From a virus: a stretch of 64,000 bases of DNA. Position numbers and translations under genes: made by a program. The stretch is taken from the IMG/VR virus record IMGVR_UViG_3300045988_077137. The stretch is one strand, 5' to 3'. Shown here piece by piece: positions 1 through 64,000 of this stretch (its first letter is position 1; each line of letters begins with the position of its first letter). The notes under the pieces are model-generated. The model had not been told where the DNA came from and made no database searches. It saw only the letters and a list, made by a program, of their open reading frames with translations.

Positions 1-184
1 TTACTGCATGAGTCTTTTCCTTTTCCATGACCTTTACTTTGTTTGGGTTGAACCACTTATCCACCAGTCTGGGATATAATCATAACTATTCATAATCTTC
101 TTTCGTTTTTAATTTAGGGAATGAGACGTCTAACAGTCGTTCTAAGAAACTTTCCTATCCTGTGCTGACATCTCATTCGGTTTA

Positions 185-538
185 CTAATTACTTTCGCTT
201 ACAGAAAGCAAGAACACCTTATCAAAGTTCTTGATGACTGACATTGACGTGACGTCGCTGTCCACCATAACTTTACCGTTTTTGATTTCCTTTACTGTAT
301 AGAGAGTCCCGTACACGTTCTTCACTGTCTTGAACCTGTCACCAACCCTCAACTCTTCCAACTTGGCTTCTTTATACTCTGTGCCATCGCCAAGACACAG
401 AACTTCCTGGTCTTTGCTGTTTACCCGTACACAGTGAGGACAGGCATGACAGGCTGAACTCCCTATCTTGCAGCCTCCGTGAATGTTGCAGTCAGGCTGT
501 AACTGGTTCCCTTCGAACCAAAACTTCATCTTTAACAT
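185..538 (-). CDS. hypothetical protein with a Cys/His-rich N-terminus
   Basis: 117-aa ORF whose start abuts the stop of the upstream ORF. The cluster C-x6-C-x6-C-x2-C-x2-C (CNIHGGCKIGSSACHACPHC) suggests a small zinc module. No family recognised. Confidence 0.45.
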   Translation of the reverse strand: MLKMKFWFEGNQLQPDCNIHGGCKIGSSACHACPHCVRVNSKDQEVLCLGDGTEYKEAKLEELRVGDRFKTVKNVYGTLYTVKEIKNGKVMVDSDVTSMSVIKNFDKVFLLSVSESN

Positions 539-539
539 A

Positions 540-782
540 TTACCAACATCTTTTAAAATTACTCAATTTCTTACCACATCTCGCGCACTTTTCATAATAT
601 CCCGTAACATAGTGTCCTCCCTTGCGAGACTTCCCTCCTTTACGGTTCAGAATGTTCTGTTTACCACGCCAGCGTTCTTCTATGACCGTTACAGGTTGAT
701 GACCGAACCAATCACACAGGGTCTGTCGCCATTTCCTGATTAGGGATTTTTGAATCTTCTTCCACTTCTTCATACGTTGCAT
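540..782 (-). CDS. hypothetical small basic protein (CxxC near the C-terminus)
   Basis: 80-aa ORF rich in K/R that overlaps the upstream ORF by about 70 nt, so the true start is uncertain. Confidence 0.3.
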   Translation of the reverse strand: MQRMKKWKKIQKSLIRKWRQTLCDWFGHQPVTVIEERWRGKQNILNRKGGKSRKGGHYVTGYYEKCARCGKKLSNFKRCW

Positions 783-1068
783 TGAACCGTTTCTCTGACA
801 TTATAAATAACTCTCCCGTCTCGTCCGTGAACACCATATCCCCACGAGATACGGACTTCGTACCGCTGTCGCCTATGGCTTCGACATAACACTCTTCACG
901 GTTCGTGAACTGTTGGTCAATATGGTAGTCGTTGGCTTTCAACTTCTCTACCACTTCGCTGAATGTATCATCGCTCAACTGAACGATGTCAAACATTCCT
1001 GAAACTTTCGCTTTAAACTTCTTTTTCATTCTTTTCTGGTTTTTGATGTTTAAAATACTTTTCGCCAA
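712..1068 (-). CDS. hypothetical protein
   Basis: 118-aa ORF co-directional with its neighbours. No motif recognised. Confidence 0.45.
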   Translation of the reverse strand: MAKSILNIKNQKRMKKKFKAKVSGMFDIVQLSDDTFSEVVEKLKANDYHIDQQFTNREECYVEAIGDSGTKSVSRGDMVFTDETGELFIMSEKRFNATYEEVEEDSKIPNQEMATDPV

Positions 1069-1303
1069 ATACCTTGTTTATCCCGCCACCAACCATGAAG
1101 CCACCTGCACACAATAGGAACACTCCCAATTCGTTTAAATTTGTCTTGATGTACCCGTTGGTCACGACGTCCCAAATAAGACAGAAGCACACCACTAAAC
1201 CGATAATGGCTCCTATAATTACGGACAGCAGCAAGGCAAACGATTTACTGCTGTCCAATGTCCCTGACTTAACAAGAGACCTGAAATAACTTGTCATTCT
1301 CAT
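1013..1303 (-). CDS. small membrane protein with two predicted TM helices
   Basis: Two hydrophobic stretches, FALLLSVIIGAIIGLVVCFCLIW and LGVFLLCAGGFMVGGGI. It lies directly downstream of the sigma factor gene. Confidence 0.5.
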   Translation of the reverse strand: MRMTSYFRSLVKSGTLDSSKSFALLLSVIIGAIIGLVVCFCLIWDVVTNGYIKTNLNELGVFLLCAGGFMVGGGINKVFGEKYFKHQKPEKNEKEV

Positions 1304-1333
1304 ACCTGTATAGCGTTATGACGAACTCCTCTT

Positions 1334-1945
1334 TTATTTGTGAAGGACGTCATCGTATGCCTGCAACTCTATAAGTTCAATGAGGTCTCGCTTCGCTCTA
1401 TGCATAGCGTTCTTGACCTGTTGAAGAGTGAACCCCAGTTCATCAGCCATTTCTTCGTAGGTGAAGTCATCAAAGAACCGCATCTGAATAACCCGTCTTG
1501 ATGTCGACGGCATCTTCTGCATAACGCTCTTTACATATTCTATTCGCTGATTGAACGACAGGGATTCTTCAGGTGTACGGCTGTCGTCTATTACTTGTAA
1601 CGTAGGTCGGTCATCCTCGGTATCGTCGAACCCCTCATCAATGCTGACGATATTCACTCGGTTCTTCTTACGACAATAGTCTATCGCACAGTTCCTACCG
1701 ATACGGACTAACCACGCACTCAATTGATAGTCTGGTTGGAAGCGTTCCAACCGCTCAAAAGCCTTTTCGAATGTTTCCATTACGATGTCGGCTGTTAAAT
1801 CTTTGTCATTGATAATCTCACCAATCTGTATAGTGAGGATAACATTGTACTTCTTGAATATCGTTGTAAAGGCATCCTGGTCGCCACATAAGGCTCTTTG
1901 AACCAGACCGAAGTCCTTCTCGCGATGTGATGTTTTCTTTCTCAT
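1334..1945 (-). CDS. ECF-type (sigma-70 family) RNA polymerase sigma factor
   Basis: Region 2-like segment DIVMETFEKAF...SAWLVRIGRNCAIDYCRK and region 4 HTH-like segment VIQMRFFDDFTYEEMADELGFTLQQVKNAMHRAKRDL. The 203-aa size is typical of ECF sigmas. Confidence 0.8.
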   Translation of the reverse strand: MRKKTSHREKDFGLVQRALCGDQDAFTTIFKKYNVILTIQIGEIINDKDLTADIVMETFEKAFERLERFQPDYQLSAWLVRIGRNCAIDYCRKKNRVNIVSIDEGFDDTEDDRPTLQVIDDSRTPEESLSFNQRIEYVKSVMQKMPSTSRRVIQMRFFDDFTYEEMADELGFTLQQVKNAMHRAKRDLIELIELQAYDDVLHK

Positions 1946-1947
1946 GA

Positions 1948-2490
1948 TTACACCTGTTTCATCACATTCGTGAAAAATACGAATGTCGGGTATGGGCTTC
2001 CCGAATTAGCAATAATACGATGTTTCACGAACCCATTTTCTAACAGAAACTTCGCAAGACTCTTAGAGGCTTCTATATATCCGTAATTGATATCATGCGC
2101 AAGCCGTCTATCCGCCTGAAATGCTTTCTCGAATGTGTCCTGTCTATAGACCTGATGCCTCAATTCAATTTGTTGCGGAGGACAATTATGCCCAGCAATT
2201 ATTCCGGCACCAAGAAAATCCTCAACTGGACAGAACGGTAAACGATACAGTTCCGTTGGAATCATTCCTGGTATAGTGATAGCACTATCCCCGTGCCAAG
2301 CCGTGTCATGAACTTTTTTCACGAATGGCTCGATGGTTTCCTTCATGACCTTGTAATCGTCATAGAGTCCTCTACGACCATCTTCCCAGCCTTCCTTATA
2401 AACAGGCTCCAACGCTTTAACACTAAACAATAGACGGAACGCCATCTTCATACGTTCCCACACACTTCTGTTTCTTGGTTCATCTTTCAT
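1948..2490 (-). CDS. hypothetical protein
   Basis: 180-aa ORF tightly packed upstream of the sigma gene with a 2-nt gap. Confidence 0.5.
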   Translation of the reverse strand: MKDEPRNRSVWERMKMAFRLLFSVKALEPVYKEGWEDGRRGLYDDYKVMKETIEPFVKKVHDTAWHGDSAITIPGMIPTELYRLPFCPVEDFLGAGIIAGHNCPPQQIELRHQVYRQDTFEKAFQADRRLAHDINYGYIEASKSLAKFLLENGFVKHRIIANSGSPYPTFVFFTNVMKQV

Positions 2491-2508
2491 ATCTACGAAA
2501 TTATTTGT

Positions 2509-2528
2509 GAGGGAGCGTGAACTCCCTC
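2509..2528 (-). terminator. weak hairpin between two minus-strand genes
   Basis: Stem gaggga/tccctc with an 8-nt loop. There is no clean T-run on the minus strand. Confidence 0.25.
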
Positions 2529-2534
2529 TGGTTA

Positions 2535-2849
2535 TTAGTTATCATTTCCAAACAGTTGTCGCTCAACTTTAAAGCCTCTCTTCCAAGTCTTATTCTGTCG
2601 ACCGCATACTTGATTATACGTTTCCCGGAAGAACAGGGTTAAATCATCATCCTTGACATCTTCCTTACAGAACCCGTCAAACCATGCCCAGATGTTAGGA
2701 CGGTACTCAATACCAATCTCTATTTTCATAAAGTCAGGATTAGGAACTTTATCGGTTTCCCAACGTCTGATAGTCGGGTCCCACTTGTTTACTTCGAACC
2801 GTAAACCTTTACTCTCAGCAGCCTGTTTTAATTCTATTAAAGTCTTCAT
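2535..2849 (-). CDS. hypothetical protein
   Basis: The ORF track starts at a TTG (2882). The first ATG (MKTLIELKQ) is at 2849, about 28 nt downstream of a TAacTTTG motif read on the minus strand at 2880..2887. Confidence 0.5.
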   Translation of the reverse strand: MKTLIELKQAAESKGLRFEVNKWDPTIRRWETDKVPNPDFMKIEIGIEYRPNIWAWFDGFCKEDVKDDDLTLFFRETYNQVCGRQNKTWKRGFKVERQLFGNDN

Positions 2850-2957
2850 ATTATTCCGTTGATTTATTGTTTGACGCAACAAAGTTAGTCATTCTTTTGA
2901 TATATCCAATGATTTATCCGGAATATTCTTAGATTTTCCTAAAGATTTTATTCTTTG

Positions 2958-2965
2958 TACCTTTG
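2958..2965 (+). promoter_or_regulatory. Bacteroidota-type -7 promoter element TAccTTTG for the Dps gene
   Basis: Exact TAnnTTTG match 45 nt upstream of the ATG at 3011, in a divergent intergenic region. Confidence 0.45.
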
Positions 2966-3010
2966 TAATCGTTATATAACTGTTTATAAAATCTTTAATA
3001 TTAAAGGAAA

Positions 3011-3496
3011 ATGATTAAGACTGGTTTAACTGAAGAGGAACTCGAACGTAGTGCCCTCTTGCTGAATGGTTTACTTGCTGACCACTTCACGCTTATGCTG
3101 AAGACTTGGCAGTTTCATTGGAATGTCGTAGGAGACTCGTTTGGTTCCTATCACGAGGCTATGCTGAAACTCTACGAAGAAGAAATTGAACGTGTTGATG
3201 ATGTTGCTGAACGTGTCCGTGCTCTTGGCAAACGTCCGCTGGGTTCTATGGAAGCAATGTTACAGAACAACCACATCAAGGAATTCGGTATGAGCGAAGC
3301 TGTTCCACAGGCTCTTGACATGTGGAAAATCATTCGTGACGACTGGGATAAGTTGATACGCTCTATCAGAGACATTCACAAACAAATCCCCGAGAATGAC
3401 CTTGCTACTCTTAACTTCCTTGAGGACATGATTGAAAGCATGGAAAAGGAAGCGTGGATAGTGCGTTCTTACAATGTTACTCCGACAGGTATTTAG
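3011..3496 (+). CDS. dps: Dps-family ferritin-like DNA-protection protein
   Basis: LLNGLLADHFTLMLKTWQFHWNVVG....YHEAMLKLYEE..ERVDDVAERVRALG matches the Dps helix A/B signature (HWNV.G). The 161-aa size is typical. Confidence 0.85.
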   Translation: MIKTGLTEEELERSALLLNGLLADHFTLMLKTWQFHWNVVGDSFGSYHEAMLKLYEEEIERVDDVAERVRALGKRPLGSMEAMLQNNHIKEFGMSEAVPQALDMWKIIRDDWDKLIRSIRDIHKQIPENDLATLNFLEDMIESMEKEAWIVRSYNVTPTGI

Positions 3497-3522
3497 AAGC
3501 CTGTACACAGGTAAACAAAACA

Positions 3523-3553
3523 GGGTGAGTCTTTCGGCTCACCCTTTCTTTTT
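3523..3553. terminator. bidirectional rho-independent terminator between convergent genes
   Basis: Stem gggtgagtc/ggctcaccc with loop tttc. It is followed by tttcttttt on the plus strand and preceded by aaacaaaa, which gives a T-run on the minus strand. Confidence 0.7.
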
Positions 3554-3974
3554 ACGAATATCGAACTGTTCCTGATACTCTCAATGTATCTCCCGGAGAT
3601 ATTGTTATAGTTGAAAATCTAACTTCTTGCTGAAAAGTGAATGTTCCCTTGACTAAAGTTTGTCCATTTAGCGTGATGTCAATACTTTCATTCTTTCCAG
3701 ATGAAATAATTAGGTTGCATTTGTTTGTCGTGAACGTCCGACTCCCTGTCCATTGAACTTCCCCAGATATCTGTTCAGTATTTTTCTCGCCTGAATTCAT
3801 TGGATACAGCCTTTCACACAAACTGATATATTCGCTTTCGTTGTTTGTATTTATCAGCCTTAAATAAAGTCTTGACGTTACCTGTTCATAAAGCAAATTG
3901 TTAAACTGAATAGAACCTGTTTTAGACGCTGTAAAACGTCCTTGAGCCTGACTAACTTCAATGGTTCTTGTCAT
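3552..3974 (-). CDS. hypothetical protein, the downstream part of a BACON-like gene split at a G12 tract
   Basis: 140-aa ORF. Its N-terminus TRTIEVSQAQG is the typical last strand of a BACON/Ig-like domain whose earlier strands are encoded by the upstream 42-codon ORF. Confidence 0.6.
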   Translation of the reverse strand: MTRTIEVSQAQGRFTASKTGSIQFNNLLYEQVTSRLYLRLINTNNESEYISLCERLYPMNSGEKNTEQISGEVQWTGSRTFTTNKCNLIISSGKNESIDITLNGQTLVKGTFTFQQEVRFSTITISPGDTLRVSGTVRYS

Positions 3975-4099
3975 CCCCCCCCCCCCGAAATGGTTATCGT
4001 GGTAGAGCGAGCATCACCATAATTGGCTCCTGCCTGAACGGTCACTTCCTGTGACCTCCCCCCAGAGTCTGGGGTGATTGTCAAAAAGTCTTTTTGCAT
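3971..4099 (-). CDS. 42-codon ORF encoding the N-terminal part of a BACON-like domain
   Basis: Hand translation: MQKDFLTITPDSGGRSQEVTVQAGANYGDARSTTITISGGGG*. The stop TGA overlaps the downstream ATG (ATGA). It is below the 60-aa cutoff of the ORF track. Confidence 0.5.
   Translation of the reverse strand: MQKDFLTITPDSGGRSQEVTVQAGANYGDARSTTITISGGGG
3975..3986 (-). repeat. homopolymer tract, G12 on the coding strand (C12 on plus)
   Basis: Counted directly: 12 consecutive C at 3975..3986, exactly at the junction of ORFs 3971..4099 and 3552..3974. Confidence 0.95.
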
Positions 4100-4129
4100 A
4101 ATCTTTGAAATTAAATTGTTAAACGAAAT

Positions 4130-4471
4130 TTATTTATGATTGCTTCGAAGCCTTATGTATTTCCACCACGCATAGTGTTTACGGGTCTTGAGATAGTCAG
4201 GGTTCTCATCATTATTGTGAGCCTCTTCCTCAAGACTGATATCGTGATATGCGCAGTTCTGTTTCTTGTGGAACAGCCTGATGAGTAGGTACTCAACCCC
4301 ATACCACAGGTAGAAGAACACCCAGAGCATCTCCTTCATTTGAGCCGTGTGTATCGACTCGTGCGTGATTGTTGACTCCGGTAACTGTTTACGCTTGGTA
4401 AACAGTATTCCGAAGAAGTTCAACGTATGATAATTCCCAAACGGGAACCATGTGTTATAAACTATTTTCAT
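4130..4471 (-). CDS. putative small zinc metallopeptidase-like protein (HExxH)
   Basis: HESIH motif followed by an acidic EEEAH segment, plus a hydrophobic stretch WVFFYLWYGVEYLLI. The family is not identified. Confidence 0.4.
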   Translation of the reverse strand: MKIVYNTWFPFGNYHTLNFFGILFTKRKQLPESTITHESIHTAQMKEMLWVFFYLWYGVEYLLIRLFHKKQNCAYHDISLEEEAHNNDENPDYLKTRKHYAWWKYIRLRSNHK

Positions 4472-5943
4472 TCTTGATTTCTTTTCTTCTTTGCTTCGCG
4501 ACGTGCTTTCCGTCTTTCACGTCTCGCTGCGGCTTCTGCTTCCGCTTTGTTTACATTTACCTCACCCTCTTCTTTTTGTGCCTTGTGACGAGCAATAGAC
4601 TCTCCTATCGCACCCTTTACACGCATATTCTTCTTCTGCTTGTAATGCTTGTTAAGATTGTAGTCTATTTCAAACTCACCTTTCGGCTCTTCGGGTTCAT
4701 CTGGTTCCGGAGCCAGTACCACGCCATTCTCCTTGAGGCTCATATCCTTGTCGTCAGGTGTAACAGGGTTGGCACGGTTGTCTTCCTGTGCCTTCGCTGC
4801 CTTCATTGACTTCAATCGTAGGAGCATATTCTTACGAGTTGTTTCGGCTGTGGTTTGCTTCTCAGGTTCCTTCTCATCAATGATTTCCGTGATAGGGGTA
4901 AACTCCTGAACGAACTCTTTAGAGGAACGCTCTATCTGGTCCCAGTCGTATTGTTTAATCAGTGCTGACGGCAACTGTACCTGTTCACCGTCCATCAAGT
5001 TTCCATTGAACCCGTTGAACTTCGCATACCATGAAGACGCCAACTGTGATATCAACACGGTTGGATTCAACCCTACCTTTGCAGCCGTCAAACCCACTAC
5101 CAACGCATTGATAGACATCTGCTTCATGACCGTCATTACGTTGGTCTCAGCGTGAAGTGTGGCGTTGATATCAATACGACCATCAACGGTCATCTTGATT
5201 TCGTTCCCCTTAACTTCCTTTCGAGCCTGTTCAATGATACGGAGTATGAGGTTACAGTAATCGACGTTACTTCCCCCTGCTGCCCTGTTCTTGATTTCAA
5301 CCTCTACCAACATTTGATTAAGGACTTCAAGACGACCTGTTTCTGTTGCTATACGAAAGTCCTTATTCTGTAACACGTACTCGGCTCGACGTCTGGTAAT
5401 CAAGTCTCGGTTCTCAACATAGAACTTCTTCAGTTCTTCCTCCGGAACCTTAATCTTGTATTCCTTCGCCATAACCTTGGCGACATCGGTAACGGTATAA
5501 AACTTCCCAAAGAGTTCCATTATCGTGCCTGTATAGTCGACAATGTTACGAGGCTTCCGGGAACGGACTCCCATGGCTTTATTCAGTTCCAACACGGCTC
5601 GTTGGTAGGCTCGGTCTAACTGTAAGTATTGAAGACGCTTGGCGTTGGCTGAACGAACAGCCGTAATGTCCCCACCGTGCGTCTTGACAACTGCCCCCAC
5701 ATTCACCGTCTGCTGGAAGTCTATATTGATTGTTTTCTCTTCCTCTGTACCCTCGTTTAGCACGAGGTCGAAATATCTTTTAGGAGACAGGTCTCGTTCC
5801 TCTTTTGCCCATTCAGCAGCGACAAACAAGTCCTTCACCTCGTCCGATGCTTCCGTAATGTAATCAGGAGCCGTTCTCATAATACGGTCAACGTCGGCTT
5901 CCGTAATTACACGTTTCGGGATGGGTTGTTTCTTTTCTGCCAT
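4468..5943 (-). CDS. hypothetical protein with a highly basic and acidic C-terminal tail
   Basis: The first ATG (MAEKKQPIPK) is at 5943, while the ORF track begins at an alternative start (5982). About 491 aa. No motif recognised. Confidence 0.55.
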   Translation of the reverse strand: MAEKKQPIPKRVITEADVDRIMRTAPDYITEASDEVKDLFVAAEWAKEERDLSPKRYFDLVLNEGTEEEKTINIDFQQTVNVGAVVKTHGGDITAVRSANAKRLQYLQLDRAYQRAVLELNKAMGVRSRKPRNIVDYTGTIMELFGKFYTVTDVAKVMAKEYKIKVPEEELKKFYVENRDLITRRRAEYVLQNKDFRIATETGRLEVLNQMLVEVEIKNRAAGGSNVDYCNLILRIIEQARKEVKGNEIKMTVDGRIDINATLHAETNVMTVMKQMSINALVVGLTAAKVGLNPTVLISQLASSWYAKFNGFNGNLMDGEQVQLPSALIKQYDWDQIERSSKEFVQEFTPITEIIDEKEPEKQTTAETTRKNMLLRLKSMKAAKAQEDNRANPVTPDDKDMSLKENGVVLAPEPDEPEEPKGEFEIDYNLNKHYKQKKNMRVKGAIGESIARHKAQKEEGEVNVNKAEAEAAARRERRKARREAKKKRNQE

Positions 5944-6001
5944 TATCTTCCTAAATATGAAAGTGGCTGGGTGCCCCGCCACTCTTGATTGTTACTGAAT
6001 G

Positions 6002-6526
6002 TTACTTCTTTTTCGACTTCGCTGCCTTAGCAGGAGTCTTCGGTTGTTCCTCTTCCTTAGGAGCCTCTGCTTTTGGTTTCGCTGGTTCTTTCTTCGGAGC
6101 GGTCATTACGACAACCCCTGTGAACTTGGTTTTCGTAGCGGAAACAGTTTCAGAAGACGGTGCTTCTTCATCGCCCACACCATTACCAACCTCAATAGCA
6201 GCCTCAGGACTTTCAGCACGAACCAAAATGAAGAACGGTTCTTTCACCACTTTACCCTTGTCGTTCTCGCTGAGAAGTTCAATCTTAACTTTGTAGAACG
6301 GGTCTTCATCAGCACAGCCGTCTGTCTTTTCAACACGCTGTATCTTTGACGGTTGAATCTTAGGAATAGAGAAGTCCTCTCCCTTGAATTGTTTGTTCAT
6401 GAACTCCGTCACACGAGCCTCGGCTTCGGTGTAACTTTCAACTTGGAACAACCACAGTTCCTTGACGGTCTTATACGCATTGCGCTCGGTGACTGTCAAC
6501 CGTTTTGTTCTTACTTCGAAAAACAT
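6002..6526 (-). CDS. DUF4494-like protein with a Lys/Ala/Pro-rich tail
   Basis: The N-terminal 100 aa (FEVRTKR......KTVKELWLFQVESYTEAEARVTE) resemble the Bacteroidota DUF4494 family as I recall it. The C-terminus is PKKEPAKPKAEAPKEEEQPKTPAKAAKSKKK. Confidence 0.5.
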   Translation of the reverse strand: MFFEVRTKRLTVTERNAYKTVKELWLFQVESYTEAEARVTEFMNKQFKGEDFSIPKIQPSKIQRVEKTDGCADEDPFYKVKIELLSENDKGKVVKEPFFILVRAESPEAAIEVGNGVGDEEAPSSETVSATKTKFTGVVVMTAPKKEPAKPKAEAPKEEEQPKTPAKAAKSKKK

Positions 6527-6545
6527 AATCGTCTCTATTTAATGA

Positions 6546-6770
6546 TTAATAATCGTCATCCTCGTTCTTGTTTCGCGAGAACAGCGTGATGTCTTTAATA
6601 TCAACGTACCACCACTCGGTTCGGGTTGCACATTTGAACCTGTCGGGGAATTCGGCTCGTTTCGGATATGTATCCAGTACGACGCACAAAGTGTTTTCTT
6701 TGAATTGATGACCGCTGTTATTATGGCGGATGCGTACAATGTCCCCTCTTCGGATTTGTTTCTGACTCAT
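6546..6770 (-). CDS. hypothetical protein
   Basis: 74-aa ORF directly downstream of GroEL. It does not look like GroES. Confidence 0.45.
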   Translation of the reverse strand: MSQKQIRRGDIVRIRHNNSGHQFKENTLCVVLDTYPKRAEFPDRFKCATRTEWWYVDIKDITLFSRNKNEDDDY

Positions 6771-6775
6771 AGTAT

Positions 6776-8395
6776 CTACTTTTTATTTGGTTCATTATTT
6801 GCGGACATAGCACAAGACGTATTCAGGAACTGAATAGCGACTGAAACAGAGTTTTCCAGGGACACTCTTGACACTTTCGCAGGGTCAATGATTCCTGCCT
6901 CAAACATATCTTCTATCTTCTCAGTAACAGGGTTGAAGCCTTTCCACCACATCGGGTCGTCGTTGTTTGTCAGGTCAACTTCAATACGGGTTGCGTTCAC
7001 AGCAGCATTCTCACACAACTGATTGAACGGAGCCATCAACGCTTGAGCAACTACATTCCAACCGATAATGAAGTCAGGATGTTCTTCATGAAGTGAAGGC
7101 ATATTGCGTAGGTGGTCTGACGCTCTCAACTGAACCGTACCGCCTCCGGGAACGTATCCCTCTTCCAACGCTGCCCGAGTTGCGGCAATAGCATCGTCAA
7201 CACGGTCTTTTCTTTCCTTCATCTCTACCTCACTGTCCGCACCTACATAAACGACGGCTGCTCCCCCTGTAAGTTTCGAAATACGTTCACGATACTTCTC
7301 TTGGTCGTAAGAGTTCGTATTCTCCTCCATTAGATGTTTAATAGCCTCTACTCTGGTATTTATATCGGCTTCCGTACCAACGCCTCCTACGAGGATTGTA
7401 CGATTAGTAGAAACGACTGTACGTTCACACTCGCCCAGCCAGTCTGTACCGAGTTGGTCAAGCGGACGTCCAAACTCATCGCCTACCACCTTTGCGCCTA
7501 CCTTAACAGCCAAGTCCTCTATCATGTCCTTCTGGATTTGACCATATCCGGGAGCCTTTACGAAACAGGCTTTCAACCCGTTCTGCTGCTGAATGTTTGT
7601 CACGAGGAACTTGATAACGTCATTAGACGCATTAGGAGCAACGATAAGAACGCTGCGTTTCGCTGAATAAACTGTCTGAATGATAGGAAGGATTTCCTGG
7701 GGATAGTTGATGTTCTGTCCGAAGATGAGAATATACGGCTTATCAAGCACGCATTCCATACGCTCTGGGTCTGTAACGAAGTACGGGTTCACCAAGCCTT
7801 TCTCCCACTGAAAACCTGTGGTCACTTCGACTGTGGTTTCATTTCCCTTGCTGCTTTCCTCAACCGTAATCACTCCGTCGTTTCCTACCTTTCCGATAGC
7901 CTCCGAAATGATACAACCAACCTCCACATCACCGTTTGCGCTGATAGTGGCAATCTGATTTACACGGTCGAACTCGGTCTCACCAATTTCCTTCGCCATC
8001 GCTTTAATGAACGAAACGGCTTCCGAACGAGCAGCCTCCATTCCTTCTTTGAAACGCTGTGGATTCTTGACATTAGGAAGAACATTCATTCCCTCTTTGA
8101 TGAGCGCACGGGTGAGGATTGTGGCTGTGGTCGTACCGTCACCAGCCTCGTCACAGGTCTTTGCCGCAACGGTCTTAACAAGCGTTGCTCCCATACGTTT
8201 CATTGGGTCGTCGGTATCGTACGCACGGGCAACTGTTACACCATCTTTCGTGATGTGAGGAATGCCATACCCTTTGTCAATGATTACTGAATGTCCCTTC
8301 GGACCGAGAGTAGAAGATACTGCATTAGCGAGTTCATCAATTCCTTCGAAAAGAGCCTCTTGAGCAGATTTGTTGAATAAAATCTTTACATTCAT
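6776..8395 (-). CDS. groEL: GroEL/Cpn60-family chaperonin
   Basis: 539 aa. Carries the ATP-site motif AGDGTTTATIL plus GPKG and VEEG..PGGG-type segments. The C-terminal GGM repeat is absent. Confidence 0.92.
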   Translation of the reverse strand: MNVKILFNKSAQEALFEGIDELANAVSSTLGPKGHSVIIDKGYGIPHITKDGVTVARAYDTDDPMKRMGATLVKTVAAKTCDEAGDGTTTATILTRALIKEGMNVLPNVKNPQRFKEGMEAARSEAVSFIKAMAKEIGETEFDRVNQIATISANGDVEVGCIISEAIGKVGNDGVITVEESSKGNETTVEVTTGFQWEKGLVNPYFVTDPERMECVLDKPYILIFGQNINYPQEILPIIQTVYSAKRSVLIVAPNASNDVIKFLVTNIQQQNGLKACFVKAPGYGQIQKDMIEDLAVKVGAKVVGDEFGRPLDQLGTDWLGECERTVVSTNRTILVGGVGTEADINTRVEAIKHLMEENTNSYDQEKYRERISKLTGGAAVVYVGADSEVEMKERKDRVDDAIAATRAALEEGYVPGGGTVQLRASDHLRNMPSLHEEHPDFIIGWNVVAQALMAPFNQLCENAAVNATRIEVDLTNNDDPMWWKGFNPVTEKIEDMFEAGIIDPAKVSRVSLENSVSVAIQFLNTSCAMSANNEPNKK

Positions 8396-8420
8396 ATTTA
8401 TTACACTTAATCGATTTTTA

Positions 8421-8463
8421 TTTAAAAACGCCCAGTCCCGGAGTCAGGTTCCGAAGACTGGGC
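8421..8463 (-). terminator. rho-independent terminator downstream of a homing endonuclease gene
   Basis: Stem gcccagtc/gactgggc (8430..8463), followed on the minus strand by TTTTT (plus-strand aaaaa at 8424..8428). Confidence 0.6.
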
Positions 8464-8474
8464 AATTTCTTGAT

Positions 8475-9266
8475 TTATTTCTTCGTATGCCTCGCTTTTA
8501 TATGTTTATTTATCATGTTCCAACAAATTAACTTTCCGCAAACAGGGCACACTTCTTTCCTTTCGACTTTCTTCCCCTTGTTCCAAGCAGCGATTCCTTT
8601 GCGGTTTTCAGAAACTTTCTTCTTCTGTTCATCAGACATCGGAACCCCTTTGTTCCATGATTCTTGTCCTTTCTTAAATTGAGTCGTTTTAATACGTTCT
8701 TTTGTTTCAATAGGAAGTTTATCCATGCCCTGTTTTGTTCTTTCAATATGTTCTAAACACTCTTCCTCAGTCATTTCTTCATATCGCTTTTTCTGAAGTT
8801 CTGACATTCGTTTTCTATTTTCAGGCTTTCTGGCTTCTTCGTGGGCACGACGGGTTCTATTAATCTTTTCTTCAGGATGTCTTTCGTACAAATCCTTCAT
8901 CATTTCTTTCATGAGGTTTCTAATAACCTTAGATTTATGTACCCCAGCAACACCATCGCCACCTTCCGTTAAATTATACCCATTTAAATAGGTATCGAAA
9001 TGAGAAATCCAAAACCGTTCTCGATTAAAAAGCCATTTAGCCAGTCTATCCCGATTTGAATACTGTTTACTTTCTAAAACTTCTATTTTAAAAGCATCTT
9101 CACCATATTTATAAATATCTTCATGAAGACCAGTTCCTTTCGTTTTAGACTGTGCTAAATGCTTTTTCCATCTATTCAGATACCCTCTAATAGTTATTCC
9201 AACATATTGTTTCCCTGTAATTAAACAGGTTATAAGATAAACTTCTCCTAAAACTTTTTCTTTCAT
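8475..9266 (-). CDS. GIY-YIG homing endonuclease with NUMOD3-like repeats
   Basis: N-terminus VYLITCLITGKQYVGIT...R...H (GIY-x10-YIG). The C-terminus has K/R-rich repeats (GVPMSDEQKKKVSENRKG). Confidence 0.85.
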   Translation of the reverse strand: MKEKVLGEVYLITCLITGKQYVGITIRGYLNRWKKHLAQSKTKGTGLHEDIYKYGEDAFKIEVLESKQYSNRDRLAKWLFNRERFWISHFDTYLNGYNLTEGGDGVAGVHKSKVIRNLMKEMMKDLYERHPEEKINRTRRAHEEARKPENRKRMSELQKKRYEEMTEEECLEHIERTKQGMDKLPIETKERIKTTQFKKGQESWNKGVPMSDEQKKKVSENRKGIAAWNKGKKVERKEVCPVCGKLICWNMINKHIKARHTKK

Positions 9267-9306
9267 ATTCGCACCATTTTAATTGATGGATACAAATATA
9301 ACGTAT

Positions 9307-11655
9307 TTACTTTTTCAATCCTCTCATCTCCTCCAAGGAACACGTACCTCCGGCACAGGCTGTCGCAATTTCACTGCCAGCCTGTTTAAGCGGTTCTTCC
9401 CATACGATGTTGTCGTAGGAAACAGGCTTCATTCGACAGATGGCTTGCCACTTGTGGTATGCGTTTACGTGCTTCAAACAGTACGATGTCTTCTGACGGT
9501 CGCTTTCCATATACTTGTCGGCAAATGAATTGAAGCGACGCACCCAATCCAACCGTCTTTCAACACGTCGTTTCAGGTAGTCAATGACACAGTTCACGTC
9601 TGAGAAACAGATACCGTCAATGTCAACAAGGAAACGTCCGTCCTTAATATTCTCAACAACGAAGTCGGCTATCTGTTTGTCGTTGATTGTAAGCAACTGT
9701 GGAGCCAACCCCATCGCTGCGTTACAGGCTTCCCAAACATCTTTGAACACGTCATTCGCATCAACGATAAGACCGCTCGACAGAATTGCTCCTGCTCCGT
9801 AGCGTTCCGCCAACTCAACCTCGTCAAGAACTTCGGTGTACGGTGCTTGAGGATAGTCCAAATCACCGAATGATGATAACAGGCTGATACCACCAAACTG
9901 GTCACGATGTTCCCACAGGAACTCCCGTACTTCATCCCATTCATCTGGGCGAACTGTACAGGTATTTGACACGTTCATTCGAAGTTTCGGATTGTCAAGT
10001 GTAGAAGGATGAGTCAGGTTCGTACCGTACTCAATCCAGTTCTGTTTCGTTAAGAGAACATATTTCAGGAATTCGATTGCTGTCAGGTTCTGTTTCAACA
10101 ACGCTCCTTCGGGAAGTGTAACAGGGAAGGCGATAACCTTTTCACGGTCAGGAGCCCAAACGCTCGCTTCTACCATATCCGGATTGACACGTTCCCACTC
10201 TTGAACAGCCTGTTCAGTATCCGCAGCCTGAATGTGACGAATGTAGTGACGAGCGTGTCCGGCAGTTATTCCTGACAAGGTTCCAAGGAGTTGTGAACTG
10301 TTCCCAGACGGCTTCACAACTGTACACCGTGCAGCCTCGTTGATACCTATCATTCGTGCAATCTTCTTGTTGGTCTCTACAACGATTTGAGCACCACGCT
10401 TCTGTACTTCTGGGTCGAACAGGATAGCAGGGTTCTCACAGAGACCCGTAATGCCCACACCAATAAGAGCGTCCCGCTCCGCTATCAACTGTGACCATTT
10501 CTCAAGCACACGGAAATTCGTGTAACCAGCCTGCAACGTACAGATAGTAGAGGCTGCTTCACAGGCAGCATAGAAATCCTCAACTGTCTTTACCTTACCA
10601 CCATTGATTTCCGCAAGATTACAGAATCCCCAACCCGTATGATAATCACCGTTCTCGTCTTTGATTTGCGGGAACATACCTACCTCTCCACAGGGGTTGA
10701 ATACAAACCACGGAGAGTCGATGAATACAAATCCTGGCTCCCCATACAACTTGGTATTCTCGTAAATACTGTCAAACACTTCCTTCGGTGTATCAGGTAG
10801 GATGGCTGCTGAATTGTTACTCCGGCACAGTTCCGGCATCGTTGCTATCCAGTTACCTGTTTTGCACGCAGCCATTTCAGCATCGTCAGCGTCAAAGATA
10901 CTTATCATCGCTGAACGACGCACACCCCCTGTCACCACGCTGTTCGCACAGATACAGATTAGATAGTGGAGTTCAAACGGTCTCAATTTCCGTCCTTTGA
11001 TACGGGTAATGATGTGGTGACACTTCTCTATCGCCTGACGCAACGGTTCGGGTCCAGGAGCCTTAAATCCCCCTCTGATGTATGCACCTTTCGGGCGGAT
11101 TGCTGAATAGTCAAACTCGATGTCCGCACCACCATAATAGTAAGCGGTCATCATCTTACCAACAGCCTCTGCCCATCCCTCAATCGTATCAGGTATCACG
11201 AATTTCTCAGCCTGTTTTGAATTATCAAATCCTTTGGGTACAGGAAGTCTATCCGTGTGAACGTGCTGAACGCTGTAACCTGTCCCAGCACCACAGAGTA
11301 ACAGATACATGATTTCCTCGAATACCCGTACACGGTCAACGTAGGTAGAAGAACAGTTATAGAAGCGAGCGTGCTTCTCTAACATCAATTCTCCACCATA
11401 CTGTAACGCACGCTGGGCTCCCAATACACGTTGCTCGGAATACAGGCTGTATGCGTGAGCAAACATCTTACTGAACTCAGCCTCGTCTTCAGGCTTCACC
11501 ATACCGGAATAGCGTTTCAAGTGCATATCCATTACTCTGTTCACGGCTTCCTGCCATGTTTCCTTTTTCCCATCATGGGTTTGGGAATACTTGCTCAAAA
11601 ACACGTACTCCCCGACCACTGGTCGACTGTCCTTTTCAATCATGTTTCTCTTCAA
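9307..11655 (-). CDS. nrdJ: class II (adenosylcobalamin-type) ribonucleotide reductase
   Basis: 782-aa single-chain RNR with the active-site loop FNPCGEV and a C-terminal Cys pair CAGGTC. No separate beta-subunit gene is nearby. Confidence 0.8.
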   Translation of the reverse strand: MKRNMIEKDSRPVVGEYVFLSKYSQTHDGKKETWQEAVNRVMDMHLKRYSGMVKPEDEAEFSKMFAHAYSLYSEQRVLGAQRALQYGGELMLEKHARFYNCSSTYVDRVRVFEEIMYLLLCGAGTGYSVQHVHTDRLPVPKGFDNSKQAEKFVIPDTIEGWAEAVGKMMTAYYYGGADIEFDYSAIRPKGAYIRGGFKAPGPEPLRQAIEKCHHIITRIKGRKLRPFELHYLICICANSVVTGGVRRSAMISIFDADDAEMAACKTGNWIATMPELCRSNNSAAILPDTPKEVFDSIYENTKLYGEPGFVFIDSPWFVFNPCGEVGMFPQIKDENGDYHTGWGFCNLAEINGGKVKTVEDFYAACEAASTICTLQAGYTNFRVLEKWSQLIAERDALIGVGITGLCENPAILFDPEVQKRGAQIVVETNKKIARMIGINEAARCTVVKPSGNSSQLLGTLSGITAGHARHYIRHIQAADTEQAVQEWERVNPDMVEASVWAPDREKVIAFPVTLPEGALLKQNLTAIEFLKYVLLTKQNWIEYGTNLTHPSTLDNPKLRMNVSNTCTVRPDEWDEVREFLWEHRDQFGGISLLSSFGDLDYPQAPYTEVLDEVELAERYGAGAILSSGLIVDANDVFKDVWEACNAAMGLAPQLLTINDKQIADFVVENIKDGRFLVDIDGICFSDVNCVIDYLKRRVERRLDWVRRFNSFADKYMESDRQKTSYCLKHVNAYHKWQAICRMKPVSYDNIVWEEPLKQAGSEIATACAGGTCSLEEMRGLKK

Positions 11656-12085
11656 TTTTCTTGGTTCTCTTTTTACGAACTGTTTTGGGCTTCGGTGCGG
11701 GTTCTTCCTTGCGTTCTGCTATAATGCAGCACGGCATCGACGAACCCAGCGTCAAAGCGAGCACGTCAGGGGTTCCCAACGCTTTGTCTTTCGCTCTGGC
11801 TTCCGAAACAATAGACGCAAATATACTACTTTCTACTTCAAGATACAAGGGTTGAGGTCGGTACGTGTTCTCATTCCCGGATTCCTGCTTCGCCATTTCA
11901 ATGCGAACCCGTTCAGCCTGAAAATGAGTTTCAAGAATTTCTTTCGTAGGTAGAAATCCTGCGAAAGCCTTAATCTTCTTGCACGCCAACAGGCAGACTT
12001 TCACTGACTGTTTACCACCCTCGTACACTTGATGAGGAACCATCAGATACAGGTCGATTGGGGTCTGTTTCTTTACTTCTTCCAT
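11636..12085 (-). CDS. hypothetical protein
   Basis: 149-aa ORF with a basic C-terminal tail. It overlaps the RNR start by 20 nt. Confidence 0.45.
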   Translation of the reverse strand: MEEVKKQTPIDLYLMVPHQVYEGGKQSVKVCLLACKKIKAFAGFLPTKEILETHFQAERVRIEMAKQESGNENTYRPQPLYLEVESSIFASIVSEARAKDKALGTPDVLALTLGSSMPCCIIAERKEEPAPKPKTVRKKRTKKIEEKHD

Positions 12086-12097
12086 AATTCAAATTAT

Positions 12098-13552
12098 TTA
12101 ACAATATATTAAACTCTTTCTCGCACGTGTTATAGCCACGAATTGGAGACACTTTTCAGCATATAAAGCCAGTTCAGTTGTCGCATACTTACTTGGTAGG
12201 AGTTCCGGCTGAAGAAAGAATATTCTGTCCGCTTCCAGTCCCTTACTTTTGTGAATTGTCGACAGCGTGATACCACGACTGGCGTTCTCTACAAATATAT
12301 CGTAAATCCGGGAGCGCACGGTTTCCAAATCACCGAAATATTCGTACAGGCTCAACAAAACATTCACTTTCTCATTCAACTTGTCGTATGCCTCACACTT
12401 GGTTGGACTCTTAACTCCCTTCTTCTGCAACTTGCTTATCATGTTCTCAAGAACCTGTTCAAGTCCCCATACGTCCTCGACGCTGTCTATGAGCGATACA
12501 AGTTCATCACCGAATTCCTTCCCAAGAATTGTACACTTCTTCCCCTGTCGTAACAGGGTGATGAAAGCGTCAACCAACGGAGCGTTATTCCGACACAGAA
12601 TAAAGTCGCCTTCCTGAGCGTCCTTAAATGTACCGTCCCCAACGAACCCTTTAACCGCTCCAGGAGCAGCCACTATACCATCGGGGAACACTTTACAGGC
12701 TTCGGCAACTATATCCTGAGCGCAACGATATGTCATTGACAAAGGCAGCGTCACTGTATTAGGAGCGTTCTTGATAGCCTGTAACGAGTCAAGATTACTC
12801 CCCATGAATGAATAGATTGATTGCTTTTCATCCCCTACTGCTATCAGGCGACCTCGTGGGGTCTTGCACATCTTCACGACCTCAAACTGTAATGGGCTGA
12901 TATCCTGACACTCGTCAAGCATAACGACATTGTACTGTTTGAAGTCATCCCGATGAACGTATTGAGTCGCATAGTATAACATATCAGTGAAGTCCATAGG
13001 TAGTTTTCCCGACCCACCTTTTAGGAAGTAATTATCAGCAATCTTTTTATTGAGCATACGGAGTTCTATTGCTCTCTTAGCGAGATTTTCGTCAGCCTCC
13101 TCACCGTACCTCTCCCCCAGTGATATTATTGCCTCTACATCGTCTTGTACGAGGTTGAAGCGCATGAGGTCGTAGAGCCTGCATATCTTCATTATCATTC
13201 CCGGAATACGCTTCGAGTGAACCCCTTTGAAGTTCATCTTCTCTTTTGCCAGATTGAAGTTCTTTGAATCCGACAGTGCAAAATTCAGGCTGAACGCTTT
13301 ACACAGACTTGACAACGCACACGAATGTAGGGTGGAAGCCTTTACGGTTCTTGGGAGTCGCTGACCCAACTCCTCTGCGATTGACTTATTGAACGCCAAG
13401 AATATTGAACTCTTTATAGGAGGAGTTATCTCCGCTAACTTACAGAGAGTAAATGTCTTTCCACTCCCTGCCGTTGCACTGACAAAAATGTTCCTGTTCG
13501 TACTTTGGTATTCGTCAACTATCGCTTGTTTATACTCATCTAATTTCGCCAT
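12098..13552 (-). CDS. UvrD/PcrA-like superfamily 1 DNA helicase
   Basis: Walker A ATAGSGKTFTL, motif II VMLDECQD, and C-terminal TIHKSKGLEADRIF and VAITRARKSL. Confidence 0.85.
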   Translation of the reverse strand: MAKLDEYKQAIVDEYQSTNRNIFVSATAGSGKTFTLCKLAEITPPIKSSIFLAFNKSIAEELGQRLPRTVKASTLHSCALSSLCKAFSLNFALSDSKNFNLAKEKMNFKGVHSKRIPGMIMKICRLYDLMRFNLVQDDVEAIISLGERYGEEADENLAKRAIELRMLNKKIADNYFLKGGSGKLPMDFTDMLYYATQYVHRDDFKQYNVVMLDECQDISPLQFEVVKMCKTPRGRLIAVGDEKQSIYSFMGSNLDSLQAIKNAPNTVTLPLSMTYRCAQDIVAEACKVFPDGIVAAPGAVKGFVGDGTFKDAQEGDFILCRNNAPLVDAFITLLRQGKKCTILGKEFGDELVSLIDSVEDVWGLEQVLENMISKLQKKGVKSPTKCEAYDKLNEKVNVLLSLYEYFGDLETVRSRIYDIFVENASRGITLSTIHKSKGLEADRIFFLQPELLPSKYATTELALYAEKCLQFVAITRARKSLIYC

Positions 13553-13555
13553 ATA

Positions 13556-14269
13556 CTAAATCTTTTCTACTTTATAATCGATGTCCAATTGCCCATTATA
13601 ATACGGCTCAAACAGGTATGTTCCATTAACCCGTTCAAACAACTCCTCTTCATTTGCGTAGAAGCAATCGCCTATAATGTTCACGTCTCCACCCACTTGG
13701 TTCAACTCCTCAAATTTTTCAGTCTTTTCCGGAAACACACAGTCAGAACCATCATGATGAAACCAACTGAACCCCTCAAGCGGTCTATCCTGAACGTAAC
13801 TGTCTTGCGTCTTATAATTCGCCAGAGCGTCCGCACAGGCATTACCGTAAACCAACGGGTCGGACAGGTCTTTCCCGTGTCCATTGATGTGTGATATACC
13901 GAACACCATCTTTCGACGGCTTTCAATTTCTTTCAGGATTTCTTTCCAAAGTTCAGGATTTTTAACTCCCCACCACCCGTTGGCTCGCCATTGTGAAAGT
14001 AGGGACTTCTTGAAAGCATTCACCACGAACTCGCTGTCGGCTACGACATGAACCTTTGTATAGACGTCTGGGTCTATCATCTGTATCGCTGCCAGCAACG
14101 CTTTCATCTCCATACGGGAGGTCGTCGTGTTCCAGAAGCCTCTTCTCAGGTGTATCTCCTGATTTCCATAAGGAATGTACACCCCGAACCCACCTAATTT
14201 TCGGTCGCTCTTTGCGTTACAACTTCCGTCGGTGAATATTGTTATGTTAATCCTCTCTTTTGGAACCAT
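13556..14269 (-). CDS. rnhA: RNase HI-family ribonuclease H with a C-terminal extension
   Basis: DEDD-type pattern: FTDGSC, E in RMEMKALLAA, VVADSEFV, GNACADALAN. The first ATG is at 14269, while the track start at 14278 is a TTG. Confidence 0.8.
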   Translation of the reverse strand: MVPKERINITIFTDGSCNAKSDRKLGGFGVYIPYGNQEIHLRRGFWNTTTSRMEMKALLAAIQMIDPDVYTKVHVVADSEFVVNAFKKSLLSQWRANGWWGVKNPELWKEILKEIESRRKMVFGISHINGHGKDLSDPLVYGNACADALANYKTQDSYVQDRPLEGFSWFHHDGSDCVFPEKTEKFEELNQVGGDVNIIGDCFYANEEELFERVNGTYLFEPYYNGQLDIDYKVEKI

Positions 14270-14270
14270 A

Positions 14271-14441
14271 TCACTCAACCTTTCTTATCTTTAAGCCGTG
14301 TATGGTTTGCCACCCCTGTAACCGGAGAACATCCTCAACTTTGTCTTCACTGACAGCCATAACGAATTCTGCCTGTTTCTTGATTTGTCCTTTACGTTCT
14401 TTCGTACCGAAGAACTTTGCTTTGAATTGAATTTTGTCCAT
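14271..14441 (-). CDS. 56-aa hypothetical protein (below the ORF-track cutoff)
   Basis: Hand translation: MDKIQFKAKFFGTKERKGQIKKQAEFVMAVSEDKVEDVLRLQGWQTIHGLKIRKVE*. It fills the gap between the SNF2 and RNase H genes, and its stop sits next to the RNase H start. Confidence 0.4.
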   Translation of the reverse strand: MDKIQFKAKFFGTKERKGQIKKQAEFVMAVSEDKVEDVLRLQGWQTIHGLKIRKVE

Positions 14442-14498
14442 TGTTATCACTAAATTATTTGATAATTACATAACGGCTCCCGATGGCTCGAGTTTCCG

Positions 14499-16157
14499 TC
14501 ATTTCAGATGTTTCTGTAAGAATTTCCTTGCCAACAGTTCGTTCTCGCTTTGCCCCCTGTTCACCACCCCTGTTATAAGGCTCTTATCCTTAACAGTTTC
14601 TCTCATTTCAACGTCTATCGTGTCGGGTGATAATAGGTAGGTGATATTTATACTATTCTTTTGTCCCATTCGCTCAAGACGACTGTTCGTTTGTTCCAGG
14701 TCGGTTGACTTATCAGGCAGTTCAATATAGAATAGATTCGAGCAGTTGTCCTGAAGACCGTCTGTCCCTGTACCAGCCGACTGAATGTTCGCAAAGAGTA
14801 ACCGATGTTTCCTCTGGGAAAACTCGTTCACGATTTGTTGCTTCTTATCAGCCGAGACTCCACCCTGTATTATCGGAGCCTTAAAGTATTTCGCCAGTTC
14901 CTGGAGCGGTTCACGGTGCACACCGAAGACCACCAACTGTTCGTCTTCATTCGCCTCTAACCAATCCTTGATGTATGATTGCATGAACGGCAACTTCCCT
15001 TTCACCGACAGGGATTTCAACGTGTTAATCATTACAAGGTGAGGAGCGTTCACGGCATTGTTTGCCTTCTCGATATCTATCTTCTCGAGATACGCTAACA
15101 GGTCTGACTCGGCTCGCCTGTACTCTTTGAGGTTCACAATAGGAACGTCAACTGTTTGCTCTACCAGCGGTGGGAGTTCCTCAAGAACGTCCCTCTTATT
15201 CCGTCGTATGTAACCGCCCATTCGTAACAGTTCATGAAGTTCCTCGAGGTTACTGAACCCACTGTCGTCGAACCCGTATGCGGTTTGCTTCCCGTTGCAG
15301 TATCGAAACTTGAACTCCAGCGTATCACCGAAGATGTCATCGAACCGTCTAATTATCTTGAACGGCTGTATAAGGTCGGCTGGCTTATTCTGAGTCAGCG
15401 TACCTGTCAATCCCCATACGTGTTCTATTCGCTTGGTTATCTTCTTCGCCATCTTTGTGCGAAGAGCCTTTTCCGACTTCAAGAAGTGTATCTCGTCCAA
15501 GGCACAGGCTCCCCAATACTTCTTGAGTAGTTCCTTGAACTTCGCTGTCGGCTTCTCCATGTTACGTTCCCCAAGCACATCGTAATTGATAATCACGACA
15601 TCGCTATCCCATACGGCAGGGTCGAACTTTCGTTTCCTTTCGATTACACCTACTTTTCGGTCAGGCATCCACTTCGCCCATTCCTTCTTCCAATTGTACT
15701 TCACGGACGCTGGGGTAACTATCAGAGCCGGAAACGCTCCGAGTAGTTCAATGATGATAATCGTCTGGGCTGTCTTACCCAACCCACAGTCATCTCCATT
15801 GATACAGTTCCCGTGATTAATCATATAGGCAACCCCCTCGCACTGATAAGGACGGGGAATTCGCTTCATTCCTATCTCTTTACAGGCTTGCTCAACTTCC
15901 TCGACTGTTATCACCTCTTCGGGTTCCTCATAATCAATCACACGACGAGAGGGAACGTAGTTCATTCCCTCCTTGAATCCGTTCTCCTCAAGCCACTTCT
16001 TCAACGGATTCACCGTGACAAGTGAAAACGGAATGTACCACTCCCTGTTTTGGGGATTGTATCCCGCACCAGCGAACTTCTTTACGGAAGTCACCAGCGA
16101 AGCATCGTAGGAAAAGCCAATGTACCACCAATCATGGTCTCTATACCAATATCTCAT
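14499..16157 (-). CDS. SNF2-family ATPase/helicase, possibly with a HARP-like N-terminal domain
   Basis: Motif I DDCGLGKTAQT and motif II ALDEIHFLK, with helicase C-terminal motifs. The N-terminus WWYIGFSYDASLVTSVKKFAGAGYNPQNREWYIP resembles annealing-helicase HARP repeats. The first ATG (MRYWY) is at 16157. Confidence 0.82.
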   Translation of the reverse strand: MRYWYRDHDWWYIGFSYDASLVTSVKKFAGAGYNPQNREWYIPFSLVTVNPLKKWLEENGFKEGMNYVPSRRVIDYEEPEEVITVEEVEQACKEIGMKRIPRPYQCEGVAYMINHGNCINGDDCGLGKTAQTIIIIELLGAFPALIVTPASVKYNWKKEWAKWMPDRKVGVIERKRKFDPAVWDSDVVIINYDVLGERNMEKPTAKFKELLKKYWGACALDEIHFLKSEKALRTKMAKKITKRIEHVWGLTGTLTQNKPADLIQPFKIIRRFDDIFGDTLEFKFRYCNGKQTAYGFDDSGFSNLEELHELLRMGGYIRRNKRDVLEELPPLVEQTVDVPIVNLKEYRRAESDLLAYLEKIDIEKANNAVNAPHLVMINTLKSLSVKGKLPFMQSYIKDWLEANEDEQLVVFGVHREPLQELAKYFKAPIIQGGVSADKKQQIVNEFSQRKHRLLFANIQSAGTGTDGLQDNCSNLFYIELPDKSTDLEQTNSRLERMGQKNSINITYLLSPDTIDVEMRETVKDKSLITGVVNRGQSENELLARKFLQKHLK

Positions 16158-16899
16158 AACGATTCCTCCTTTTCGCTTCAGACATTTTCTTTCTTGTTTC
16201 CTCGGAATGTTTCTTTCCAAAGAAATGATTTTTCTCTCCTTTATGTGATTCTGAAAGTTTCTTTTTCCATTCATCTGAAAACTCTTTCCGCTTCACCCCT
16301 TTCTTAGATTCACTAATTTTTCTACGATGTTCTTTCGAAAGAGTTTCCCCACGAAATGCTCCAATATGACCAGAATTTGCTTTAGAAATCTTTTGTTTAG
16401 CTTCTTCTGAAAGATGTTTACCTTTCATTGAAGGAAGCCTTCCTTTATTTGATTCGGATATTTTTCTCCTTGATTCTTCAGAATGTTTGTGTCCCCAATA
16501 TTTAGCAAAGTGAATCTTTGCAGCCTCCCTTGCTTTTGCACGACGTTCTTCTGTCCATACAGTTCCAACCGCTCCATCCCCACCATCCGTTGAATTGTAT
16601 CCAAATTCTTTAGTTTGAAGCCTTTTAATTAGACGCTCCTCAATGTAACAAAGTTTTGCTTTCAGAGCCTGTCTATTGGGTGCCGATACCTGAATAATTT
16701 CCTCAATCGTAAAGTTCTCAACACCGTACTTCCTCATGGCTGAATAAAGCCTGTAAGGAACTCCACGTTTCGCAGCCTGTTTATGTTCTTTGAATCGTTT
16801 CTCAATCGACTTCACTGTCTGACCAATGTAAAGTTTCCCATTAGCCAGACAGCATATGCAATAAATATGTCCTATTCCATCACAATATCTCATTTTCAA
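16141..16899 (-). CDS. GIY-YIG homing endonuclease with multiple NUMOD3 repeats
   Basis: IYCICCLANGKLYIGQT...R...H, then at least five repeats of the type GKKHSEETRKKMSEA. Confidence 0.85.
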   Translation of the reverse strand: MKMRYCDGIGHIYCICCLANGKLYIGQTVKSIEKRFKEHKQAAKRGVPYRLYSAMRKYGVENFTIEEIIQVSAPNRQALKAKLCYIEERLIKRLQTKEFGYNSTDGGDGAVGTVWTEERRAKAREAAKIHFAKYWGHKHSEESRRKISESNKGRLPSMKGKHLSEEAKQKISKANSGHIGAFRGETLSKEHRRKISESKKGVKRKEFSDEWKKKLSESHKGEKNHFFGKKHSEETRKKMSEAKRRNRYEILV

Positions 16900-18850
16900 A
16901 ATCTTCTCTCGTTACGATACGAAGTCCTCTTTGTTTAGCGGTCTTCATCTTAGAAGAAGTTGAGTTGATGTCGGCTACCACAAGAACTGTGCATTCTTTG
17001 GTCACACCGTTCAACACCACGTGTCCCCGAGCCTGAAGAGCCTTTTCGAGTTCTTTATTCCGGAACCCTGTCATGCAGACAAACATTTGTTCAACTCCGT
17101 CAGGAGTCTCAACCTTTGGCGACTGTACATAAGTAATAACGACTCTTCTGTCTTTTCCCCTCGAAAGATACGTTTTTAGACCTTTTACGAACGTCAAAGC
17201 AAGCACCTCACCTATTCCCGGAATAAGTTCACATTCGTGCTTTAGAGTGACCGCAGACTCCGCAGTGAGCGCATAACTATTTGGGTCACGCAGCCTCTCA
17301 ACCGTTTCCCCGTTCAAACCGTCTAAGATTTTCTGACAGGTCGCCTCAGCAATCTTTCCGTCAAATACATTTATGGCTGTTAGGTAACGAGCCAACGGTA
17401 CTCCGGCAAGAACCTTTTCAATCTGACTTGAAACGGTCTTCCCCTTTGACTTCCCTAACAGGTTCTGGAACTCCGCAACGTGTGACTCAAGAATTGTGTC
17501 TATCGTCTTATAGCCGTGTCCATACAAACGACGTATCGTAGGCTCTTCAAACTGTTCGCAACCCATCGTGCGGAAGAAATACACCATACCAGAGATTACT
17601 CTTTCCTTGCACGACTCATTTGAGCATACAAGGTCAACGTGCGTTTCGTTCCATTTAAGCGGTTCACCACAGGACGGACAGATAACAAGGTCATCCATCA
17701 TATCGGTGTACGCATTCTCGTTGTACTCAATCGTCTTCAAGTGTTTAGGGATAACGTCTCCTCCACGTGTTACTTCGATGAACGCTCCCTCACAGATATG
17801 CTGGTCAATCAGGTAGGCTGCATTATACGCTGTGGCTCGGGATACGGTTGCTCCGTTAATCTCAACGGGTTCGATGATGATTACAGGGTTCAGAACACCT
17901 GTCTTCCCTATTCCCTTTTCTATACTGATAACCTTTGTCTGGTACACGTCACACCACTCTTCCTTCTTGAACGCAATAGCATAGGCGGGATTTCCGTTAG
18001 GAAGCCGTCCCAGTTGTTCACGGACGCTTTCTTCATCGACTTCTATCACCACGCCATCAATCTTGTATTCAGCATCAAACCTGTCATGAAGTTCCTCATC
18101 AAGCAACAGGTTCATTTCCTCATCGTCGAGTTCCATTATCTCTTCAATCAAGAAACTGACATACGGAGTAACATTATGGAACGTTCTTTTCAATTCTTCG
18201 AGAACGCTTGACTTGTCGCCTGTAAGGTCAGAGCCATAACGCACGAAGTCCACGTTTGCCATGAAGCGGTTGTTCCAGCCGTCCGGAGAGTTGAATATTC
18301 CGGCAACCATATTACGAGCGTTCTTATAGGCGAAGTCGGCTTGGTTGTCCTTGAGGTGGGCAAAGGTCTTCTTCTTCATGATAGCCTCGCCCCACGTGTG
18401 CATAAGGTGTGGTTCCGGATGCTCGCCCTCGCCATTGAACATACGGTCGAAGTGTTTCGTTGACAACTGCCCTTCTACACCATCACCACGAGTCCACGCT
18501 CTCTTATCGTCTTCATCAACGACAAGGCTTATTCCGTCAAATTTAGGAGTGGCGACAATCTCCTTACAACCTGCAGCAAACATCTTCTGTAACCATTTGC
18601 GGAAGTCCTTGATTGTCTTGATTTTTTCGAGGCTGTACATAGGGACAGGCAACGGCTCCATACGGTCGGTGGCTTCCTCTACGATACCTTTCTTGAAGAA
18701 CTCGTCCTCCGGACTGTTTACTCTCAGAGTTTCAACCATATGGTCGTAATCAACATCTGATATTTGAGGATTGCCCTCACGATAAGCCTTATTGAGAGCC
18801 ACCAACTCGGCTCTCAGGCTGTTAATCTTTTCTTGACTTAATTTTGCCAT
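16880..18850 (-). CDS. ligA: NAD-dependent DNA ligase (LigA type)
   Basis: Adenylation motif EYKIDGVVIEV, Zn finger CPSCGEPL...C..C, HhH region and a C-terminal BRCT-like segment (FVCMTGF). 656 aa. Confidence 0.9.
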   Translation of the reverse strand: MAKLSQEKINSLRAELVALNKAYREGNPQISDVDYDHMVETLRVNSPEDEFFKKGIVEEATDRMEPLPVPMYSLEKIKTIKDFRKWLQKMFAAGCKEIVATPKFDGISLVVDEDDKRAWTRGDGVEGQLSTKHFDRMFNGEGEHPEPHLMHTWGEAIMKKKTFAHLKDNQADFAYKNARNMVAGIFNSPDGWNNRFMANVDFVRYGSDLTGDKSSVLEELKRTFHNVTPYVSFLIEEIMELDDEEMNLLLDEELHDRFDAEYKIDGVVIEVDEESVREQLGRLPNGNPAYAIAFKKEEWCDVYQTKVISIEKGIGKTGVLNPVIIIEPVEINGATVSRATAYNAAYLIDQHICEGAFIEVTRGGDVIPKHLKTIEYNENAYTDMMDDLVICPSCGEPLKWNETHVDLVCSNESCKERVISGMVYFFRTMGCEQFEEPTIRRLYGHGYKTIDTILESHVAEFQNLLGKSKGKTVSSQIEKVLAGVPLARYLTAINVFDGKIAEATCQKILDGLNGETVERLRDPNSYALTAESAVTLKHECELIPGIGEVLALTFVKGLKTYLSRGKDRRVVITYVQSPKVETPDGVEQMFVCMTGFRNKELEKALQARGHVVLNGVTKECTVLVVADINSTSSKMKTAKQRGLRIVTREDFENEIL

Positions 18851-18857
18851 AACGAAA

Positions 18858-19097
18858 TTATTTATTTTTGGTGCAATTCGTAATTGTGGTGACTGTACGA
18901 TTCCCCGATTTAAATGTGGAAACCATATACAGAAGATTTTCTTCTTCCTCGTCCCATACCCAATACAATGATGAATGATTGTTATACTTCATCAAATCTC
19001 TACCAGTTCTTCTCGCGATACGAGCAGCCTCTCTTGCTGATGTTGTTTCAACTGTGAAAGTATCACCTCCGTTGTATTGAATATTGAACTTTTTCAT
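18858..19097 (-). CDS. hypothetical protein
   Basis: 79-aa ORF, the first gene downstream of a strong promoter. Confidence 0.45.
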   Translation of the reverse strand: MKKFNIQYNGGDTFTVETTSAREAARIARRTGRDLMKYNNHSSLYWVWDEEEENLLYMVSTFKSGNRTVTTITNCTKNK

Positions 19098-19121
19098 AAC
19101 CTTTGATTTTTAATGACACTA

Positions 19122-19168
19122 CAAAGGTAATGGATTCTCATGAGATTCCAAAGAGTTTTCCCCGAAAA
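19122..19168 (-). promoter_or_regulatory. canonical Bacteroidota promoter (TTTG-N19-TAccTTTG) with an upstream TTTTCGGGGAA element
   Basis: On the minus strand the -7 box is at 19122..19129 and the -33 TTTG is at 19149..19152, with a spacer of exactly 19 nt. The block is conserved with 30546..30591. Confidence 0.65.
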
Positions 19169-19236
19169 TCTTCAAAAGGCTGAAGAAATTTCTACAATCT
19201 CCCCAGCCTTTTAACGCTTAACGTCCAATTTTCGGT

Positions 19237-19851
19237 TTAATCTTCCATCATATTGTGGTAAAGTTCGAGTCGGATTTTAGCATATGCTGCTTCGGTGTTG
19301 GCGAAGGCACGCTGGTTGTTCACCCCTTTATCATTATATATTTCCGACTCGACTACCTTTGCCACCTGTTCAATCCATTTCGTATTCGTATAGGAAGACA
19401 ACTTCTTGCCACGGAACGTAAAGCAGTCAAATTTCGAATTTCGGTCTTCATGTAAGTTCGTCAACAACTGTCTTATCTTCTTCGCTGTCCCTTCCTTATC
19501 CGAGATGTGGTTCTCCTCGCGAACCCTCTTAATAATACGGCACACCCTTTCAACCGCAAGGTCGAACGCCATATTCGTGACCGTCTTGATACGCATCTGC
19601 GTCTCGGGGACAAGTCCCTCGGATATGTTACTGAGTTGAATGTTTTGATTCCTCGTCTCAGCCAACAGTTCTTTGAAAGTTTCCCGCTGTGCGCTCATTG
19701 TGTCGTTAATGACTTTCATGAACCAACGGAAGAAAGTTACCCACATCAGTGCTGACAGCACCAAAAAGAATCCGGCTGTAATAGCCATCATTCCGAAATC
19801 TCCAATGCTCTTTCCTGTCTCGATAGCAGGATTAATCATGTCTGTACCCAT
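19237..19851 (-). CDS. membrane-anchored hypothetical protein
   Basis: N-terminal TM segment FGMMAITAGFFLVLSALMWVTFF. Confidence 0.5.
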   Translation of the reverse strand: MGTDMINPAIETGKSIGDFGMMAITAGFFLVLSALMWVTFFRWFMKVINDTMSAQRETFKELLAETRNQNIQLSNISEGLVPETQMRIKTVTNMAFDLAVERVCRIIKRVREENHISDKEGTAKKIRQLLTNLHEDRNSKFDCFTFRGKKLSSYTNTKWIEQVAKVVESEIYNDKGVNNQRAFANTEAAYAKIRLELYHNMMED

Positions 19852-19903
19852 CGTTATTCCTTGATTTTGTTAAAGTTTTCACTCGTTGTTATCTTTATTG
19901 GTA

Positions 19904-19911
19904 CAAAGATA
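19904..19911 (-). promoter_or_regulatory. possible -7 element TAtcTTTG
   Basis: TAnnTTTG match on the minus strand upstream of 19851. No properly spaced -33 TTTG is present. Confidence 0.3.
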
Positions 19912-19931
19912 ATAATTCAAAATGAAAGTCT

Positions 19932-20270
19932 CTAACCTTGGTTCAAGGACACTTTGGTAATCCAGAAGTAATTATCCGTTCCAAACTTGAAATCCTCTTT
20001 GTGAACTGACTGAATTCGCTCACGAAGCCTCTGTTCCGTCATTCCACTGGCGAAGTTATGCCCGATGTTTGCGAGTAGCGGTGTAACCTCTTGAGCGTCC
20101 CGCACCTCATTGTAGCGACATTCACGTGTCTTCAACCGTACTTCCGGAGCAACGTAGGCTCGGAACTCACCCATGATTTCTACCACGAGTATATTACAGT
20201 CACAATTCATTACAAGTCCCCGACAAGCGTCAAGGAACTCTTTCTTAGCAGCGTTATTTTCCATAACCAA
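19932..20270 (-). CDS. hypothetical protein, paralog of 21297..21617
   Basis: Shares LKTRECRYNEVRDAQ, GHNFA.GMTEQ and HKEDFKFGTDNY.WIT with the plus-strand ORF inside the cassette. Confidence 0.55.
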   Translation of the reverse strand: MVMENNAAKKEFLDACRGLVMNCDCNILVVEIMGEFRAYVAPEVRLKTRECRYNEVRDAQEVTPLLANIGHNFASGMTEQRLRERIQSVHKEDFKFGTDNYFWITKVSLNQG

Positions 20271-20598
20271 TCATTTTTTCTATTGCATTCTTCTTTCGTT
20301 GTTCTTTCTCATCAGCAGCACCACGCTTCAGTTCCCTGTCAAACCGCTGGCGCAGTATCTCCTTCTTTTTGTCGTCAGGCAGTCCCTTAAAGACGCCAAC
20401 GCTAAACTCTGGTATAGTGCTCTCAACCTCTACGAAAACCATCTGTTCGCGACAGTTAGAACACTCATACGGCTTCCCCACGATAGTAGGAACCATCTTC
20501 TTGAGTTCTTTACTGTATTTCATCACGTATTTTCCCGGAGTAAACGCCACGCCATGAAGTTCACAGGCTTCATTCGGGCAGCACAATACATATTTCAT
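20254..20598 (-). CDS. zinc-ribbon-like hypothetical protein
   Basis: Cys pairs CCPNEAC ... CSNC. Confidence 0.45.
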   Translation of the reverse strand: MKYVLCCPNEACELHGVAFTPGKYVMKYSKELKKMVPTIVGKPYECSNCREQMVFVEVESTIPEFSVGVFKGLPDDKKKEILRQRFDRELKRGAADEKEQRKKNAIEKMIGYGK

Positions 20599-21092
20599 AG
20601 ATAATGTCTCCTTCCATATTCAGCGATTAATAAACTGTCAGTCAAGTTGTCATCGGCTTTCGTGCAGTTCTCCGTCCGACGTAAATCCTGTCGAGGGAAC
20701 AACCGCTTCGCTGCAAGCACTGACATCACTTTCTTGTCGGGGTTCGGCTTGATGCCCTCGTACATTTCTTTCTGCCACTTCTTAGGAGTCACCAGCACAA
20801 TCCTCAAACCACACATGATGAACCCCATACGGAGCGCATAACATACTCCCCCGAAAGTAAACGTAGCACCCGCAGCGGAACGTGGTAGAGCGTGAACATC
20901 CTCTATCACGACAACCGTGTTATTGATGTCACACTCTTCCGATATCTGAATAATCAATTCTGACAGTTCATGCAGGTCAAGTTCCTTCCCTACCTTTGGC
21001 ATCGGATAGTGCTTGATACCTGTACTTTTCATCACCGTGATGAACCCCTGTTTTCCTGGGTCTACTCCGATAACTGTTTGTTTCTTTTCCAT
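20595..21092 (-). CDS. RuvC-like Holliday junction resolvase
   Basis: VIGVDPG (first catalytic Asp), VVVIEDV, and the C-terminal acidic DNLTDSLLIAEYG. The 165-aa size fits phage RuvC-type resolvases. Confidence 0.72.
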   Translation of the reverse strand: MEKKQTVIGVDPGKQGFITVMKSTGIKHYPMPKVGKELDLHELSELIIQISEECDINNTVVVIEDVHALPRSAAGATFTFGGVCYALRMGFIMCGLRIVLVTPKKWQKEMYEGIKPNPDKKVMSVLAAKRLFPRQDLRRTENCTKADDNLTDSLLIAEYGRRHYL

Positions 21093-21104
21093 ACTATTCT
21101 ATAT

Positions 21105-21191
21105 GGTACTGATATACATATCTACACTGGAAAATCTTAGAAAGGCTGGAGTCGGGAAATCCCCGAACCAGTCTTTTCTATTTTATTAACG
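21105..21191. repeat. left copy of the 87-bp perfect inverted repeat
   Basis: ggtactgatatacatatctacactggaaaatcttagaaaggctggagtcgggaaatccccgaaccagtcttttctattttattaacg is the exact reverse complement of 24573..24659. Confidence 0.97.
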
Positions 21192-21296
21192 GTTAATCTC
21201 TACGTTCTACTCAATCATAATCAATTCCTAAGACATCATACAGACTGCCCGACTTTTACGTTGTTAAATCAGTATTAATCATTAAAATTACTGGAT

Positions 21297-21617
21297 ATGA
21301 AATTAGATGAAAACATTTTGAAGACCTGCCAAGGACTTGTAATGAACTGTCATTGTAAGATTTTAATCCTTGATGTATTAGGTGAACATCGTGTATTCCT
21401 TGTGAATGACGTACACCTTAAAACTCGTGAATGTCGTTATAACGAAGTTCGTGATGCGCAGGACATCACTACTCTCGTATTGAATGTCGGTCACAATTTT
21501 GCTAATGGCATGACCGAGCAGACCTTACTTGAACGCACTCAATCTATCCACAAGGAGGATTTCAAGTTTGGAACGGACAATTATATGTGGATTACGCGTA
21601 TGGATTTAAATCGTTGA
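21297..21617 (+). CDS. hypothetical protein, paralog of 19932..20270
   Basis: 106 aa. By eye it is well over half identical to the minus-strand gene just outside the cassette, but it has diverged at the nucleotide level. Confidence 0.6.
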   Translation: MKLDENILKTCQGLVMNCHCKILILDVLGEHRVFLVNDVHLKTRECRYNEVRDAQDITTLVLNVGHNFANGMTEQTLLERTQSIHKEDFKFGTDNYMWITRMDLNR

Positions 21618-21621
21618 GAAT

Positions 21622-21804
21622 ATGAAGCAATCCGATGAAAAGCCAACAGTTGAAAAATGTAAAACAGAACTTGAGGAAATTGCAAAAGAAATGGGGCTTC
21701 CTATTGAAGACCCCAAAGTACCAGTTGAATGGTGTAAACGTGGTGGGTGGTATGATGATGAAGTCGCAGAAAAATTGATTACCCCTTTGTATTTCAGGAA
21801 ATAA
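21622..21804 (+). CDS. hypothetical small acidic protein
   Basis: 60-aa ORF 4 nt after the preceding stop. Confidence 0.35.
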   Translation: MKQSDEKPTVEKCKTELEEIAKEMGLPIEDPKVPVEWCKRGGWYDDEVAEKLITPLYFRK

Positions 21805-22011
21805 TCAATATTCTATTTGAATAGAATTATCTTCATATTTAATCATATCATCATCAGTGCCAAGTTCAACATCTGAAAGATTTAAAACAACTCGCTTTTT
21901 ATCTTTCTGGGTAGCATCTATTAATTCGCAATTGACATCTGTTACCTTGTAAATTTTAGATGGGCATACTTTTAATTTGACGTATGTCCCTCCCGTAATT
22001 TGTTCTTTCAT
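21805..22011 (-). CDS. hypothetical protein
   Basis: The first ATG (MKEQITGG) is at 22011. It is convergent with the 60-aa ORF and their stops abut. Confidence 0.35.
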   Translation of the reverse strand: MKEQITGGTYVKLKVCPSKIYKVTDVNCELIDATQKDKKRVVLNLSDVELGTDDDMIKYEDNSIQIEY

Positions 22012-22053
22012 AATTATTTCCCTATTAGTCTTGTTCAAATATAGGGAATTTAC

Positions 22054-22302
22054 TACTTTTGCGCAAGCCTTTCGAGGTTAAACATTGTTGGAAAATAAAG
22101 GAAAGTGCCTTAATACTCGAAGAATCGCCAATTCAATAAAAGTACAAACGAGGCACAGAGGGCAACCTATATCAAGTGGGCTGCTCATCTGTGTGTTTGT
22201 ACAAGCGTTTGGCGATGCTTTCGAGTTTACACAGGTGGCAGTCCACTTTCTTTATTATATAACGTTCTCATAGACTGTCGGGAACTCGAAAAATTCGCCA
22301 TT
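22054..22302 (+). promoter_or_regulatory. TActTTTG promoter element plus a ~240-nt structured leader upstream of the lipoprotein gene
   Basis: The -7 box is at 22054..22061. Nested stems: 22116..22130 pairs with 22210..22225, and 22142..22158 pairs with 22189..22202. A second copy of the 5' arm (22285..22300) ends 2 nt before the ATG. Confidence 0.35.
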
Positions 22303-22827
22303 ATGAAAAAGTATTTCGTTCTACCAATTATTGTAGCAGTTTTAGCTATCGGATTGCAATCGTGTTCTAAGCCAAATCCTGAATCTATGTCTGAAATCGT
22401 ACTTGAAACTATTAGTATCTATAAATCCGGTGGAGATTACTTAGGTTACATTGAAAGCCTTGAAAAGAAATATAAATGTGTTGATTATAAGGATTCCTTA
22501 AAGTTGGAAATTTCTTCAGACACAAAGATTGTTCGTAAAATGTTCACATCAGAAGATGAAAAGGTTAAAGTTCGGTTGACAGGAACAGAAGACAGTGATT
22601 GGCGTGACTTGGAGTTCATAATTTATCCTCTTACTGAAACATCTGAAAGTTATTCTGTGGACAAATGCTACAAGGAAATCAAGGAAAAGGCTAAGGAACA
22701 CAATGTCTTCTATTATTCCCTGTATCTTTATAGATACGAAGTGCCTAATTCTGTTGGAAAAATCAAGGTAGATGATGTGGAAACTCCTTTTTTCAAAGGA
22801 CTTAGATTTTATAACAAAAAACAATAG
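22303..22827 (+). CDS. lipoprotein
   Basis: Signal peptide MKKYFVLPIIVAVLAIGLQSC with a lipobox Cys followed by SKPNPES. Confidence 0.7.
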   Translation: MKKYFVLPIIVAVLAIGLQSCSKPNPESMSEIVLETISIYKSGGDYLGYIESLEKKYKCVDYKDSLKLEISSDTKIVRKMFTSEDEKVKVRLTGTEDSDWRDLEFIIYPLTETSESYSVDKCYKEIKEKAKEHNVFYYSLYLYRYEVPNSVGKIKVDDVETPFFKGLRFYNKKQ

Positions 22828-22834
22828 TACCGTT

Positions 22835-23206
22835 TTATTGCTTTAGCATCCTGTTAAAACTATTCAAATCAGCCGGACTAAGTTCCGGCTTTTTTATTAG
22901 TCCGTTTTTAGAGTCTATAAGCAATGGCAATGCCTCTGCGAGTAACATCTTAAAGCCTCGTTTGGTTTTCGCTTTAGACGATTTGTAGAGGTGATTTATT
23001 ACGGTAAACTTGTAACCTTTACCGAGCCAGTCCCAAGTGAATACATATTGTTGTGGAATGTTCTCAATAGACAGGTCATTGAAATATGTATCAATAATAA
23101 GTTGTACACCCTCTGTCCTTATGGCTACTGCTTCATCGAACATTTCAATATAGGGGACAATGATTGTTCCAAGTTTAAATTCTGTTGATTCTTTTCTTCT
23201 TTTCAT
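22835..23206 (-). CDS. hypothetical protein immediately downstream of the transposase
   Basis: 123-aa ORF that starts 2 nt after the transposase stop. No family recognised. Confidence 0.4.
   Translation of the reverse strand: MKRRKESTEFKLGTIIVPYIEMFDEAVAIRTEGVQLIIDTYFNDLSIENIPQQYVFTWDWLGKGYKFTVINHLYKSSKAKTKRGFKMLLAEALPLLIDSKNGLIKKPELSPADLNSFNRMLKQ
22871..22896 (+). terminator. rho-independent terminator after the lipoprotein gene
   Basis: Stem agccgga/tccggct with loop ctaagt, then tttttt. It lies within the 3' end of the minus-strand ORF 22835..23206. Confidence 0.6.
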
Positions 23207-23207
23207 C

Positions 23208-24140
23208 TTAAGCCGCTGATTTTCTGATTTGCTTGTATGTATAACGTGTGTCAGCGCAGCAGAGGAAGCAGTTAAATCGGTCTGAATTGCTGATGTCCCT
23301 CAGATTGTACCTATACACGAACTCATCAACGTATTTCTGTAAATACTTTTTAAGCAGAGTTCTGTATGTCCCTTTGACCATACGCTTGAAATGCGTCCAA
23401 GCACCTTCAATTCTATTAGTCGTTATGCTGTCATAACTATATAGTTTCTTACTGTGGTCTACATAGTAACGTTCATAGCTTTTTCCGATTTGATTGTAGG
23501 CATCGTTTTCATCTGTGTAAATAATAGCGTTGGGATGTACAAATTCTCTGATAAATGCAGAAAGGGTGTTGGCTTTGGTGTCAGGTGTTACCCGTGCATT
23601 CATCAGATTTTCCCGTTGTATCATTCCAACGACAGGTGCTTTATCCTTATGTGAACGTCCCTGTGAATGAGGCACTTTCTTGTCCCAATGACGATTACCG
23701 TTTCTTCCACCAACAAGGGTTTCGTCTATTTCAACAGCTTCTTCTAAGAAGTTCTCATTGGCGAGACGCATTGCGTGACGTATTTTATGCAACATATACC
23801 ATGCTGTCTTTTGCGTGACTTCTATATCGCTTGCAAGTTGGTAGGAGGAAAGACCTGTTTTGTGATTGGTTACGAGCCAAATGGCAATAAACCATTTACG
23901 TAAACTAATTTTTGTCTTTTCAAACATGGTTCCAGTACGGACGGTAAAGTTCTTACCTGTATTCTTGCAGCGATATTTACCGCTTTTCAATTTGTAGACC
24001 TTTGAAATTTTGTCAAATGGCGAAACGGGTTTGCCGTGCCAATTTATAGCTTCAAGATGTTTGATACAGGCTTCTTCCGTAGGAAATAATTCGTAAAGAG
24101 CCATGATTGATTTAGCATTAAGTTTGAATGGGTCTTTCAT
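23208..24140 (-). CDS. IS1595-family (ISXO2-like DDE) transposase
   Basis: VEIDETLVGG, IIYTDENDAY and TNRIEGAWTHFKR match the DDE signature of this family. The first ATG is at 24140, preceded by GGAGGA 7 nt upstream. The N-terminal zinc-ribbon cysteines are mostly replaced. Confidence 0.85.
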   Translation of the reverse strand: MKDPFKLNAKSIMALYELFPTEEACIKHLEAINWHGKPVSPFDKISKVYKLKSGKYRCKNTGKNFTVRTGTMFEKTKISLRKWFIAIWLVTNHKTGLSSYQLASDIEVTQKTAWYMLHKIRHAMRLANENFLEEAVEIDETLVGGRNGNRHWDKKVPHSQGRSHKDKAPVVGMIQRENLMNARVTPDTKANTLSAFIREFVHPNAIIYTDENDAYNQIGKSYERYYVDHSKKLYSYDSITTNRIEGAWTHFKRMVKGTYRTLLKKYLQKYVDEFVYRYNLRDISNSDRFNCFLCCADTRYTYKQIRKSAA

Positions 24141-24325
24141 AAGGCTGTCCTCCAAATTTTAATGATGTTACAATTTACAAAAATTGATTGATTCAACAAT
24201 GAGTTCACGGAGAAAATCTTGATAGAAATCTGATAACCTCCTGTGCATATAACGAAAAAGTTGAGGACGGAGTAACTCAATTTACGGTTAAATGATGTGA
24301 AGATGATGGAGGAAAGATACGTTAT

Positions 24326-24362
24326 ACAATAAAATAGCCTCTCCGTGGTGTGGAAAGGCTAT
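24326..24362 (-). terminator. rho-independent terminator downstream of the 27-codon ORF
   Basis: Stem atagcctctcc/ggaaaggctat (10 of 11 bp) with a 7-nt loop, followed on the minus strand by TTTTATT. Confidence 0.5.
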
Positions 24363-24384
24363 CAAACTAAATTATTTGCTTAAT

Positions 24385-24468
24385 TCAATATTCATATTCG
24401 AATATTTGAAACTTTGAAATCATTTCAAGAAGTTCGTTTGCTTCTTCTATTGATAGTTCTTCAAACAT
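24385..24468 (-). CDS. 27-codon acidic mini-ORF with a strong Shine-Dalgarno sequence
   Basis: Hand translation: MFEELSIEEANELLEMISKFQIFEYEY*. AAAGGAGGTG (24475..24484) lies 8 nt upstream of the ATG. Coding status is unproven. Confidence 0.3.
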   Translation of the reverse strand: MFEELSIEEANELLEMISKFQIFEYEY

Positions 24469-24520
24469 TTTCGGCACCTCCTTTCACACCGTGAAGATAC
24501 GAAGAATAACCAAGAAGAGC

Positions 24521-24560
24521 AAATAACAAAATAGAGCCTTTCTTAACGATTGGCTCTATT
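24521..24560 (-). terminator. second hairpin terminator downstream of sbcC
   Basis: Stem aatagagcc/ggctctatt with a 13-nt loop, followed on the minus strand by TTTGTTATTT. Confidence 0.4.
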
Positions 24561-24572
24561 CTATTTGGAAAA

Positions 24573-24659
24573 CGTTAATAAAATAGAAAAGACTGGTTCG
24601 GGGATTTCCCGACTCCAGCCTTTCTAAGATTTTCCAGTGTAGATATGTATATCAGTACC
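24573..24659. repeat. right copy of the 87-bp perfect inverted repeat, covering the last 11 codons plus stop of sbcC and its terminator
   Basis: Exact reverse complement of 21105..21191. It contains the codons for GTDIHIYTGKS*, the imperfect hairpin ctgg-tt-cggg/cccg-act-ccag (24593..24618) and a T-run on the minus strand. Confidence 0.97.
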
Positions 24660-26657
24660 TTCTATATAACTGTAACCGTTTTCCTTCACGACGGTGAGAG
24701 TGGTTACACCAGCACGAATATTCATGACGTGACTGATTACATATACAGGATGATGAACGTCGCTCATTGATTCAAGTAGAAGAGCCAAGCCCAACGGGTC
24801 TGTGCCCTCAAGAACCTCATCAATCATTAGGAAGTGAAGTCCTCCCCATTGGTTCGTTCCGTTAATCATTTCCTGAAATGCTTGTATCAGAGCCATTTCA
24901 ATTCTTGCTCTCTCGCCTCCGCTAAACGACCAGAATGATTTATATTCGCCCTCGCCATTGATGACTGATACAGTTATCTCCTCCTTGATTTTCCCTTTCG
25001 CATTTCGCTTGAACCCGTCTATTGATAGGCGAAGTTCTGACCGCTGCTTTTGTAAGGACATATTCGCGAAGTTCTGAATTATCCGTAACTGCTCACAGGC
25101 GAGGCTCATCTTGAATTCCTTGAAACGCAATCCCCACTGTACCATGTCTGATACCTGTTTCTCGCACTCTCCGTATTCCTTGTTTGCCTTTTCGAGTTTC
25201 TTTTTCGTCAGGGCAACAAGACCTTCCAGTTCGGCTTCTTTGGTTTCCATTTCAGCCTGTTCAGCCTTTTCAAGTTGTTCAACCAACTGTTCGCTCTCAC
25301 TGTTACAACGTGATTGAATCCCTTCTTGATGCTTGATATCTTCTTGGTAGGAGGATATCATTTGGTTGCTTCGGGTTATCTCCCCACGGATTTTTGTTAT
25401 CTCTGCTTGAACCTCACGAATGGCTCTGACTGTACCCTGTTCCTGAACACGTATCTTCATGAACTTGTCGTCGTACTTTTTCACTCGTTCCTCAAATGAG
25501 TTAAGTTCTTCCAACGCTGTTTTCGCAAGGTTTTCCTGGGTCTCGGCTTCCTTCTTCTGGCTTTCAATTTTCTTCCGAGTGGTAGGAACATCAACCGTTT
25601 CATCTGATGTCACGAACTCCGTTCCACACTTCGGACACTTTACAGTCCCTTTCAGGATAGCCGTGAGGCGGTTGGCTTCGGCAGTGTACTGTGAGGACAG
25701 TTCCTGTGCTGCTTTACGCTTCTTCCTCGCTGCCTCTACCTTTGTATCAGTCGAAGAACGTTCTTTCGTTAGAGAGTCATATTGAGCCTTATAGTCAATC
25801 GCTTCTAATCCCTCTAACTTCTTAGAGGCTTCAGTGACTTTCTTCTGGTTGTCCTTGATACTCTGTTCAGCCAACTTGATAGCCGTCCGGGAATTCTCAA
25901 TCTTCTTTTCCGCTCCGTCGTACTCCTGTATGACAGCGTCAATTCGTTCGTTTATACGCTCTATAAGTGATTGTCGTTCCTCCTCAAGATTACGTTCTCG
26001 CTCCTCAGCCAACTGTGTCTCATAGACACCCAATTCACCCTCTATCTTTTGAACCTTTCCCAAGGCAACAGCCTTCTTTTCTTCCAACGGCTTAATCTTC
26101 TCTTTGATTACGCTGTCAGAGTCGTCTAACTGTTCAGCCTTAATGAAGCGATTTATCAACGACAGTTTGTCGGAGTTGGATGACGAAACGAATGACTTGA
26201 AATTCTCTTTGTTAAGGATATAGAAACTCTTCAGGTCTTCCGAGGATATACCTATCCAATTCAAGATGTAAGCGTTCCCGTCATTGACGGTTGCTACCTG
26301 TACCGAACCCTCTTCCTCATTAATCATGAGTTCCAATGACGCTGAACCTTTCTGTCTCAGGGTTCTATGTATATTCAGCGTTTCTTTCCGTATCGGGCAG
26401 TAGATGTCAAGCCAGATGTCCGCCTCTTCTTCACCCCACAAGATTAAGTCCCTGTCAAGTGTTTGTTTCTTGAGCGAGTTAGCAAGGATTGCATACGCAA
26501 TCCCTGCTTCCATCGTACTCTTCCCTGCTCCGTTCGTTTCCTTTGACTCTATCTCCGTCAGGTTCTTTCCCTTGATTAAGACAGGCTCATTCACGAACTT
26601 ATGCTTCAGTTCCTTGAATGACAGGAAATTCTTCAAACGCAAATAGGTGAGTTCCAT
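24624..26657 (-). CDS. sbcC: SbcC/Rad50-like recombination ATPase
   Basis: Walker A NGAGKST, a long coiled coil with the zinc hook CPKCG, ABC signature SGGERARIEMA and Walker B LMIDEV. Confidence 0.85.
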   Translation of the reverse strand: MELTYLRLKNFLSFKELKHKFVNEPVLIKGKNLTEIESKETNGAGKSTMEAGIAYAILANSLKKQTLDRDLILWGEEEADIWLDIYCPIRKETLNIHRTLRQKGSASLELMINEEEGSVQVATVNDGNAYILNWIGISSEDLKSFYILNKENFKSFVSSSNSDKLSLINRFIKAEQLDDSDSVIKEKIKPLEEKKAVALGKVQKIEGELGVYETQLAEERERNLEEERQSLIERINERIDAVIQEYDGAEKKIENSRTAIKLAEQSIKDNQKKVTEASKKLEGLEAIDYKAQYDSLTKERSSTDTKVEAARKKRKAAQELSSQYTAEANRLTAILKGTVKCPKCGTEFVTSDETVDVPTTRKKIESQKKEAETQENLAKTALEELNSFEERVKKYDDKFMKIRVQEQGTVRAIREVQAEITKIRGEITRSNQMISSYQEDIKHQEGIQSRCNSESEQLVEQLEKAEQAEMETKEAELEGLVALTKKKLEKANKEYGECEKQVSDMVQWGLRFKEFKMSLACEQLRIIQNFANMSLQKQRSELRLSIDGFKRNAKGKIKEEITVSVINGEGEYKSFWSFSGGERARIEMALIQAFQEMINGTNQWGGLHFLMIDEVLEGTDPLGLALLLESMSDVHHPVYVISHVMNIRAGVTTLTVVKENGYSYIEGTDIHIYTGKS

Positions 26658-26658
26658 A

Positions 26659-27621
26659 CTAAATTGTTTTCATGATTTGTTCTTCGATTTCTTCCGCAAG
26701 GTCAATGTCGCTTGAGATTATCTCACGAGCCTTTTCTTGACCCTGTGCCAGCGTCTTTCCTTTGTACTTAAAGAACGAGCCAGCCTTTTCAATGATTCCC
26801 CGTTCAACTCCTACGAGTAACAGTTCCGAAGCCTTATCAATTCCCTCACCGAAGCGAATGTCGAACTCGGCTTTCCTGAACGGAGGTGCAACCTTATTCT
26901 TCTCAACTTTCACCTTGATGTGGTTAGCGGTTTCTTCGCCACGGTCTCCAACTGTACCTGACTTCGCAATGTCCAACACCTGTGAAGAGTAGAAGCCAAG
27001 AGCCTTTCCTCCCGGAGTCGTCTTCGGTGAACCATACACCACACCAATCTTGTCACGATATTGATTGATGAAGATGACCAACTGTTGGTTCAGTTTAATG
27101 TCACCAATCAATCCGGGAAGCCACGTAGCCATAAGCCGAGCCAGCACACCCATCTTAGCATCGCCCACATCGGCTTCCAAATAACATTTAGGGAACATTG
27201 CCGCCACCGAGTCCATCACGATTGCTCCGATTGCTTTCGACTTAACAGCCTCTCTCATGATTTCGAAACATTCTTCCGCAACTCCTGGTTGGCACAGAAT
27301 AAACATCTCCGGAGATATGTTTACCCCCAGTGCTTCTACATAATCCATGTCAATTGCGTTTTCACGGTCTATGTAGAGAACCGCTTTGCCTGTCTGTTCC
27401 TGTATGTTCTTACAGGCTGTCAGAGCCAACGTAGTCTTTCCCGAAGACTCGTAGCCACGCAATTCAATGATACGACCCATCGCATAACCGCCACCAAGTG
27501 CCAAGTCGAGCGACAGGCTTCCTGACGATACGAACTCTACTCCTTGAGTATTGTTTCCCGCCACAACTTCTTTGCCGAACTTCTTTTGTAGGGAGTTCAC
27601 CAAATCTTCTACTCCTGCCAT
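26659..27621 (-). CDS. recA: RecA-family recombinase
   Basis: Walker A GYESSGKTTLAL and Walker B-like AIVMDSVAA, with overall RecA-like length and order. Confidence 0.88.
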   Translation of the reverse strand: MAGVEDLVNSLQKKFGKEVVAGNNTQGVEFVSSGSLSLDLALGGGYAMGRIIELRGYESSGKTTLALTACKNIQEQTGKAVLYIDRENAIDMDYVEALGVNISPEMFILCQPGVAEECFEIMREAVKSKAIGAIVMDSVAAMFPKCYLEADVGDAKMGVLARLMATWLPGLIGDIKLNQQLVIFINQYRDKIGVVYGSPKTTPGGKALGFYSSQVLDIAKSGTVGDRGEETANHIKVKVEKNKVAPPFRKAEFDIRFGEGIDKASELLLVGVERGIIEKAGSFFKYKGKTLAQGQEKAREIISSDIDLAEEIEEQIMKTI

Positions 27622-28643
27622 TGCATTACTTCTTTTAATAGTTTATATCCTTCATCATATTCGTAGCCTTTTTCATCGCAAAATGCTTTGAACTTTTCGG
27701 CTATATCTGTTCCGGACAGTTCCTGAACCACTTCGGCTTCCTCAGCCTCCGTGACTTCAACGTCCGTGTACTTTGCTTTCACTGAGATACCGTGTTCGGT
27801 GAAGACTTTTTTGTTGACAGCCTTAACAGCCTGTTGGTCTCCCACAAGCGTTATCCGAACGTTGACGCCATCTGTGTTCGTTTTAGCGAGTTTTAATATC
27901 TCTTCCTTTGAAGTCTTAAGGACATCAACTTTTATTTCCTTATACGGAACGAATTGAGCCTTTACGAACTCGAAGGACGTATCGCTGTACAATACCGTAA
28001 ATCCCTTCTCCTCATCTTCCCCGAAGTTATTCTGACGGGTACTCGGTAGGTGAAACACGTTGGCTCCTGGTTGTTGAGCGTCATGATAGTGCCCCAGCAT
28101 GACCTTTCCGTACTTTGAGAACAGTTTCAACGGAATTTTGTTATTCACGACCTTCCCGTCATTGTTGATAGAACCCTGTACGGCTGTATGGCTGAACAGG
28201 ATTGATGTCTTACTTTTTGGAGTAGGTAGTTCAGCGAACTTCTCTAACCATACGTCTTGTGCGTAGAATGGCAAGAAGTGACATTCAACCCCTTTCAGGT
28301 CTATACAGGTAGGAATCTCATACAGGTTGAATCCTGGATGGTACTTATACGCTGTCAAGAAACTTTCGTCTGACTCATAGTCAGTCTTATCATGATTTCC
28401 GGGAATACAGAGCAACGTGATACCATGTTCATGATACAGTTCTATCATCTCTGTTAGACAAGTGAGAAGTTCTTGTCGTTGGCTTAATCGTGAGTCGAAG
28501 ATATCCCCAAGCCATATTACAGTATCAACCCCCTGTTCCTGAGCCAACGCAATTTCCTGTTCGGCTATATCCAACAGTTCAAGCGCATTCGCCTCTTGAA
28601 GATGTTTATCTGTACTTATTATTGCGATAGGTTCTTTCCTCAT
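27609..28643 (-). CDS. sbcD: SbcD/Mre11-like nuclease
   Basis: Calcineurin-like phosphoesterase motifs STDKH, GDIFD, GNHD and GHYH. Confidence 0.85.
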   Translation of the reverse strand: MRKEPIAIISTDKHLQEANALELLDIAEQEIALAQEQGVDTVIWLGDIFDSRLSQRQELLTCLTEMIELYHEHGITLLCIPGNHDKTDYESDESFLTAYKYHPGFNLYEIPTCIDLKGVECHFLPFYAQDVWLEKFAELPTPKSKTSILFSHTAVQGSINNDGKVVNNKIPLKLFSKYGKVMLGHYHDAQQPGANVFHLPSTRQNNFGEDEEKGFTVLYSDTSFEFVKAQFVPYKEIKVDVLKTSKEEILKLAKTNTDGVNVRITLVGDQQAVKAVNKKVFTEHGISVKAKYTDVEVTEAEEAEVVQELSGTDIAEKFKAFCDEKGYEYDEGYKLLKEVMQWQE

Positions 28644-28665
28644 TGTCGAAATTATTTAAAATGAA

Positions 28666-28690
28666 AGTCCAAGTGTATAACGCTTGGACT
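28666..28690 (-). terminator. hairpin downstream of the 479-aa gene
   Basis: Stem agtccaag/cttggact with a 9-nt loop, followed on the minus strand by TTCATTTT. Confidence 0.45.
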
Positions 28691-28711
28691 CTCACTCTGA
28701 TTACTCATTGT

Positions 28712-30151
28712 TTACTTCTTTTTGTTGCGCATAGCACGGATACGGTCTATCGCACTTTGACCAGATGAACTACCAGCGTCCGAAGCAGGTCTTACTCCTG
28801 GAGTAGGAGCGGGAGTTTCATCTTCAGGTTCGGGGTCGGGTTCATCACCACCGTCATTGTCCCCAGCGTACTCTTCACCACCATCGGAATCACCGTCATC
28901 AGAACCATCCCATCCGGGAACGTGTTCAATATCGTATCCGAGGTCTTCGTGTTTCAGAGCCAACTGATAAGCTTCTTCCAATTCAGCACCCTCGAGGTCG
29001 AGTTCCTCGTATCCTTCACCGTACTGGCGAATGAACTCTTCGTTCACAACTTTCAGTTTCTCTTCGGGTGTGGGTTCGGCTTTCTTCTTTGTAACAGCCT
29101 TTTTCGCTGGAGCCTTTGCCGCAGGGGTTGCTTTCTTAGCAGCCGGAGCCGCAGGTGCTGCAGGCTTCTGTTCCTCTTCACTCGGACCGAAAGGTAGGTC
29201 ATCCGCACCAGACGGTTTTTCGCCTGTCTTCTCTTCAATCATGTTCTGGAGTTCCTCTACCATGTCAAGGAAGTCATCCTGAGCAAAGATTTTGTAAGAA
29301 TTGGCGTCATCGAAGCGTTTCAAACCATCAAGTGCATAGTCGAAGTCACGTTTGCCGTAACAGTCAACATACAACTTCTGAAGACTGGGCAGTCCCTCAA
29401 GTTCCTCAAGAACCTTGTCGGAAACAGCGTTCTTTTCAAAGTAGTCTTCCCATGTCTGTCCTACTTTCAACGGTAACGACTTGAGCGTTTCAACTGTCTT
29501 GTTATTCTCGTCCTTACCACGACTCCACTGAATAGGGAAGCCAGTTGACGGGTCGCTGAACATATCTATCGCAGCCGTGTCGTTCTGAGCACACAGGTCG
29601 GCAGACTCTTTATTCAGTGCTTCCATCTGTTTCGGTTTCAGGCTGTCACGGTAAATCTTTCCTTCGATGAAAGCATAATACACGTATTCCAATTGAGGAC
29701 GAATTCCCGGAACCCACGTACCGTTCTTTCCACCCATACGATAACCCGTAATCGGGTTCAGGAAGCGAGCACGTTCTTCTTTGTCCTGGAACTGTTCAGC
29801 CTGTTCGTAGACACGCTTGATGTACTCTTCGATGATGTCGTACGGATAACCACCGTGAAGCGTCGCCAAGAAGATTTTCTTGTTTGAAATTTTCTTCCCG
29901 ATAACTTTTCCTTCCTTGTCCTTTTCGTCGACTTCACACTTGAGCATCGCTGTCAGCATAGGCACGTAGGGAGAGTCTCCTGGTTCGTGTGCCGGAAGAA
30001 CACGTTTCACGGTGATACCGTCTCTTTGTTTCCAGAACTGAGCATACTCGCCTTTACCACCAAAATACGTGTCATACTGCTTTGTTTGCTGTACCGTCTC
30101 ACTAACAGTTGAGAGCGGTGCTGCCTTCCATTTACTTCTGTCTAATGGCAT
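28712..30151 (-). CDS. putative ssDNA-binding protein (assigned by position and tail only)
   Basis: Sits between the recombination genes and the polymerase. It has an Ala/Pro/Lys linker and a strongly acidic C-terminal tail (DGSDDGDSDGGEEYAGDNDGGDEPDPEPEDE), like gp32 and SSB tails. No OB-fold motif was verified. Confidence 0.3.
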   Translation of the reverse strand: MPLDRSKWKAAPLSTVSETVQQTKQYDTYFGGKGEYAQFWKQRDGITVKRVLPAHEPGDSPYVPMLTAMLKCEVDEKDKEGKVIGKKISNKKIFLATLHGGYPYDIIEEYIKRVYEQAEQFQDKEERARFLNPITGYRMGGKNGTWVPGIRPQLEYVYYAFIEGKIYRDSLKPKQMEALNKESADLCAQNDTAAIDMFSDPSTGFPIQWSRGKDENNKTVETLKSLPLKVGQTWEDYFEKNAVSDKVLEELEGLPSLQKLYVDCYGKRDFDYALDGLKRFDDANSYKIFAQDDFLDMVEELQNMIEEKTGEKPSGADDLPFGPSEEEQKPAAPAAPAAKKATPAAKAPAKKAVTKKKAEPTPEEKLKVVNEEFIRQYGEGYEELDLEGAELEEAYQLALKHEDLGYDIEHVPGWDGSDDGDSDGGEEYAGDNDGGDEPDPEPEDETPAPTPGVRPASDAGSSSGQSAIDRIRAMRNKKK

Positions 30152-30178
30152 AATACTAAATTTTTAAAATGTTGATAA

Positions 30179-30505
30179 TTATCTGTTTTCCTTCACTATT
30201 CGTGTAACGTCTTCGAGAAACTTCTGTTCGTAACTCTTAATAGATTCCATCAGTTCGATGATGTCCTCAGCCTCTTGTCCGGCACACTTGTTGGCGATTA
30301 ACTGCAATGCTCTCGGGAGCGTACAACCATAAGCCATGTCGTCCATTTTACCATTAGGATGGCGAGGACTGTTAGACTTCTTTAATTGGTAAACGTCATA
30401 ACTTGATGCGTGACTTTCAACTGGTTTCAGGTAGAATCCGTCTGTGACTTTAATGTAACCTTTGAACTCTTCTACTGCGCTGGATTGAACTGTTTTCTTT
30501 GCCAT
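30179..30505 (-). CDS. hypothetical protein
   Basis: 108-aa ORF, the first gene after a strong promoter. Confidence 0.45.
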   Translation of the reverse strand: MAKKTVQSSAVEEFKGYIKVTDGFYLKPVESHASSYDVYQLKKSNSPRHPNGKMDDMAYGCTLPRALQLIANKCAGQEAEDIIELMESIKSYEQKFLEDVTRIVKENR

Positions 30506-30545
30506 AATTCTAATTATTTGAATGTTTAACTTAAATTTGATGATA

Positions 30546-30591
30546 CAAAGGTAATGGAATCATTCGAATTATCAAAGAAGTTCCCCGAAAA
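30546..30591 (-). promoter_or_regulatory. canonical Bacteroidota promoter (TTTG-N19-TAccTTTG) with an upstream TTTTCGGGGAA element
   Basis: The -7 box is at 30546..30553 and the -33 is at 30573..30576, with a 19-nt spacer. The ttccccgaaaa block is shared with 19158..19168. Confidence 0.65.
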
Positions 30592-30604
30592 TTCTTCGAA
30601 AAAT

Positions 30605-31153
30605 TTATTTGAACCCTGCTTTCTTGATGAAGAAACTGTTTACTTTACCCTCTACCAATTCCCCGAGGAACTCCGTTGGGGTGACAGGTTTGAGGAGGTT
30701 GTTCAGTTTCTTAGACTTGTCCTGAACCGCCCACTGAAGTGCGTCAAGGACGCTGAAATTCTTCTGAGCGTCAATATACGCAATACAGAGATTCTGATAG
30801 TCTTCGTCAAGTAGGAGAGCCTCGTCAAGAGCCTTTTCCGACAACTTGATTTCCTCAACTTCCCCGTCTTCCAAAGCCAACGTGAACTTTCCGCCATTAC
30901 GGTTCGCCTCGCGACGCCATTCCTTCTTTGTCTGGGCTTCGTAAACCTCTTTCTCGAGTTTACATTCCGCGACTTTCTTTTCGGCTTCAGCACGGAGCAA
31001 CCCTACTTTGTTCAGGAGCGCACTGACTGTAACCGCTTCACCATATAAATTACTGTACTCAATAGAAGTGAGTTTATCGATGTCAACCGTGTCCTCAAAT
31101 CCATTTGTTTGTAATGTCACTGGGACATCATTGAAATGCACAAGAATGTTCAT
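30605..31153 (-). CDS. hypothetical coiled-coil protein
   Basis: 182-aa ORF downstream of the polymerase gene. Confidence 0.45.
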   Translation of the reverse strand: MNILVHFNDVPVTLQTNGFEDTVDIDKLTSIEYSNLYGEAVTVSALLNKVGLLRAEAEKKVAECKLEKEVYEAQTKKEWRREANRNGGKFTLALEDGEVEEIKLSEKALDEALLLDEDYQNLCIAYIDAQKNFSVLDALQWAVQDKSKKLNNLLKPVTPTEFLGELVEGKVNSFFIKKAGFK

Positions 31154-31180
31154 AATTTTCTTCCTTTTATCTTAGTAAAT

Positions 31181-34100
31181 TTATAACGTCAAAGTAACGA
31201 TATTCGACTCGAAACAGGCTCTCAGCGTGTTCACCTCTTTACGGTTGTCGTAGGAAAGGATACCATTGATGAGTATCAGGTTCGCTCTTCCGCACGATAA
31301 CAGGGGTTCCAACTGTTCGTATTCCTGCTGGAATATCACAATTTCGATGAACTCATAGTTCGCCTCTAATATCAGGCGACACATCGTATCCCCCTTGCGT
31401 GTCTTCTTAATCTCCATTTCAGCGATGAACCCAGCCAACACGACGTACCCGTTATTCGGCTTCACTTCCGTATCGTGACACTCCTCAAGAGTAGCATATT
31501 CGTAGGCATCAGGGAACTCCCCAGCGAACCTGTCATAGATTTTCTGGTAATCAAAGAACGCCAGTCCGGATACTTTCTTTTGTAGGAGTGCCCACCACCA
31601 AGCGTCATTGGCGTGGAAGTCGGCTCCAACTAATACAGGGTCGTCTTCCTTAACATTTCCCTTCGTTGTTCCGAGGAAGTGTACCAACAGGTCTATTCGC
31701 TCCTGAGGTTTCTTTACCCCCTCAAGACTGTCGAACGCTCCTGCCAATATCAGGTTTCTGATGATACGGCTGTTCACTGCTGAACCCTTCCATTTATGTC
31801 GGGTGATAAAGTCGTCTAACGACCAATATTGACCGTTCTCTGTACGTTCCTTTATAATTTGGGTTGCAGCCTTTTCTGCGACCTGTTTGACTCCTGTAAT
31901 TGACCAATACAAGGCTTTCTCTTTGAAGTTGATAACAACATCGGTATCCGATATATTGATATCCACAGGACGTACCGTACAGACTCCCGTCTTATTGATT
32001 TCCGCAATGTAGCGTGAATAGTCAGACTCCATCGCATACTTAAACGCCACCGACCAATACTCAATAGGATAGTGAACCTTTATCCACTGAGAGATATAGC
32101 CTGTAATCGCATAGGCAGCAGCGTGGCTTCGGTTGAACAGGTACGTCGAAGCCTTATCAATAGCGTCCCACACCTTTTCAGAGTATTCCTGGGTGACGTT
32201 ATAGTTGTCCCGATAGTAAGGGATAAACCGTTCTTTATACTGCTGGAGAGCCTCGTATTTCTTCTTTACCATCGCTTTACGAACATCATCGGCTTCCACC
32301 AATGACAGCCCACCCAACTCACGACAAAGTTGCATGATTTGTTCCTGATAGGCAAATACTCCATACGTGTTATTCAGTATCTTGTCCGTTCCTGTGAAAT
32401 ACTCAACCTCCTTCTGACCCTCTTTACGGGAGACGTACTCGTTATGGAAGTTATTCTCCATTGCTCCCGGACGATACAATGAGATAGCAGCGATAAGGTC
32501 TTCAATATTGTCTGGCTTCATCTGACGGCAATAGCCTGTCAATCCGGAACTACCAAAGTGAAAGTTATCCTCGTTCCAACCGTTCTTGAAATACCTGTAC
32601 ACCTCTGGGTCATCCAACGGCACACTGAATATGTCTAAATCCACACCCTCGTGCTCCTTCACCAGCCGAACCATGTCCTGGAACTTGTCGAACTGTTTCA
32701 CACCCAGAACGTCCTCTTTTAGGAAGCCAGCAGCGTCCATCTCACCACCTTCCCACTCGGTTACATACTCCTCACCATTCTTACGAATAGGAACCCAATG
32801 AAACATATCGTGTTCCTCTGGGAATACCATCATCGCACAGGCATGAATTGACTGAGCCTTTGGTGCTGGCATTATCAGCATCACTTCATTGATGAGGTCG
32901 GAGTGTTCAACAACAAAGTTCTTCACCCGTGAATGAGCACAGGCTATCTTGAACAGGTCTTCAGGCTTCCTATCCTTGACGTCAAACACTTTCATCATCT
33001 CGTTCGTTTCCTGAAAGTCCAACCCGTACACACGAGCCATATCCTTGATGGCTGCTCGTAACTGTAATGCGCTGTAAGTTCCCACGGAGCATACCTGTTT
33101 CCAGCCGTACCGCTCTTCCATGTACTTCTTCACACGGGGACGGTCTTCACCAGGATAGTCACAGTCAATATCAGGGAGTGATACCTTAACACGTCCTGCG
33201 TTCAGGAAACGCTCAAAGAGTAGGTCGTATCGCATGGGGTCTAACTTGGTAATCCCCAACAGGTAAGAAACAAGACAACCACCAGCCGAACCACGACTGA
33301 TACCTGTCATTATACCGTTACGATGGCACCAATTGATAATGTCCCAAGTAATTAGGAAGTAATCAATTGCTTCCCCTAACTTTATAACACCCACCTCTCG
33401 GTCTATTCGCTCCATAATGACCTCTTCGCCCCAATCCTCAATGAGGTCTGGGTGACGCTCAAGACCGTCGGCTATAAGAGACCAAAAGAGGTCTTCATTT
33501 GTTTCGAACTGCTTCGCCTCTTCCTTCGTCATCTTATAGTGAGGCAAGTGTCTCTTCTTTACGTCGATGACAAAGGTTATCGCCTCAGCAATGTTTTCAA
33601 GGAATTCCAACCCTTCCATGAAACGGCTGTACACGTCCATAAACCCTTCTTCGGTATCCGGGAACATTTGAGCCAACTCAACAAACAGTTGGTCGTTCGA
33701 TTTAAAGTATTGATTATCGCTCTCGTAGGCGGTTGTTCCACCAATACTATGTAAGCGAGGTCTGATACAACTGTATTCCTCGTCAAGATACCAAGCGTCA
33801 ACCGACGGAACGGGTAACAGGTTCTTGTCCTTGAAGAATTTCTTCAGGTTCGTCAGATACCATTCGTCACGGTTGTCATCTACATATTCGCACGGGTCTA
33901 ACTGATAGACGACAGCGTCTATATGCAAGTCTTTCAACTTGTCGTAATCCGTTGTCTTCGGGTCAAGAAACATAATCAAATCATCGTTGTTAGTGGTGAT
34001 TTTATTAAAGTCCTCAAGACCGATATACTTCGGATTGTCACAGTTGATGAACTTATTTATAGTGAGGAGGTCTCGCCAACCCTTGTCATTCCTTGCATAC

Positions 34101-34681
34101 ACCTTAACAGTGAAGCGGAAATCCCGAGGCTGGTCATACACCACACACTCCATACCAATCACGCTCTTGATTCCGTTCTTTTGACATTCCGCTTGAAACT
34201 TCAATGCTCCGGCAAGTGAATTCTTTTCACAGATACCCAACGTCTTCACCCCAAGGAACTTTGCCTTCTTACACCAGTCGGCATACGTTCCCGTCCCAGA
34301 CATCATTTCATACTGACCATGAACTCCCAAGAATACAGGGGTCTCAATCTCCTGTTTCGCCTGACCGATATATTTCAACCGTGTGAGTTTCACGTCATTC
34401 TCTTTACCTTTGGCGAGCATATAGTACACTCCCCCAAAACTGAATGCGTAGAAGTCACACGATGTTTCGACGGATTCCTCTCCTGAGCCTTTACGCTTCG
34501 GGTCGGCAGGAATACCTACAAAGTTGAACCCGTCATCAAACAGCGCACCGTCATACGCTGGTTGATATAATTCAAAGGTCTTCCCTCCTATCTCGACCAC
34601 ATAGTCAGAAATAGGAGCGAAGTCCATTAAATTCTTCTCAAGATATTCTTTGAATTTATCCATTGATTTTCTGCTTAACAA
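31181..34681 (-). CDS. dnaE: DnaE-type DNA polymerase III alpha subunit (PHP plus polymerase core)
   Basis: PHP region LGVHGQYEMMSG...LGICEKNSLAG, catalytic LPDIDCDY, and FNRSHAAAYA. 1166 aa. Confidence 0.9.
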   Translation of the reverse strand: MLSRKSMDKFKEYLEKNLMDFAPISDYVVEIGGKTFELYQPAYDGALFDDGFNFVGIPADPKRKGSGEESVETSCDFYAFSFGGVYYMLAKGKENDVKLTRLKYIGQAKQEIETPVFLGVHGQYEMMSGTGTYADWCKKAKFLGVKTLGICEKNSLAGALKFQAECQKNGIKSVIGMECVVYDQPRDFRFTVKVYARNDKGWRDLLTINKFINCDNPKYIGLEDFNKITTNNDDLIMFLDPKTTDYDKLKDLHIDAVVYQLDPCEYVDDNRDEWYLTNLKKFFKDKNLLPVPSVDAWYLDEEYSCIRPRLHSIGGTTAYESDNQYFKSNDQLFVELAQMFPDTEEGFMDVYSRFMEGLEFLENIAEAITFVIDVKKRHLPHYKMTKEEAKQFETNEDLFWSLIADGLERHPDLIEDWGEEVIMERIDREVGVIKLGEAIDYFLITWDIINWCHRNGIMTGISRGSAGGCLVSYLLGITKLDPMRYDLLFERFLNAGRVKVSLPDIDCDYPGEDRPRVKKYMEERYGWKQVCSVGTYSALQLRAAIKDMARVYGLDFQETNEMMKVFDVKDRKPEDLFKIACAHSRVKNFVVEHSDLINEVMLIMPAPKAQSIHACAMMVFPEEHDMFHWVPIRKNGEEYVTEWEGGEMDAAGFLKEDVLGVKQFDKFQDMVRLVKEHEGVDLDIFSVPLDDPEVYRYFKNGWNEDNFHFGSSGLTGYCRQMKPDNIEDLIAAISLYRPGAMENNFHNEYVSRKEGQKEVEYFTGTDKILNNTYGVFAYQEQIMQLCRELGGLSLVEADDVRKAMVKKKYEALQQYKERFIPYYRDNYNVTQEYSEKVWDAIDKASTYLFNRSHAAAYAITGYISQWIKVHYPIEYWSVAFKYAMESDYSRYIAEINKTGVCTVRPVDINISDTDVVINFKEKALYWSITGVKQVAEKAATQIIKERTENGQYWSLDDFITRHKWKGSAVNSRIIRNLILAGAFDSLEGVKKPQERIDLLVHFLGTTKGNVKEDDPVLVGADFHANDAWWWALLQKKVSGLAFFDYQKIYDRFAGEFPDAYEYATLEECHDTEVKPNNGYVVLAGFIAEMEIKKTRKGDTMCRLILEANYEFIEIVIFQQEYEQLEPLLSCGRANLILINGILSYDNRKEVNTLRACFESNIVTLTL

Positions 34682-35303
34682 GTTCCGTTATATCGTCACC
34701 ATCTTTACACCCTAACGACAGGAAGTATTGAGCAAACTTCTCACTGACATGGTCATTCAATTCGTAGGAATCCGAATGATAATCACAGAAGTAAATCTTC
34801 ACTTCTTTACCTGTCGCCTCAGCAACCTTAAAGATAGCCTCAGCCTCACAGTCGAAACGCAATGAACCAAATACGATATCGCATATTTCAGCATCTTCTT
34901 CAGACATCTTCGCCCAGCTGTTCGTAACAGCGTTTGCCGTCCAACGTGCCCATACGTCTTCACCAGCCAATGACTTGAGATATTCGCCTGTGCGCTGTAA
35001 CAGTTCACGACCCTCAACTCGTACCGAGTCAAGAATATTAGGAGAATCATCCTGTGAGAAAAACGGTAACAGGATATCGCTGCTCAACTGTTTCCACTTC
35101 GCATACGCTGTACCCGTACAGTCAATCTTCTTTGACTCCCCTGTAAAGATGTTCATCAACGTCTGGCGAATTCCTTCACTGAAATCCCCCATAATCAGCG
35201 GACGCTCCATACAGGCAGCATCCACCATGAGTGCTTCCGCTTGGTAAGATTTACCGGAGCCAATAACTCCTACCAAGCCATATATCTTTCCTCTAAGGCT
35301 CAT
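34656..35303 (-). CDS. dNMP kinase-like P-loop protein
   Basis: Walker A GVIGSGKS. GRELLQRTGEYLKSLAGEDVWARW and IVFGSLRFDCEAEAI resemble T4 gp1 deoxynucleoside monophosphate kinase motifs. Confidence 0.55.
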   Translation of the reverse strand: MSLRGKIYGLVGVIGSGKSYQAEALMVDAACMERPLIMGDFSEGIRQTLMNIFTGESKKIDCTGTAYAKWKQLSSDILLPFFSQDDSPNILDSVRVEGRELLQRTGEYLKSLAGEDVWARWTANAVTNSWAKMSEEDAEICDIVFGSLRFDCEAEAIFKVAEATGKEVKIYFCDYHSDSYELNDHVSEKFAQYFLSLGCKDGDDITELVKQKING

Positions 35304-35832
35304 ATTGATTCATGAATTTTTGAACACTTTTGAAGAGTTTCCAGCCGTCCGTGTACTTCTCCAACAGTTGTTCGCAGTTTATGATACAAGTCAATAACTT
35401 CTTGGACGTGTTTCCCAGAGCCTGTTCGTTCTTACAGAATATCCATAAGTCCAAATAATCACAGGTCTTGAAAAGACGGTACTGGAGGTCAGTCATTGTC
35501 TTCTTAATTTCTTCATCGGAATACGGCAACAGGTTCACGTCGCCATGACAGATTTCGTATTCAATGATATCCCATGCCGCAGCCGTGTTCTCATTGAATT
35601 TCTTTACGCACGCATTGAGGTCGCCTGTAACACTTTCCACGTAGTCGTGGAGTAACACCTTGTCAAACACGTTGATGTCGTAGGCAACGTCCTCTTCTGA
35701 GGCAAACCAACGAAATAACATGCCTACCACCAACCCATGCTCCAAGAGGTTGTACCCCCTGTGATGGGGGGTATTAGGCAACCTCTGAATGTCTTTCATC
35801 CCTAACAGGATGTCAATCTTTTTGAAATTCAT
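35293..35832 (-). CDS. HD-domain phosphohydrolase (YfbR-like 5'-deoxynucleotidase candidate)
   Basis: H..H...HD...D pattern: HHRGYNLLEH ... LLHDYVESVTGD. Confidence 0.7.
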   Translation of the reverse strand: MNFKKIDILLGMKDIQRLPNTPHHRGYNLLEHGLVVGMLFRWFASEEDVAYDINVFDKVLLHDYVESVTGDLNACVKKFNENTAAAWDIIEYEICHGDVNLLPYSDEEIKKTMTDLQYRLFKTCDYLDLWIFCKNEQALGNTSKKLLTCIINCEQLLEKYTDGWKLFKSVQKFMNQYEP

Positions 35833-35864
35833 AACTAAATCGTCTTTATTTTAGTGAATAATTC

Positions 35865-36983
35865 TTATCCGATGAACAGTTCGTTCAGTAACGGGTTCCG
35901 GAACTCTACCAACTGTTTTGTCCAATAACGGAAGATAACCTTTGCCCAGTCAGAGAACATCTCATCTTCAAACTTTTCAATATCCGCACGCAATAACTCG
36001 AAGTCCTGTTCTGTACGGTTTTCACTGTTACGACAGTTTTCTTCGAACTGGCTCAACTGAGCGATAAGCGCATCGAACTCCTCTAAAGTTTTAAACGTCG
36101 TCTTATAGGAAAAGTTTACTCCGGACGGATACGAATTTGGGTCTCTTTTAGCGATTTCTTCAGCCAACGGAATGAAGTCCTTATAGACATGAAGATTGTC
36201 TGCCTTGTGGTAATATTTCCCGACAGGCACGCCCACTATCGCTGCGACGTACTCCTGCATCAATGTAAAGTTGAACACGTTCACCGCACTGAACCCCCAG
36301 ATAAGGTCATTCGAACGGATATCCACGTAACAGTTCATCTTTCCATTCACTATCATGAAGTGGATTGAACGGGTACACGGTGTATCCTTTGTGAGGAGCA
36401 ATGGAGCCTTTTCCCCGTCCTCTTCATTCTGATTGAAGTTGTCAGAGATAGGGTCGTGAATTGTGATAACCGCTTCACGGGTATCGATGTCCTGCTTGAA
36501 CTTTTCAATGACGAACCGTAATTGGTCAGTCACGTTCTGGTACAGTCCGGGAGCCTTCAATTTTGAATAACGACCGTTTTCGTCTGCTTTACCGTTCTTA
36601 TACTGTCGCGGAAGTAACTTTCCGGACAATGTTACCATCGAGTCAAAATTGTCCCCGTAACGACGTATTCTGGGTCCATATCCCGCTCTCATGAACTTTC
36701 CGTCGTCTGAGAAGTTTACAAGGTTCTTCACATAGGAAGCAGGCATCTCAAGACTGTTATCTCCACGAGCCAGCCACAGGGACTCAATCCACCCCAATGT
36801 TTTGTTCCATTTACGCTCCGGAACACGAACATAGCGGTCGGTCGGATTAGTTATCTCAATGAGGACGGCTCCAGGGAACTCACGACATTCGAACCCTCTT
36901 CGGGTAACGTCAATCCCTTTATCCATCAACTCCTTACAAAGTAGCACCAGCGCACTACTCAAATTTTCTGCTTGAAAATACAT
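35865..36983 (-). CDS. thymidylate-synthase-family enzyme, a candidate dUMP hydroxymethylase
   Basis: Catalytic-Cys region TPCTRSIHF (compare ThyA PCH...QF) and RSNDLIWGFSAVNVFNF (compare ThyA RSCDVFLGLPFNIASY). At 372 aa it is about 100 aa longer than canonical ThyA. The hydroxymethylase call rests on gene context. Confidence 0.65.
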   Translation of the reverse strand: MYFQAENLSSALVLLCKELMDKGIDVTRRGFECREFPGAVLIEITNPTDRYVRVPERKWNKTLGWIESLWLARGDNSLEMPASYVKNLVNFSDDGKFMRAGYGPRIRRYGDNFDSMVTLSGKLLPRQYKNGKADENGRYSKLKAPGLYQNVTDQLRFVIEKFKQDIDTREAVITIHDPISDNFNQNEEDGEKAPLLLTKDTPCTRSIHFMIVNGKMNCYVDIRSNDLIWGFSAVNVFNFTLMQEYVAAIVGVPVGKYYHKADNLHVYKDFIPLAEEIAKRDPNSYPSGVNFSYKTTFKTLEEFDALIAQLSQFEENCRNSENRTEQDFELLRADIEKFEDEMFSDWAKVIFRYWTKQLVEFRNPLLNELFIG

Positions 36984-36997
36984 AAGTCTTTCTTGAT

Positions 36998-38035
36998 TTA
37001 ATCGATTAATAATTCTCCTGGCTTGGGCAACTTAGCATTCCACTTCGGGGGGAAGACGAACTCAATCTTCTTCGGACTCTTTTCGTAGGTGTGCTTGATA
37101 CGTTCATTTCTACCTTTGTTGAAAGACGCTCCTAATCCCTTTGCAAACTTCGATGTTTCACAGAAACAGTTCTGAAGATTTGTAAGAGTAGGAACAGGCT
37201 CCCACGGTAACGGGTTCCACTTCATACCTGTCTTTTCGCAGAAGTCACCCATCAGCCTTTCAAAGTTGTCGTGAACCCACTTGATAGTGCCCACATAGTC
37301 ATAACGCTTTCCGGACGCTCCGTCAAATGTCCAGCCGATACCTTTCAACGACCCTGGACCAGTGATGACAAAATCGTTTTCCGAAAAGTTGAACAGGGGT
37401 GAATAATTCAGGTCAATGCAATATTGCTGAGCCGTGAAGTCCCCGTATATTTTCATATTCCTGAAAACCCAATACAAGTCCTCAAAGGTCTTCGCCTCTA
37501 AGAAGTCATACAGGTGTCCGTTCTGAAAGATTTCGTCCTCAAAGATACGGAAGTGAGCACGATGTTTGCTCATGCCTGTTATGTGCTTATATTGGGGATA
37601 CTGATAAAAGAAGCAATTCACGATGTATGCATTACCGTATATCGTGTCGCCACTGTCAACTACCTTATCCAAGAACTTCGCTATGTTTTCCAAGCCTGTT
37701 TCGTAGGTGATATCCCCGAACTCCTTTTCCAACAAATCCCACGTCTCGTTCTTATTGAAATGCTTGAAAAGCAATATGCGAAAGAACATATCCTCTGGCT
37801 CGTATTCTTTACCATTGTAAATCACACGGCTCAACAGGTATTGACTCACACGGTCAAGGCAACGATACACAGAAGTAAATTTGTAATTTTGCAAAATCGG
37901 GTCGGCTGTCCAAGGCTGTGGGTCTCCGTTGTATTTCTTCCAAAAAATGTTCATCCGCTCACATATCCAATATAAATAATGAGGGAAATTTTCGTTTGGC
38001 TTCGGGACAAATATTTCTTTATTTTTCATATACAA
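36998..38035 (-). CDS. alpha-glutamyl/putrescinyl thymine pyrophosphorylase-like (aGPT-Pplase) DNA hypermodification protein
   Basis: The N-terminal block YLYWICERMNIFWKKYNGDPQPWTADPILQNYKFTSVYRCLDRVSQYL matches my recollection of the aGPT-Pplase signature (PWT.DPIL..Y.FTN.YR..DR.TQ). Needs a profile search. Confidence 0.5.
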   Translation of the reverse strand: MYMKNKEIFVPKPNENFPHYLYWICERMNIFWKKYNGDPQPWTADPILQNYKFTSVYRCLDRVSQYLLSRVIYNGKEYEPEDMFFRILLFKHFNKNETWDLLEKEFGDITYETGLENIAKFLDKVVDSGDTIYGNAYIVNCFFYQYPQYKHITGMSKHRAHFRIFEDEIFQNGHLYDFLEAKTFEDLYWVFRNMKIYGDFTAQQYCIDLNYSPLFNFSENDFVITGPGSLKGIGWTFDGASGKRYDYVGTIKWVHDNFERLMGDFCEKTGMKWNPLPWEPVPTLTNLQNCFCETSKFAKGLGASFNKGRNERIKHTYEKSPKKIEFVFPPKWNAKLPKPGELLID

Positions 38036-38636
38036 ACTTTCTTAAATACATACCATTGCGCTCACCTGTTACTGCCCGACCAATCTTTCGCTTATGCTCT
38101 TCAGACAACGGCTTTCCTCTACGACTTAATCCCATCTTCTTCTGAAGTTCAGGATTTCTCAACGCATTTCGTGATGCTTCACATTGCTTTTGAACAAAAG
38201 ATTCATCTTGACGCAAATTCTTCATCAACACAGACTTTCTTTTCCGAAATTCAGGTGTGCATCTTTTCTTTGCTGCCTCTGACATTTTTCGTTTTGATTC
38301 CTCAGAAAATACCTTTCCAAGTTGTCCTTCACCTCCCAATGTCATATTATAGCCATTTCTAAAAGTGTTGAACCGCTTTATAAGCCTCATTTCAACGTAG
38401 TCAAGTTTCTTCTTCAGAATCTCTTTCGTAGGAGCGGAAACAGTCATGACCTCTTCGACTGTAAAGTTCTCCTCGCCATACTTTCGAATGGCTCGGTGGA
38501 ACTTGTATCTACTTCCTGAAAATGATTCATTGACATGCCGATTCCAACGTTCTTCAATCAAACGAATTGTCTGCCCAAAGTACAGTTTCCCAGTGGGCAG
38601 ACAGGTGACGCAATATATGTAACCTTTATGAATCAT
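38019..38636 (-). CDS. GIY-YIG homing endonuclease
   Basis: GYIYCVTCLPTGKLYFGQT...R...H with NUMOD3-like repeats. It is inserted between the aGPT-Pplase-like gene and the P-loop kinase gene. Confidence 0.85.
   Translation of the reverse strand: MIHKGYIYCVTCLPTGKLYFGQTIRLIEERWNRHVNESFSGSRYKFHRAIRKYGEENFTVEEVMTVSAPTKEILKKKLDYVEMRLIKRFNTFRNGYNMTLGGEGQLGKVFSEESKRKMSEAAKKRCTPEFRKRKSVLMKNLRQDESFVQKQCEASRNALRNPELQKKMGLSRRGKPLSEEHKRKIGRAVTGERNGMYLRKFVYEK
38365..38434. repeat. 70-nt block identical to 41631..41700
   Basis: gtgttgaaccgctttataagcctcatttcaacgtagtcaagtttcttcttcagaatctctttcgtaggag is present in both homing endonuclease genes. The flanks are similar but carry mismatches. Confidence 0.95.
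38569..38620. repeat. 52-nt block identical to 50259..50310 and near-identical to 51459..51508
   Basis: gtctgcccaaagtacagtttcccagtgggcagacaggtgacgcaatatatgt encodes the YCVTCLPTGKLYFGQT core. Confidence 0.95.
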
Positions 38637-39370
38637 TTATCCTTTTGAAATTCAACAAACGAGTTCTTTTCAATGTAGTCCGACGCTTCACAGAAAGCCA
38701 CGAACTCTTCACATAGTTCTGACAGCCCAAAGAAATTGAAAATATGAACACCCAAGTCCCAGACCGGAGCGTCATACGGTTGGTCGTGAAGAACCACACA
38801 ACCGCCAGCCTCATTTACCTCTTTTCCCTCTCTTTGAGCCTTTTCGAAGTCGTGCATAAAGGTACGGTGCTTCCGCCACATGCAATCCCCCTTAGGAGGC
38901 TCGCCAGACCTGTATGCTATACGAGCACAATATTCATCCCATTGGTCGTCACGGTAATCATACCTGACATGGAGAATGTTCGTAAACTCACTCTCTCCGC
39001 ATAAATCCAAGGGACGCAATCGCCATGATACAGTTGTTCCTGCACCATCAATCAAAACTCCATGCCCTGCCTTAGACGTTTCCTTCAAGAAGTAGGATAA
39101 ACCCTCAGCCTTGCACAGTCGCGACGTCATACTGTCGTAACCTTGCCAGCGTCGGATACCGCCATTCTCATAGAATTTCCCAACGAAAACCATATTGAAG
39201 TCCTCGGAGTAAACCCCGACTTCCTTTTCCTTTCCGTCAAGTGTCTTAAACTTGTATGGGCGGAGTTTCATACCTAATGATTCGAGGAACTCGAGGAAGA
39301 GGTAAACCCTTGTAGATTTACCGCTCCCCGAGATGCCTTTAACCAATACTATGGATTCCCCGTCAACCAT
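38633..39370 (-). CDS. P-loop kinase, a candidate 5-hydroxymethyl-dU DNA kinase
   Basis: Walker A GISGSGKST. The 245-aa size and the synteny with the aGPT-Pplase-like and TS-family genes support the call. Function is inferred from context. Confidence 0.45.
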   Translation of the reverse strand: MVDGESIVLVKGISGSGKSTRVYLFLEFLESLGMKLRPYKFKTLDGKEKEVGVYSEDFNMVFVGKFYENGGIRRWQGYDSMTSRLCKAEGLSYFLKETSKAGHGVLIDGAGTTVSWRLRPLDLCGESEFTNILHVRYDYRDDQWDEYCARIAYRSGEPPKGDCMWRKHRTFMHDFEKAQREGKEVNEAGGCVVLHDQPYDAPVWDLGVHIFNFFGLSELCEEFVAFCEASDYIEKNSFVEFQKDK

Positions 39371-40093
39371 TTACTTCTTCTTTGGAGTTTTCTTTGCGGG
39401 TGCAGGTTTGGCGTCCTCAGCCAGTTCCAACGCTGTTACACGTTTCTTGATAGGCTTGTCGTCACCGAACTTGACCATACACTTTTCTTTTCCGTCTCCG
39501 GACTTGTACAGGCGAGTGATTTCACCAACAGCGTCCTCGCCTTTCAGGATAACTTTCGAACCTACTTTCAGTCCCGGAATTTCTTCCGATTCTTCGAGGT
39601 TCTGACGTTTTGTTTCACGAGGAGTCTTGTCGGCTTTCGCTGACTTCTTTTCCTTCATAGACTTGTCTGATTTAGACGGAGTCTTGCGGTTTTTCTGACG
39701 TTCCTCGTACTCTGCCTCAGCCTTTGCCAAGCGTTCTTCCTCTTCCGGTGCCAGTTGTTCTTCTGACTGATAGGTAGAGTTGCGTTTGTTCTGACGTTTC
39801 ATTGCTGCTTCAGGTGAACCATCCTCAGGGTCTGGGTCGTCATCAGCGGTTTCTTCTTTCTTCGGAGCAGCCTTTTTCGCAGGAACCTTTTTGTCTTCCT
39901 TTTTAGGAGCGGACTTCTTGGCGGGAGCAGCCTTTGCAGGTTGTTCTTCGGCTTCGCCACCTAACTTGTCAAGGAACTCTTGAGCCACCTTAACTTCCAA
40001 TTCACTTGAGTTTTCATTCTCAATGATTTCGTTCAACTGTTCAGCAGTGAACTTTCTGTACTTCATACGAAGTGCCAACGCATTGTTTGCCAT
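39371..40093 (-). CDS. Lys/Ala/Pro-rich histone-H1-like protein with a C-terminal KOW/SH3-like segment
   Basis: PAKAAPAKKSAPKKEDKKVPAKKAAPKKEE low-complexity region. The C-terminus is KVGSKVILKGEDAVGEITRLYKSGDGKEKCMVKFGD. Confidence 0.45.
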   Translation of the reverse strand: MANNALALRMKYRKFTAEQLNEIIENENSSELEVKVAQEFLDKLGGEAEEQPAKAAPAKKSAPKKEDKKVPAKKAAPKKEETADDDPDPEDGSPEAAMKRQNKRNSTYQSEEQLAPEEEERLAKAEAEYEERQKNRKTPSKSDKSMKEKKSAKADKTPRETKRQNLEESEEIPGLKVGSKVILKGEDAVGEITRLYKSGDGKEKCMVKFGDDKPIKKRVTALELAEDAKPAPAKKTPKKK

Positions 40094-40156
40094 AATCGTT
40101 TTTACTTTATTAGTTAAAATTTTATTTTCAGTGATGTTTTATCACTTATCTCGGTA

Positions 40157-40164
40157 CAAATATA
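40157..40164 (-). promoter_or_regulatory. possible -7 element TAtaTTTG
   Basis: TAnnTTTG match on the minus strand 64 nt upstream of the start at 40093. There is no clean -33. Confidence 0.3.
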
Positions 40165-40211
40165 ATGTAAATATCTCGAATAAGTTTTGATTTTCTCGCG
40201 AAAAATCGAAA

Positions 40212-40661
40212 TTATTTTTTGCCGGAATGACCAAAACCTCCCGCACCTCGTTCTGTATCAGTCATTTCACTGACATCAGAAACTTCGATAATTTCCTCGA
40301 CTTTCGCATACGGAGCGAAGACAATCTGAGCAACTCTGTCGCCATTTTCGATTGTCTGTGGTTCTGTTGACAGGTTAATCAATGGAACACCTACTTCCCC
40401 ACGATAGTCAGCGTCAATGGTTCCCGGAGCATTGATTACGGTCAGACCCTGTTTAACAGCGCAACCGCTTCGAGGTCTCACCTGACCCTCGTACCCCTGT
40501 TCGATTTCCATGTACAAACCAGTAGGAATGATTTTACGCTCCATCGGAGCCAACGTGATTGAACCCTCGGGAAGATAGGCACGCAAGTCCATACCCGAAC
40601 TGTCTGGAGTTTTGTACTCCGGCAGAGCATTTGTGCTCTTGTTTACGATTTTCAATTTCAT
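40212..40661 (-). CDS. dut: trimeric dUTPase
   Basis: All five dUTPase motifs are present: SSGMDLRA, RPRSG, GTIDADYRGE, DRVAQIVF and ERGAGGFGHSG. Confidence 0.92.
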   Translation of the reverse strand: MKLKIVNKSTNALPEYKTPDSSGMDLRAYLPEGSITLAPMERKIIPTGLYMEIEQGYEGQVRPRSGCAVKQGLTVINAPGTIDADYRGEVGVPLINLSTEPQTIENGDRVAQIVFAPYAKVEEIIEVSDVSEMTDTERGAGGFGHSGKK

Positions 40662-40673
40662 ACTTGTAAATGA

Positions 40674-41177
40674 TTAAAATGAATGTTGCAACCAATCAAA
40701 ATTGTTTATAATTGTGATGTCATTATATTTAACGAGAAAATCACCTTTCGAGCCTCGAATTTTGACTTCCTCCTTAGCAGGATTGTTACTTACGACCTCC
40801 ATTATTGTCCCTTTGTACAGGACTTTGGTATCCCTGTAAAGAATGTACCAACGGTCATAATTTCCCTGAACTCTCCTCTGTTCTTCGTCTTTGTACTGAA
40901 ACGCTGGAAGACCTTTCTTTCCCCAGAAATTCTTTTCGACGAACTCCGCCACATTATATCCAGGAGTGAATATACTGTCGACGTTGAATTTCACACTCAA
41001 CTCAATAATCTTCAACCGCTTCTTCTTAGCAATATCCGCTGCAACTGACGCATACGTTCCATTACGATATATAGAGGAACGTAATTTGTGAGTCAGATAC
41101 TCCAATTGAAGCCGTGTCAAAAACTGTCTGTGGCGCAGTCCTTTGTCCTCACAGGTTTCTTCTCTTACTTTGTCCAT
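40674..41177 (-). CDS. hypothetical protein
   Basis: 167-aa ORF. No motif recognised. Confidence 0.45.
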   Translation of the reverse strand: MDKVREETCEDKGLRHRQFLTRLQLEYLTHKLRSSIYRNGTYASVAADIAKKKRLKIIELSVKFNVDSIFTPGYNVAEFVEKNFWGKKGLPAFQYKDEEQRRVQGNYDRWYILYRDTKVLYKGTIMEVVSNNPAKEEVKIRGSKGDFLVKYNDITIINNFDWLQHSF

Positions 41178-41191
41178 AATTACTCAAATTT

Positions 41192-41902
41192 TTATTTCCA
41201 TAAATATCCTCGATAAGGCAACCCATCCTGGAGTCTTTTCCTTAAAGTATGCCCATTCAATTTCAGTTCTCGTTTGATATCAATTATAGTATTCCATTCT
41301 TTAATAAGAATTCCATCCTTCGAATATTGAAATACTTTTCTACAATTATTTTGATATCCAGGTTTTCCCAAATTCGCTTCTGATATTTTTCTTTTGGTTT
41401 CTTCTGAATGATGTTTTCCATATAATGGATGATTCTTTCCAGAAAGTTTATGATTTCCGAAATTTGAATTCAACTCCCCAACTCGTAATTTAGCAGCATC
41501 GCTCATTCTTTTCAAAGTCTCATCCGAAAATTTTCTACCTTTCAAGGCTTTGCTGATTTTAGCAAGTGATTCTTCAGAAAGATTCACTAAACCATCCCCA
41601 CCATCTGTCGAATTATACCCGTCAATCTTAGTGTTGAACCGCTTTATAAGCCTCATTTCAACGTAGTCAAGTTTCTTCTTCAGAATCTCTTTCGTAGGAG
41701 AGGAAACTGTCAGAACTTCTTCGACCAGGAAGTTCTCCTCACCATACTTTCGTATGGCTCGGTGAAACTTATGGTCGGAGCCTCTTTGAGTAGAAAGAAT
41801 ATGCCGTCTCCAACGACTTCTTATAGAGATAATCGTTTGTCCGAAGTACAGTTTACCCGTCTTCAAACACGTCACACAATATATGAAGCCTTTTTGAATC
41901 AT
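41192..41902 (-). CDS. GIY-YIG homing endonuclease
   Basis: GFIYCVTCLKTGKLYFGQT...R...H with NUMOD3-like repeats (GKHHSEETKRKISEAN). Confidence 0.85.
   Translation of the reverse strand: MIQKGFIYCVTCLKTGKLYFGQTIISIRSRWRRHILSTQRGSDHKFHRAIRKYGEENFLVEEVLTVSSPTKEILKKKLDYVEMRLIKRFNTKIDGYNSTDGGDGLVNLSEESLAKISKALKGRKFSDETLKRMSDAAKLRVGELNSNFGNHKLSGKNHPLYGKHHSEETKRKISEANLGKPGYQNNCRKVFQYSKDGILIKEWNTIIDIKRELKLNGHTLRKRLQDGLPYRGYLWK
41631..41700. repeat. 70-nt block identical to 38365..38434
   Basis: Compared base by base. Confidence 0.95.
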
Positions 41903-42933
41903 AACTTTCCCAAATAAAAATTTAACGGGTCTTCAACATTTTTCAAAACATCTTCAAGTTCTTCAATCGAAATATTTCCAGGGTCCACTCCTGGGGTTCT
42001 AATTGCTGCAACCCAAACTGAATCAAACAAGTCTCTCATTCTTAACGCTGCTTCTTTACTTTCTTTTATTGTTCCATAGTCGTACAAAAGAATTATATTC
42101 TTCACTTTCTTTTTCAAAAGCATATCAATTTGTCCACGACCAATAGAATTCCCAAAAGTAAAGCAGCATTTCAGCCAATCCTTTTCTGTTAAGTTCAAAA
42201 GATTTGAAATGCCTACATAATCAAAAATTCCTTCAACCAAAATAACCGTTTCAGTCTTCCCCTCTATCAACTCATCGCAACCCCCTAACAAGTCTTGAAA
42301 GTTGTTCTCGGAGTTCCTGTAACGTAACACCAAGTCAGCCTCATGACGCTTGTATGCCTCAAGATTTTCTTTGTGCCATTCCTTCGAATACCTACTGCGT
42401 GCCCACCACGCCACACACACTCCATTGACTTTCATCTTAAAGATGATGAAGTTCTTCAACTTCGCTTCCAACGGTGTATTAGTATAGGATGGCTCGAACT
42501 CCGCATAGTGTTCAGGTCGGAACCCACGATTATTCAGGTACTCATCATCCACAAGCGGTTTCAGCCGTAACGGAAGAGTAACAGGCTTTAATTCTTCTTC
42601 CTGCACCTGTTCTGCATCACCCTTCATCCACTTCGATGTCTCCCCCTGAATATCACCTATCTTCGGACAGTTCTCAAGTTCATTCGGCTTGACTGTATAG
42701 GAGCGTTTCGCGAGGTCTGTTCTACCGAGTTTCTTAAGGAACTCATAGACGGACACTTTACGAGGACACTTCCAACAGTGGAACGTCGCCACGCCATTCA
42801 TGTTGAAGATGATACCCCACTTCCCTGCTTTCCCGCAGAAAGGACAGTCCATATCCTTATTCGTGAGCCACCCCTGTGAACCAAATGGCGTGAGATTGAA
42901 ATCAGCGATTATCTGTTCCTTATCGTACCGCAT
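41899..42933 (-). CDS. DNA primase (zinc-binding domain plus TOPRIM)
   Basis: CPFCGK...HCWKCPRK zinc motif, TOPRIM Glu in VILVEGIFDY, and acidic ILLYDYG. The first ATG (MRYDKEQ) is at 42933, 7 nt after the helicase stop. Confidence 0.72.
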   Translation of the reverse strand: MRYDKEQIIADFNLTPFGSQGWLTNKDMDCPFCGKAGKWGIIFNMNGVATFHCWKCPRKVSVYEFLKKLGRTDLAKRSYTVKPNELENCPKIGDIQGETSKWMKGDAEQVQEEELKPVTLPLRLKPLVDDEYLNNRGFRPEHYAEFEPSYTNTPLEAKLKNFIIFKMKVNGVCVAWWARSRYSKEWHKENLEAYKRHEADLVLRYRNSENNFQDLLGGCDELIEGKTETVILVEGIFDYVGISNLLNLTEKDWLKCCFTFGNSIGRGQIDMLLKKKVKNIILLYDYGTIKESKEAALRMRDLFDSVWVAAIRTPGVDPGNISIEELEDVLKNVEDPLNFYLGKL

Positions 42934-42940
42934 AACAAAA

Positions 42941-44584
42941 TTATTTCTTGCGAGGTACAGGCTTCCTCGTTGTCTTCGGGGTTTCCTGTACACCCTTGTT
43001 TGCTAAATATTCCTTGAGCGACTGTTTAGTCTGTCGCTTATTCAACGTCTCTTGTGGCTCCTGTGCAGCCGTTTCACCCTCGCCAACTACCTTTGTTCCG
43101 TACACTCCTGGTGCTATCTCTACTCGCTCCTTCTTCTCCCCAACGGCTGCTTCTCCGTTACCTTTACGGCTGCGACGGCTCTCAAGCCTGTCAAGAGCCG
43201 ACATATCCAACACCTGCTCAACGATTGTTGAACGTGATATATCGTAGAAGAAGCCGTTCTCGTAATTAGTAGGGATTCGAATGATGATACCATTGTTTCG
43301 GTAGTTTCGTAACTTATCACAATAGATACGAGCCATGTTCTGTTTGCCCTCTTCAATTGTAATGTTACCTGTAAACACGAACGAGAATGGCTTGATAAGT
43401 GTGCGGTCACCCTCTGTATTCTGGCGAGTGATTACCCGTGTCGGGTCGTTCCATACTTCAATAGGAACGTCTCCCGTCTGGGTCGCTGTAATTACGGCAC
43501 AATCGTATTTCTTCGCGATATCCTTTAATCGCTGGGCACACTTCTGTAACCTGTATTTGATGAAGTTCGGGTCGAAGTCAATCTTCTTGTTTTCCCCTGT
43601 CAATAACAGGTCAATAGAGTCGACTGTAACCAAGTCAGGATAATACCCATACTCTTTCTTATAGTCCTCTATCGCAGCCACCAAGTCGGCTATCGTCATG
43701 TCCATCATCTCTTCAGAAGCGTACACGTCAATATCACTGTTCACTGTTTGTGCCCTCTTGATGAGTGCTGAGATACGTTGTCGGGTCTCATCGCTGACAT
43801 CACCCCTCATGATTTTCGCATAGGTAGTGTTCGCCAACATTTGGTCAAACTTAACAACCGCCTCATCACGACCACCCTCTAACTGAAAGTGAAGACAGTG
43901 ATTGTGAGCGATTGATGTATTATACCAAGAAAAGTATTTAAGAGCCGTGGATTTACCAACACCGGAACGCATGATTAGGAGAACGGTATCCTGGCGAGGA
44001 ATTCCCCCATCAGTAATTTCGTCAATCGTTGATATTCCTGTCGGTATCTTTGCCCGACGTGTTTCATCCTCGGCTTTCATTTGTGCCGTTCCTATGTTAC
44101 GATAGAAATCCCTGTACACCCGTACAAACTTTCCTCGGAACTTATCTAAGGAAAAAGCGTTTATTTCCGCCATTCTTTTCTCAAGAAGAAGCATCGCTTC
44201 CTCTGGCTTCCCTTCATTATACATATCCGACACTTCGTGCTGAGTAGCGACAAATGTCTGACGTCTAATAAAGGTTTCCAATTGCCGTGTCATAGGTTCC
44301 ACCTCTGGAAGTTTAATTCCCTTGACCTCAGCAATCTTCTTTGAAACTTCCTCGTTGTTAGGGAAGGTCATTTCCACCATACCAAACGTCGCCAGATTAC
44401 CCGTTTTCTTCATCGTGTCTGCCAACACTTTCAGCATCGCTTTACAACCTCCCAATTCTCGGGGAAAGTTACTTAAATCGAGATTATCTACGACCAACTC
44501 CGCAAACTGTTTGTTTGCGAAAGCCAATCTTAACATCTCTTCCACGAAATTCGGGCTGAGAATCGCATCAACCTTTTTTGCCAT
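42941..44584 (-). CDS. DnaB-like replicative helicase
   Basis: RecA-fold C-terminal domain with Walker A MRSGVGKSTAL and Walker B DLVTVDSIDLL. It lies next to the primase. Confidence 0.78.
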   Translation of the reverse strand: MAKKVDAILSPNFVEEMLRLAFANKQFAELVVDNLDLSNFPRELGGCKAMLKVLADTMKKTGNLATFGMVEMTFPNNEEVSKKIAEVKGIKLPEVEPMTRQLETFIRRQTFVATQHEVSDMYNEGKPEEAMLLLEKRMAEINAFSLDKFRGKFVRVYRDFYRNIGTAQMKAEDETRRAKIPTGISTIDEITDGGIPRQDTVLLIMRSGVGKSTALKYFSWYNTSIAHNHCLHFQLEGGRDEAVVKFDQMLANTTYAKIMRGDVSDETRQRISALIKRAQTVNSDIDVYASEEMMDMTIADLVAAIEDYKKEYGYYPDLVTVDSIDLLLTGENKKIDFDPNFIKYRLQKCAQRLKDIAKKYDCAVITATQTGDVPIEVWNDPTRVITRQNTEGDRTLIKPFSFVFTGNITIEEGKQNMARIYCDKLRNYRNNGIIIRIPTNYENGFFYDISRSTIVEQVLDMSALDRLESRRSRKGNGEAAVGEKKERVEIAPGVYGTKVVGEGETAAQEPQETLNKRQTKQSLKEYLANKGVQETPKTTRKPVPRKK

Positions 44585-44595
44585 ATCTTTTCAAT

Positions 44596-46695
44596 TTATA
44601 CTGCGTCAATTTTTATCATTACTGTACTCTCTCGCAACTTGTTAATCGCCATGAAAGAGGAGGACACGGTATCATCGTGCCCACTGATACTCTCAAGAGT
44701 TCCCTTATCGCTGCGAAACGCAACTGAGTTGAACTCCCCAAACATCTGGTCAATCTTAGCAGCCGTGTCAGGATGATACGGACACTTGATTACACCTCTC
44801 TCAAATAACGCTGCAAGTGATGCCCACCCTGTTCTCAGGTCTTTCTTATTCCCGGAGGTCGTCGTGAACGGTGTAATATTCTTGATACCCATCTGGACGC
44901 ACATATCCGCCAATATACTTTGAAAGCCGTTGTTTTCTACAACTATCTCGTTTGGCTTAAACACCCTGTTCAGGAGGTCAATCTTCTGTATCTGTTCATT
45001 ATGCGACAATCCCTTTTCCCGGAATATATAGAGGAGATAATAATTCCCCTGGACATCCTTCCCCCAAACTGTATAACAAGTATAGTCGGCTCCCACATTT
45101 CCCGAAACAGCAAAGTCACAACCCATGACCACCCTCTGTAACTTGATAGGGAACGACTCTATGTTATCTACGAGCCTGATGTTTTCCATCCCGATTGTAC
45201 TCCTCTTTAATATCTCCCAAGGGAAGATTGTACTATCGTCGGAAATAGGTACGACCAAATACTCACGAGAGAATACGAGCGTCCCCAGAGACGCTTTTTC
45301 CTCCATAAGTTTTGCCCACGTAAAACGGTCAGGAGCCAACAGGCGACCGTCCGGGAATATGGCTGGGTACTCAAAGACACGGAACTTTGGGTCTTTCTTT
45401 AATTCGGCATACAAGTCCTCTTGCTGATACGGTGTACCATCAACGATGTTATACCCATACGGCTCAACGATAGGAGTGATAGCACCTTTAAACAGGTCTC
45501 TCAACTTCTCACGCTGTTCAAGCGAATAGATACTACTCTCGTCTGGTAAGTCATCGCTGACCGCTGCCCCCACGTGAAGACCACGAATAAACCCGTCCTT
45601 TCCACGGAGGTGAAGTTTCGTTCCGTTCTCGCATTCAATACTTGTCGCTGCCAGTGAAGCCTTTCCAGTAGGGTTCAGTTTCGCTGCCAAAGCCTCATTC
45701 ACACGGATTTCCTCAACCACCTTGTCGATGTGCTGTTTACCCAATTTTTCCGTGTTCGTAATAATACAGGTTTCCTGGCGATTTTTATTGTCAGGAATAT
45801 CAGGTCGCATAAACGTCGGACGTCGGTAACTGTATAATCTCCACAGCGGAAACGCCATACAGAACTCGTAGGAATTGTGAACGACTGTACCATCCTCCAA
45901 CTGAAACAGATGGTCGCCATCGCACATAAACCCGTAATAAGACTCTTCCCCGATAGGTTCAACCGTTATATTCCCACGCTCAAATACAGGCTTGTCGTAA
46001 GAGAACACCCTGTATCCTTGGAACCGTCTTTGCTTCTTAACGGGATATTTCAGGAATTGTCCCATTTCTATTTCGACATACTTCTTCCGCTTCGTGTCAA
46101 AGAGGCACATCGTGTGCGCTCGGTTCACGGCATACGGCATACCATTCTCCTGCTCAACCCTGAACATCTGAGCACGACCGATATGTCGTGTCAGAACCTT
46201 TCGGGGAGTGAAGTCTAATCCCATTACTTCCATTCCGGGATAAATATCCTCTATATTCTTCACGGAAAAGTCAGCCATCAGCACCCGTGTGCCTCTCGCA
46301 AAGCATTTACCGTGAGAACGAGCAGCAAGATATGCGCTGTTCGGATAAAGTTGCACCATGTTTCCCCATTCAAGATTTCTCCAACCCTGACGGAAATTAG
46401 GAAGCATAGTTGTCTTGAAATAGTTGTACGACTGAACTTTCAGCGTCTCATCCATTGACTCTTCCAATTGGTCAATGTAGTTGAGCCGTTCAGTTTCAAG
46501 CGTGGTATTTAGGGAAAGAACATTATTCGTCTGAATGAAGATTTCCGATAACAGTGCATCGACGTCACCACCATAGCCACCAACCAATTGATTGATAGCC
46601 ACAGGTGGTAACGACTCAAGCACGTTGAACGCAGTAGAGAACACCGTGTCCAACTGTTTGTACGACAACTTTAAATCTTCATTAAAATGTATCAT
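44596..46695 (-). CDS. terL: terminase large subunit interrupted by a mini-intein
   Basis: The Walker A sequence ARSHGK|...|S is restored after intein removal. The nuclease half carries CDFAVSG...DYTC and DD motifs. 699 aa with the intein, about 555 aa without it. Confidence 0.82.
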   Translation of the reverse strand: MIHFNEDLKLSYKQLDTVFSTAFNVLESLPPVAINQLVGGYGGDVDALLSEIFIQTNNVLSLNTTLETERLNYIDQLEESMDETLKVQSYNYFKTTMLPNFRQGWRNLEWGNMVQLYPNSAYLAARSHGKCFARGTRVLMADFSVKNIEDIYPGMEVMGLDFTPRKVLTRHIGRAQMFRVEQENGMPYAVNRAHTMCLFDTKRKKYVEIEMGQFLKYPVKKQRRFQGYRVFSYDKPVFERGNITVEPIGEESYYGFMCDGDHLFQLEDGTVVHNSYEFCMAFPLWRLYSYRRPTFMRPDIPDNKNRQETCIITNTEKLGKQHIDKVVEEIRVNEALAAKLNPTGKASLAATSIECENGTKLHLRGKDGFIRGLHVGAAVSDDLPDESSIYSLEQREKLRDLFKGAITPIVEPYGYNIVDGTPYQQEDLYAELKKDPKFRVFEYPAIFPDGRLLAPDRFTWAKLMEEKASLGTLVFSREYLVVPISDDSTIFPWEILKRSTIGMENIRLVDNIESFPIKLQRVVMGCDFAVSGNVGADYTCYTVWGKDVQGNYYLLYIFREKGLSHNEQIQKIDLLNRVFKPNEIVVENNGFQSILADMCVQMGIKNITPFTTTSGNKKDLRTGWASLAALFERGVIKCPYHPDTAAKIDQMFGEFNSVAFRSDKGTLESISGHDDTVSSSFMAINKLRESTVMIKIDAV
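45874..46305 (-). mobile_element. 144-aa mini-intein (Hint domain, no endonuclease domain) in the terminase P-loop
   Basis: It starts CFARGTRVLMADFSVKNIEDI (block A) and ends DGTVVHN, followed by the +1 Ser. It is inserted between the GK and S of the Walker A motif. Confidence 0.8.
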
Positions 46696-47375
46696 ACCAA
46701 TTGGAACCTTTCTCTAAATCTTGACTCTTTTCTTGTAGATGAAACTGCTGCCACAGGTGAAGAACCCCCTGTGCCTCTCATGTGCTCAATGTACTTCAAC
46801 ATGAGTTGAGCGTTTGCTCGGGTATCTACCAGCGCACGGTGGGCATCTACCAACTCAACACCCTCCAGTCGGCAGCACGTACCGAGTTTATAATTTTCTT
46901 GCTCTACTGCCCGATACCACCCCAATTTCATTGTATCTTCAACAAATTTAACATATTCCCATAAATTATCTTGCTGAAACTCAAAGAGTCCTTCGAAAAA
47001 CGGAATATCGAATAATTGAAAATTGTGTCCACACAAAATTGTGCCCACACGGGGATTCTTATACTTCGTCAAAAATGATTTCACGGACTGATAAACATTT
47101 TTGACACTTTCCCCATTTTCAGTAAGATGCTTCAATGATAAACCATGAACTCTTTCGGCTTCTGGGCTGTATTCTAACCCATCTTTATAAGGTGAAATTA
47201 TTTCGCTATATTCATCAACTATTTTCAAGTTGACTAAATCAATAGCAACCAGCGCAACCTCACACAATGGAACATCGAAAAAAGCCTTCTTTTCTGGCTT
47301 CCCTTTAGAAGCCTTACAAGGCAACCCTCCTGTTTCGGTATCCGCAACTACCATAAAATTTGCAGTCGTTTTCAT
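46692..47375 (-). CDS. DnaQ-like DEDDh 3'-5' exonuclease
   Basis: ExoI VVADTETGG, ExoII GHNFQLFDIPF and ExoIII HRALVDT. Confidence 0.8.
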   Translation of the reverse strand: MKTTANFMVVADTETGGLPCKASKGKPEKKAFFDVPLCEVALVAIDLVNLKIVDEYSEIISPYKDGLEYSPEAERVHGLSLKHLTENGESVKNVYQSVKSFLTKYKNPRVGTILCGHNFQLFDIPFFEGLFEFQQDNLWEYVKFVEDTMKLGWYRAVEQENYKLGTCCRLEGVELVDAHRALVDTRANAQLMLKYIEHMRGTGGSSPVAAVSSTRKESRFRERFQLV

Positions 47376-47383
47376 ATCAAAAT

Positions 47384-48088
47384 CTATTTTAATTTGTAAC
47401 TAAATTCAAATCCATCAACACTTATAATCTTCCCCAAACAACAGCGATTTATTCTGCCAATTCCAATAGAAGTTTCTAAAGCAGCCTGAGTTAAACTATC
47501 AAAAGTTTTCAGCAACTTTCCATCTAAATATTGGTAAACTGCTTTCCTTCCAACTCCAGTCCTACCTTTGAGAGAATCAGAAATATGTTTCCTCTGTTCA
47601 AGAGTTCTCTTCTTTCCCCGAAGTTTTTCTGCTCTATTTTCTATTTCTATTGTGGACTGTTTTCTTCCTCTTAATGGGGAAATACGCTTTTCTATTTCTT
47701 CCTCAGATTGTTTCTTGCCTCTATTTCCTGAGCCCATTTTATACAGAATTTCTTCAGTAAACTCATACCCACTTCGACCACCCGAAGTTGAATTATAACC
47801 ATTCTTATAGGAATCGTAAAAAGAAATCCAATATTTTTCTCTTTCATCCAACCATTTCACGCATTCAACTAAATTTTGAAATGGTTTCTTTTCAAGGCAT
47901 TCAACAGAAAAAGAATCTTTACCGTATTTTCGAATTGCTCGATAAAACTTACAGTCCTTTATTCGTTTCTTTGTTTTAAATGCCGTCCGGATATGCCGAT
48001 TAAATCTTCGATGATATTCATGAGTAACCTGACCAATATAAACTTTATTAGTCTCAGAGCAAGTCACCATATAAATATATCCAGTCAT
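47384..48088 (-). CDS. GIY-YIG homing endonuclease
   Basis: GYIYMVTCSETNKVYIGQV...R...H, NUMOD3-like repeats and a C-terminal IENR-like HTH segment. Confidence 0.85.
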   Translation of the reverse strand: MTGYIYMVTCSETNKVYIGQVTHEYHRRFNRHIRTAFKTKKRIKDCKFYRAIRKYGKDSFSVECLEKKPFQNLVECVKWLDEREKYWISFYDSYKNGYNSTSGGRSGYEFTEEILYKMGSGNRGKKQSEEEIEKRISPLRGRKQSTIEIENRAEKLRGKKRTLEQRKHISDSLKGRTGVGRKAVYQYLDGKLLKTFDSLTQAALETSIGIGRINRCCLGKIISVDGFEFSYKLK

Positions 48089-48101
48089 AATCGTCTTTAT
48101 T

Positions 48102-48491
48102 TTAAGAAATCATAAATTTCAAATCCTCTAAATCCTTATCGCGAGTTTCGATGTCATCATACACCAACGTCAGGTTGACGACAGGGTTCTTCTCACCCTT
48201 TAACCCCAACGGGAAATCGTTCAATACGATTGTAGGTTCACCCTCAACTGTCATATCGCCTCGGCATTGAATGACGTAGAACTTGATAAGAACTTGGTTG
48301 GTTCTATCGTGAAACTGAAAGACTTTCGAGTTGAACTTCTTTTCAAGTTTCTCAATGAACCTCGTGAAAGCCTCAAGAAACTTTTCCTCGGTCTCTGAAT
48401 TCTCTTCTGATACTGTTAGGAGGTCAGCCAACCGCTTCGCACCAAACAGCAAGCAAAGCCTCACGAGGATACCTGTTATTCTTTCATCCAT
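48102..48491 (-). CDS. hypothetical protein
   Basis: 129-aa ORF. Confidence 0.45.
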   Translation of the reverse strand: MDERITGILVRLCLLFGAKRLADLLTVSEENSETEEKFLEAFTRFIEKLEKKFNSKVFQFHDRTNQVLIKFYVIQCRGDMTVEGEPTIVLNDFPLGLKGEKNPVVNLTLVYDDIETRDKDLEDLKFMIS

Positions 48492-48514
48492 TTCGGTTAC
48501 AAATTTAATAATTA

Positions 48515-48925
48515 TTACTCGTCTTTACAAACTGAACTTCTCGCCCCAAATTCGTACTTCGTGTGGCAATCTTCGCAAGTCAGTTCGATGTTACTTTTCA
48601 CCAGCCTTAACTCGGGATAAGCACCCTTCGATTTGATGTGGCTAAAATAAATCGGTTTAAGCGGTTCTAAGAGACGCTTCCCACAATGCGTACACACGTG
48701 AGCACGCTCCGCCCATATTTCCTTAAAGAGAGCCAATTCACCCGTTGCTGGTCGGAGTTTAGGTTTCTTTGTTTTACTCCTTTCAGCACGTACCTCAAAT
48801 CGGGACTTCCCGTTGTGAAGCCTTTTATAATTACAGTCATCGCACAGACACTTTGTTCGGTTCGTAATGTACCGATGTTTCCCGCACCCGTTGCATATCT
48901 GATATTTTTCAGTCGTCTTCGCCAT
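48515..48925 (-). CDS. HNH (His-Me finger) endonuclease with CxxC zinc motifs
   Basis: CNGCGK...CDDC, CTHCGK, and FSHIKSKG...NIELTCEDCH (H-N-H pattern). Confidence 0.6.
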   Translation of the reverse strand: MAKTTEKYQICNGCGKHRYITNRTKCLCDDCNYKRLHNGKSRFEVRAERSKTKKPKLRPATGELALFKEIWAERAHVCTHCGKRLLEPLKPIYFSHIKSKGAYPELRLVKSNIELTCEDCHTKYEFGARSSVCKDE

Positions 48926-49619
48926 AGTCTGTCATACGTGATACTTCCCTTATTGTAACGTGAGAACCCTGTAATTGCTGTGTCTCCGTAGCACTCTTCT
49001 TTTCAGCACTTTCCGAGATTTGTTCATACAGGCTTTTCCCGCTGGCGTCCTTTGTTCCAAACAACATCTTACAGTCCTTTTCGAACGGACAAGTATAACA
49101 GATTTCATCCTTCGGATTGTAGGGACTACTCCCGAACTTCGCTTCACAGAAATTCGGACCCGATATTCTTGACATTCTCAACCGTTCCCTGCGAAACACG
49201 TCATCCGATACCGCTTCATAAGTGTTTGTCTTGACAGGGTTCACCAACTTCTTCTCACGTGCCCAATCCCTTGCATGCCACTTTGCTTCATCAGAATATT
49301 CATTCCAACGTCTCCATGCTTCTTTCCCCATGAACCAACTCGGCATCGGTTTGCGTTCATGGTCTTGACCCACAAAGACATAGAATTGAAATAGGAGGAA
49401 GTTCCAAATGAAGTCCGCTCCCGCAGTCGGGGGAAGCGTTTCCATGAAAGAAACAACCGCAGAACGATGTAAAGGTTTATTCATCTTGAGCGTTCTGGGC
49501 TGTTCCTTCATTCTCATTTGCAGATACTCGTATATCCGCAAAATTATCTTCAAAGTTTCATTATAAGAATATAGCATAATCATCTTTAATTTTGTTCCTT
49601 CCAAGTAAATCCCTTGCAA
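48909..49619 (-). CDS. hypothetical protein (start uncertain)
   Basis: 236-aa ORF whose first 11 codons overlap the upstream homing endonuclease gene. Internal Met candidates exist. Confidence 0.4.
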   Translation of the reverse strand: MQGIYLEGTKLKMIMLYSYNETLKIILRIYEYLQMRMKEQPRTLKMNKPLHRSAVVSFMETLPPTAGADFIWNFLLFQFYVFVGQDHERKPMPSWFMGKEAWRRWNEYSDEAKWHARDWAREKKLVNPVKTNTYEAVSDDVFRRERLRMSRISGPNFCEAKFGSSPYNPKDEICYTCPFEKDCKMLFGTKDASGKSLYEQISESAEKKSATETQQLQGSHVTIREVSRMTDYGEDD

Positions 49620-50326
49620 GTTTTTATAATTCCATTAACACAATTCCTTATCGCTCCTCGAGAAACGCCAATATAATCGGCTGCCTCTGTCAATGAACTA
49701 AATTCTTTGATTTTTCTTCCATTCAAATCACACATAAATAACGTCCTCTTAATTAGGTGGGAATCGCTCATTTTCTTACGAACTTCAACATTCCATTTCC
49801 TACCCCAATTTGGATGGTTTTCTTTTCTAAAATCAGCATGATTTTCAGAAAGTTTTCTTCGATGTTTTTCTGACAGTTTCTTTCCTTTGTGTTTGGAACT
49901 AATCTTCTTTTTCGTTTCAGAATTCAAATGTTTTCCAAAACAATAATGATTCGCACCTGAATTTTTCTCAGATATTTTTCTTTTGGTTTCATTTGAAAGT
50001 TGTACCCCCAAAGAACCCTCACCGCCATCAGTTTCGTTGTACCCATTGTGTCGGGTGTCAAACTTCTGAATGAAGTGTATTTCAAGGAAGTCAAGTTTGG
50101 CTTTAAGAGCCTGTTTCGTAGGAGCCTCGACCCACATGACCTCTTCGATACGGAAATTGTCAGAGCCGTACTTTCGTATGGCACGGTGGAACTTACATTG
50201 CGGATTTCTAAGTGCTTTTGAAATATGCTTTCCAAATCGTCTTTCAATCGACATCACCGTCTGCCCAAAGTACAGTTTCCCAGTGGGCAGACAGGTGACG
50301 CAATATATGTGACCAATTATTCCCAT
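49586..50326 (-). CDS. GIY-YIG homing endonuclease
   Basis: GHIYCVTCLPTGKLYFGQT...R...H with NUMOD3-like repeats. Confidence 0.85.
   Translation of the reverse strand: MGIIGHIYCVTCLPTGKLYFGQTVMSIERRFGKHISKALRNPQCKFHRAIRKYGSDNFRIEEVMWVEAPTKQALKAKLDFLEIHFIQKFDTRHNGYNETDGGEGSLGVQLSNETKRKISEKNSGANHYCFGKHLNSETKKKISSKHKGKKLSEKHRRKLSENHADFRKENHPNWGRKWNVEVRKKMSDSHLIKRTLFMCDLNGRKIKEFSSLTEAADYIGVSRGAIRNCVNGIIKTCKGFTWKEQN
50245..50310. repeat. homing endonuclease 5'-end block shared with 51445..51508 and 38569..38620
   Basis: 53 nt (50245..50297) are identical to 51445..51497, and 52 nt (50259..50310) are identical to 38569..38620. Confidence 0.95.
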
Positions 50327-50886
50327 AAAATTTCCACATCTATTTTTTCTTCTTGTGGATATTTAACGGGAACATATCTCCTTCCGGTTGGGTCATCAAT
50401 ATCAGGTTTGCATACATCATCGTACTGTTGCTTGGCAATCTCGGTATCAACGTGACGGCAAAGCCACAACCCTATTTCCGCACCAGCCTCTAAATCACCT
50501 ACTTCCAAAACAGCGTCTTCGGTCATGTCAATGAACTGTGCCCTGAACGGCTTATTCGTAGGAGCCATGACATTCTCCATAGACTTCTGATTGTATTTGT
50601 TCACTACATTCATCGCACCGACAGCCATCTTGTAGGAACAAATCGCTCCTTCTTGACGGCTTATCTTCACTGTGATATTCGTACACGGTGTATCGAACTC
50701 ATTCTTGAGAACAATGGCACGATATTCATCCCTTCCGGACTTCATCGTCATCAATGATATTTCATCAAAGATGTTGCTGAAGTCGTCATTCGCAACAGGG
50801 GTGGAGGATTTGAATCCTCCAAGTGAACGTTCGGGATTGGGTTGTTCACTATTGTATCCTGTGGTTGTAGTGTAGTAAAGAATCAT
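50317..50886 (-). CDS. hypothetical protein, possibly structural
   Basis: 189-aa ORF between two homing endonuclease genes at the end of the tail fibre module. Confidence 0.45.
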   Translation of the reverse strand: MILYYTTTTGYNSEQPNPERSLGGFKSSTPVANDDFSNIFDEISLMTMKSGRDEYRAIVLKNEFDTPCTNITVKISRQEGAICSYKMAVGAMNVVNKYNQKSMENVMAPTNKPFRAQFIDMTEDAVLEVGDLEAGAEIGLWLCRHVDTEIAKQQYDDVCKPDIDDPTGRRYVPVKYPQEEKIDVEILWE

Positions 50887-50890
50887 AACT

Positions 50891-51523
50891 TTATAATTTT
50901 AATTTTCTAATTTTCCAAGCCTCCCTCATCTTCCTTTTAGATTCTTCAGAATGTTTTCTCGAAGCAAATGGATTGTTTGAGCCTTTTAAGTTCGGTTTCA
51001 TCTTCCTTCCTGTTTCGTAGGCTTCCCTCACTCCTTGAGAAATTTTTCTGCGATGTTCCTGAGACAGTGGCTTCCCTTTGTACGGAGTAGGATGGTTCTT
51101 ACAAGATTCCCCAATCTTTCTTTTCCATTCATCAGAAAGATTTCCACGCTTTTTACCTTTCTTTGCTCGTGAAATATTCAAACGATGGGTGGATGAAAGA
51201 CTCCCTGAAGAAAACCCTTCACCTCCATCAGTCATATTAAATCCATCGTATCGAGTATTGAATCTTTTTATAAAGAATCTTTCAAGAAAATCTAATTTTG
51301 AATTCAGAACCTGTCTATCGTCAGCCTCGACCCACATGACCTCTTCGACTGTGAAGTTTTCAACTCCGTATTTTCGAATTGCTCTATGTAGTTTATATTG
51401 ACATCCCGATTGAGCATATTTTATATGATGTTTCCACCTCTTCTCAATCGACATCACCGTCTGCCCAAAGTACAGTTTCCCAGTGGGCAGACAGGTTATG
51501 CAATATATTCTACCATTAAACAT
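50891..51523 (-). CDS. GIY-YIG homing endonuclease
   Basis: GRIYCITCLPTGKLYFGQT...R...H with NUMOD3-like repeats. Confidence 0.85.
   Translation of the reverse strand: MFNGRIYCITCLPTGKLYFGQTVMSIEKRWKHHIKYAQSGCQYKLHRAIRKYGVENFTVEEVMWVEADDRQVLNSKLDFLERFFIKRFNTRYDGFNMTDGGEGFSSGSLSSTHRLNISRAKKGKKRGNLSDEWKRKIGESCKNHPTPYKGKPLSQEHRRKISQGVREAYETGRKMKPNLKGSNNPFASRKHSEESKRKMREAWKIRKLKL
51445..51508. repeat. homing endonuclease 5'-end block shared with 50245..50310
   Basis: Compared base by base. It diverges after acaggt. Confidence 0.95.
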
Positions 51524-52901
51524 TATCTGAAACTTTACACATCATCCCCTCGTATTCACCAGTTCCGGCTTGAGTCGGCACGGTAAACAGTTCGTATCCT
51601 CCATCAGCAGTCTTAGTTTCGAAGTCCCAGAAGTCTTCCTCGGTATCCTCAACGAATGTTGCTGTGTACACCGTATCAGCCTGAGCAGCGATATCCTGAA
51701 TGGCTGTCTGATTGTGAGCATTACCATTACGCAACCATCCGGCAAACTTGTAACCAGCAGCAGCCTGAGCGCATATCTGTACAGTCGTACCCATAGGAAC
51801 GGAAATTGACTCTTCTGCCTTGTCGATTGTTGCTGAATTGTTGATTGAAACGGCTCCTTGAGTCGTACCACCGCTGGCTGTCTTGACGGTTATCTTGACA
51901 TCCTGTACAGGGTCGGGGTCGACTTCCAACACGATGTTTAATGTCTCGTTCTTTCCCGATACGGTATAGTTGCCCGTTTGGGTTAGGTATCCTGGTTTTG
52001 ATACCGACCAAATCAATGTACGACCATCTATCGCCTCCACGCTGTTTGTGATAACACCATCGATGATTACCTGTGCGTCGGCTGGCGTCGGATTGATTGT
52101 GATTGTATAAGTCTGACCCGAACCTCCTGAACCGCCCAGCGTCCAATACTGTGTACGCTCGTCAAGAATTGTAACCGAACCACCATTGTTACGGACACGA
52201 GCAATATAATACTCGTTTGCATTCTTCGGAGGCATTGTGCCTGCCTGTGGCTCCTCTACAAAGGTTAATTTATACGTGTCAAAGGTATATAATCCTTCCA
52301 ACTGTTCATCAGTGAACCTACGACCCATAGGAACGCTTCCCAGAACGATTACCCGTAACTGGGTCTCAGCCTGAAACGCAACACCGCTTGAAAGAACGAT
52401 GTTATTATTATTGATGATATCAACAATTTGATACACCTGATTGTTCAATGGTTGCGAACCGTCTTCCTTTACGAAACGAATACAGGTAGGAACGCCAGAA
52501 CTCTGACCTCGTACGATTCCATTGAAATTGACAGTTCCTGACACGTTTCCTGACGTATCAACCTGAACAGTTCCATTCTCGTAATTGTGTGAGTCGGGAC
52601 CGACTTTCAGCCAATAATACTTCTGGTCGTTAGGAACAGGGAGGTCGAGTTGATTGTCGACCCTGTACCCTTTCAGGTCAGAGCCAATCACATATCCTCC
52701 CACCATGTTAATCGCTCCCAGAGTTGTGGAAGCCGTCACTTTGAACGCTGAACCAGCCTTTCCTCCAGGAGATACCAACCCGAAGGAAAGAGAGGCAGCG
52801 AAGATTGCGGAAACTTCAGGCTTCTCGTTCAAGAAGCCTATCATCCGTGTGAGTTCTTCTTTCTCTAAGAACGTACCTCTGTGAATGTTTATCTTACTCA
52901 T
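51516..52901 (-). CDS. tail fibre or receptor-binding protein candidate
   Basis: 461 aa and beta-rich. The C-terminus has Ig-like modules and a Listeria/Bacteroides-repeat-like signature (AAAGYKFAGW). Confidence 0.55.
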   Translation of the reverse strand: MSKINIHRGTFLEKEELTRMIGFLNEKPEVSAIFAASLSFGLVSPGGKAGSAFKVTASTTLGAINMVGGYVIGSDLKGYRVDNQLDLPVPNDQKYYWLKVGPDSHNYENGTVQVDTSGNVSGTVNFNGIVRGQSSGVPTCIRFVKEDGSQPLNNQVYQIVDIINNNNIVLSSGVAFQAETQLRVIVLGSVPMGRRFTDEQLEGLYTFDTYKLTFVEEPQAGTMPPKNANEYYIARVRNNGGSVTILDERTQYWTLGGSGGSGQTYTITINPTPADAQVIIDGVITNSVEAIDGRTLIWSVSKPGYLTQTGNYTVSGKNETLNIVLEVDPDPVQDVKITVKTASGGTTQGAVSINNSATIDKAEESISVPMGTTVQICAQAAAGYKFAGWLRNGNAHNQTAIQDIAAQADTVYTATFVEDTEEDFWDFETKTADGGYELFTVPTQAGTGEYEGMMCKVSDNV

Positions 52902-52917
52902 ATTTTCAAATATTTAT

Positions 52918-55257
52918 TTATCCCTGTTGGTCAATTTCAATTCTTATCGGAGTTTCACCCTCATCACCTGACATCGGTGTAACCTTTGCCCAGTTTTCCG
53001 GTAATGGGTCGAGTGCCCATTTCTTAGAGGCAGAAACAACGATTGTCTGAATACCACCTGTTGCTGGTATCTCAACTGCAGACGGAGTGAATGTCAATTC
53101 GCTGTTACGCTCGAATATAGCCTGAATGTCGAGGTCATGGTCACCAACCCAATATTGAGTCGGGTTCCGAACGTCTTCCGTAGCATCTGTGATAATGTTC
53201 CATTTCTTAAACGTATATCCCTCGCTCGGAGTAGCAGTAAGCGTGATTTCTGTTCTCGGCAAACGGCTTCCCTCAACTGTGGCGGTTCCCCATCCTGGTT
53301 CAACGATTTCAATGTTTACGTCAAGAGGCAAGTTCATCGTAATGTCAAGCGTCTTGTCTTTATCCATTGTTACTTCCCCAGTTTGGGTTATTCCCTTGGC
53401 GGTGATAGTATAGCGGATGACCTCATCCATTGATACTTCAAAACGAACATACCCATTGGCGTCCGTCGATGAAATAAACCCGTTACTCAACTCTACTTGC
53501 GCACCCTGTACAGGCTGTCCGTCCAGTTCTCGTTTAATATTGAACGTCAAGAAGTAGGAAGTTCGTACCACCCAATCCAGCCACGTGTACGACACGACAT
53601 TCTTGTATGATACAAGGTATCGTCTCACGAACTCTTCGATATCGTTCTTGGTTCTTGCTGACTTGATTTGGGCATACATTGCTATCACGTTCTTCTGCCC
53701 CAGATACCCCTGTGAGAACGGGAGGTCGAGCGGTTTAAGAACTATTCCGGCAATGAGAATATCTGCTGAAATTGAATCCCTGTCTTGAACGATATAAGGA
53801 GCCATATACTTCACATCACCAATAAAGCGAAGCGGTCTTCCGTTCTCGAAATTCAAATACAGGCTTTCGTCTTTCTGTTCAAGCACATTATAGATGATAC
53901 CCCTCAATCGGTAGTATATTCCTGGAACCTTACAGGGACTCTGATAACGAGAACCCGTGAAGAAACTGTTTGTCTCCCGCCAGTCGGTGATACGCACCTG
54001 ATTGATAAGGTTGAAATTCGCATCGTAACAGTTCACCCCAAACTCAATGTTTTGATTCCCTAAACTCAATGCCTTCACCCATACAGTCACTTCGTAGTCC
54101 ATTCCGGGATAAACCTCCATCGCCTTACTTTTATCGGCTTCGGTTGATATACCTACTCTTCCTCCACCTGTCGGCTGGAAGACGTACATATTATCAATGA
54201 ATTTTCGTTTCACCGCACCAAGTATAGGATAATCCTTCAATGGTCCAACTCCGATAGTGTACGATTCCGAAAACTCAGCCGGAACGTCCTCCCCTGTATA
54301 GATTTGCCACGGATAAACCGTATAAATCTCATTCGTCTCGGGAGCACCTGTACGCTTCATTTGAAGTTCGTCCTGGTCAAACTGTATCAGGTCGCTGAAT
54401 GTATCTCCGGCATAGTCGGGTCCATAGTCCCAACCCTTTGAAACGGCATTCACGGTTTCCGTACCATACCAAGTAGGGGAACTCCATCCTAAACACCAAC
54501 CCACGTTCTGTGGGGATAACACTCCGAAGATGAACTCATTCGGCTTTTCGTAGCCTACCAACCGTCTCAACTCGCCCTCTATCGTTCCACCCGTTTCTAC
54601 GACTTGATATGTTCCTCTCTTGTAGAATTCTTGAATCCAATTATTGAACAGGTAACGACGCTGGTCAAGTGTATCAATATTTTCATACACCAACCCCCAT
54701 CCTTCGATGAATTCCTTCATGAGCAAATCGCTGTTCTCCAACTGACGATAATTTCGTGCATAGATTACAACAAATGCAAAATAGTGGGTCATCGTGAGGA
54801 AGAATGTATTATAGTCGTCTTGGTTGTTACGACTCACATACATTGGGACTATTCCAGGCTCAAATAGCTTCTCTAAGACATTTACCGCCCACGTCAGAAC
54901 CTGTGGGTCGTTGCTGTCAAAGAACGTCTTAAAAATCGTTTTATCGTAAATGGTAGTTGATAGTGGGTCAGCGTATGGGTCAATAAAGGCTCGCGTCTTG
55001 ACATACGGCTTCGTCACGTAGTCAAGAACCAAATCACAACTGTCAGTGAGCCGACCCAGTTCACTGAAAGTTTCTTTCGTCAAAGTTATCCACTCGGTGT
55101 ACGTTTCACCCCCATCCCTTGAATAGCGGAACAGGCTCTGCTGGTCAGAACGTGCTGCCCTCAGAACCGTTACCAATCCCGCAGGTGGAATCATTTGGGT
55201 ATGAACCGTAAACCCCTGTCCAACTCGAGGAAATTCTTTAAACTTTATTGTCGCCAT
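52918..55257 (-). CDS. tail fibre or baseplate-distal protein with a C-terminal BACON-like domain
   Basis: 779 aa. The C-terminal modules include SEGYTFKKW (Listeria/Bacteroides repeat type) and LTFTPSAVEIPATGGIQTIVVSASKKW...ETPIRIEIDQ (BACON-like). Confidence 0.55.
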   Translation of the reverse strand: MATIKFKEFPRVGQGFTVHTQMIPPAGLVTVLRAARSDQQSLFRYSRDGGETYTEWITLTKETFSELGRLTDSCDLVLDYVTKPYVKTRAFIDPYADPLSTTIYDKTIFKTFFDSNDPQVLTWAVNVLEKLFEPGIVPMYVSRNNQDDYNTFFLTMTHYFAFVVIYARNYRQLENSDLLMKEFIEGWGLVYENIDTLDQRRYLFNNWIQEFYKRGTYQVVETGGTIEGELRRLVGYEKPNEFIFGVLSPQNVGWCLGWSSPTWYGTETVNAVSKGWDYGPDYAGDTFSDLIQFDQDELQMKRTGAPETNEIYTVYPWQIYTGEDVPAEFSESYTIGVGPLKDYPILGAVKRKFIDNMYVFQPTGGGRVGISTEADKSKAMEVYPGMDYEVTVWVKALSLGNQNIEFGVNCYDANFNLINQVRITDWRETNSFFTGSRYQSPCKVPGIYYRLRGIIYNVLEQKDESLYLNFENGRPLRFIGDVKYMAPYIVQDRDSISADILIAGIVLKPLDLPFSQGYLGQKNVIAMYAQIKSARTKNDIEEFVRRYLVSYKNVVSYTWLDWVVRTSYFLTFNIKRELDGQPVQGAQVELSNGFISSTDANGYVRFEVSMDEVIRYTITAKGITQTGEVTMDKDKTLDITMNLPLDVNIEIVEPGWGTATVEGSRLPRTEITLTATPSEGYTFKKWNIITDATEDVRNPTQYWVGDHDLDIQAIFERNSELTFTPSAVEIPATGGIQTIVVSASKKWALDPLPENWAKVTPMSGDEGETPIRIEIDQQG

Positions 55258-55259
55258 CG

Positions 55260-55730
55260 TTACTTCTTAAATTTTCTTATCAGCCAAAAGATTCCTCCAC
55301 CAACAGTGGCTATCCCTGCGTAGAAGAATATCTTTTCCCACCACCGTAACGGCATACGTTTCGGAACCTCAACTTTCTTCTCAACCTCAACAGGATACGG
55401 AGCGGGAACTTCCTTGATAACTTCCCTATCCTTATACACTACTTTGACCGGAATACTGTCTTGCTTGTTTTCAATATCATGCTCGAGCAAACCCGATTCC
55501 CCATGATATGTTGCGGTTGAACGAGCGTATTTCGTTTCAACCGTGCTTGTCGTGTCAGGTGTGATTACTTTCACATACTCCTTCTCGAGTTGTACCTGTA
55601 CGACTGTGTCCCGCACTGTTTCCGTTACTGTAACAGTCTTCTCCACGGGAATATAAATCTTTCGGCTGCACGCAGCAACCAAAAGAACTATTCCCACCAG
55701 CATAAAAGCCACTTTCGAAATCTTTTTCAT
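55260..55730 (-). CDS. lipoprotein with a C-terminal TM helix (unimolecular-spanin-like architecture)
   Basis: Signal peptide plus lipobox LLVAAC, and a C-terminal TM segment IFFYAGIATVGGGIFWLI followed by RKFKK. Confidence 0.4.
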   Translation of the reverse strand: MKKISKVAFMLVGIVLLVAACSRKIYIPVEKTVTVTETVRDTVVQVQLEKEYVKVITPDTTSTVETKYARSTATYHGESGLLEHDIENKQDSIPVKVVYKDREVIKEVPAPYPVEVEKKVEVPKRMPLRWWEKIFFYAGIATVGGGIFWLIRKFKK

Positions 55731-55737
55731 ATCTTAA

Positions 55738-56196
55738 TTATTCAATGGTTATCCAAACATTCCCCCCAGCCTTAATCGCTTCACGGACAAGTTTCTTGAC
55801 CCTGTTAGTGACGTTGAACTGGTTCCTCAGTTGTTCCCTTCCAGGAACCCTGTCGCCTGTCAAAATGCATCCTTCGGTATGTCCGGGATTGGCTCCTGCG
55901 TGAATAAGTATCCCCAAGAAGTGAGGCACGTCTTCAAGAGCAGGATATTCTTTTCCGAATTTCGGAGAATACCAATAGATAACTTTATAACGTCCTGGAG
56001 GAATACAGGTTTCTCCATATACCTTTTCCGGACACTTGCACGACTTCCCTTTTGGGGTGTAGGGACAGGTCTCAGGAAGTTTCCTTTGGGTGTCCTCAAG
56101 CGTATCAGCAATTCTCAACCCGTTGACACTCATGACCCCCATGGTTGCCGTCGAGGAAAACTCCTGTCTTTTCAATTTTATTTCCAAATCTTCCAT
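55738..56196 (-). CDS. DUF5675-like protein
   Basis: The pattern YGETCIPPGRYKV......F....P.LEDVP.F.GILIHAGANPGHTEGCILTG matches my recollection of DUF5675. Function unknown. Confidence 0.45.
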   Translation of the reverse strand: MEDLEIKLKRQEFSSTATMGVMSVNGLRIADTLEDTQRKLPETCPYTPKGKSCKCPEKVYGETCIPPGRYKVIYWYSPKFGKEYPALEDVPHFLGILIHAGANPGHTEGCILTGDRVPGREQLRNQFNVTNRVKKLVREAIKAGGNVWITIE

Positions 56197-56254
56197 ATCG
56201 TTCCTTATTTAATATTCACCGTAAAAATACTGCATTTTATCTCTTGAAACAACT

Positions 56255-57427
56255 CTAATTTGCGGGATAGAACACCGGAGAGAACTCTTTCGACTCGTCA
56301 AACATCACGTTTCCTTCCAAGTCCCTCATGATGAATTTCTTAATCCTCGGAAGCATGAAATCTGACACAGGCTCATCAACTGACGGCTTGAACCACTCTG
56401 ACGCAACGTAGCGGACTCCCTCTGTATTTTTTACGATTTCCAACAGGTTATCCCACTCAACACGCTGTCCTGGCTCCCAGAAACGGAAGTCAAGATACTT
56501 CGTCATTCCTACCTGTATATTCTTTCGAACGGTTGCCGTATCGTAGCCAGCCTCCAATTCGCAACGGAAATCAACACCGTCTTCCCCTCCAACTTCATAC
56601 CACGTAGCGTTCTCCAACTTGATACCCATCAACTTCCCGGAAACTATCATGTCTCCAATTCCAAAATAGGGAGTCGCTTTTTCAAGCAATGTCTTCAACT
56701 CTGCGTAGGAAAGTTCTTGACCGTTCTGTGTCGCCAACTGTATGTGAATGAACGAGTCTTCCATGATTCCTACAAACATAATCTTGAGAATTCTGTTATC
56801 GAAATTCTGGAAGATTTGAGTCAGTTTCTCAATCGTCGCTGTGGCATACACGTTCTGGTGGTTCAGGATACGTCTCCGGAACATTTCATCGCTCTCCTTG
56901 TCACGACCGCCAATAGCATAGTATTCATTCGTGCATTCGTAGTGTCCCTGCGGAATAGGGTTCACGGTCGTAATACTGTTCGCATCAACATTCGTAAACA
57001 GTCCTATTGCCTCGCTTCGCACCTTTACATAACCATACCCCGACTCGCCAACTGTAAGAGAGTTTTCGATGGCGAAACGAACACCATTTGTACTCACAAA
57101 GGTATTCACTCCAGCCGTGTACGTTGTTCCTGGCTCAGCATATACTCTGATGTACGTAGAAGAACCCAATGCTCCGTAACGAGCCGTCACTCCAAACAGT
57201 GAGGCTGCTCTATCTAAGTAATCACCAGCAGCCGTTTCTGGAAAGATTTGAGCCTCTACGATAGCCACGTCCTTGATTGCCTTTTGCGCAACCTTTGCCG
57301 TCGCATATGCGGCAGCGTTCAAAACGGAATTGTCGGTGATATCTGATACTTTATCCGTTTTGTTCAAAAATGTCTCGACCCAAAGATTTTTCAGGAATGA
57401 GATTGTGTTATTTACTTTCGTTATCAT
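56255..57427 (-). CDS. baseplate J (gp6/gpJ)-like protein
   Basis: A.GDYLDRAASLFGVTR, a central beta region and GGRDKESDEMFRRRI are typical of the Baseplate_J family. Confidence 0.75.
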   Translation of the reverse strand: MITKVNNTISFLKNLWVETFLNKTDKVSDITDNSVLNAAAYATAKVAQKAIKDVAIVEAQIFPETAAGDYLDRAASLFGVTARYGALGSSTYIRVYAEPGTTYTAGVNTFVSTNGVRFAIENSLTVGESGYGYVKVRSEAIGLFTNVDANSITTVNPIPQGHYECTNEYYAIGGRDKESDEMFRRRILNHQNVYATATIEKLTQIFQNFDNRILKIMFVGIMEDSFIHIQLATQNGQELSYAELKTLLEKATPYFGIGDMIVSGKLMGIKLENATWYEVGGEDGVDFRCELEAGYDTATVRKNIQVGMTKYLDFRFWEPGQRVEWDNLLEIVKNTEGVRYVASEWFKPSVDEPVSDFMLPRIKKFIMRDLEGNVMFDESKEFSPVFYPAN

Positions 57428-58344
57428 ATCTGAATATTTGTTACAAGGAAATTATTCGTGACTGTCTTCGCCTGTATCTTCATAAAGATTGCGTCTTCTT
57501 TACGGTACAGGTCAAGAAGATTTACCTCAACCCAACGAGCGTCCCTTTGGAACATATTGACAAGATGCTTAAACAGGGACGGATACTGTATAGCGTTCAC
57601 CGAACTACCGATTGCCTCGTTAGGAAGCCCATAATCCGGGAACTCCGGAATTGAACCTTTCAACGAATTGATGATAGTGTCAAGTGCCTGTCCTATCGCT
57701 GCCTCGTATTCAAGTGTCGCCAAGTCATCATTTTCGAACCGAAAGTTCTTACCAATGTCCTTTCCGAGTATCTTCTCAGAATCAAGATTATCAACGATGT
57801 TAGGAATGTTGAAATTTCCCGTAGTACGAATGTTGATTTTGAACATCCCTCCACCCTTGTTAGCATCGTAGTCCTCTTCCTCTACCAAGTTGTTTCTTGC
57901 GATATCGACCCAATCATCCTGAGGATTGTTCGAACCTAACTGTGACGATACATTCTCAAACGTCTCACGAGTCTTGAGAACCCTCTGAAGTGCAACGTTC
58001 ATACCGTACCGCCCAATGATAGCCGAGCGCAACCATCGTGATGAATTGTCTATCGTCCACAACTTCGTTTGACACTCCGTGAACATATCAAGCAACTCCC
58101 ATGAATCTATCCTCGCCAAGCCTGTTGCCTTGAGCGTGAACAGGGGTTCAATCTCTCGTGACTGTTTTAACAGCGTATCAAGCCGTCCGAATGAATCCCC
58201 GATATCAATATCGTCCTGACCTGTATAGTATGAAACTATCAGAGGATAGTAGGAATTCGCGAACAGCGCAAACGACTCAAAGAACGACTGAATGTCGTAC
58301 CCTGTTTGCTTCTTAAAGGTCTCTAATGCGTCTCTCATAACCAT
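57424..58344 (-). CDS. baseplate-associated hypothetical protein
   Basis: 306-aa ORF with 4-nt overlap coupling to baseplate J. Confidence 0.4.
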   Translation of the reverse strand: MVMRDALETFKKQTGYDIQSFFESFALFANSYYPLIVSYYTGQDDIDIGDSFGRLDTLLKQSREIEPLFTLKATGLARIDSWELLDMFTECQTKLWTIDNSSRWLRSAIIGRYGMNVALQRVLKTRETFENVSSQLGSNNPQDDWVDIARNNLVEEEDYDANKGGGMFKINIRTTGNFNIPNIVDNLDSEKILGKDIGKNFRFENDDLATLEYEAAIGQALDTIINSLKGSIPEFPDYGLPNEAIGSSVNAIQYPSLFKHLVNMFQRDARWVEVNLLDLYRKEDAIFMKIQAKTVTNNFLVTNIQI

Positions 58345-59129
58345 CCCTCCAATACTGTTTCAGTTACAGGTTGCAAAGCGTCTGTGACCACTGAAGCGAC
58401 CTCACTCACTCCCGTCTGTATCATCGAAGGAAGTAACTTATCAAGCAACGATTTGTTATTCTTGTTAGATACTGCTTCCAGTGGAGCCAACGCTATCAAC
58501 GTCAGATTATAATTCCAAATCATGTTTTTCGACAAGTCCTGAGAAAACTGTACTCCGCTCGGTGGAATAGCCACAAGATAACTCTCCCCGAGTGCCATAT
58601 TATAGAAGTACAGACGCAACGGCTTGCCCTTGTCGTCAAGACCCACACTCTTACTTGCCATAGCCTGTAATATCTTCATCACACCATAACCCGTCTTGAC
58701 GTTCAGATTAAAGTTCGAAAAAGCGAGTCCCGAAATTGAACCGCTTTTCTTTGTGATGTCGAACAGGTGGTATTTCCCAGCACTCACACTCTTACTTGAA
58801 GAGTTAATGCTCACATCTGGCTTTGGATTTATCAGGATTTTGAATTGACGACCGAAACTTCCCTTAATGTTAATTTCCTGAGGCGAATAAGAAGGAGTCG
58901 ACAATACTGTTACTCCAGCCATTGACTTCTTGATATTCGTTCGAGTAGGTTCAGTCTTTGAGATAGAATCTGGCATAATAGGAAATGTCAGATAATCTAT
59001 CGTATTGTCATCACTATCCGCAAGTTCCAAAGCAACCATGTACCATTCGAAGTCGTTGGGATACAGGCTCGCAAGAGCCTGTCCCCCGATTGACTTCGCC
59101 ATGTTCATAACTGTATCTAATGCAGACAT
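58335..59129 (-). CDS. baseplate or tail hypothetical protein
   Basis: 264-aa ORF in the structural operon. Confidence 0.4.
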   Translation of the reverse strand: MSALDTVMNMAKSIGGQALASLYPNDFEWYMVALELADSDDNTIDYLTFPIMPDSISKTEPTRTNIKKSMAGVTVLSTPSYSPQEINIKGSFGRQFKILINPKPDVSINSSSKSVSAGKYHLFDITKKSGSISGLAFSNFNLNVKTGYGVMKILQAMASKSVGLDDKGKPLRLYFYNMALGESYLVAIPPSGVQFSQDLSKNMIWNYNLTLIALAPLEAVSNKNNKSLLDKLLPSMIQTGVSEVASVVTDALQPVTETVLEGWL

Positions 59130-59162
59130 ATCTTTAAATTTTTCTACAAATATAGTAAATCG

Positions 59163-59384
59163 TTACAATATTTTTCCTGGACCAGTCGTAGCACCTGTCT
59201 GAGCCGCAGCAGTACCAGTGGTCGAAACAGGGATTCCAGCCTGAACCTCTCCCGTCTTAACAAAAGCGTCAATTGCGTCCGCCAACCCGTTCGCAAACTT
59301 ACTATCATCAATCTCGGTTTCCTTTCTCGCATCTGTCATCAATTTCAATATTGATTGTGCGAGTGCTGTCTTATTTAATGGCAT
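59163..59384 (-). CDS. hypothetical small protein
   Basis: 73-aa ORF in the structural operon. Confidence 0.35.
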   Translation of the reverse strand: MPLNKTALAQSILKLMTDARKETEIDDSKFANGLADAIDAFVKTGEVQAGIPVSTTGTAAAQTGATTGPGKIL

Positions 59385-59390
59385 AATCTT

Positions 59391-60431
59391 TTATTTATTA
59401 AAGAATTGTTTCAATAAACTGTTCAATTCAGTCGTCTTCTGGATTGTAGGCGGTAACGGTGTACCACTCGGACCAACAGCCGTTGAAACGGTCAATGTTG
59501 CTATCGCATCCACAATCTTCGTCAACAACTCGTTCAAACCTGTACCACCATTAATAATCGCCATTTTCCCATTGCTGATTTCAATCATCGCTTCTCCTTG
59601 AGAAAGAGTTACTTTCTTGTCCTCAAAACGTAGGGTGCAATCGAATATCGTGGTTTCGGCTTTGCTTCCATTTACCGTGTGTTTGTAATCGGTGTCACCC
59701 ACCTTTGTTTCGGTCACGAACCCTTGCTCCGTTATAGTCGTTTTTGAGAAGTCTTTGTCCTCGTCCTCACCATACGTAGCAAACACACTCATTTCTTCCT
59801 TATTGACGCTTATTCCCGACTCATTTTCGGTGACAGGGTCAATCATCTTTGCAGCAAGTTCCTCAAAAGCCTCTATTTCGGCTTTCTTACTCGCAGTCAC
59901 TTTCACTGTACCCGTTGAGCCAACCTCAAGAAGAGCGTTCTCATCCCCAAGTGCATTTATCTTGAGCGTTCCAAACTGTTGCCCTCTGACGTTGATGAAC
60001 AGGGTTCCTCTCTTCGCACTACCTGTAATGCTCAAAGAACCCTTGTCCCATTCCCGAAGGATGGAAAACTCTTCATCACTTCTCATAGGAATTCTTCCAT
60101 TCGTTGCAACAAACGTACCAACTATCATCGGTTGGTTCATGTACGACTGCGAAATCCACATTACTGGGGTTCCCTTCTCACCAACTTTTCGAGGAAACTG
60201 TATATTCTGAAGAGCCTCGTTTGAAATGAAACACCCATGAATAATATTCCCAGCACTGTCATCAATGATAGATATCTTGTTGGTTCTGAAACAGGTATCA
60301 ACGAACTTATCTCGGTCCACCCCCTCCGGAATCAATACATATCCGAACCCAGTTGTTTGCTGAATTGTTCCCTGTTTGCGTACGGGGGAAACTCCTGGTT
60401 TTCCTACTTTCTTAACTCTAATCTGTGCCAT
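59391..60431 (-). CDS. baseplate hub or spike-like protein (tentative)
   Basis: 346 aa and beta-rich, positioned between the hub-sized protein and the baseplate wedge genes. Confidence 0.35.
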   Translation of the reverse strand: MAQIRVKKVGKPGVSPVRKQGTIQQTTGFGYVLIPEGVDRDKFVDTCFRTNKISIIDDSAGNIIHGCFISNEALQNIQFPRKVGEKGTPVMWISQSYMNQPMIVGTFVATNGRIPMRSDEEFSILREWDKGSLSITGSAKRGTLFINVRGQQFGTLKINALGDENALLEVGSTGTVKVTASKKAEIEAFEELAAKMIDPVTENESGISVNKEEMSVFATYGEDEDKDFSKTTITEQGFVTETKVGDTDYKHTVNGSKAETTIFDCTLRFEDKKVTLSQGEAMIEISNGKMAIINGGTGLNELLTKIVDAIATLTVSTAVGPSGTPLPPTIQKTTELNSLLKQFFNK

Positions 60432-62586
60432 CTTTAAACATTTCTCTTTTTAAGAAGAAATCAAAAACTTCTTTATTTACGCCAAATTTTGTTGCAGAAG
60501 GGACAATTTCGTCTTCATTCTTATGCTTTGGGTCACGTTTCTGAATGTCGGCTCGTATTCCGTCTACATCCACAATGTTGAAATAATTGTTAGAAGCATT
60601 TGTAATATACTCAACCAACATTCCTCTTTCAACTGTCAGCACCGTAACACGGTCAATCGCATCATTTGTGAAAGTTACAGTATTATTTACTGCTGTAACA
60701 TAGAACAACTCCTGGGTGGATTCTAAGATGATGAACGTCCCCACTTTGATACGTCTATCCCCATTCAGCGTTATCGTTCCCTTTCGAGTAAACGGAAGAT
60801 AACAAGTTGTCTCGACAACGTATAGTAAATCATTCTGCAATGCCTGAGTCATAGTATTTTCGTTCCTAATACCCTCTTTCCCTCGTAATGACATTTCAGA
60901 TAAATAAATATCATTTGTAATACACCGCTTATTTCCGAAGCGTTCCACGTATTCATTCAGAAAGATAATAGGAACGAAAACCAAGGACGAAAATTCTAAA
61001 CTTCCTGTCAAAGAATTTTGAGGCATTAAACGATACCATCCATATGCACGGCTATCATACTCCAAAGAGAATGATAACAAATCTTTTGGTTCAATTCCAA
61101 TATATTCTTTTGAAGAAATTACTGACTGAATTGCGGTTTTCGTAAATGGAGGCTGTCGAATGACCATATCGAATTCATTTCCCCATGTATCCCCCCAAAA
61201 TTCAACAAAAGGTTGCTGGCAAATTTTGTTGAAAAAATCAAGCAAAGTTCCTTCTGGATTTGCCAATGAACGGTCAACAATACATCTATCAGAAATTTGC
61301 CCATCAATTAGTATCTGAATCATTTTCCAAATACCTTTTGCATCCTGCCTCTTTGAACAGTGAGAAAACAAACTATCTGGGACAATCCCAATATTGGATA
61401 AATGGTCTAAAATGAAAGAAGAAAAAGTTTCTATTCTTTGAAATTCAAACGCAAAATAATAATCAAAATTTCCTGTTACCATGTTACGCTTGAACCACGA
61501 CGAAGATGGGTCTCCGCCATAAAACCATTGGTCTTTACTTCCTTCAACATATTTCAAAGGAATAAAATAGGAACCATCTTCAATAAGTAACTTCATCAAA
61601 TCTCTTCCTGAAATATTCACTGAATAATCTGTATCATTAGAATCAGCATTTGTTGAAACTGTATCTATTAGTCCCATCATATCCCAAATCAACTTATCAT
61701 TCAATTCAGAAGGCTCAATGATATGTGTGCTTGACTGCTGAATTCCTTGGTCTTCGTATTTTTCTTTCTTCAGTTTCTCAAACCGTATAAAAACCACATC
61801 ATTATTTTGGATAAACTTCGAAAACCAATCACGATTGATACTCCCTCGTTTATCAGTGATGTTGAAATGATTAGCGAAATCATCCCCAAATGTTTGTATT
61901 GTCAGCGTATCAGTAGGAACCAACTCGAAAGAGAATGCCCCCATCTGAAAGTCCTTTTGAGTCGAACAGGTTCTTATCCATGAACTAATATCGTATATCT
62001 TACCAAAAGCGTGAGAATACACCCACACTTTGATATTCAATGCCTTCATCTGAACGTGATACTCCTTATTCTCATCACCTGAACCCAACGCTGCCGCACG
62101 CTTCCGTGCCACATACGAGTCGTTGATAGGCTTCGAACTACTTGATTCCCCATTGTTCGTAGGTGAGTCCCAAGGAACATATTCGGGGTCGGACAAGAGT
62201 TCTTTCTGTTTAGATGACCAAAAGGTGCTAAAATTCCCATTTTGTTTTAAAAAGACATCTGAAGAAAGAAGAATTTGAAGTTCAGTAGAAATTTGGTCAT
62301 TAGGCATGACAAATTTTGTCCCGACAGTTATCACAGGGGGATTCCCCTGTGATATTTCCTTTTTGTACTTATTCTTCATCAACTCTGTATAGTTTTCAAC
62401 TATTGCTTCAGCATTCGTTTGCTGCCCATCAGAAAACTTTAAAAAATCCTCCGTAGAATAATCAAAGCATAACTTTTGTCTTTTTAAATCGTCAAGAAAA
62501 TCTTGTATAGTCGCAGGCTCGCGACTATCTCCAATCCCTTTAAACCAATCTGTGGAATATGGTGGAATTTCCTTTTTATTTTCCAT
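60418..62586 (-). CDS. large tail or baseplate hub protein (tentative)
   Basis: 722-aa ORF immediately downstream of the tape-measure-like gene. Confidence 0.4.
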   Translation of the reverse strand: MENKKEIPPYSTDWFKGIGDSREPATIQDFLDDLKRQKLCFDYSTEDFLKFSDGQQTNAEAIVENYTELMKNKYKKEISQGNPPVITVGTKFVMPNDQISTELQILLSSDVFLKQNGNFSTFWSSKQKELLSDPEYVPWDSPTNNGESSSSKPINDSYVARKRAAALGSGDENKEYHVQMKALNIKVWVYSHAFGKIYDISSWIRTCSTQKDFQMGAFSFELVPTDTLTIQTFGDDFANHFNITDKRGSINRDWFSKFIQNNDVVFIRFEKLKKEKYEDQGIQQSSTHIIEPSELNDKLIWDMMGLIDTVSTNADSNDTDYSVNISGRDLMKLLIEDGSYFIPLKYVEGSKDQWFYGGDPSSSWFKRNMVTGNFDYYFAFEFQRIETFSSFILDHLSNIGIVPDSLFSHCSKRQDAKGIWKMIQILIDGQISDRCIVDRSLANPEGTLLDFFNKICQQPFVEFWGDTWGNEFDMVIRQPPFTKTAIQSVISSKEYIGIEPKDLLSFSLEYDSRAYGWYRLMPQNSLTGSLEFSSLVFVPIIFLNEYVERFGNKRCITNDIYLSEMSLRGKEGIRNENTMTQALQNDLLYVVETTCYLPFTRKGTITLNGDRRIKVGTFIILESTQELFYVTAVNNTVTFTNDAIDRVTVLTVERGMLVEYITNASNNYFNIVDVDGIRADIQKRDPKHKNEDEIVPSATKFGVNKEVFDFFLKREMFKDGTD

Positions 62587-62594
62587 AACCTGTT

Positions 62595-64000
62595 TTATTC
62601 TTGAGTAATTGTTAAATTCTTTATTGCCTTCGATACCCCAACAAATACTGCATTAGAAATTTCAGCCGAACTCATTTGTTGCATTGTCGGTGGACCGATA
62701 AATCCTGGAGGTAAAGGAGCACCCGCACTATTGGCTGGAACCTGTACTATCATGACAGGAATAGGCTTCTCAAGCGATTCTAATACTGCTTTAAGACTTG
62801 TGCCTTCCTTATCAAGAATATCACTGTATCCATCAATAACTTTTCGATTCGTAGTTCCTGCAGATGAACGCTCTGCTGGACCAACCTTACTTCGAGCATT
62901 TTCTTCAGAATATTCACCCCCTTTAGAACGACCACTTTTAAACAGTTTTTCTCCGTCAAGGTCAGTTTTCTCTTCTAATTTAATAATATCTGACATTGAA
63001 CGTTGATAGACATGCTGCATTACAAATCTTCCAACTTCTCCGCCTCCGGTCATTCTCTGAATCAAATCAAAAAATTCTTTTTGCAATTCAGTATTGTTAG
63101 GCATATCCTCGATTGCTGCCTTTATATCTGAATATCGTGCATTTGGTCCAGAAACTTTTCTTGCTGCTCTCATTAAAAGAGCCTGAGTCACTTCATCTTG
63201 ACTTATACTGTTTCCCATCAAAGAGTTCTGTACACGCTCTAATTGGCGACCCTCCATCCCAGTAGCATTCTGGATACTTGTCATCGAACTAACAATATTC
63301 GCAGTATTTATAGTCCCAACTCTTTCCAAGACTTTTTCTGCAGTTCGATTAAAAGCACCTAAATACTCACCAAGTGTCGACGCAATGTATTGGTCACTCT
63401 TTCCGAGACCCTGTAAGTTAGTGTCAAAAGCCTGTACGACGTTGGCTCCTGTACGACCTGAACGGTCAAAACGGGTTGTCGCCAACACCGAAGCAGCATC
63501 TTCTTCAGACAGTCCTCTGATACGACCAGCCATAAGTAACTGATTCATATCATGAATTGAAGTATTCTTTTCATACACTCCGGCACGTTGTAAATTCGCG
63601 ACCTTTTCTATGTAATCAGTAATATTCAATCCAAGCGTTTCAGAAGCCCATGTATGGGATTCTTTATCAAAAACTGCCCCACCAGCACGCTCTTCGGCTG
63701 CTTTGGCGTTCTTTGAAATTTGTTCTTTCCTATCAAGTTCGTCAAACATTTGCTCTCGACTCCCCCAAGCAACATGGGGGTCAGCAGCAACCATTCGCAT
63801 ACCCCATTTCGCAACCGCATTCCAAAAACCTCCATTTTCACGCTTATCTTCATCTCGAGCCGTAACTGCTTCAATTCTTTCTTCATCGAAAGAATTCGTT
63901 AATTGAGAAGCCAAAGCACCCTGATAGGAAAGATTATGAAGGGAAGCATACCTGTTTAATGCACGGTCATTTTGTGCAGCAGCCATTCGCCCAACTTCTG
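62595..64000 (-). CDS. tape-measure-like protein, C-terminal part (the ORF is open to the window edge)
   Basis: Helical, Ala/Gln/Arg-rich sequence typical of tape measure proteins. The reading frame has no stop between 63986 and 64000, so the gene probably starts outside the window. Confidence 0.45.
   Translation of the reverse strand, partial: EVGRMAAAQNDRALNRYASLHNLSYQGALASQLTNSFDEERIEAVTARDEDKRENGGFWNAVAKWGMRMVAADPHVAWGSREQMFDELDRKEQISKNAKAAEERAGGAVFDKESHTWASETLGLNITDYIEKVANLQRAGVYEKNTSIHDMNQLLMAGRIRGLSEEDAASVLATTRFDRSGRTGANVVQAFDTNLQGLGKSDQYIASTLGEYLGAFNRTAEKVLERVGTINTANIVSSMTSIQNATGMEGRQLERVQNSLMGNSISQDEVTQALLMRAARKVSGPNARYSDIKAAIEDMPNNTELQKEFFDLIQRMTGGGEVGRFVMQHVYQRSMSDIIKLEEKTDLDGEKLFKSGRSKGGEYSEENARSKVGPAERSSAGTTNRKVIDGYSDILDKEGTSLKAVLESLEKPIPVMIVQVPANSAGAPLPPGFIGPPTMQQMSSAEISNAVFVGVSKAIKNLTITQE

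Follow-up and report, generated by a model that had tools for sequence, protein, structure and literature searches.

The interval 21105-24659 is almost certainly a complete, intact IS1595-family transposon with passenger genes (a "transporter IS"), newly inserted in the genome of a Bacteroidales phage. It lies in a window of 64,000 nucleotides, i.e., the whole stretch of viral DNA that was analysed, and its features are listed in Table 1. The element is extremely common among human-gut Bacteroidales. A recently acquired mobile island had been the second of two readings proposed in a first-pass annotation of this DNA, and it is this reading that is borne out by the target-site duplication, by the 22 contigs representing the empty site and by the identical copies found elsewhere.

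The two ends of the element (21105-21191 and 24573-24659) are exact reverse complements over 87 of 87 positions, as reported at first pass, and the inverted match grows to 95 nt at 97% when partial matches are counted. A perfect 87-mer cannot have originated by chance in 64 kb. Immediately outside, both arms are abutted by the 8-bp direct repeat TTCTATAT, which is absent from the first-pass annotation and is a target-site duplication; the transposon itself supplies the 87-bp inverted repeats as its ends, and they are not a purpose-built DNA switch. In all the related elements, the outer 64-79 nt of the terminal repeat are conserved at 93-100%. Along the left repeat, read inward, each of the three frames is closed by a stop, and a GC-rich hairpin and a U-tract come next.

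Table 1. Features of the element and of the adjacent phage genes (positions in the window).
Feature	Position	Strand	Basis or remark
Phage-backbone paralogue of orf106, 112 aa	19932..20270	-	65% identity
Phage RuvC-like Holliday-junction resolvase gene	20595..21092	-	PHROG 1770 at 6e-23
Target-site duplication, left copy, TTCTATAT	21097..21104	.	identical to 24660-24667; single in empty-site phages
Left terminal inverted repeat, 87 bp	21105..21191	+	direct comparison
orf106, conserved passenger gene, phage-associated protein family	21297..21617	+	in all full-length variants
orf60, variable passenger gene	21622..21804	+	in window-type and L001-type variants only
orf77, variable passenger gene	21805..22038	-	own Bacteroides-type -7 box at 22043 (minus strand)
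Bacteroides-type -7 promoter box TACTTTTG, fits TAnnTTTG	22054..22061	+	conserved in 48-sequence alignment
Conserved structured leader RNA	22096..22257	+	covariance model, covariation, folding energy
Cargo gene, 174-aa lipoprotein	22303..22827	+	signal peptide and LQSC lipobox
orf123, conserved, 1-nt gap downstream of transposase gene	22835..23206	-	
IS1595-family DDE transposase	23208..24155	-	PF12762, NF033547, RefSeq identity
Terminator-like hairpin, 12 pairs and T-run	24333..24363	-	between right end and transposase gene
27-codon ORF (MFEELSIEEANELLEMISKFQIFEYEY)	24385..24468	-	AAGGAGG upstream
Right terminal inverted repeat, 87 bp	24573..24659	-	outer 36 nt are the last 11 residues and stop of sbcC
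Phage sbcC	24624..26657	-	PHROG 77 at 5.4e-57; native end ...NGYSYIE (residue 666)
Target-site duplication, right copy, TTCTATAT	24660..24667	.	read directly

When the element and one copy of the repeat are removed in silico, the junction reads ...AACGGTTACAGTTATATAGAATAGTATGGAAAAG, the exact sequence present in L017, L026, and L027; it corresponds to ...NGYSYIE-TAG-T-ATG, in which a single nucleotide separates the sbcC stop from the start of the RuvC-like gene. The comparison with related phages that the first-pass annotation had recommended revealed that the two genes adjoin each other, without the element, in 22 out of 22 related contigs (empty site or homologue), whose RuvC-like proteins share 73-100% identity and whose target site is a clean single copy. 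In 18 of these contigs the reconstructed empty site is colinear through the junction, with 80-98% identity over up to 10 kb. In the window, the same genes are now parted by the 3555-bp element and the second copy of the duplication. The alignment of sbcC with its homologues stops at residue 665/666 of 677, and in the empty-site phages the gene terminates right after YIE; the insertion has appended transposon sequence to sbcC, namely residues 667-677 (GTDIHIYTGKS), the stop, and the terminator hairpin. The earlier statement that the repeat carries the 3' end of sbcC therefore reverses cause and effect, since the native protein ends at YIE and the 11 foreign codons come from the transposon. The fusion protein was found on seven contigs of 50-200 kb, so that a one-off misassembly does not account for the insertion.

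Ten further metagenome contigs (58-520 kb, with Bacteroidales-type genes) contain these 3555 bp at 98.3-100% identity, and seven of the copies match at 3555/3555 positions with identical 87-bp ends. The ten occupy nine distinct sites, with their own 8-bp duplication at each of them. Related variants, 3430-4325 bp long, are also flanked by duplications (L003, TTTTATTA; L008, AAATTTTA; L012, TTTTGTTT; L013, AAAATTTA; L042, TAAAGAAT; L043, TAATTTTA; L044, TTAAATTC), and, beyond the repeat of the window, sixteen further distinct 8-bp duplications were counted at other insertion sites. The existence of many identical copies with distinct duplications suggests that the element is active in transposition. 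In every identical copy the passengers orf106, orf60, orf77, the leader RNA, the lipoprotein gene, and orf123 have been co-transferred. A few exceptions, namely L007 and L047, whose flanking duplications do not match, and L010, which is a solo end, look like secondary rearrangements or assembly chimeras.

Domain profile matches confirmed the IS1595-type transposase, followed by a 123-aa ORF, that had been recognized at first pass. The transposase matches PF12762 over the full-length profile (2-153/153, 2.8e-38) and NCBIfam NF033547 with 196.9 bits (cutoff 75), and it is identical to RefSeq WP_117959405.1, "MULTISPECIES: IS1595 family transposase [Bacteroidales]", a sequence present on at least 1000 contigs. 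The zinc-ribbon profile PF12760 matches residues 25-64 (E = 5e-5) with 23.6 bits, just under its gathering score of 25.4 bits. The motifs EIDET, YTDEN, and NRIEG..K in the translation are candidates for the catalytic residues, and translation probably starts from the ATG at 24140, preceded by GGAGG, which gives a product of 310 aa. Both 8-bp AT-rich duplications and passenger-carrying members have been described in the IS1595 family (PMC12561309, PMC5704250); in the case under study, a DDE transposase, terminal inverted repeats, an 8-bp duplication, multiple sites, and unoccupied sites in relatives were all observed, and genes not involved in transposition lie inside one pair of ends and move together with the transposase. 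A compound (composite) transposon was considered and rejected, as there is a single transposase gene and the 87-bp arms contain no transposase ORF.

The base composition also sets the element apart, in agreement with the AT-rich interior reported earlier: its GC content is 36.6% vs. 43.8% for the rest of the window, i.e., 7 points lower, and below the minimum (38.5%) for any other segment of 3555 bp. The rarity of plus-strand genes outside the element, noted at first pass, is reflected in the ORFs of at least 150 aa, two of which are on the plus strand (3011-3496 and the lipoprotein gene) and 49 on the minus strand. The two Shine-Dalgarno-like sites assigned to the element do exist (24482 and 24153, minus strand), but they are not the only ones, similar sites being found, for example, at 16170, 20612, and 620.

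Concerning the passengers, the paralogy with a flanking phage gene perceived in the first-pass annotation holds for the 106-aa product of orf106. This protein has 133 homologues, none of them named; its AlphaFold2 model (pLDDT 90) has only uncharacterised phage proteins as structural relatives, and a search for a fold match in the PDB gave none. The model of orf123 (pLDDT 58) was too poor for use. The position of the cargo gene is hypervariable across the copies of the transposon family, and the lipoprotein encoded in the window has no match in Pfam, NCBIfam, PHROG, PADLOC, or PDB. Its own promoter and terminator, both anticipated by the earlier annotation, correspond to the -7 box, which is predicted to serve the leader and the lipoprotein gene, and to a hairpin with a T-run at 22871-22890, downstream of the gene.

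On the basis of the mechanism of the family, the DDE transposase would have bound both terminal inverted repeats and inserted the element into the AT-rich target TTCTATAT, overlapping the last sbcC codons, presumably during the infection of a Bacteroidales host; the repair of the staggered cuts would have duplicated the 8 bp. The sbcC frame now runs 11 codons into the transposon end before reaching a stop. With their stops in three frames, hairpin, and U-tract, the ends might act as terminators. The element also carries an expression module, made up of the Bacteroides promoter, the structured leader, and an exchangeable gene whose product is a secreted or membrane protein.

The reading preferred in the first-pass annotation was that of a recombination-driven invertible moron cassette, in which homologous recombination of the phage or the host between the 87-bp arms flips the 3.4-kb interior, a programmed switch that aligns the lipoprotein gene with the dominant transcription or opposes the two. 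The perfect inverted homology of 87 bp is available for such an exchange, RecA, SbcCD, and a resolvase are encoded by the phage, and the flanks would be unchanged in either orientation because the arms are identical. However, the arms belong to the transposon as its termini and do not vary between copies of this variant at any site, and thus were not shaped by this phage. The window and L048, two independent assemblies of the locus, share one orientation, and so do the members of the same-site groups L049/L051 and L042/L045/L046; no flip was observed in the three same-site groups that were read (two assemblies being compared at this locus), and the junction 36-mer is absent from IMG/VR and from the JGI metagenome contigs. 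Moreover, with a promoter and a leader of its own, the cargo gene need not depend on orientation for its expression, and, as already stated at first pass, there is no serine or tyrosine invertase, none of the ORFs between positions 19.9 and 26.7 kb having shown a recombinase domain in the profile searches. The invertible cassette is thus without support and quite improbable. An occasional flip by recombination between the terminal repeats is physically possible, by analogy with Wolbachia, whose insertion sequences invert by terminal-repeat recombination at 9% of loci (PMC3004938); if any occurred, it would be a side effect rather than the nature of the structure.

Two other explanations of the insertion compete with transposition. 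The assembler might have joined the phage sequence to a repeated bacterial element via a short shared sequence, and the element does confuse assemblers, since the viral and MAG contigs L001, L002, L004, and L005 break inside it. Nevertheless, the junctions on either side are precise, the phage sequence continues from the very point at which it was interrupted, with 8 bp duplicated as transposition predicts, the fused sbcC protein recurs on the seven contigs mentioned above, and L048 is 100% identical over both junctions, all of which makes an artefact very unlikely. Alternatively, the segment might be ancestral phage DNA deleted in all relatives, or a moron gained by illegitimate recombination rather than by transposition, as the orf106 paralogue in the phage backbone and a homologue of the leader RNA in Bacteroides phage BS-TP1 might suggest. 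This is hardly credible, being already contradicted by the target-site duplication and by the identical copies elsewhere: the 22 relatives have no element and a single-copy site, many chromosomal sites harbour copies that match the element at 100%, with a separate duplication at each of these sites, and its GC content is 7 points under that of the phage.

Apart from the transposon itself, the structured leader RNA of approximately 160 nt may be a new finding. Its covariance-model match scores 179 bits, with no second one in the window, the alignment shows covariation, and the minimum free energy is -65.3 kcal/mol (z = -5.3). Similarly to transcription-attenuation leaders and riboswitches, it lies directly 3' of the promoter, within the 5' leader, and contains a long conserved helix followed by a U-tract (terminator-like) together with a second, mutually exclusive set of conserved helices, crossing the first and bearing compensatory changes. 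Unlike these leaders and riboswitches, it has no match among the 4227 families of Rfam 15 (the best, Ms_IGR-7, has 18 bits against a gathering score of 45, with E = 0.21, and no other has E < 1), and in other copies of the transposon it stands ahead of genes for over 25 secreted or membrane proteins, unrelated to one another, instead of a metabolic pathway.

As a segment bracketed by inverted repeats and containing a surface-protein gene in a phage, the element recalls the Gin/Hin/Cin systems (phages Mu and P1) and the Bacteroides invertons. These, however, encode a serine or tyrosine recombinase within or close to the invertible DNA, for which there is no counterpart here, and their recombination sites are ~20-30 bp long, compared with the 87-bp repeats of the element; the target-site duplication and the empty sites show transposition, unlike site-specific invertible switches. 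The inversion of Wolbachia insertion sequences relies on the mechanism invoked at first pass, i.e., homologous recombination between the ends of one element, but it was detected through chimeric, non-identical ends, whereas the ends of the phage element are identical, so that a past flip would leave no trace. The nearest relatives are the transporter ISs of the IS1595 family, such as tISCpe8 of Clostridium perfringens, MTnSag1 of Streptococcus agalactiae, and the "+" subgroups of Siguier et al. 2009, as cited in PMC5704250 and PMC12561309. With these the phage-borne element has in common one DDE transposase of the IS1595 type, inverted repeats at the termini, an 8-bp AT-rich duplication, passengers within one pair of ends, and many copies at unrelated sites. 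It differs in its perfect 87-bp ends, far longer than those of ISApl4 (14 bp), MTnSag1 (25 bp), and tISCpe8 (25 bp), and, unlike the described transporter ISs, these ends carry stops in three frames, a hairpin, and a U-tract. Its host clade is the Bacteroidales, and its passengers, rather than resistance or mobilisation genes, comprise a gene of a phage family, the conserved 123-aa ORF, and a module of promoter and leader RNA with a hypervariable gene for a secreted or membrane protein.

The feature located between sbcC and the RuvC-like gene is a new insertion, into the phage, of a widespread Bacteroidales transposon of the IS1595 family that carries passenger genes (Table). The inverted repeat described in the first-pass annotation is exact (87 of 87 bases), and directly outside both arms lies a direct 8-bp repeat, TTCTATAT, which had been overlooked. 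When the element and one of the 8-bp copies are deleted, the minus strand reads ...AAC GGT TAC AGT TAT ATA GAA TAG T ATG GAA AAG..., i.e., sbcC ends with ...NGYSYIE-stop and the start codon of the RuvC-like gene is found one base on. As read from the sequence, the 8-bp repeat and the restored junction are what a transposon leaves behind when it inserts with target-site duplication; AT-rich duplications of 8 bp are a trait of the IS1595 family (PMC12561309).

The comparison with related phages that had been proposed, i.e., whether sbcC and the RuvC-like gene are adjacent in them, was carried out on 22 close viral contigs retrieved by a homologue search with the RuvC-like protein (73–100% protein identity). 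In all 22, sbcC adjoins the ATG of the RuvC-like gene, and the repeat is present in none of them. In the 18 closest contigs, ...YIE-stop lies 1–4 nt ahead of this ATG, and in the four most distant ones the two genes abut or overlap. Three of the 22 contigs (L017, L026, and L027) carry ...ATATAGAATAGT followed immediately by ATGGAAAAGAAA, which is the reconstructed empty site, base for base. A reconstructed empty-site segment of 10 kb gave one colinear alignment across the junction with 18 of the 22 contigs (80–98.3% identity). SbcC homologues of cultured phages align up to residue 665/666 of the 677-aa SbcC of the window, and no further. Since the empty-site phages and the SbcC homologues end at YIE and at residues 665/666, respectively, the last 11 residues of SbcC (GTDIHIYTGKS), the stop codon, and the next hairpin are transposon sequence, and not, as had been proposed, an sbcC 3' end carried by the repeat.

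Features of the element and its surroundings, and of related loci
Feature	Sequence	Position	Strand	Remarks
Phage gene of the orf106 family	window	19932–20270		112 aa
RuvC-like gene	window	20595–21092	-	
Target-site duplication, left	window	21097–21104		TTCTATAT
Whole element	window	21105–24659		3555 bp
Left arm	window	21105–21191		87 bp
orf106	window	21297–21617	+	
orf60	window	21622–21804	+	
orf77	window	21805–22038	-	
Bacteroides -7 box	window	22054		
Leader RNA	window	22096–22257	+	about 160 nt, between the -7 box and the lipoprotein ATG (22303)
Lipoprotein gene	window	22303–22827	+	
orf123	window	22835–23206	-	
Terminator-like hairpin	window	22871–22890	+	past the lipoprotein gene
Transposase gene	window	23208–24155	-	
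Shine–Dalgarno-like sites	window	24153; 24482		
Terminator-like hairpin, 12 bp	window	24333–24363		
27-codon ORF	window	24385–24468	-	MFEELSIEEANELLEMISKFQIFEYEY
Right arm	window	24573–24659		87 bp
sbcC, with transposon-derived end	window	24624–26657	-	
Target-site duplication, right	window	24660–24667		TTCTATAT
Diverged variant	L003			duplication TTTTATTA; between phage tail genes
Diverged variant	L008			duplication AAATTTTA
Diverged variant	L012			duplication TTTTGTTT
Diverged variant	L013			duplication AAAATTTA
Diverged variant	L042			duplication TAAAGAAT
Diverged variant, 4325 bp	L043	9028–13352		duplication TAATTTTA; inside the BREX gene brxC
Diverged variant	L044			duplication TTAAATTC
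Solo end, 75 nt	L010	4045–4119		
Remnant, 953 bp	L007	4660–5612		
Partial end, 41 nt	L011	351–391		
Leader RNA	L181	3995–4154		phage BS-TP1

The composition and the gene content of the element agree for the most part with the first-pass annotation. The G+C content is 36.4% in the interior and 36.6% in the whole element versus 43.8% in the rest of the window, where the lowest value of any other 3555-bp segment is 38.5%. The claimed rarity of plus-strand genes is borne out by the count of ORFs of at least 150 aa in the whole window (2 on the plus strand and 49 on the minus strand), one of the two being the lipoprotein gene. The transposase matches PF12762 (2.8e-38) and the NCBIfam model NF033547, "IS1595 family transposase" (196.9 bits, cutoff 75), and the 106-aa ORF shares 65% identity with the phage gene of which it had been called a paralog. 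Both Shine–Dalgarno-like sites are present; they are not the only two, as comparable ones exist elsewhere in the window. A 27-codon ORF, preceded at a distance of 7 nt by a strong AAGGAGG, is located between the right end and a terminator-like hairpin; the other variants do not conserve this part of the element.

A look-up of the exact lipoprotein sequence disclosed ten metagenome contigs of 58–520 kb, whose genes are typical of Bacteroidales chromosomes (SusC/SusD pairs, glycoside hydrolases, and conjugative-transposon genes). The full 3555 bp, including both arms, is present at 100.000% identity in seven of the ten; two others show a one-base difference and the last one has 98.3% identity. 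The ten contigs represent nine distinct sites, each with a separate 8-bp duplication (TAAAACAA, TATTTTAT, TGATATTT, ATAAGTTT, AAAAATAG, TTAATTAT, CGTAATAG, TTTTTTTA, and TAATTTAA). Each of the four main proteins of the element is identical to a RefSeq entry labelled "MULTISPECIES ... [Bacteroidales]" and is found on at least about 1000 contigs. With the outer 26 nt of the arm as the query, diverged variants of 3430–4325 bp were detected in further viral contigs as well as in Bacteroides, Phocaeicola, Paraprevotella, and Alistipes genomes or MAGs. The transposon family is inserted in more than one phage lineage (as an example, between tail genes in L003) and repeatedly causes gut virome assemblies to break. 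The longest variant harbors an additional DUF2806 gene and a BACON-domain gene, and it cuts the brxC gene of a BREX defence locus into two fragments. Degenerate relatives also exist: a solo end beside a site-2-protease-like gene in an Aphodosoma MAG (L010), a remnant with a truncated transposase and without a duplication (L007), and a partial end in Alistipes putredinis (L011); a full copy of the transposon with mismatched flanks (L047) was grouped with them. Several public "viral" contigs, i.e., L001 (MT839549.1), L002, L004, L005, L059, and L060, terminate inside members of the family.

Each 87-bp end contains, moving inward, stops in all three frames, then the hairpin GGCUGGAGUCGGGAAAUCCCCGAACCAGUC, and then UUUUCUAUUUU, an arrangement that would halt both translation and transcription coming from outside; in the phage of the window, the end of the element would thus cleanly truncate the sbcC reading frame. 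The outer 64–79 nt of the ends are kept at 93–100% among the variants. After the insertion, the RuvC-like gene is no longer tightly coupled to sbcC, and the region near the left end yielded no Bacteroides -7 box (TAnnTTTG) that faces outward and could drive it. This box was used as the promoter criterion in place of sigma-70-type matches, because the latter were as many as in shuffled sequence and are uninformative for Bacteroidales. Since seven contigs of 50–200 kb carry the fused 677-aa SbcC, and L048, a second assembly of the same insertion, matches the window at 100% identity on either flank, these assemblies indicate that the insertion is real and apparently tolerated by the phage, although it parts two abutting genes and gives SbcC a foreign tail.

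The first-pass annotation had favoured a recombination-driven invertible cassette, with a mobile island as the alternative. Recombination between the identical ends could indeed flip the element within phage populations, perhaps at low frequency, and in Wolbachia such flipping of single insertion sequences by recombination of their two ends has been documented for 9% of the loci (PMC3004938). A past flip between identical arms would, however, be traceless, and the arms belong to the element at every site and not to the phage of the window. Moreover, a single orientation is seen in every available same-site comparison (window/L048, L049/L051, and L042/L045/L046). The 36-nt junction between sbcC and the end has no match in IMG/VR or in JGI metagenome contigs, and, among the seven contigs with the exact SbcC fusion protein, the only one whose location is readable is L048, in the same orientation as the window. 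The invertible cassette thus finds no support in these comparisons, the arms being element-wide and the available same-site copies co-oriented. It is the mobile island that proved right, on the basis of the target-site duplication, the empty sites, and the identical copies at other sites. The presence of a single transposase gene rules out a compound transposon, and the lack of a recombinase domain in any ORF between 19.9 and 26.7 kb rules out a site-specific inverton; ancestral DNA lost in the relatives is contradicted by the target duplication and by the identical chromosomal copies. The striking perfect inverted repeat of 87 bp consists of the two ends of an otherwise ordinary kind of transposon and is no new switch.

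All variants conserve the transposase, orf106, and the 123-aa ORF that directly follows the transposase gene, and the variable portion of the element is the region between orf106 and orf123. No meaningful match to orf106, orf60, orf77, the lipoprotein, or orf123 was found in Pfam, PHROGs, NCBIfam, or PADLOC, nor any sequence relative of the lipoprotein in the PDB. The structure model of orf106 is confident (pLDDT 90); the predicted fold has no counterpart in the PDB (best E = 0.1, TM 0.39) and, in a viral structure library, matches only two uncharacterised phage proteins. The model of orf123 (pLDDT 58) is too poor for a structure search. The terminator-like hairpin past the lipoprotein gene, which marks the downstream limit of the variable cargo slot, lies inside orf123, which is convergent, toward the 3' end of its coding region, and overlaps the PELSPAD motif invariant in that ORF, so that this sequence may do double duty. 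The orf106 family counts about 130 members, all unnamed, including phage-backbone copies such as the 112-aa gene of the window. One member, P0060 (110 aa, on contigs up to 106 kb), looks mosaic: its N- and C-terminal parts are of the phage-backbone type, as in the 112-aa gene, and its middle, DITTLVLNIGHNFVNGMTEQALLERTQSIHKEDF, is of the transposon type (compare L003, 8753–9073), which hints that copies of the two kinds have exchanged sequence by recombination or gene conversion.

The leader preceding the lipoprotein gene is conserved in sequence across all variants, despite the differing downstream gene. A scan with three invariant blocks, which bias the sample toward close relatives, found at least 120 leader loci in metagenomes. 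Among the matches listed, the downstream ORF always encodes a signal-peptide or transmembrane protein, belonging to more than 25 unrelated families; of these 147 matches, most are in loci with transposon genes and ten in loci where none was detected. The structure was assessed on an alignment of 48 sequences sharing less than 96% identity. A 16-bp helix (columns 192–208/249–267; in the window, 22174–22190 with 22227–22243), followed by a U-tract, is 97.8% paired, with compensatory changes in eight pairs. A second helix set crosses the first (ACUCGAAG/UUUCGAGU, AUCGCCAA/UUGGCGAU, and GUACAAAC/GUUUGUAC; in the window, 22115–22131 and 22142–22149 with 22193–22224) and reaches 93.8% pairing, compensatory changes being present in 9 of its 24 pairs. 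By pair-counting measures, both sets beat 500 of 500 shuffles and all slid controls, and the leader of the window folds at -65.3 kcal/mol (z = -5.3). An inner hairpin was set aside as supporting evidence, its covariation being little above that of the shuffled control. The existence of two conserved and mutually exclusive pairings, one of them terminator-like, suggests an attenuator or a riboswitch-like element. Neither the leader alone nor the whole element has a match in Rfam 15.

A covariance model built from 18 leader sequences found a single copy in the window (179 bits) and one (143 bits) in the cultured Bacteroides salyersiae phage BS-TP1 (PQ571274.1). The latter is intergenic, upstream of gp102, which encodes a multi-pass membrane protein, and has no transposon genes nearby; hence, the leader motif is not exclusive to the transposon. 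A bolder reading, judged rather improbable, would make the transposon a vehicle for an undescribed regulatory RNA, with terminator/antiterminator logic, coupled to a swappable surface-protein gene and, separately, would have it flip end to end in phage populations. In this reading, the leader with its occurrence in BS-TP1 and the membership of orf106 in a phage gene family would point to a phage-derived module shuttled by Bacteroidales transposons between chromosomes and phages, whose role might be surface remodelling or superinfection exclusion. Should the leader be confirmed as a regulatory RNA, it would represent a new class, present on at least 120 metagenome contigs.

The 100% identity of the transposon to Bacteroidales-type chromosomal copies points to a Bacteroidales host for this uncultured phage of about 110 kb, and its presence inside a phage shows that phages can ferry such elements between cells. 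As for known systems, the class of the element is already known, passenger-carrying IS1595 members with 25-bp ends, MTnSag1 and tISCpe8, having been described (PMC5704250); for this particular element, no published description was found in the literature searched. The element is unusual for the great length of its ends, which contain stops and a putative terminator, for a passenger gene common to phages, and for a structured leader, unclassified in Rfam, ahead of a hypervariable slot for secreted proteins. Its importance lies in the phage–host link, in the unusual ends, and, above all, in the unclassified leader RNA and the exchangeable secreted-protein gene that follows it.

Follow-up and report, generated by a model that had tools for sequence, protein, structure and literature searches.

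A putative minimal 5-hydroxymethyluracil pathway in an abundant Bacteroidota phage of the human gut

Gene content of the cassette

The window, a stretch of 64,000 nucleotides, belongs to an uncultured and very abundant phage of Bacteroidota in the human gut. Its genome is ~110 kb, and for the part beyond the window contigs of other samples, rather than the window's own assembly, were tiled, with the linking genes between them showing 99-100% protein identity. All six ORFs of the original prediction were recovered with the boundaries it had assigned, co-directionally on the minus strand (Table 1), and profile matches bore out its family calls for the 345-, 245- and 372-residue proteins, the HD protein and the dUTPase. 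In the order of transcription, the dUTPase gene is followed by those for a 240-residue protein, the kinase and a GIY-YIG/NUMOD3 homing endonuclease, and then by those for the aGPT-Pplase clade 1 protein (hereafter Pplase1), the thymidylate synthase (TS)-like enzyme, the HD protein, a P-loop protein and the DnaE polymerase.

Table 1. Features of the cassette and their profile matches
Feature	Coordinates	Strand	Length (aa)	Matches
P-loop protein (GVIGSGKSY)	34656..35303	(-)	215	phrog_139 (dNMP kinase) E 5.7e-7 only
HD-domain 5'-deoxynucleotidase, YfbR-like	35293..35832	(-)	179	PF12917 E 8e-15
Thymidylate-synthase-family enzyme	35865..36983	(-)	372	PF00303 E 5e-17; phrog_5131 E 3e-63
aGPT-Pplase clade 1 (Pfam 'HMUDK_hel')	36998..38035	(-)	345	PF18723 E 2e-74
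Free-standing GIY-YIG/NUMOD3 homing endonuclease	38019..38636	(-)		PF01541 + PF07460; phrog_314 E 1.5e-33
5-hmdU DNA kinase, HMUD2 (ViI gp243) type	38633..39370	(-)	245	PF18747 E 2e-24
Lys/Glu/Ala-rich protein	39371..40093	(-)	240	
dUTPase, trimeric type	40212..40661	(-)	149	PF00692 E 2e-27; NCBIfam dut E 6e-52

The dUTPase would supply dUMP and keep dUTP out of DNA; its gene forms the 5' boundary of a variable cassette slot, and was found in every type A locus whose sequence extends far enough upstream. The 240-residue protein, which the original prediction had passed over, gave no match in Pfam, PHROG or NCBIfam. It adjoins the kinase in all type A loci and never occurs in type B or C loci, and its C-terminal domain of ~55 residues contains a conserved block (PGxKxG...DGKEKCMVKxGDxKPxKKRVT); it is probably a DNA-binding or accessory protein, largely disordered save for this domain. 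The homing endonuclease gene, recognized earlier as an insertion between the kinase and Pplase1 genes, lies in a 611-nt insert (38027-38637) that is missing from otherwise near-identical genomes: four loci (L001, L002, L005, L006) have no counterpart and two (L003, L004) carry differing variants. In the insert-free alleles, a gene for a 248-residue kinase overlaps that for a 344-residue Pplase1 by 20 nt.

The kinase bears the Walker A motif GISGSGKST and aligns to positions 3-176 of the 298 in the PF18747 profile, that is, its N-terminal 60% only. In ViI-like phages, a tblastn search with this protein hit the gene labelled 'guanylate kinase' (25-30% identity). This gene, SFP_0186, matches PF18747 over its full length and is followed 4 genes downstream by a PF18724 transferase gene, a spacing equal by gene number to that between ViI gp243 and gp247. 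Kinases of the ViI gp243 type and SP10 gp186 yield 5-PmdU in vitro (PMC8989533), and the 245-residue protein would likewise convert 5-hmdU in DNA to 5-phosphomethyl-dU.

The 372-residue enzyme is most likely a dUMP hydroxymethylase (HMase), an assignment that stays qualified as sequence alone cannot separate hydroxymethylases from methylases (true TS). Its best phage matches include SP10 gp188 (31% identity, E 7e-37), SPO1 gp29 and SP8, and in the PDB it matches the MilA hydroxymethylase with E 1e-18 versus ~1e-8 for ThyA, while its score of 66 bits falls far under each of the NCBIfam TS cut-offs (174 or more). The catalytic Cys and the RS.D...N region that had been discerned in it are indeed retained in the alignment (C203, R223, S224, D226, N235), as are H265, Y267 and E67; the Trp pair of the ThyA segment IWDEWA is replaced (NFSDDG), as in SPO1 and SP10. 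Its length had been thought unusual, but is normal for dUMP hydroxymethylases (SP10 gp188, 382 aa; SPO1 gp29, 383 aa).

The HD protein aligns with Escherichia coli YfbR (PDB 2PAQ, E 2.4e-5), including the H...HD...D residues, and at most Pplase1 loci an HD gene lies right behind the HMase gene or one small ORF further; it is a candidate dTMP-depleting enzyme. The P-loop protein, kept between the HD and DnaE genes in all type A loci, had been called dNMP-kinase-like. The P-loop itself stands, whereas the kinase call is weak because phrog_139 is the sole match, with none in Pfam, NCBIfam or the PDB; a (hm)dUMP or dNMP kinase is possible.

The clade 1 pyrophosphorylase-family protein

Pplase1 covers positions 4-273 of the 281 in the PF18723 profile, a family that Pfam now calls 'HMUDK_hel' on account of its fusion to a kinase in SP10 gp186; the C-terminal half of gp186 shares 25% identity with Pplase1 (E 5e-20). 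We recovered 1695 homologues; across 28 diverse homologues, including some from non-phage contexts (e.g. L120), the Cys-Glu pair (C292, E293) is invariant, and N289 and K296 are also invariant. Together with ~20 further invariant polar or aromatic residues, this Cys-Glu-x-x-Lys motif gives the look of an active site. The AF2 model is all-helical (pLDDT 92.5), and its top PDB fold match, PaMx11 gp46 (8Z2M), is not significant (E 1.6, TM ~0.3), with HhH glycosylases next, so that the modelled fold appears weakly HhH-glycosylase-like. Neither the Pfam search nor the model revealed a recognizable reductant- or cofactor-binding domain. Its substrate would be 5-PmdU in DNA.

We know of no demonstrated activity for any clade 1 Pplase, transfer included. 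The experimentally shown transferases, M6 gp51, ViI gp247, PaMx11 gp46, PhiW-14 gp109 and that of SH-Ab 15599, all belong to clade 2 (PF18724); the clade 1 protein gp55 was dispensable for transfer in the M6 reconstitution, and in ViI necessity was shown for the clade 2 gp247 alone (PMC8989533). Profile-profile comparison of the two clades with hhalign gave a probability below 1%, and a clade 1 profile search of PDB sequences likewise found no link to the proven transferases. Clade 1 homologues occur in M6-like and ViI-like phages and in SP10, and PhiW-14 gp72 and ViI gp160 are entered as clade 1 in Table 3 of PMC5889632. The reconstructed genome encodes one TS-family enzyme and one Pplase, and PF18724 was not found anywhere in its ~110 kb. 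The main gap is thus the lack of a proven transferase, as the sole Pplase is of clade 1 and all proven transferases are of clade 2.

Comparison with known hypermodification systems

Several known systems resemble the cassette in part: 1) SP10 shares the order kinase, clade 1 Pplase, HMase (gp186 as a PF18748+PF18723 fusion, then gp188), the long HMase and the C-E-x-x-K motif, and the clade 1 protein is its sole Pplase, yet its DNA contains alpha-glutamyl-T (PMC5889632 Table 3). It differs in having an HMUD1-type kinase (PF18748) fused to the Pplase, where the present phage has a separate HMUD2-type gene; in a second small kinase, gp218 (PMC5889632); in an adjacent 896-aa gp185, given as a radical-SAM enzyme (PMC5889632) although our Pfam search gave no match; and in its Bacillus host. 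2) ViI of the Ackermannviridae, whose 5-NeOmdU pathway comprises gp67, gp160, gp226, gp243 and gp247, has the same kinase type, a dUMP hydroxymethylase and a clade 1 Pplase (gp160 family, ~26% identity), but its genes are scattered rather than contiguous, and its final base is made by two proteins absent here, gp247, a clade 2 serine:DNA transferase, and gp226, a PLP decarboxylase. 3) In M6 and PaMx11 (5-NedU, 5-AcNmdU) a kinase, a gp55-like clade 1 Pplase, in some cases Nmad5, and an HMase lie in this order beside the DNA polymerase, exemplified by the M6-like phage MP1412 (kinase, gp55-like PF18723, Nmad5, HMase). Unlike the present phage, they have an HMUD1-type kinase, a clade 2 glycine:DNA transferase and PLP/rSAM or FAD/acetyltransferase tailoring enzymes. 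4) PhiW-14 (alpha-putrescinyl-T) and Acinetobacter phage SH-Ab 15599 (alpha-dapT) manage without tailoring enzymes, using an HMase, then a kinase, then a single transferase acting on a host metabolite (PMC8989533; PMC13458397). That transferase is of clade 2 (ADDT/DADT), absent here, and SH-Ab 15599 has a dedicated dTTPase/dUTPase in place of an HD nucleotidase and classical dUTPase. 5) HTVC023P-type pelagiphages keep a constant trio of Pplase1, TS-like and YfbR-like HD genes near the DNA polymerase, but are podoviruses of SAR11 for which a kinase is not mentioned (PMC9599517).

The original prediction had seen no PLP-dependent, radical-SAM, amidotransferase or glycosyltransferase gene, and this held for the window and the rest of the ~110 kb reconstruction, which contain no other known modification enzymes. 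It had considered this absence unusual, but alpha-putrescinyl-T, alpha-dapT and N-alpha-GlyT each arise by one transfer step.

A proposed pathway and its alternatives

The family assignments support the earlier reading of the cluster as a module for 5-hmdU-type thymidine replacement and post-replicative modification. We consider it probable that it forms a functional, minimal 5-hydroxymethyluracil pathway ending in replacement of the 5-PmdU phosphate by Pplase1. The recurrence of the kinase, Pplase1, HMase order in SP10 and in the M6-like MP1412, the two cases among hypermodifying phages studied by experiment, speaks for this reading. Family membership, gene order, cassette conservation and the lack of other known modification enzymes are direct observations, from which each catalytic step is inferred. 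The dUTPase would provide dUMP for conversion to 5-hmdUMP by the TS-like enzyme, the YfbR-like nucleotidase would remove dTMP, a P-loop dNMP kinase might phosphorylate 5-hmdUMP, and the phage DnaE polymerase would incorporate 5-hmdU instead of T. After replication, the HMUD2-type kinase would phosphorylate the hydroxymethyl group to give 5-PmdU, and Pplase1 would swap out the phosphate via its Cys292-Glu293 pair. As there is no further tailoring enzyme, its product would be the final base. For this last step, the foremost candidate, if tentatively so, is that an abundant host nucleophile (an amino acid or polyamine) is transferred directly, by analogy with SP10; reduction to canonical thymine is less likely, some other outcome takes up the remaining probability, and persistence of hmU or P-hmU in the DNA through lack of any chemistry is improbable. 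Several points weigh against the proposed pathway: the dispensability of M6 gp55, the missing profile link between clades 1 and 2, the limited HMUD2 match of the kinase, and the finding that Pplase1 constantly partners the HMase even in type B and E cassettes without a P-loop kinase, a pattern that fits a generic role better than a group-specific transferase.

A related but rather unlikely account is that Pplase1 is the long-sought polymer-level enzyme turning 5-PmdU into thymine, such that the phage replicates with hmU and packages canonical T, perhaps keeping hmU in some contexts. No clade 2 or clade 3 transferase is present here to divert the intermediate, and clade 1 forms a constant core across loci that differ in their second Pplase and in their tailoring genes. 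In SP10, mod mutants reportedly lost the formation of T along with that of glutamyl-T (Witmer and Wiatr 1985). The four phage types with clade 1 proteins turn non-hypermodified hmU into T by an enzyme still sought (PMC5889632, PMC8989533), whereas SPO1, without Pplases, retains hmU (PMC5889632); moreover, borohydride turns the clade 2 enzyme intermediate into thymidine (PMC8989533), and the regeneration chemistry is therefore feasible. Against this, Pplase1 lacks a recognizable domain for a reductant, plain T would bring no obvious anti-restriction gain although the cassette is strongly conserved, and glutamate transfer in SP10 would be left to a further enzyme, for which no other candidate is known there.

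It is improbable that Pplase1 is instead a non-catalytic DNA-binding or base-flipping helper of the kinase, with 5-PmdU or 5-hmdU as the final base. Such a role is implied by the Pfam name 'kinase helical domain', and agrees with the SP10 fusion, with the way the two genes lie side by side or overlap in the present genomes, with the formation of 5-PmdU only by full-length SP10 gp186 in vitro (PMC8989533), and with the Lys-rich 240-residue protein, exclusive to this cassette, which could offset the extra negative charge. However, its conserved residues resemble an active site, Pplase1 is widespread without any P-loop kinase, the SP10 kinase domain is active on its own, and virion DNA of SP10, PhiW-14, M6 and ViI is without 5-hmdU, with 5-PmdU given as an intermediate only (PMC8989533). 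Ordinary nucleotide metabolism, with a true TS, P-loop nucleotide kinases and DNA that is never modified, is the least credible reading: the TS catalytic residues are all conserved, NCBIfam and Pfam label the enzyme solely thymidylate synthase, and TS, dUTPase and dNMP kinase genes are common in phages, but the enzyme scores far below the TS cut-offs, clusters with the SPO1, SP10 and SP8 hydroxymethylases and shares their loss of the folate-site Trp pair, and adjoins PF18723 and PF18747 genes, whose characterized relatives have been found solely in pathways of 5-hmdU modification.

The base of the packaged DNA is not yet predictable, because the proven group-attaching clade is missing; a one-step adduct is conceivable, as are canonical T restored at the polymer level and leftover hmU or P-hmU. 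Sister lineages hold other cassettes in the same slot. About 41 related IMG/VR loci retain exactly this minimal cassette, with Pplase1 diverging down to 55% identity, and its retention despite such divergence points to selection acting on a gene set sufficient in itself.

The six-gene array and its candidate hydroxymethylase

An ORF scan recovered the six genes of the original prediction where it had put them, all on the minus strand and in one tight array (see the table of features). Profile, alignment and genome comparisons make it fairly probable that this cluster is a working module for replacement and modification based on 5-hydroxymethyluracil (hmU). Its thymidylate synthase (TS)-like protein of 372 aa is called HMase hereafter. 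Among the top matches of HMase in cultured phages are the dUMP hydroxymethylase of SP10, SPO1 gp29 and SP8 (~31-34% identity, tblastn E ~1e-29), and it matches SP10 gp188 with a BLASTP E-value of 7e-37. In the PDB its best match is the CMP hydroxymethylase MilA (E 1e-18), with ThyA structures at ~1e-8, and it scores far under every NCBIfam thymidylate synthase cut-off. Earlier described as unusually long, it is of typical size for its group (SP10 382 aa, SPO1 383 aa, relatives 341-407 aa).

The catalytic Cys and the RS.D...N region noted at the outset are indeed retained. In alignment A4, made with what we take to be the sequence and residue numbering of E. coli ThyA, C203, R223, S224, D226 and N235 correspond to ThyA C146, R166, S167, D169 and N177, and H265, Y267, E67 and R169 to H207, Y209, E58 and R126. 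The full catalytic set of thymidylate synthases is thus kept: the Cys nucleophile, the Arg, Ser and Asp that bind phosphate and folate and, at the position specifying uracil, an Asn, as against the Asp of cytosine-specific enzymes. At the folate site, the ThyA segment IWDEWA, with W80 and W83, is replaced by NFSDDG, a change common to SPO1 gp29 and SP10 gp188. In ThyA these tryptophans screen the exocyclic-methylene intermediate and promote hydride transfer; their loss is therefore in keeping with hydroxymethylation. The best reading is that HMase is a putative dUMP hydroxymethylase that would make 5-hmdUMP.

The 179-aa HD protein aligns to E. coli YfbR (2PAQ, E 2.4e-5), with the motifs 'eH', 'HD..E..tGDl' and '..aD' kept; by sequence it is a member of the YfbR-like HD 5'-deoxynucleotidases, with the H...HD...D metal ligands present. 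For the 215-aa P-loop protein the dNMP-kinase label is weak: it matches a portion of the phrog_139 profile (T4 gp1-like dNMP kinase) at E 5.7e-7, and nothing in Pfam, NCBIfam or the PDB. Scans of the window for tRNAs and Rfam families were both empty.

Features of the thymine-modification array, the rest of the window and neighbouring parts of the same phage genome (L-numbers denote loci outside the window)
Feature	Coordinates	Strand	Match or remark
dUTPase, 149 aa	40661-40212	-	dUTPase profile E 2e-27
Lys/Glu/Ala-rich protein, 240 aa	40093-39371	-	ORF scan
P-loop protein (kinase), 245 aa	39370-38633	-	PF18747 'HMUD2' E 2e-24
GIY-YIG/NUMOD3 homing endonuclease	38636-38019	-	ORF scan
Pplase1, 345 aa	38035-36998	-	PF18723 E 2e-74
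TS-like protein (HMase), 372 aa	36983-35865	-	PF00303 E 5e-17; phrog_5131 E 3e-63
HD protein, 179 aa	35832-35293	-	PF12917 YfbR-like E 8e-15
P-loop protein, 215 aa	35303-34656	-	phrog_139 (dNMP kinase) only
DnaE	34681-31181	-	ORF scan
Other free-standing GIY-YIG/NUMOD3 genes	41192-41902; 47384-48088; 49586-50326; 50891-51523	-	
Terminase large subunit, 699 aa	44596-46695	-	Hint/intein domain PF05203 + Terminase_6C
Sigma-70 family factor	1334-1945	-	
Ferritin/Dps-like protein	3011-3496	+	opposite strand
GroEL-like chaperonin (Cpn60)	6776-8395	-	
Class II RNR-like protein, 782 aa	9307-11655	-	
Low-GC stretch	19800-22900		GC 0.375
DUF2400/TIGR02757 protein, 253 aa	L078:10001-10762 (= L047:19505-20266)		PF09674 E 1e-61; ~13 kb beyond window's left end
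PNK3P/HAD-type polynucleotide 3'-phosphatase, 253 aa	L078:13075-13836		outside window
NUDIX protein, 436 aa	L016:929-2239		outside window
Sequestin/Tad2-like protein, 180 aa	L014:12841-13383		PF21825, PF11195; ~1-1.5 kb past window's left end

The kinase and the clade-1 Pplase

The 245-aa P-loop protein had been proposed as a 5-hmdU DNA kinase, and its match to PF18747 (86.7 bits, where the cut-off is 25) places it in that family. The match takes in only positions 3-176 of the 298 in the profile, so that the C-terminal third differs. By tblastn it shares 25-30% identity, across ~90% of its length, with a ViI-like gene; this gene, labelled 'guanylate kinase', encodes a full-length PF18747 protein and lies four genes upstream of a PF18724 gene. 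By gene-number count, gp243 of ViI precedes gp247 with the same spacing. The M6-type kinase is a PF18748 protein in our Pfam scan of reference proteins. On these profile and synteny matches, the 245-aa protein is a predicted member of the gp243-type (HMUD2) 5-hmdU DNA kinases. Phosphorylation of 5-hmdU in DNA has been demonstrated for relatives, including ViI gp243 in vitro (PMC8989533).

Its neighbour, the 345-aa protein called Pplase1 here, was likewise correctly placed in the aGPT-Pplase family, and its clade can now be given: it is a clade-1 member, with a full-length match to PF18723 that scores 251 bits (cut-off 25) and takes in positions 4-273 of the 281 in the profile. The current Pfam name of PF18723, '5-hmdU DNA kinase, helical domain' ('HMUDK_hel'), is not in conflict with the name aGPT-Pplase. 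SP10 gp186 consists of an N-terminal kinase fused to a C-terminal aG/PT-PPlase1 (Lee et al. 2018 Table 3, PMC5889632), and our scan of reference proteins resolved it into PF18748 plus PF18723. The same scan assigned PF18723 to MP1412_14, a homologue of the M6-type gp55, and PF18724 ('amino acid:DNA transferase', clade 2) to homologues of M6-type gp51 and ViI-type gp247.

Clade-1 Pplases are widespread; homologues of Pplase1 number 1695 in our searches. Across 28 diverse representatives N289, C292, E293 and K296 (motif NCFCETxK) and ~20 further residues are invariant, and C-E-x-x-K also occurs in SP10 gp186 and MP1412_14. The AF2 model is all-helical (pLDDT 92.5). A Foldseek search of the PDB returned 8Z2M (PaMx11 gp46, a clade-2 transferase) first and HhH DNA glycosylases next, all of them non-significant (8Z2M at E 1.6, TM ~0.3). 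Neither phmmer nor a profile search of PDB sequences linked clade 1 to clade 2, and in hhalign comparisons with a single clade-2 sequence or with a clade-2 profile of 19 sequences, clade 1 scored probabilities below 1%. A match of 'LC[KE]xxK' between the two clades, seen by eye only, was set aside. From its conservation, clade-1 Pplase seems to be an enzyme, one with Cys and Glu at its centre.

The homing endonuclease gene said to have inserted between these two key genes was confirmed by alignment of endonuclease-positive and endonuclease-free alleles, which delimits the insert to the 611 nt of 38027-38637. Where the endonuclease gene is lacking, a 248-aa kinase gene overlaps a 344-aa Pplase1 gene by 20 nt; hence the insert lies at the junction and splits no gene, and the idea of a single kinase-Pplase1 gene (compare the SP10 fusion) broken by the endonuclease was discarded. 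Three GIY-YIG variants with 53-68% nucleotide identity occupy this same junction in different genomes. Free-standing GIY-YIG/NUMOD3 genes are unusually numerous in the window, and endonuclease presence varies among near-identical genomes after DnaE, within the SNF2 gene region and beside the RNR gene.

For the search for further enzymes, precomputed Pfam annotation covered the window and its flanks; the remaining ~40 kb of the reconstructed genome was tiled from same-phage IMG/VR contigs of samples other than the window's, and its ORFs were scanned. Among ORFs of which many are without family assignment, neither the annotated window nor the rest of the genome yielded a PLP enzyme, radical-SAM protein, glycosyltransferase or amidotransferase, so that the absence of tailoring genes first noted around the cluster extends to both. 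Pfam annotation and ORF scans of the same sequence found no PF18724 or PF18746 protein, and the best E from a six-frame hmmsearch of the whole reconstructed genome with a clade-2 profile was 0.82; clade 1 occurs in a single copy. By its predicted proteins, the phage thus falls short of the full thymidine hypermodification system sensu Lee et al. 2018, 2021, which joins HMase, 5-hmdU DNA kinase and a demonstrated group transferase to a modified base in virion DNA: it has HMase and kinase, but no transferase of the proven clade.

A DUF2400 protein is kept across the phage family (31-82% identity). It was considered as a hidden second Pplase on the resemblance of its C-terminal 'PCKCD' to the clade-1 'NCFCE', and was rejected when the second Cys proved not to be conserved and hhalign against clade 1 gave 0.5%. 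Its invariant 'ACKRLNMFLRW...IPLDTHV' lines up with the HhH-GPD motif of endonuclease III (Lys/Asp; best PDB match 1ORN, E 0.012), which makes it a probable glycosylase or lyase of DNA, encoded by a phage likely to have non-canonical thymine. A NUDIX protein weakly similar to pyrimidine dNTP diphosphatases is a candidate dTTP-depleting enzyme, and either it or the PNK3P/HAD protein could serve the pathway by way of nucleotide pools or DNA phosphates.

A constant core and a variable cassette slot

We annotated 79 IMG/VR loci encoding a Pplase1 relative. Across the phage loci running from DnaB-primase to DnaE the backbone reads DnaB - primase - p167 - dUTPase - [slot] - Pplase1 - HMase - HD - P-loop - DnaE. 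The contents of the slot vary and Pplase1-HMase(-HD) stays fixed, an arrangement that points to a constant core with a swappable cassette. The TS, PPlase1 and 5'-deoxynucleotidase trio was already noted in pelagiphages (PMC9599517).

Gene arrangements around Pplase1 in the annotated loci
Type	Contents	Loci
A (that of the window)	Lys-rich 240-aa protein + HMUD2 kinase, endonuclease gene present or absent; Pplase1 identity 55-99%	~41
B	349-aa APH/choline-kinase-like (weak) + cytidylyltransferase-like + GT1 glycosyltransferase; without HMUD2	8-9 (L159-L163, L165, L174, L182, L119)
C	HMUD2 + 397-aa protein (weak PF18746, Pplase clade 3) + other unknown proteins	7-8 (L118, L166, L167, L170, L171, L173, L176, L181)
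Other	HMUD2 + PLP + rSAM	one
Other	Nmad2-Pplase1-rSAM; also beside Thoeris island	
Other	Pplase1+HMase(+HD) pairs, kinase undetected	several

A kinase-less form of type A was considered and dropped, tblastn having recovered the kinase in all the seemingly kinase-less loci checked. The 240-aa Lys/Glu/Ala-rich protein, mostly low-complexity with a conserved C-terminal domain of ~55 aa, occurs in every type A (kinase-only) cassette and is absent from types B and C; it may be a DNA-binding partner or charge-neutraliser tied to modification. In the sister phages of type B, another cassette takes the place of this protein and the HMUD2 kinase in the same slot, which suggests a different hmU chemistry, possibly glycosylated or nucleotidyl-activated. 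Two type B loci (L165, L174) match Pplase1 where no separate ORF is labelled, and it may there be fused to the adjoining GT ORF. The 397-aa protein of type C matches aGPT-Pplase3 weakly (E 0.004), and the proteins of ~344, 251 or 311 aa without a family found beside it are candidate new tailoring enzymes. A bacterial homologue of Pplase1 (L120) adjoins a Thoeris island. The Sequestin/Tad2-like protein near the window's left end is a probable anti-Thoeris signal sponge.

The proposed pathway, the phage and their significance

Following the hmU-phage model of PMC8989533 for the upstream steps, the module would operate as follows: 1) dUTPase would supply dUMP. 2) HMase would convert dUMP to hmdUMP. 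3) The HD nucleotidase would remove dTMP. 4) The putative dNMP kinase, together with host kinases, would raise hmdUMP to hmdUTP. 5) DnaE would build hmdU into DNA. 6) By analogy with ViI gp243 in vitro, the HMUD2 kinase would then phosphorylate it to 5-PmdU.

The last step would fall to Pplase1. The transferases demonstrated so far (M6 gp51, ViI gp247, PaMx11 gp46, PhiW-14 gp109 and that of SH-Ab 15599) all belong to clade 2 (PMC8989533, PMC11472151, PMC13458397). The clade-1 protein M6 gp55 was omitted from a sufficient reaction mix, and in ViI only gp247 was proven necessary (PMC8989533); a full-text literature search found no later functional assignment for clade 1. Given a working module, that Pplase1 is itself the transferase is a serious possibility somewhat short of probable; SP10 has clade 1 only, yet carries alpha-glutamyl-T in its DNA. 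Rather unlikely, but worth stating, is a role in regenerating thymine: of the phages checked, the M6-like and ViI-like ones and SP10 have clade-1 Pplases, which form the constant element among the hypermodifying phages examined, which turn their remaining hmU into T by an unknown enzyme. Least likely, and indeed improbable, is a helper without chemistry, given the invariant polar motif of Pplase1 and its occurrence also without kinases. A bolder reading, at a little under an even chance, is that Pplase1 and one kinase would make up the complete post-replicative machinery, with Pplase1 as either a new class of transferase or the polymer-level hmU-to-thymine enzyme missing since about 1980.

The phage that carries this cassette is extremely common in human-gut assemblies, in which its contigs reach 108-110 kb; a public assembly collection indexes its exact TS-like protein in 4189 blocks, its RecA in 5816 and its sigma factor in 8788. 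Megablast of the cluster against GenBank phages gave no match, hence no close cultured relative. The best DnaE matches (36-40% identity) come from phages that infect Tenacibaculum, Cellulophaga (phiST among them) and Chryseobacterium. The 'Gratiaviridae'-like phages (Benler 2021) are marked by a Bacteroides host, a DnaE near that of Cellulophaga phiST, and a DnaE/DnaG-type replication module with SF1/SF2 helicases, SbcCD, RecA and ferritin-like genes. Our phage matches them in gene content and is a possible relative; they were, however, called uncommon, whereas our phage is very common. Uncultured and very abundant in the gut, the phage thus has its nearest DnaE relatives among phages of Bacteroidota, and its gene content is like that of the 'Gratiaviridae'. 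The stretch at 19800-22900, the only one in the window with several plus-strand ORFs, shows a local GC-skew reversal and could be an origin of replication or else an inserted module.

Systems of this kind are already known; what is new is the host and ecological setting, the minimal architecture of HMUD2 kinase and clade 1 only, with no proven transferase, and the cassette slot. A published metavirome survey queried HMUD1-type kinases (M6 gp54, ViI gp67, PhiW-14 gp37), and may for this reason have missed an HMUD2-only lineage. With no second Pplase and no tailoring genes, the phage is the cleanest system in which to assign the function of clade 1, and the kinase and clade-1 pair, kept over ~45% sequence divergence, offers a natural two-enzyme test system. 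Either outcome for clade-1 Pplase would be new, and a transferase would mean that one of the commonest phages of the human gut carries an undescribed thymine adduct. If its thymine is non-canonical, this would affect restriction and defence evasion in gut Bacteroidota, nanopore and enzymatic library behaviour, and the interpretation of host range. The alternative cassettes point to more gut-phage DNA chemistries still to be found. If Pplase1 and one kinase are the complete machinery, the slot between dUTPase and Pplase1 would be a swappable cassette that determines DNA chemistry across an entire phage family.
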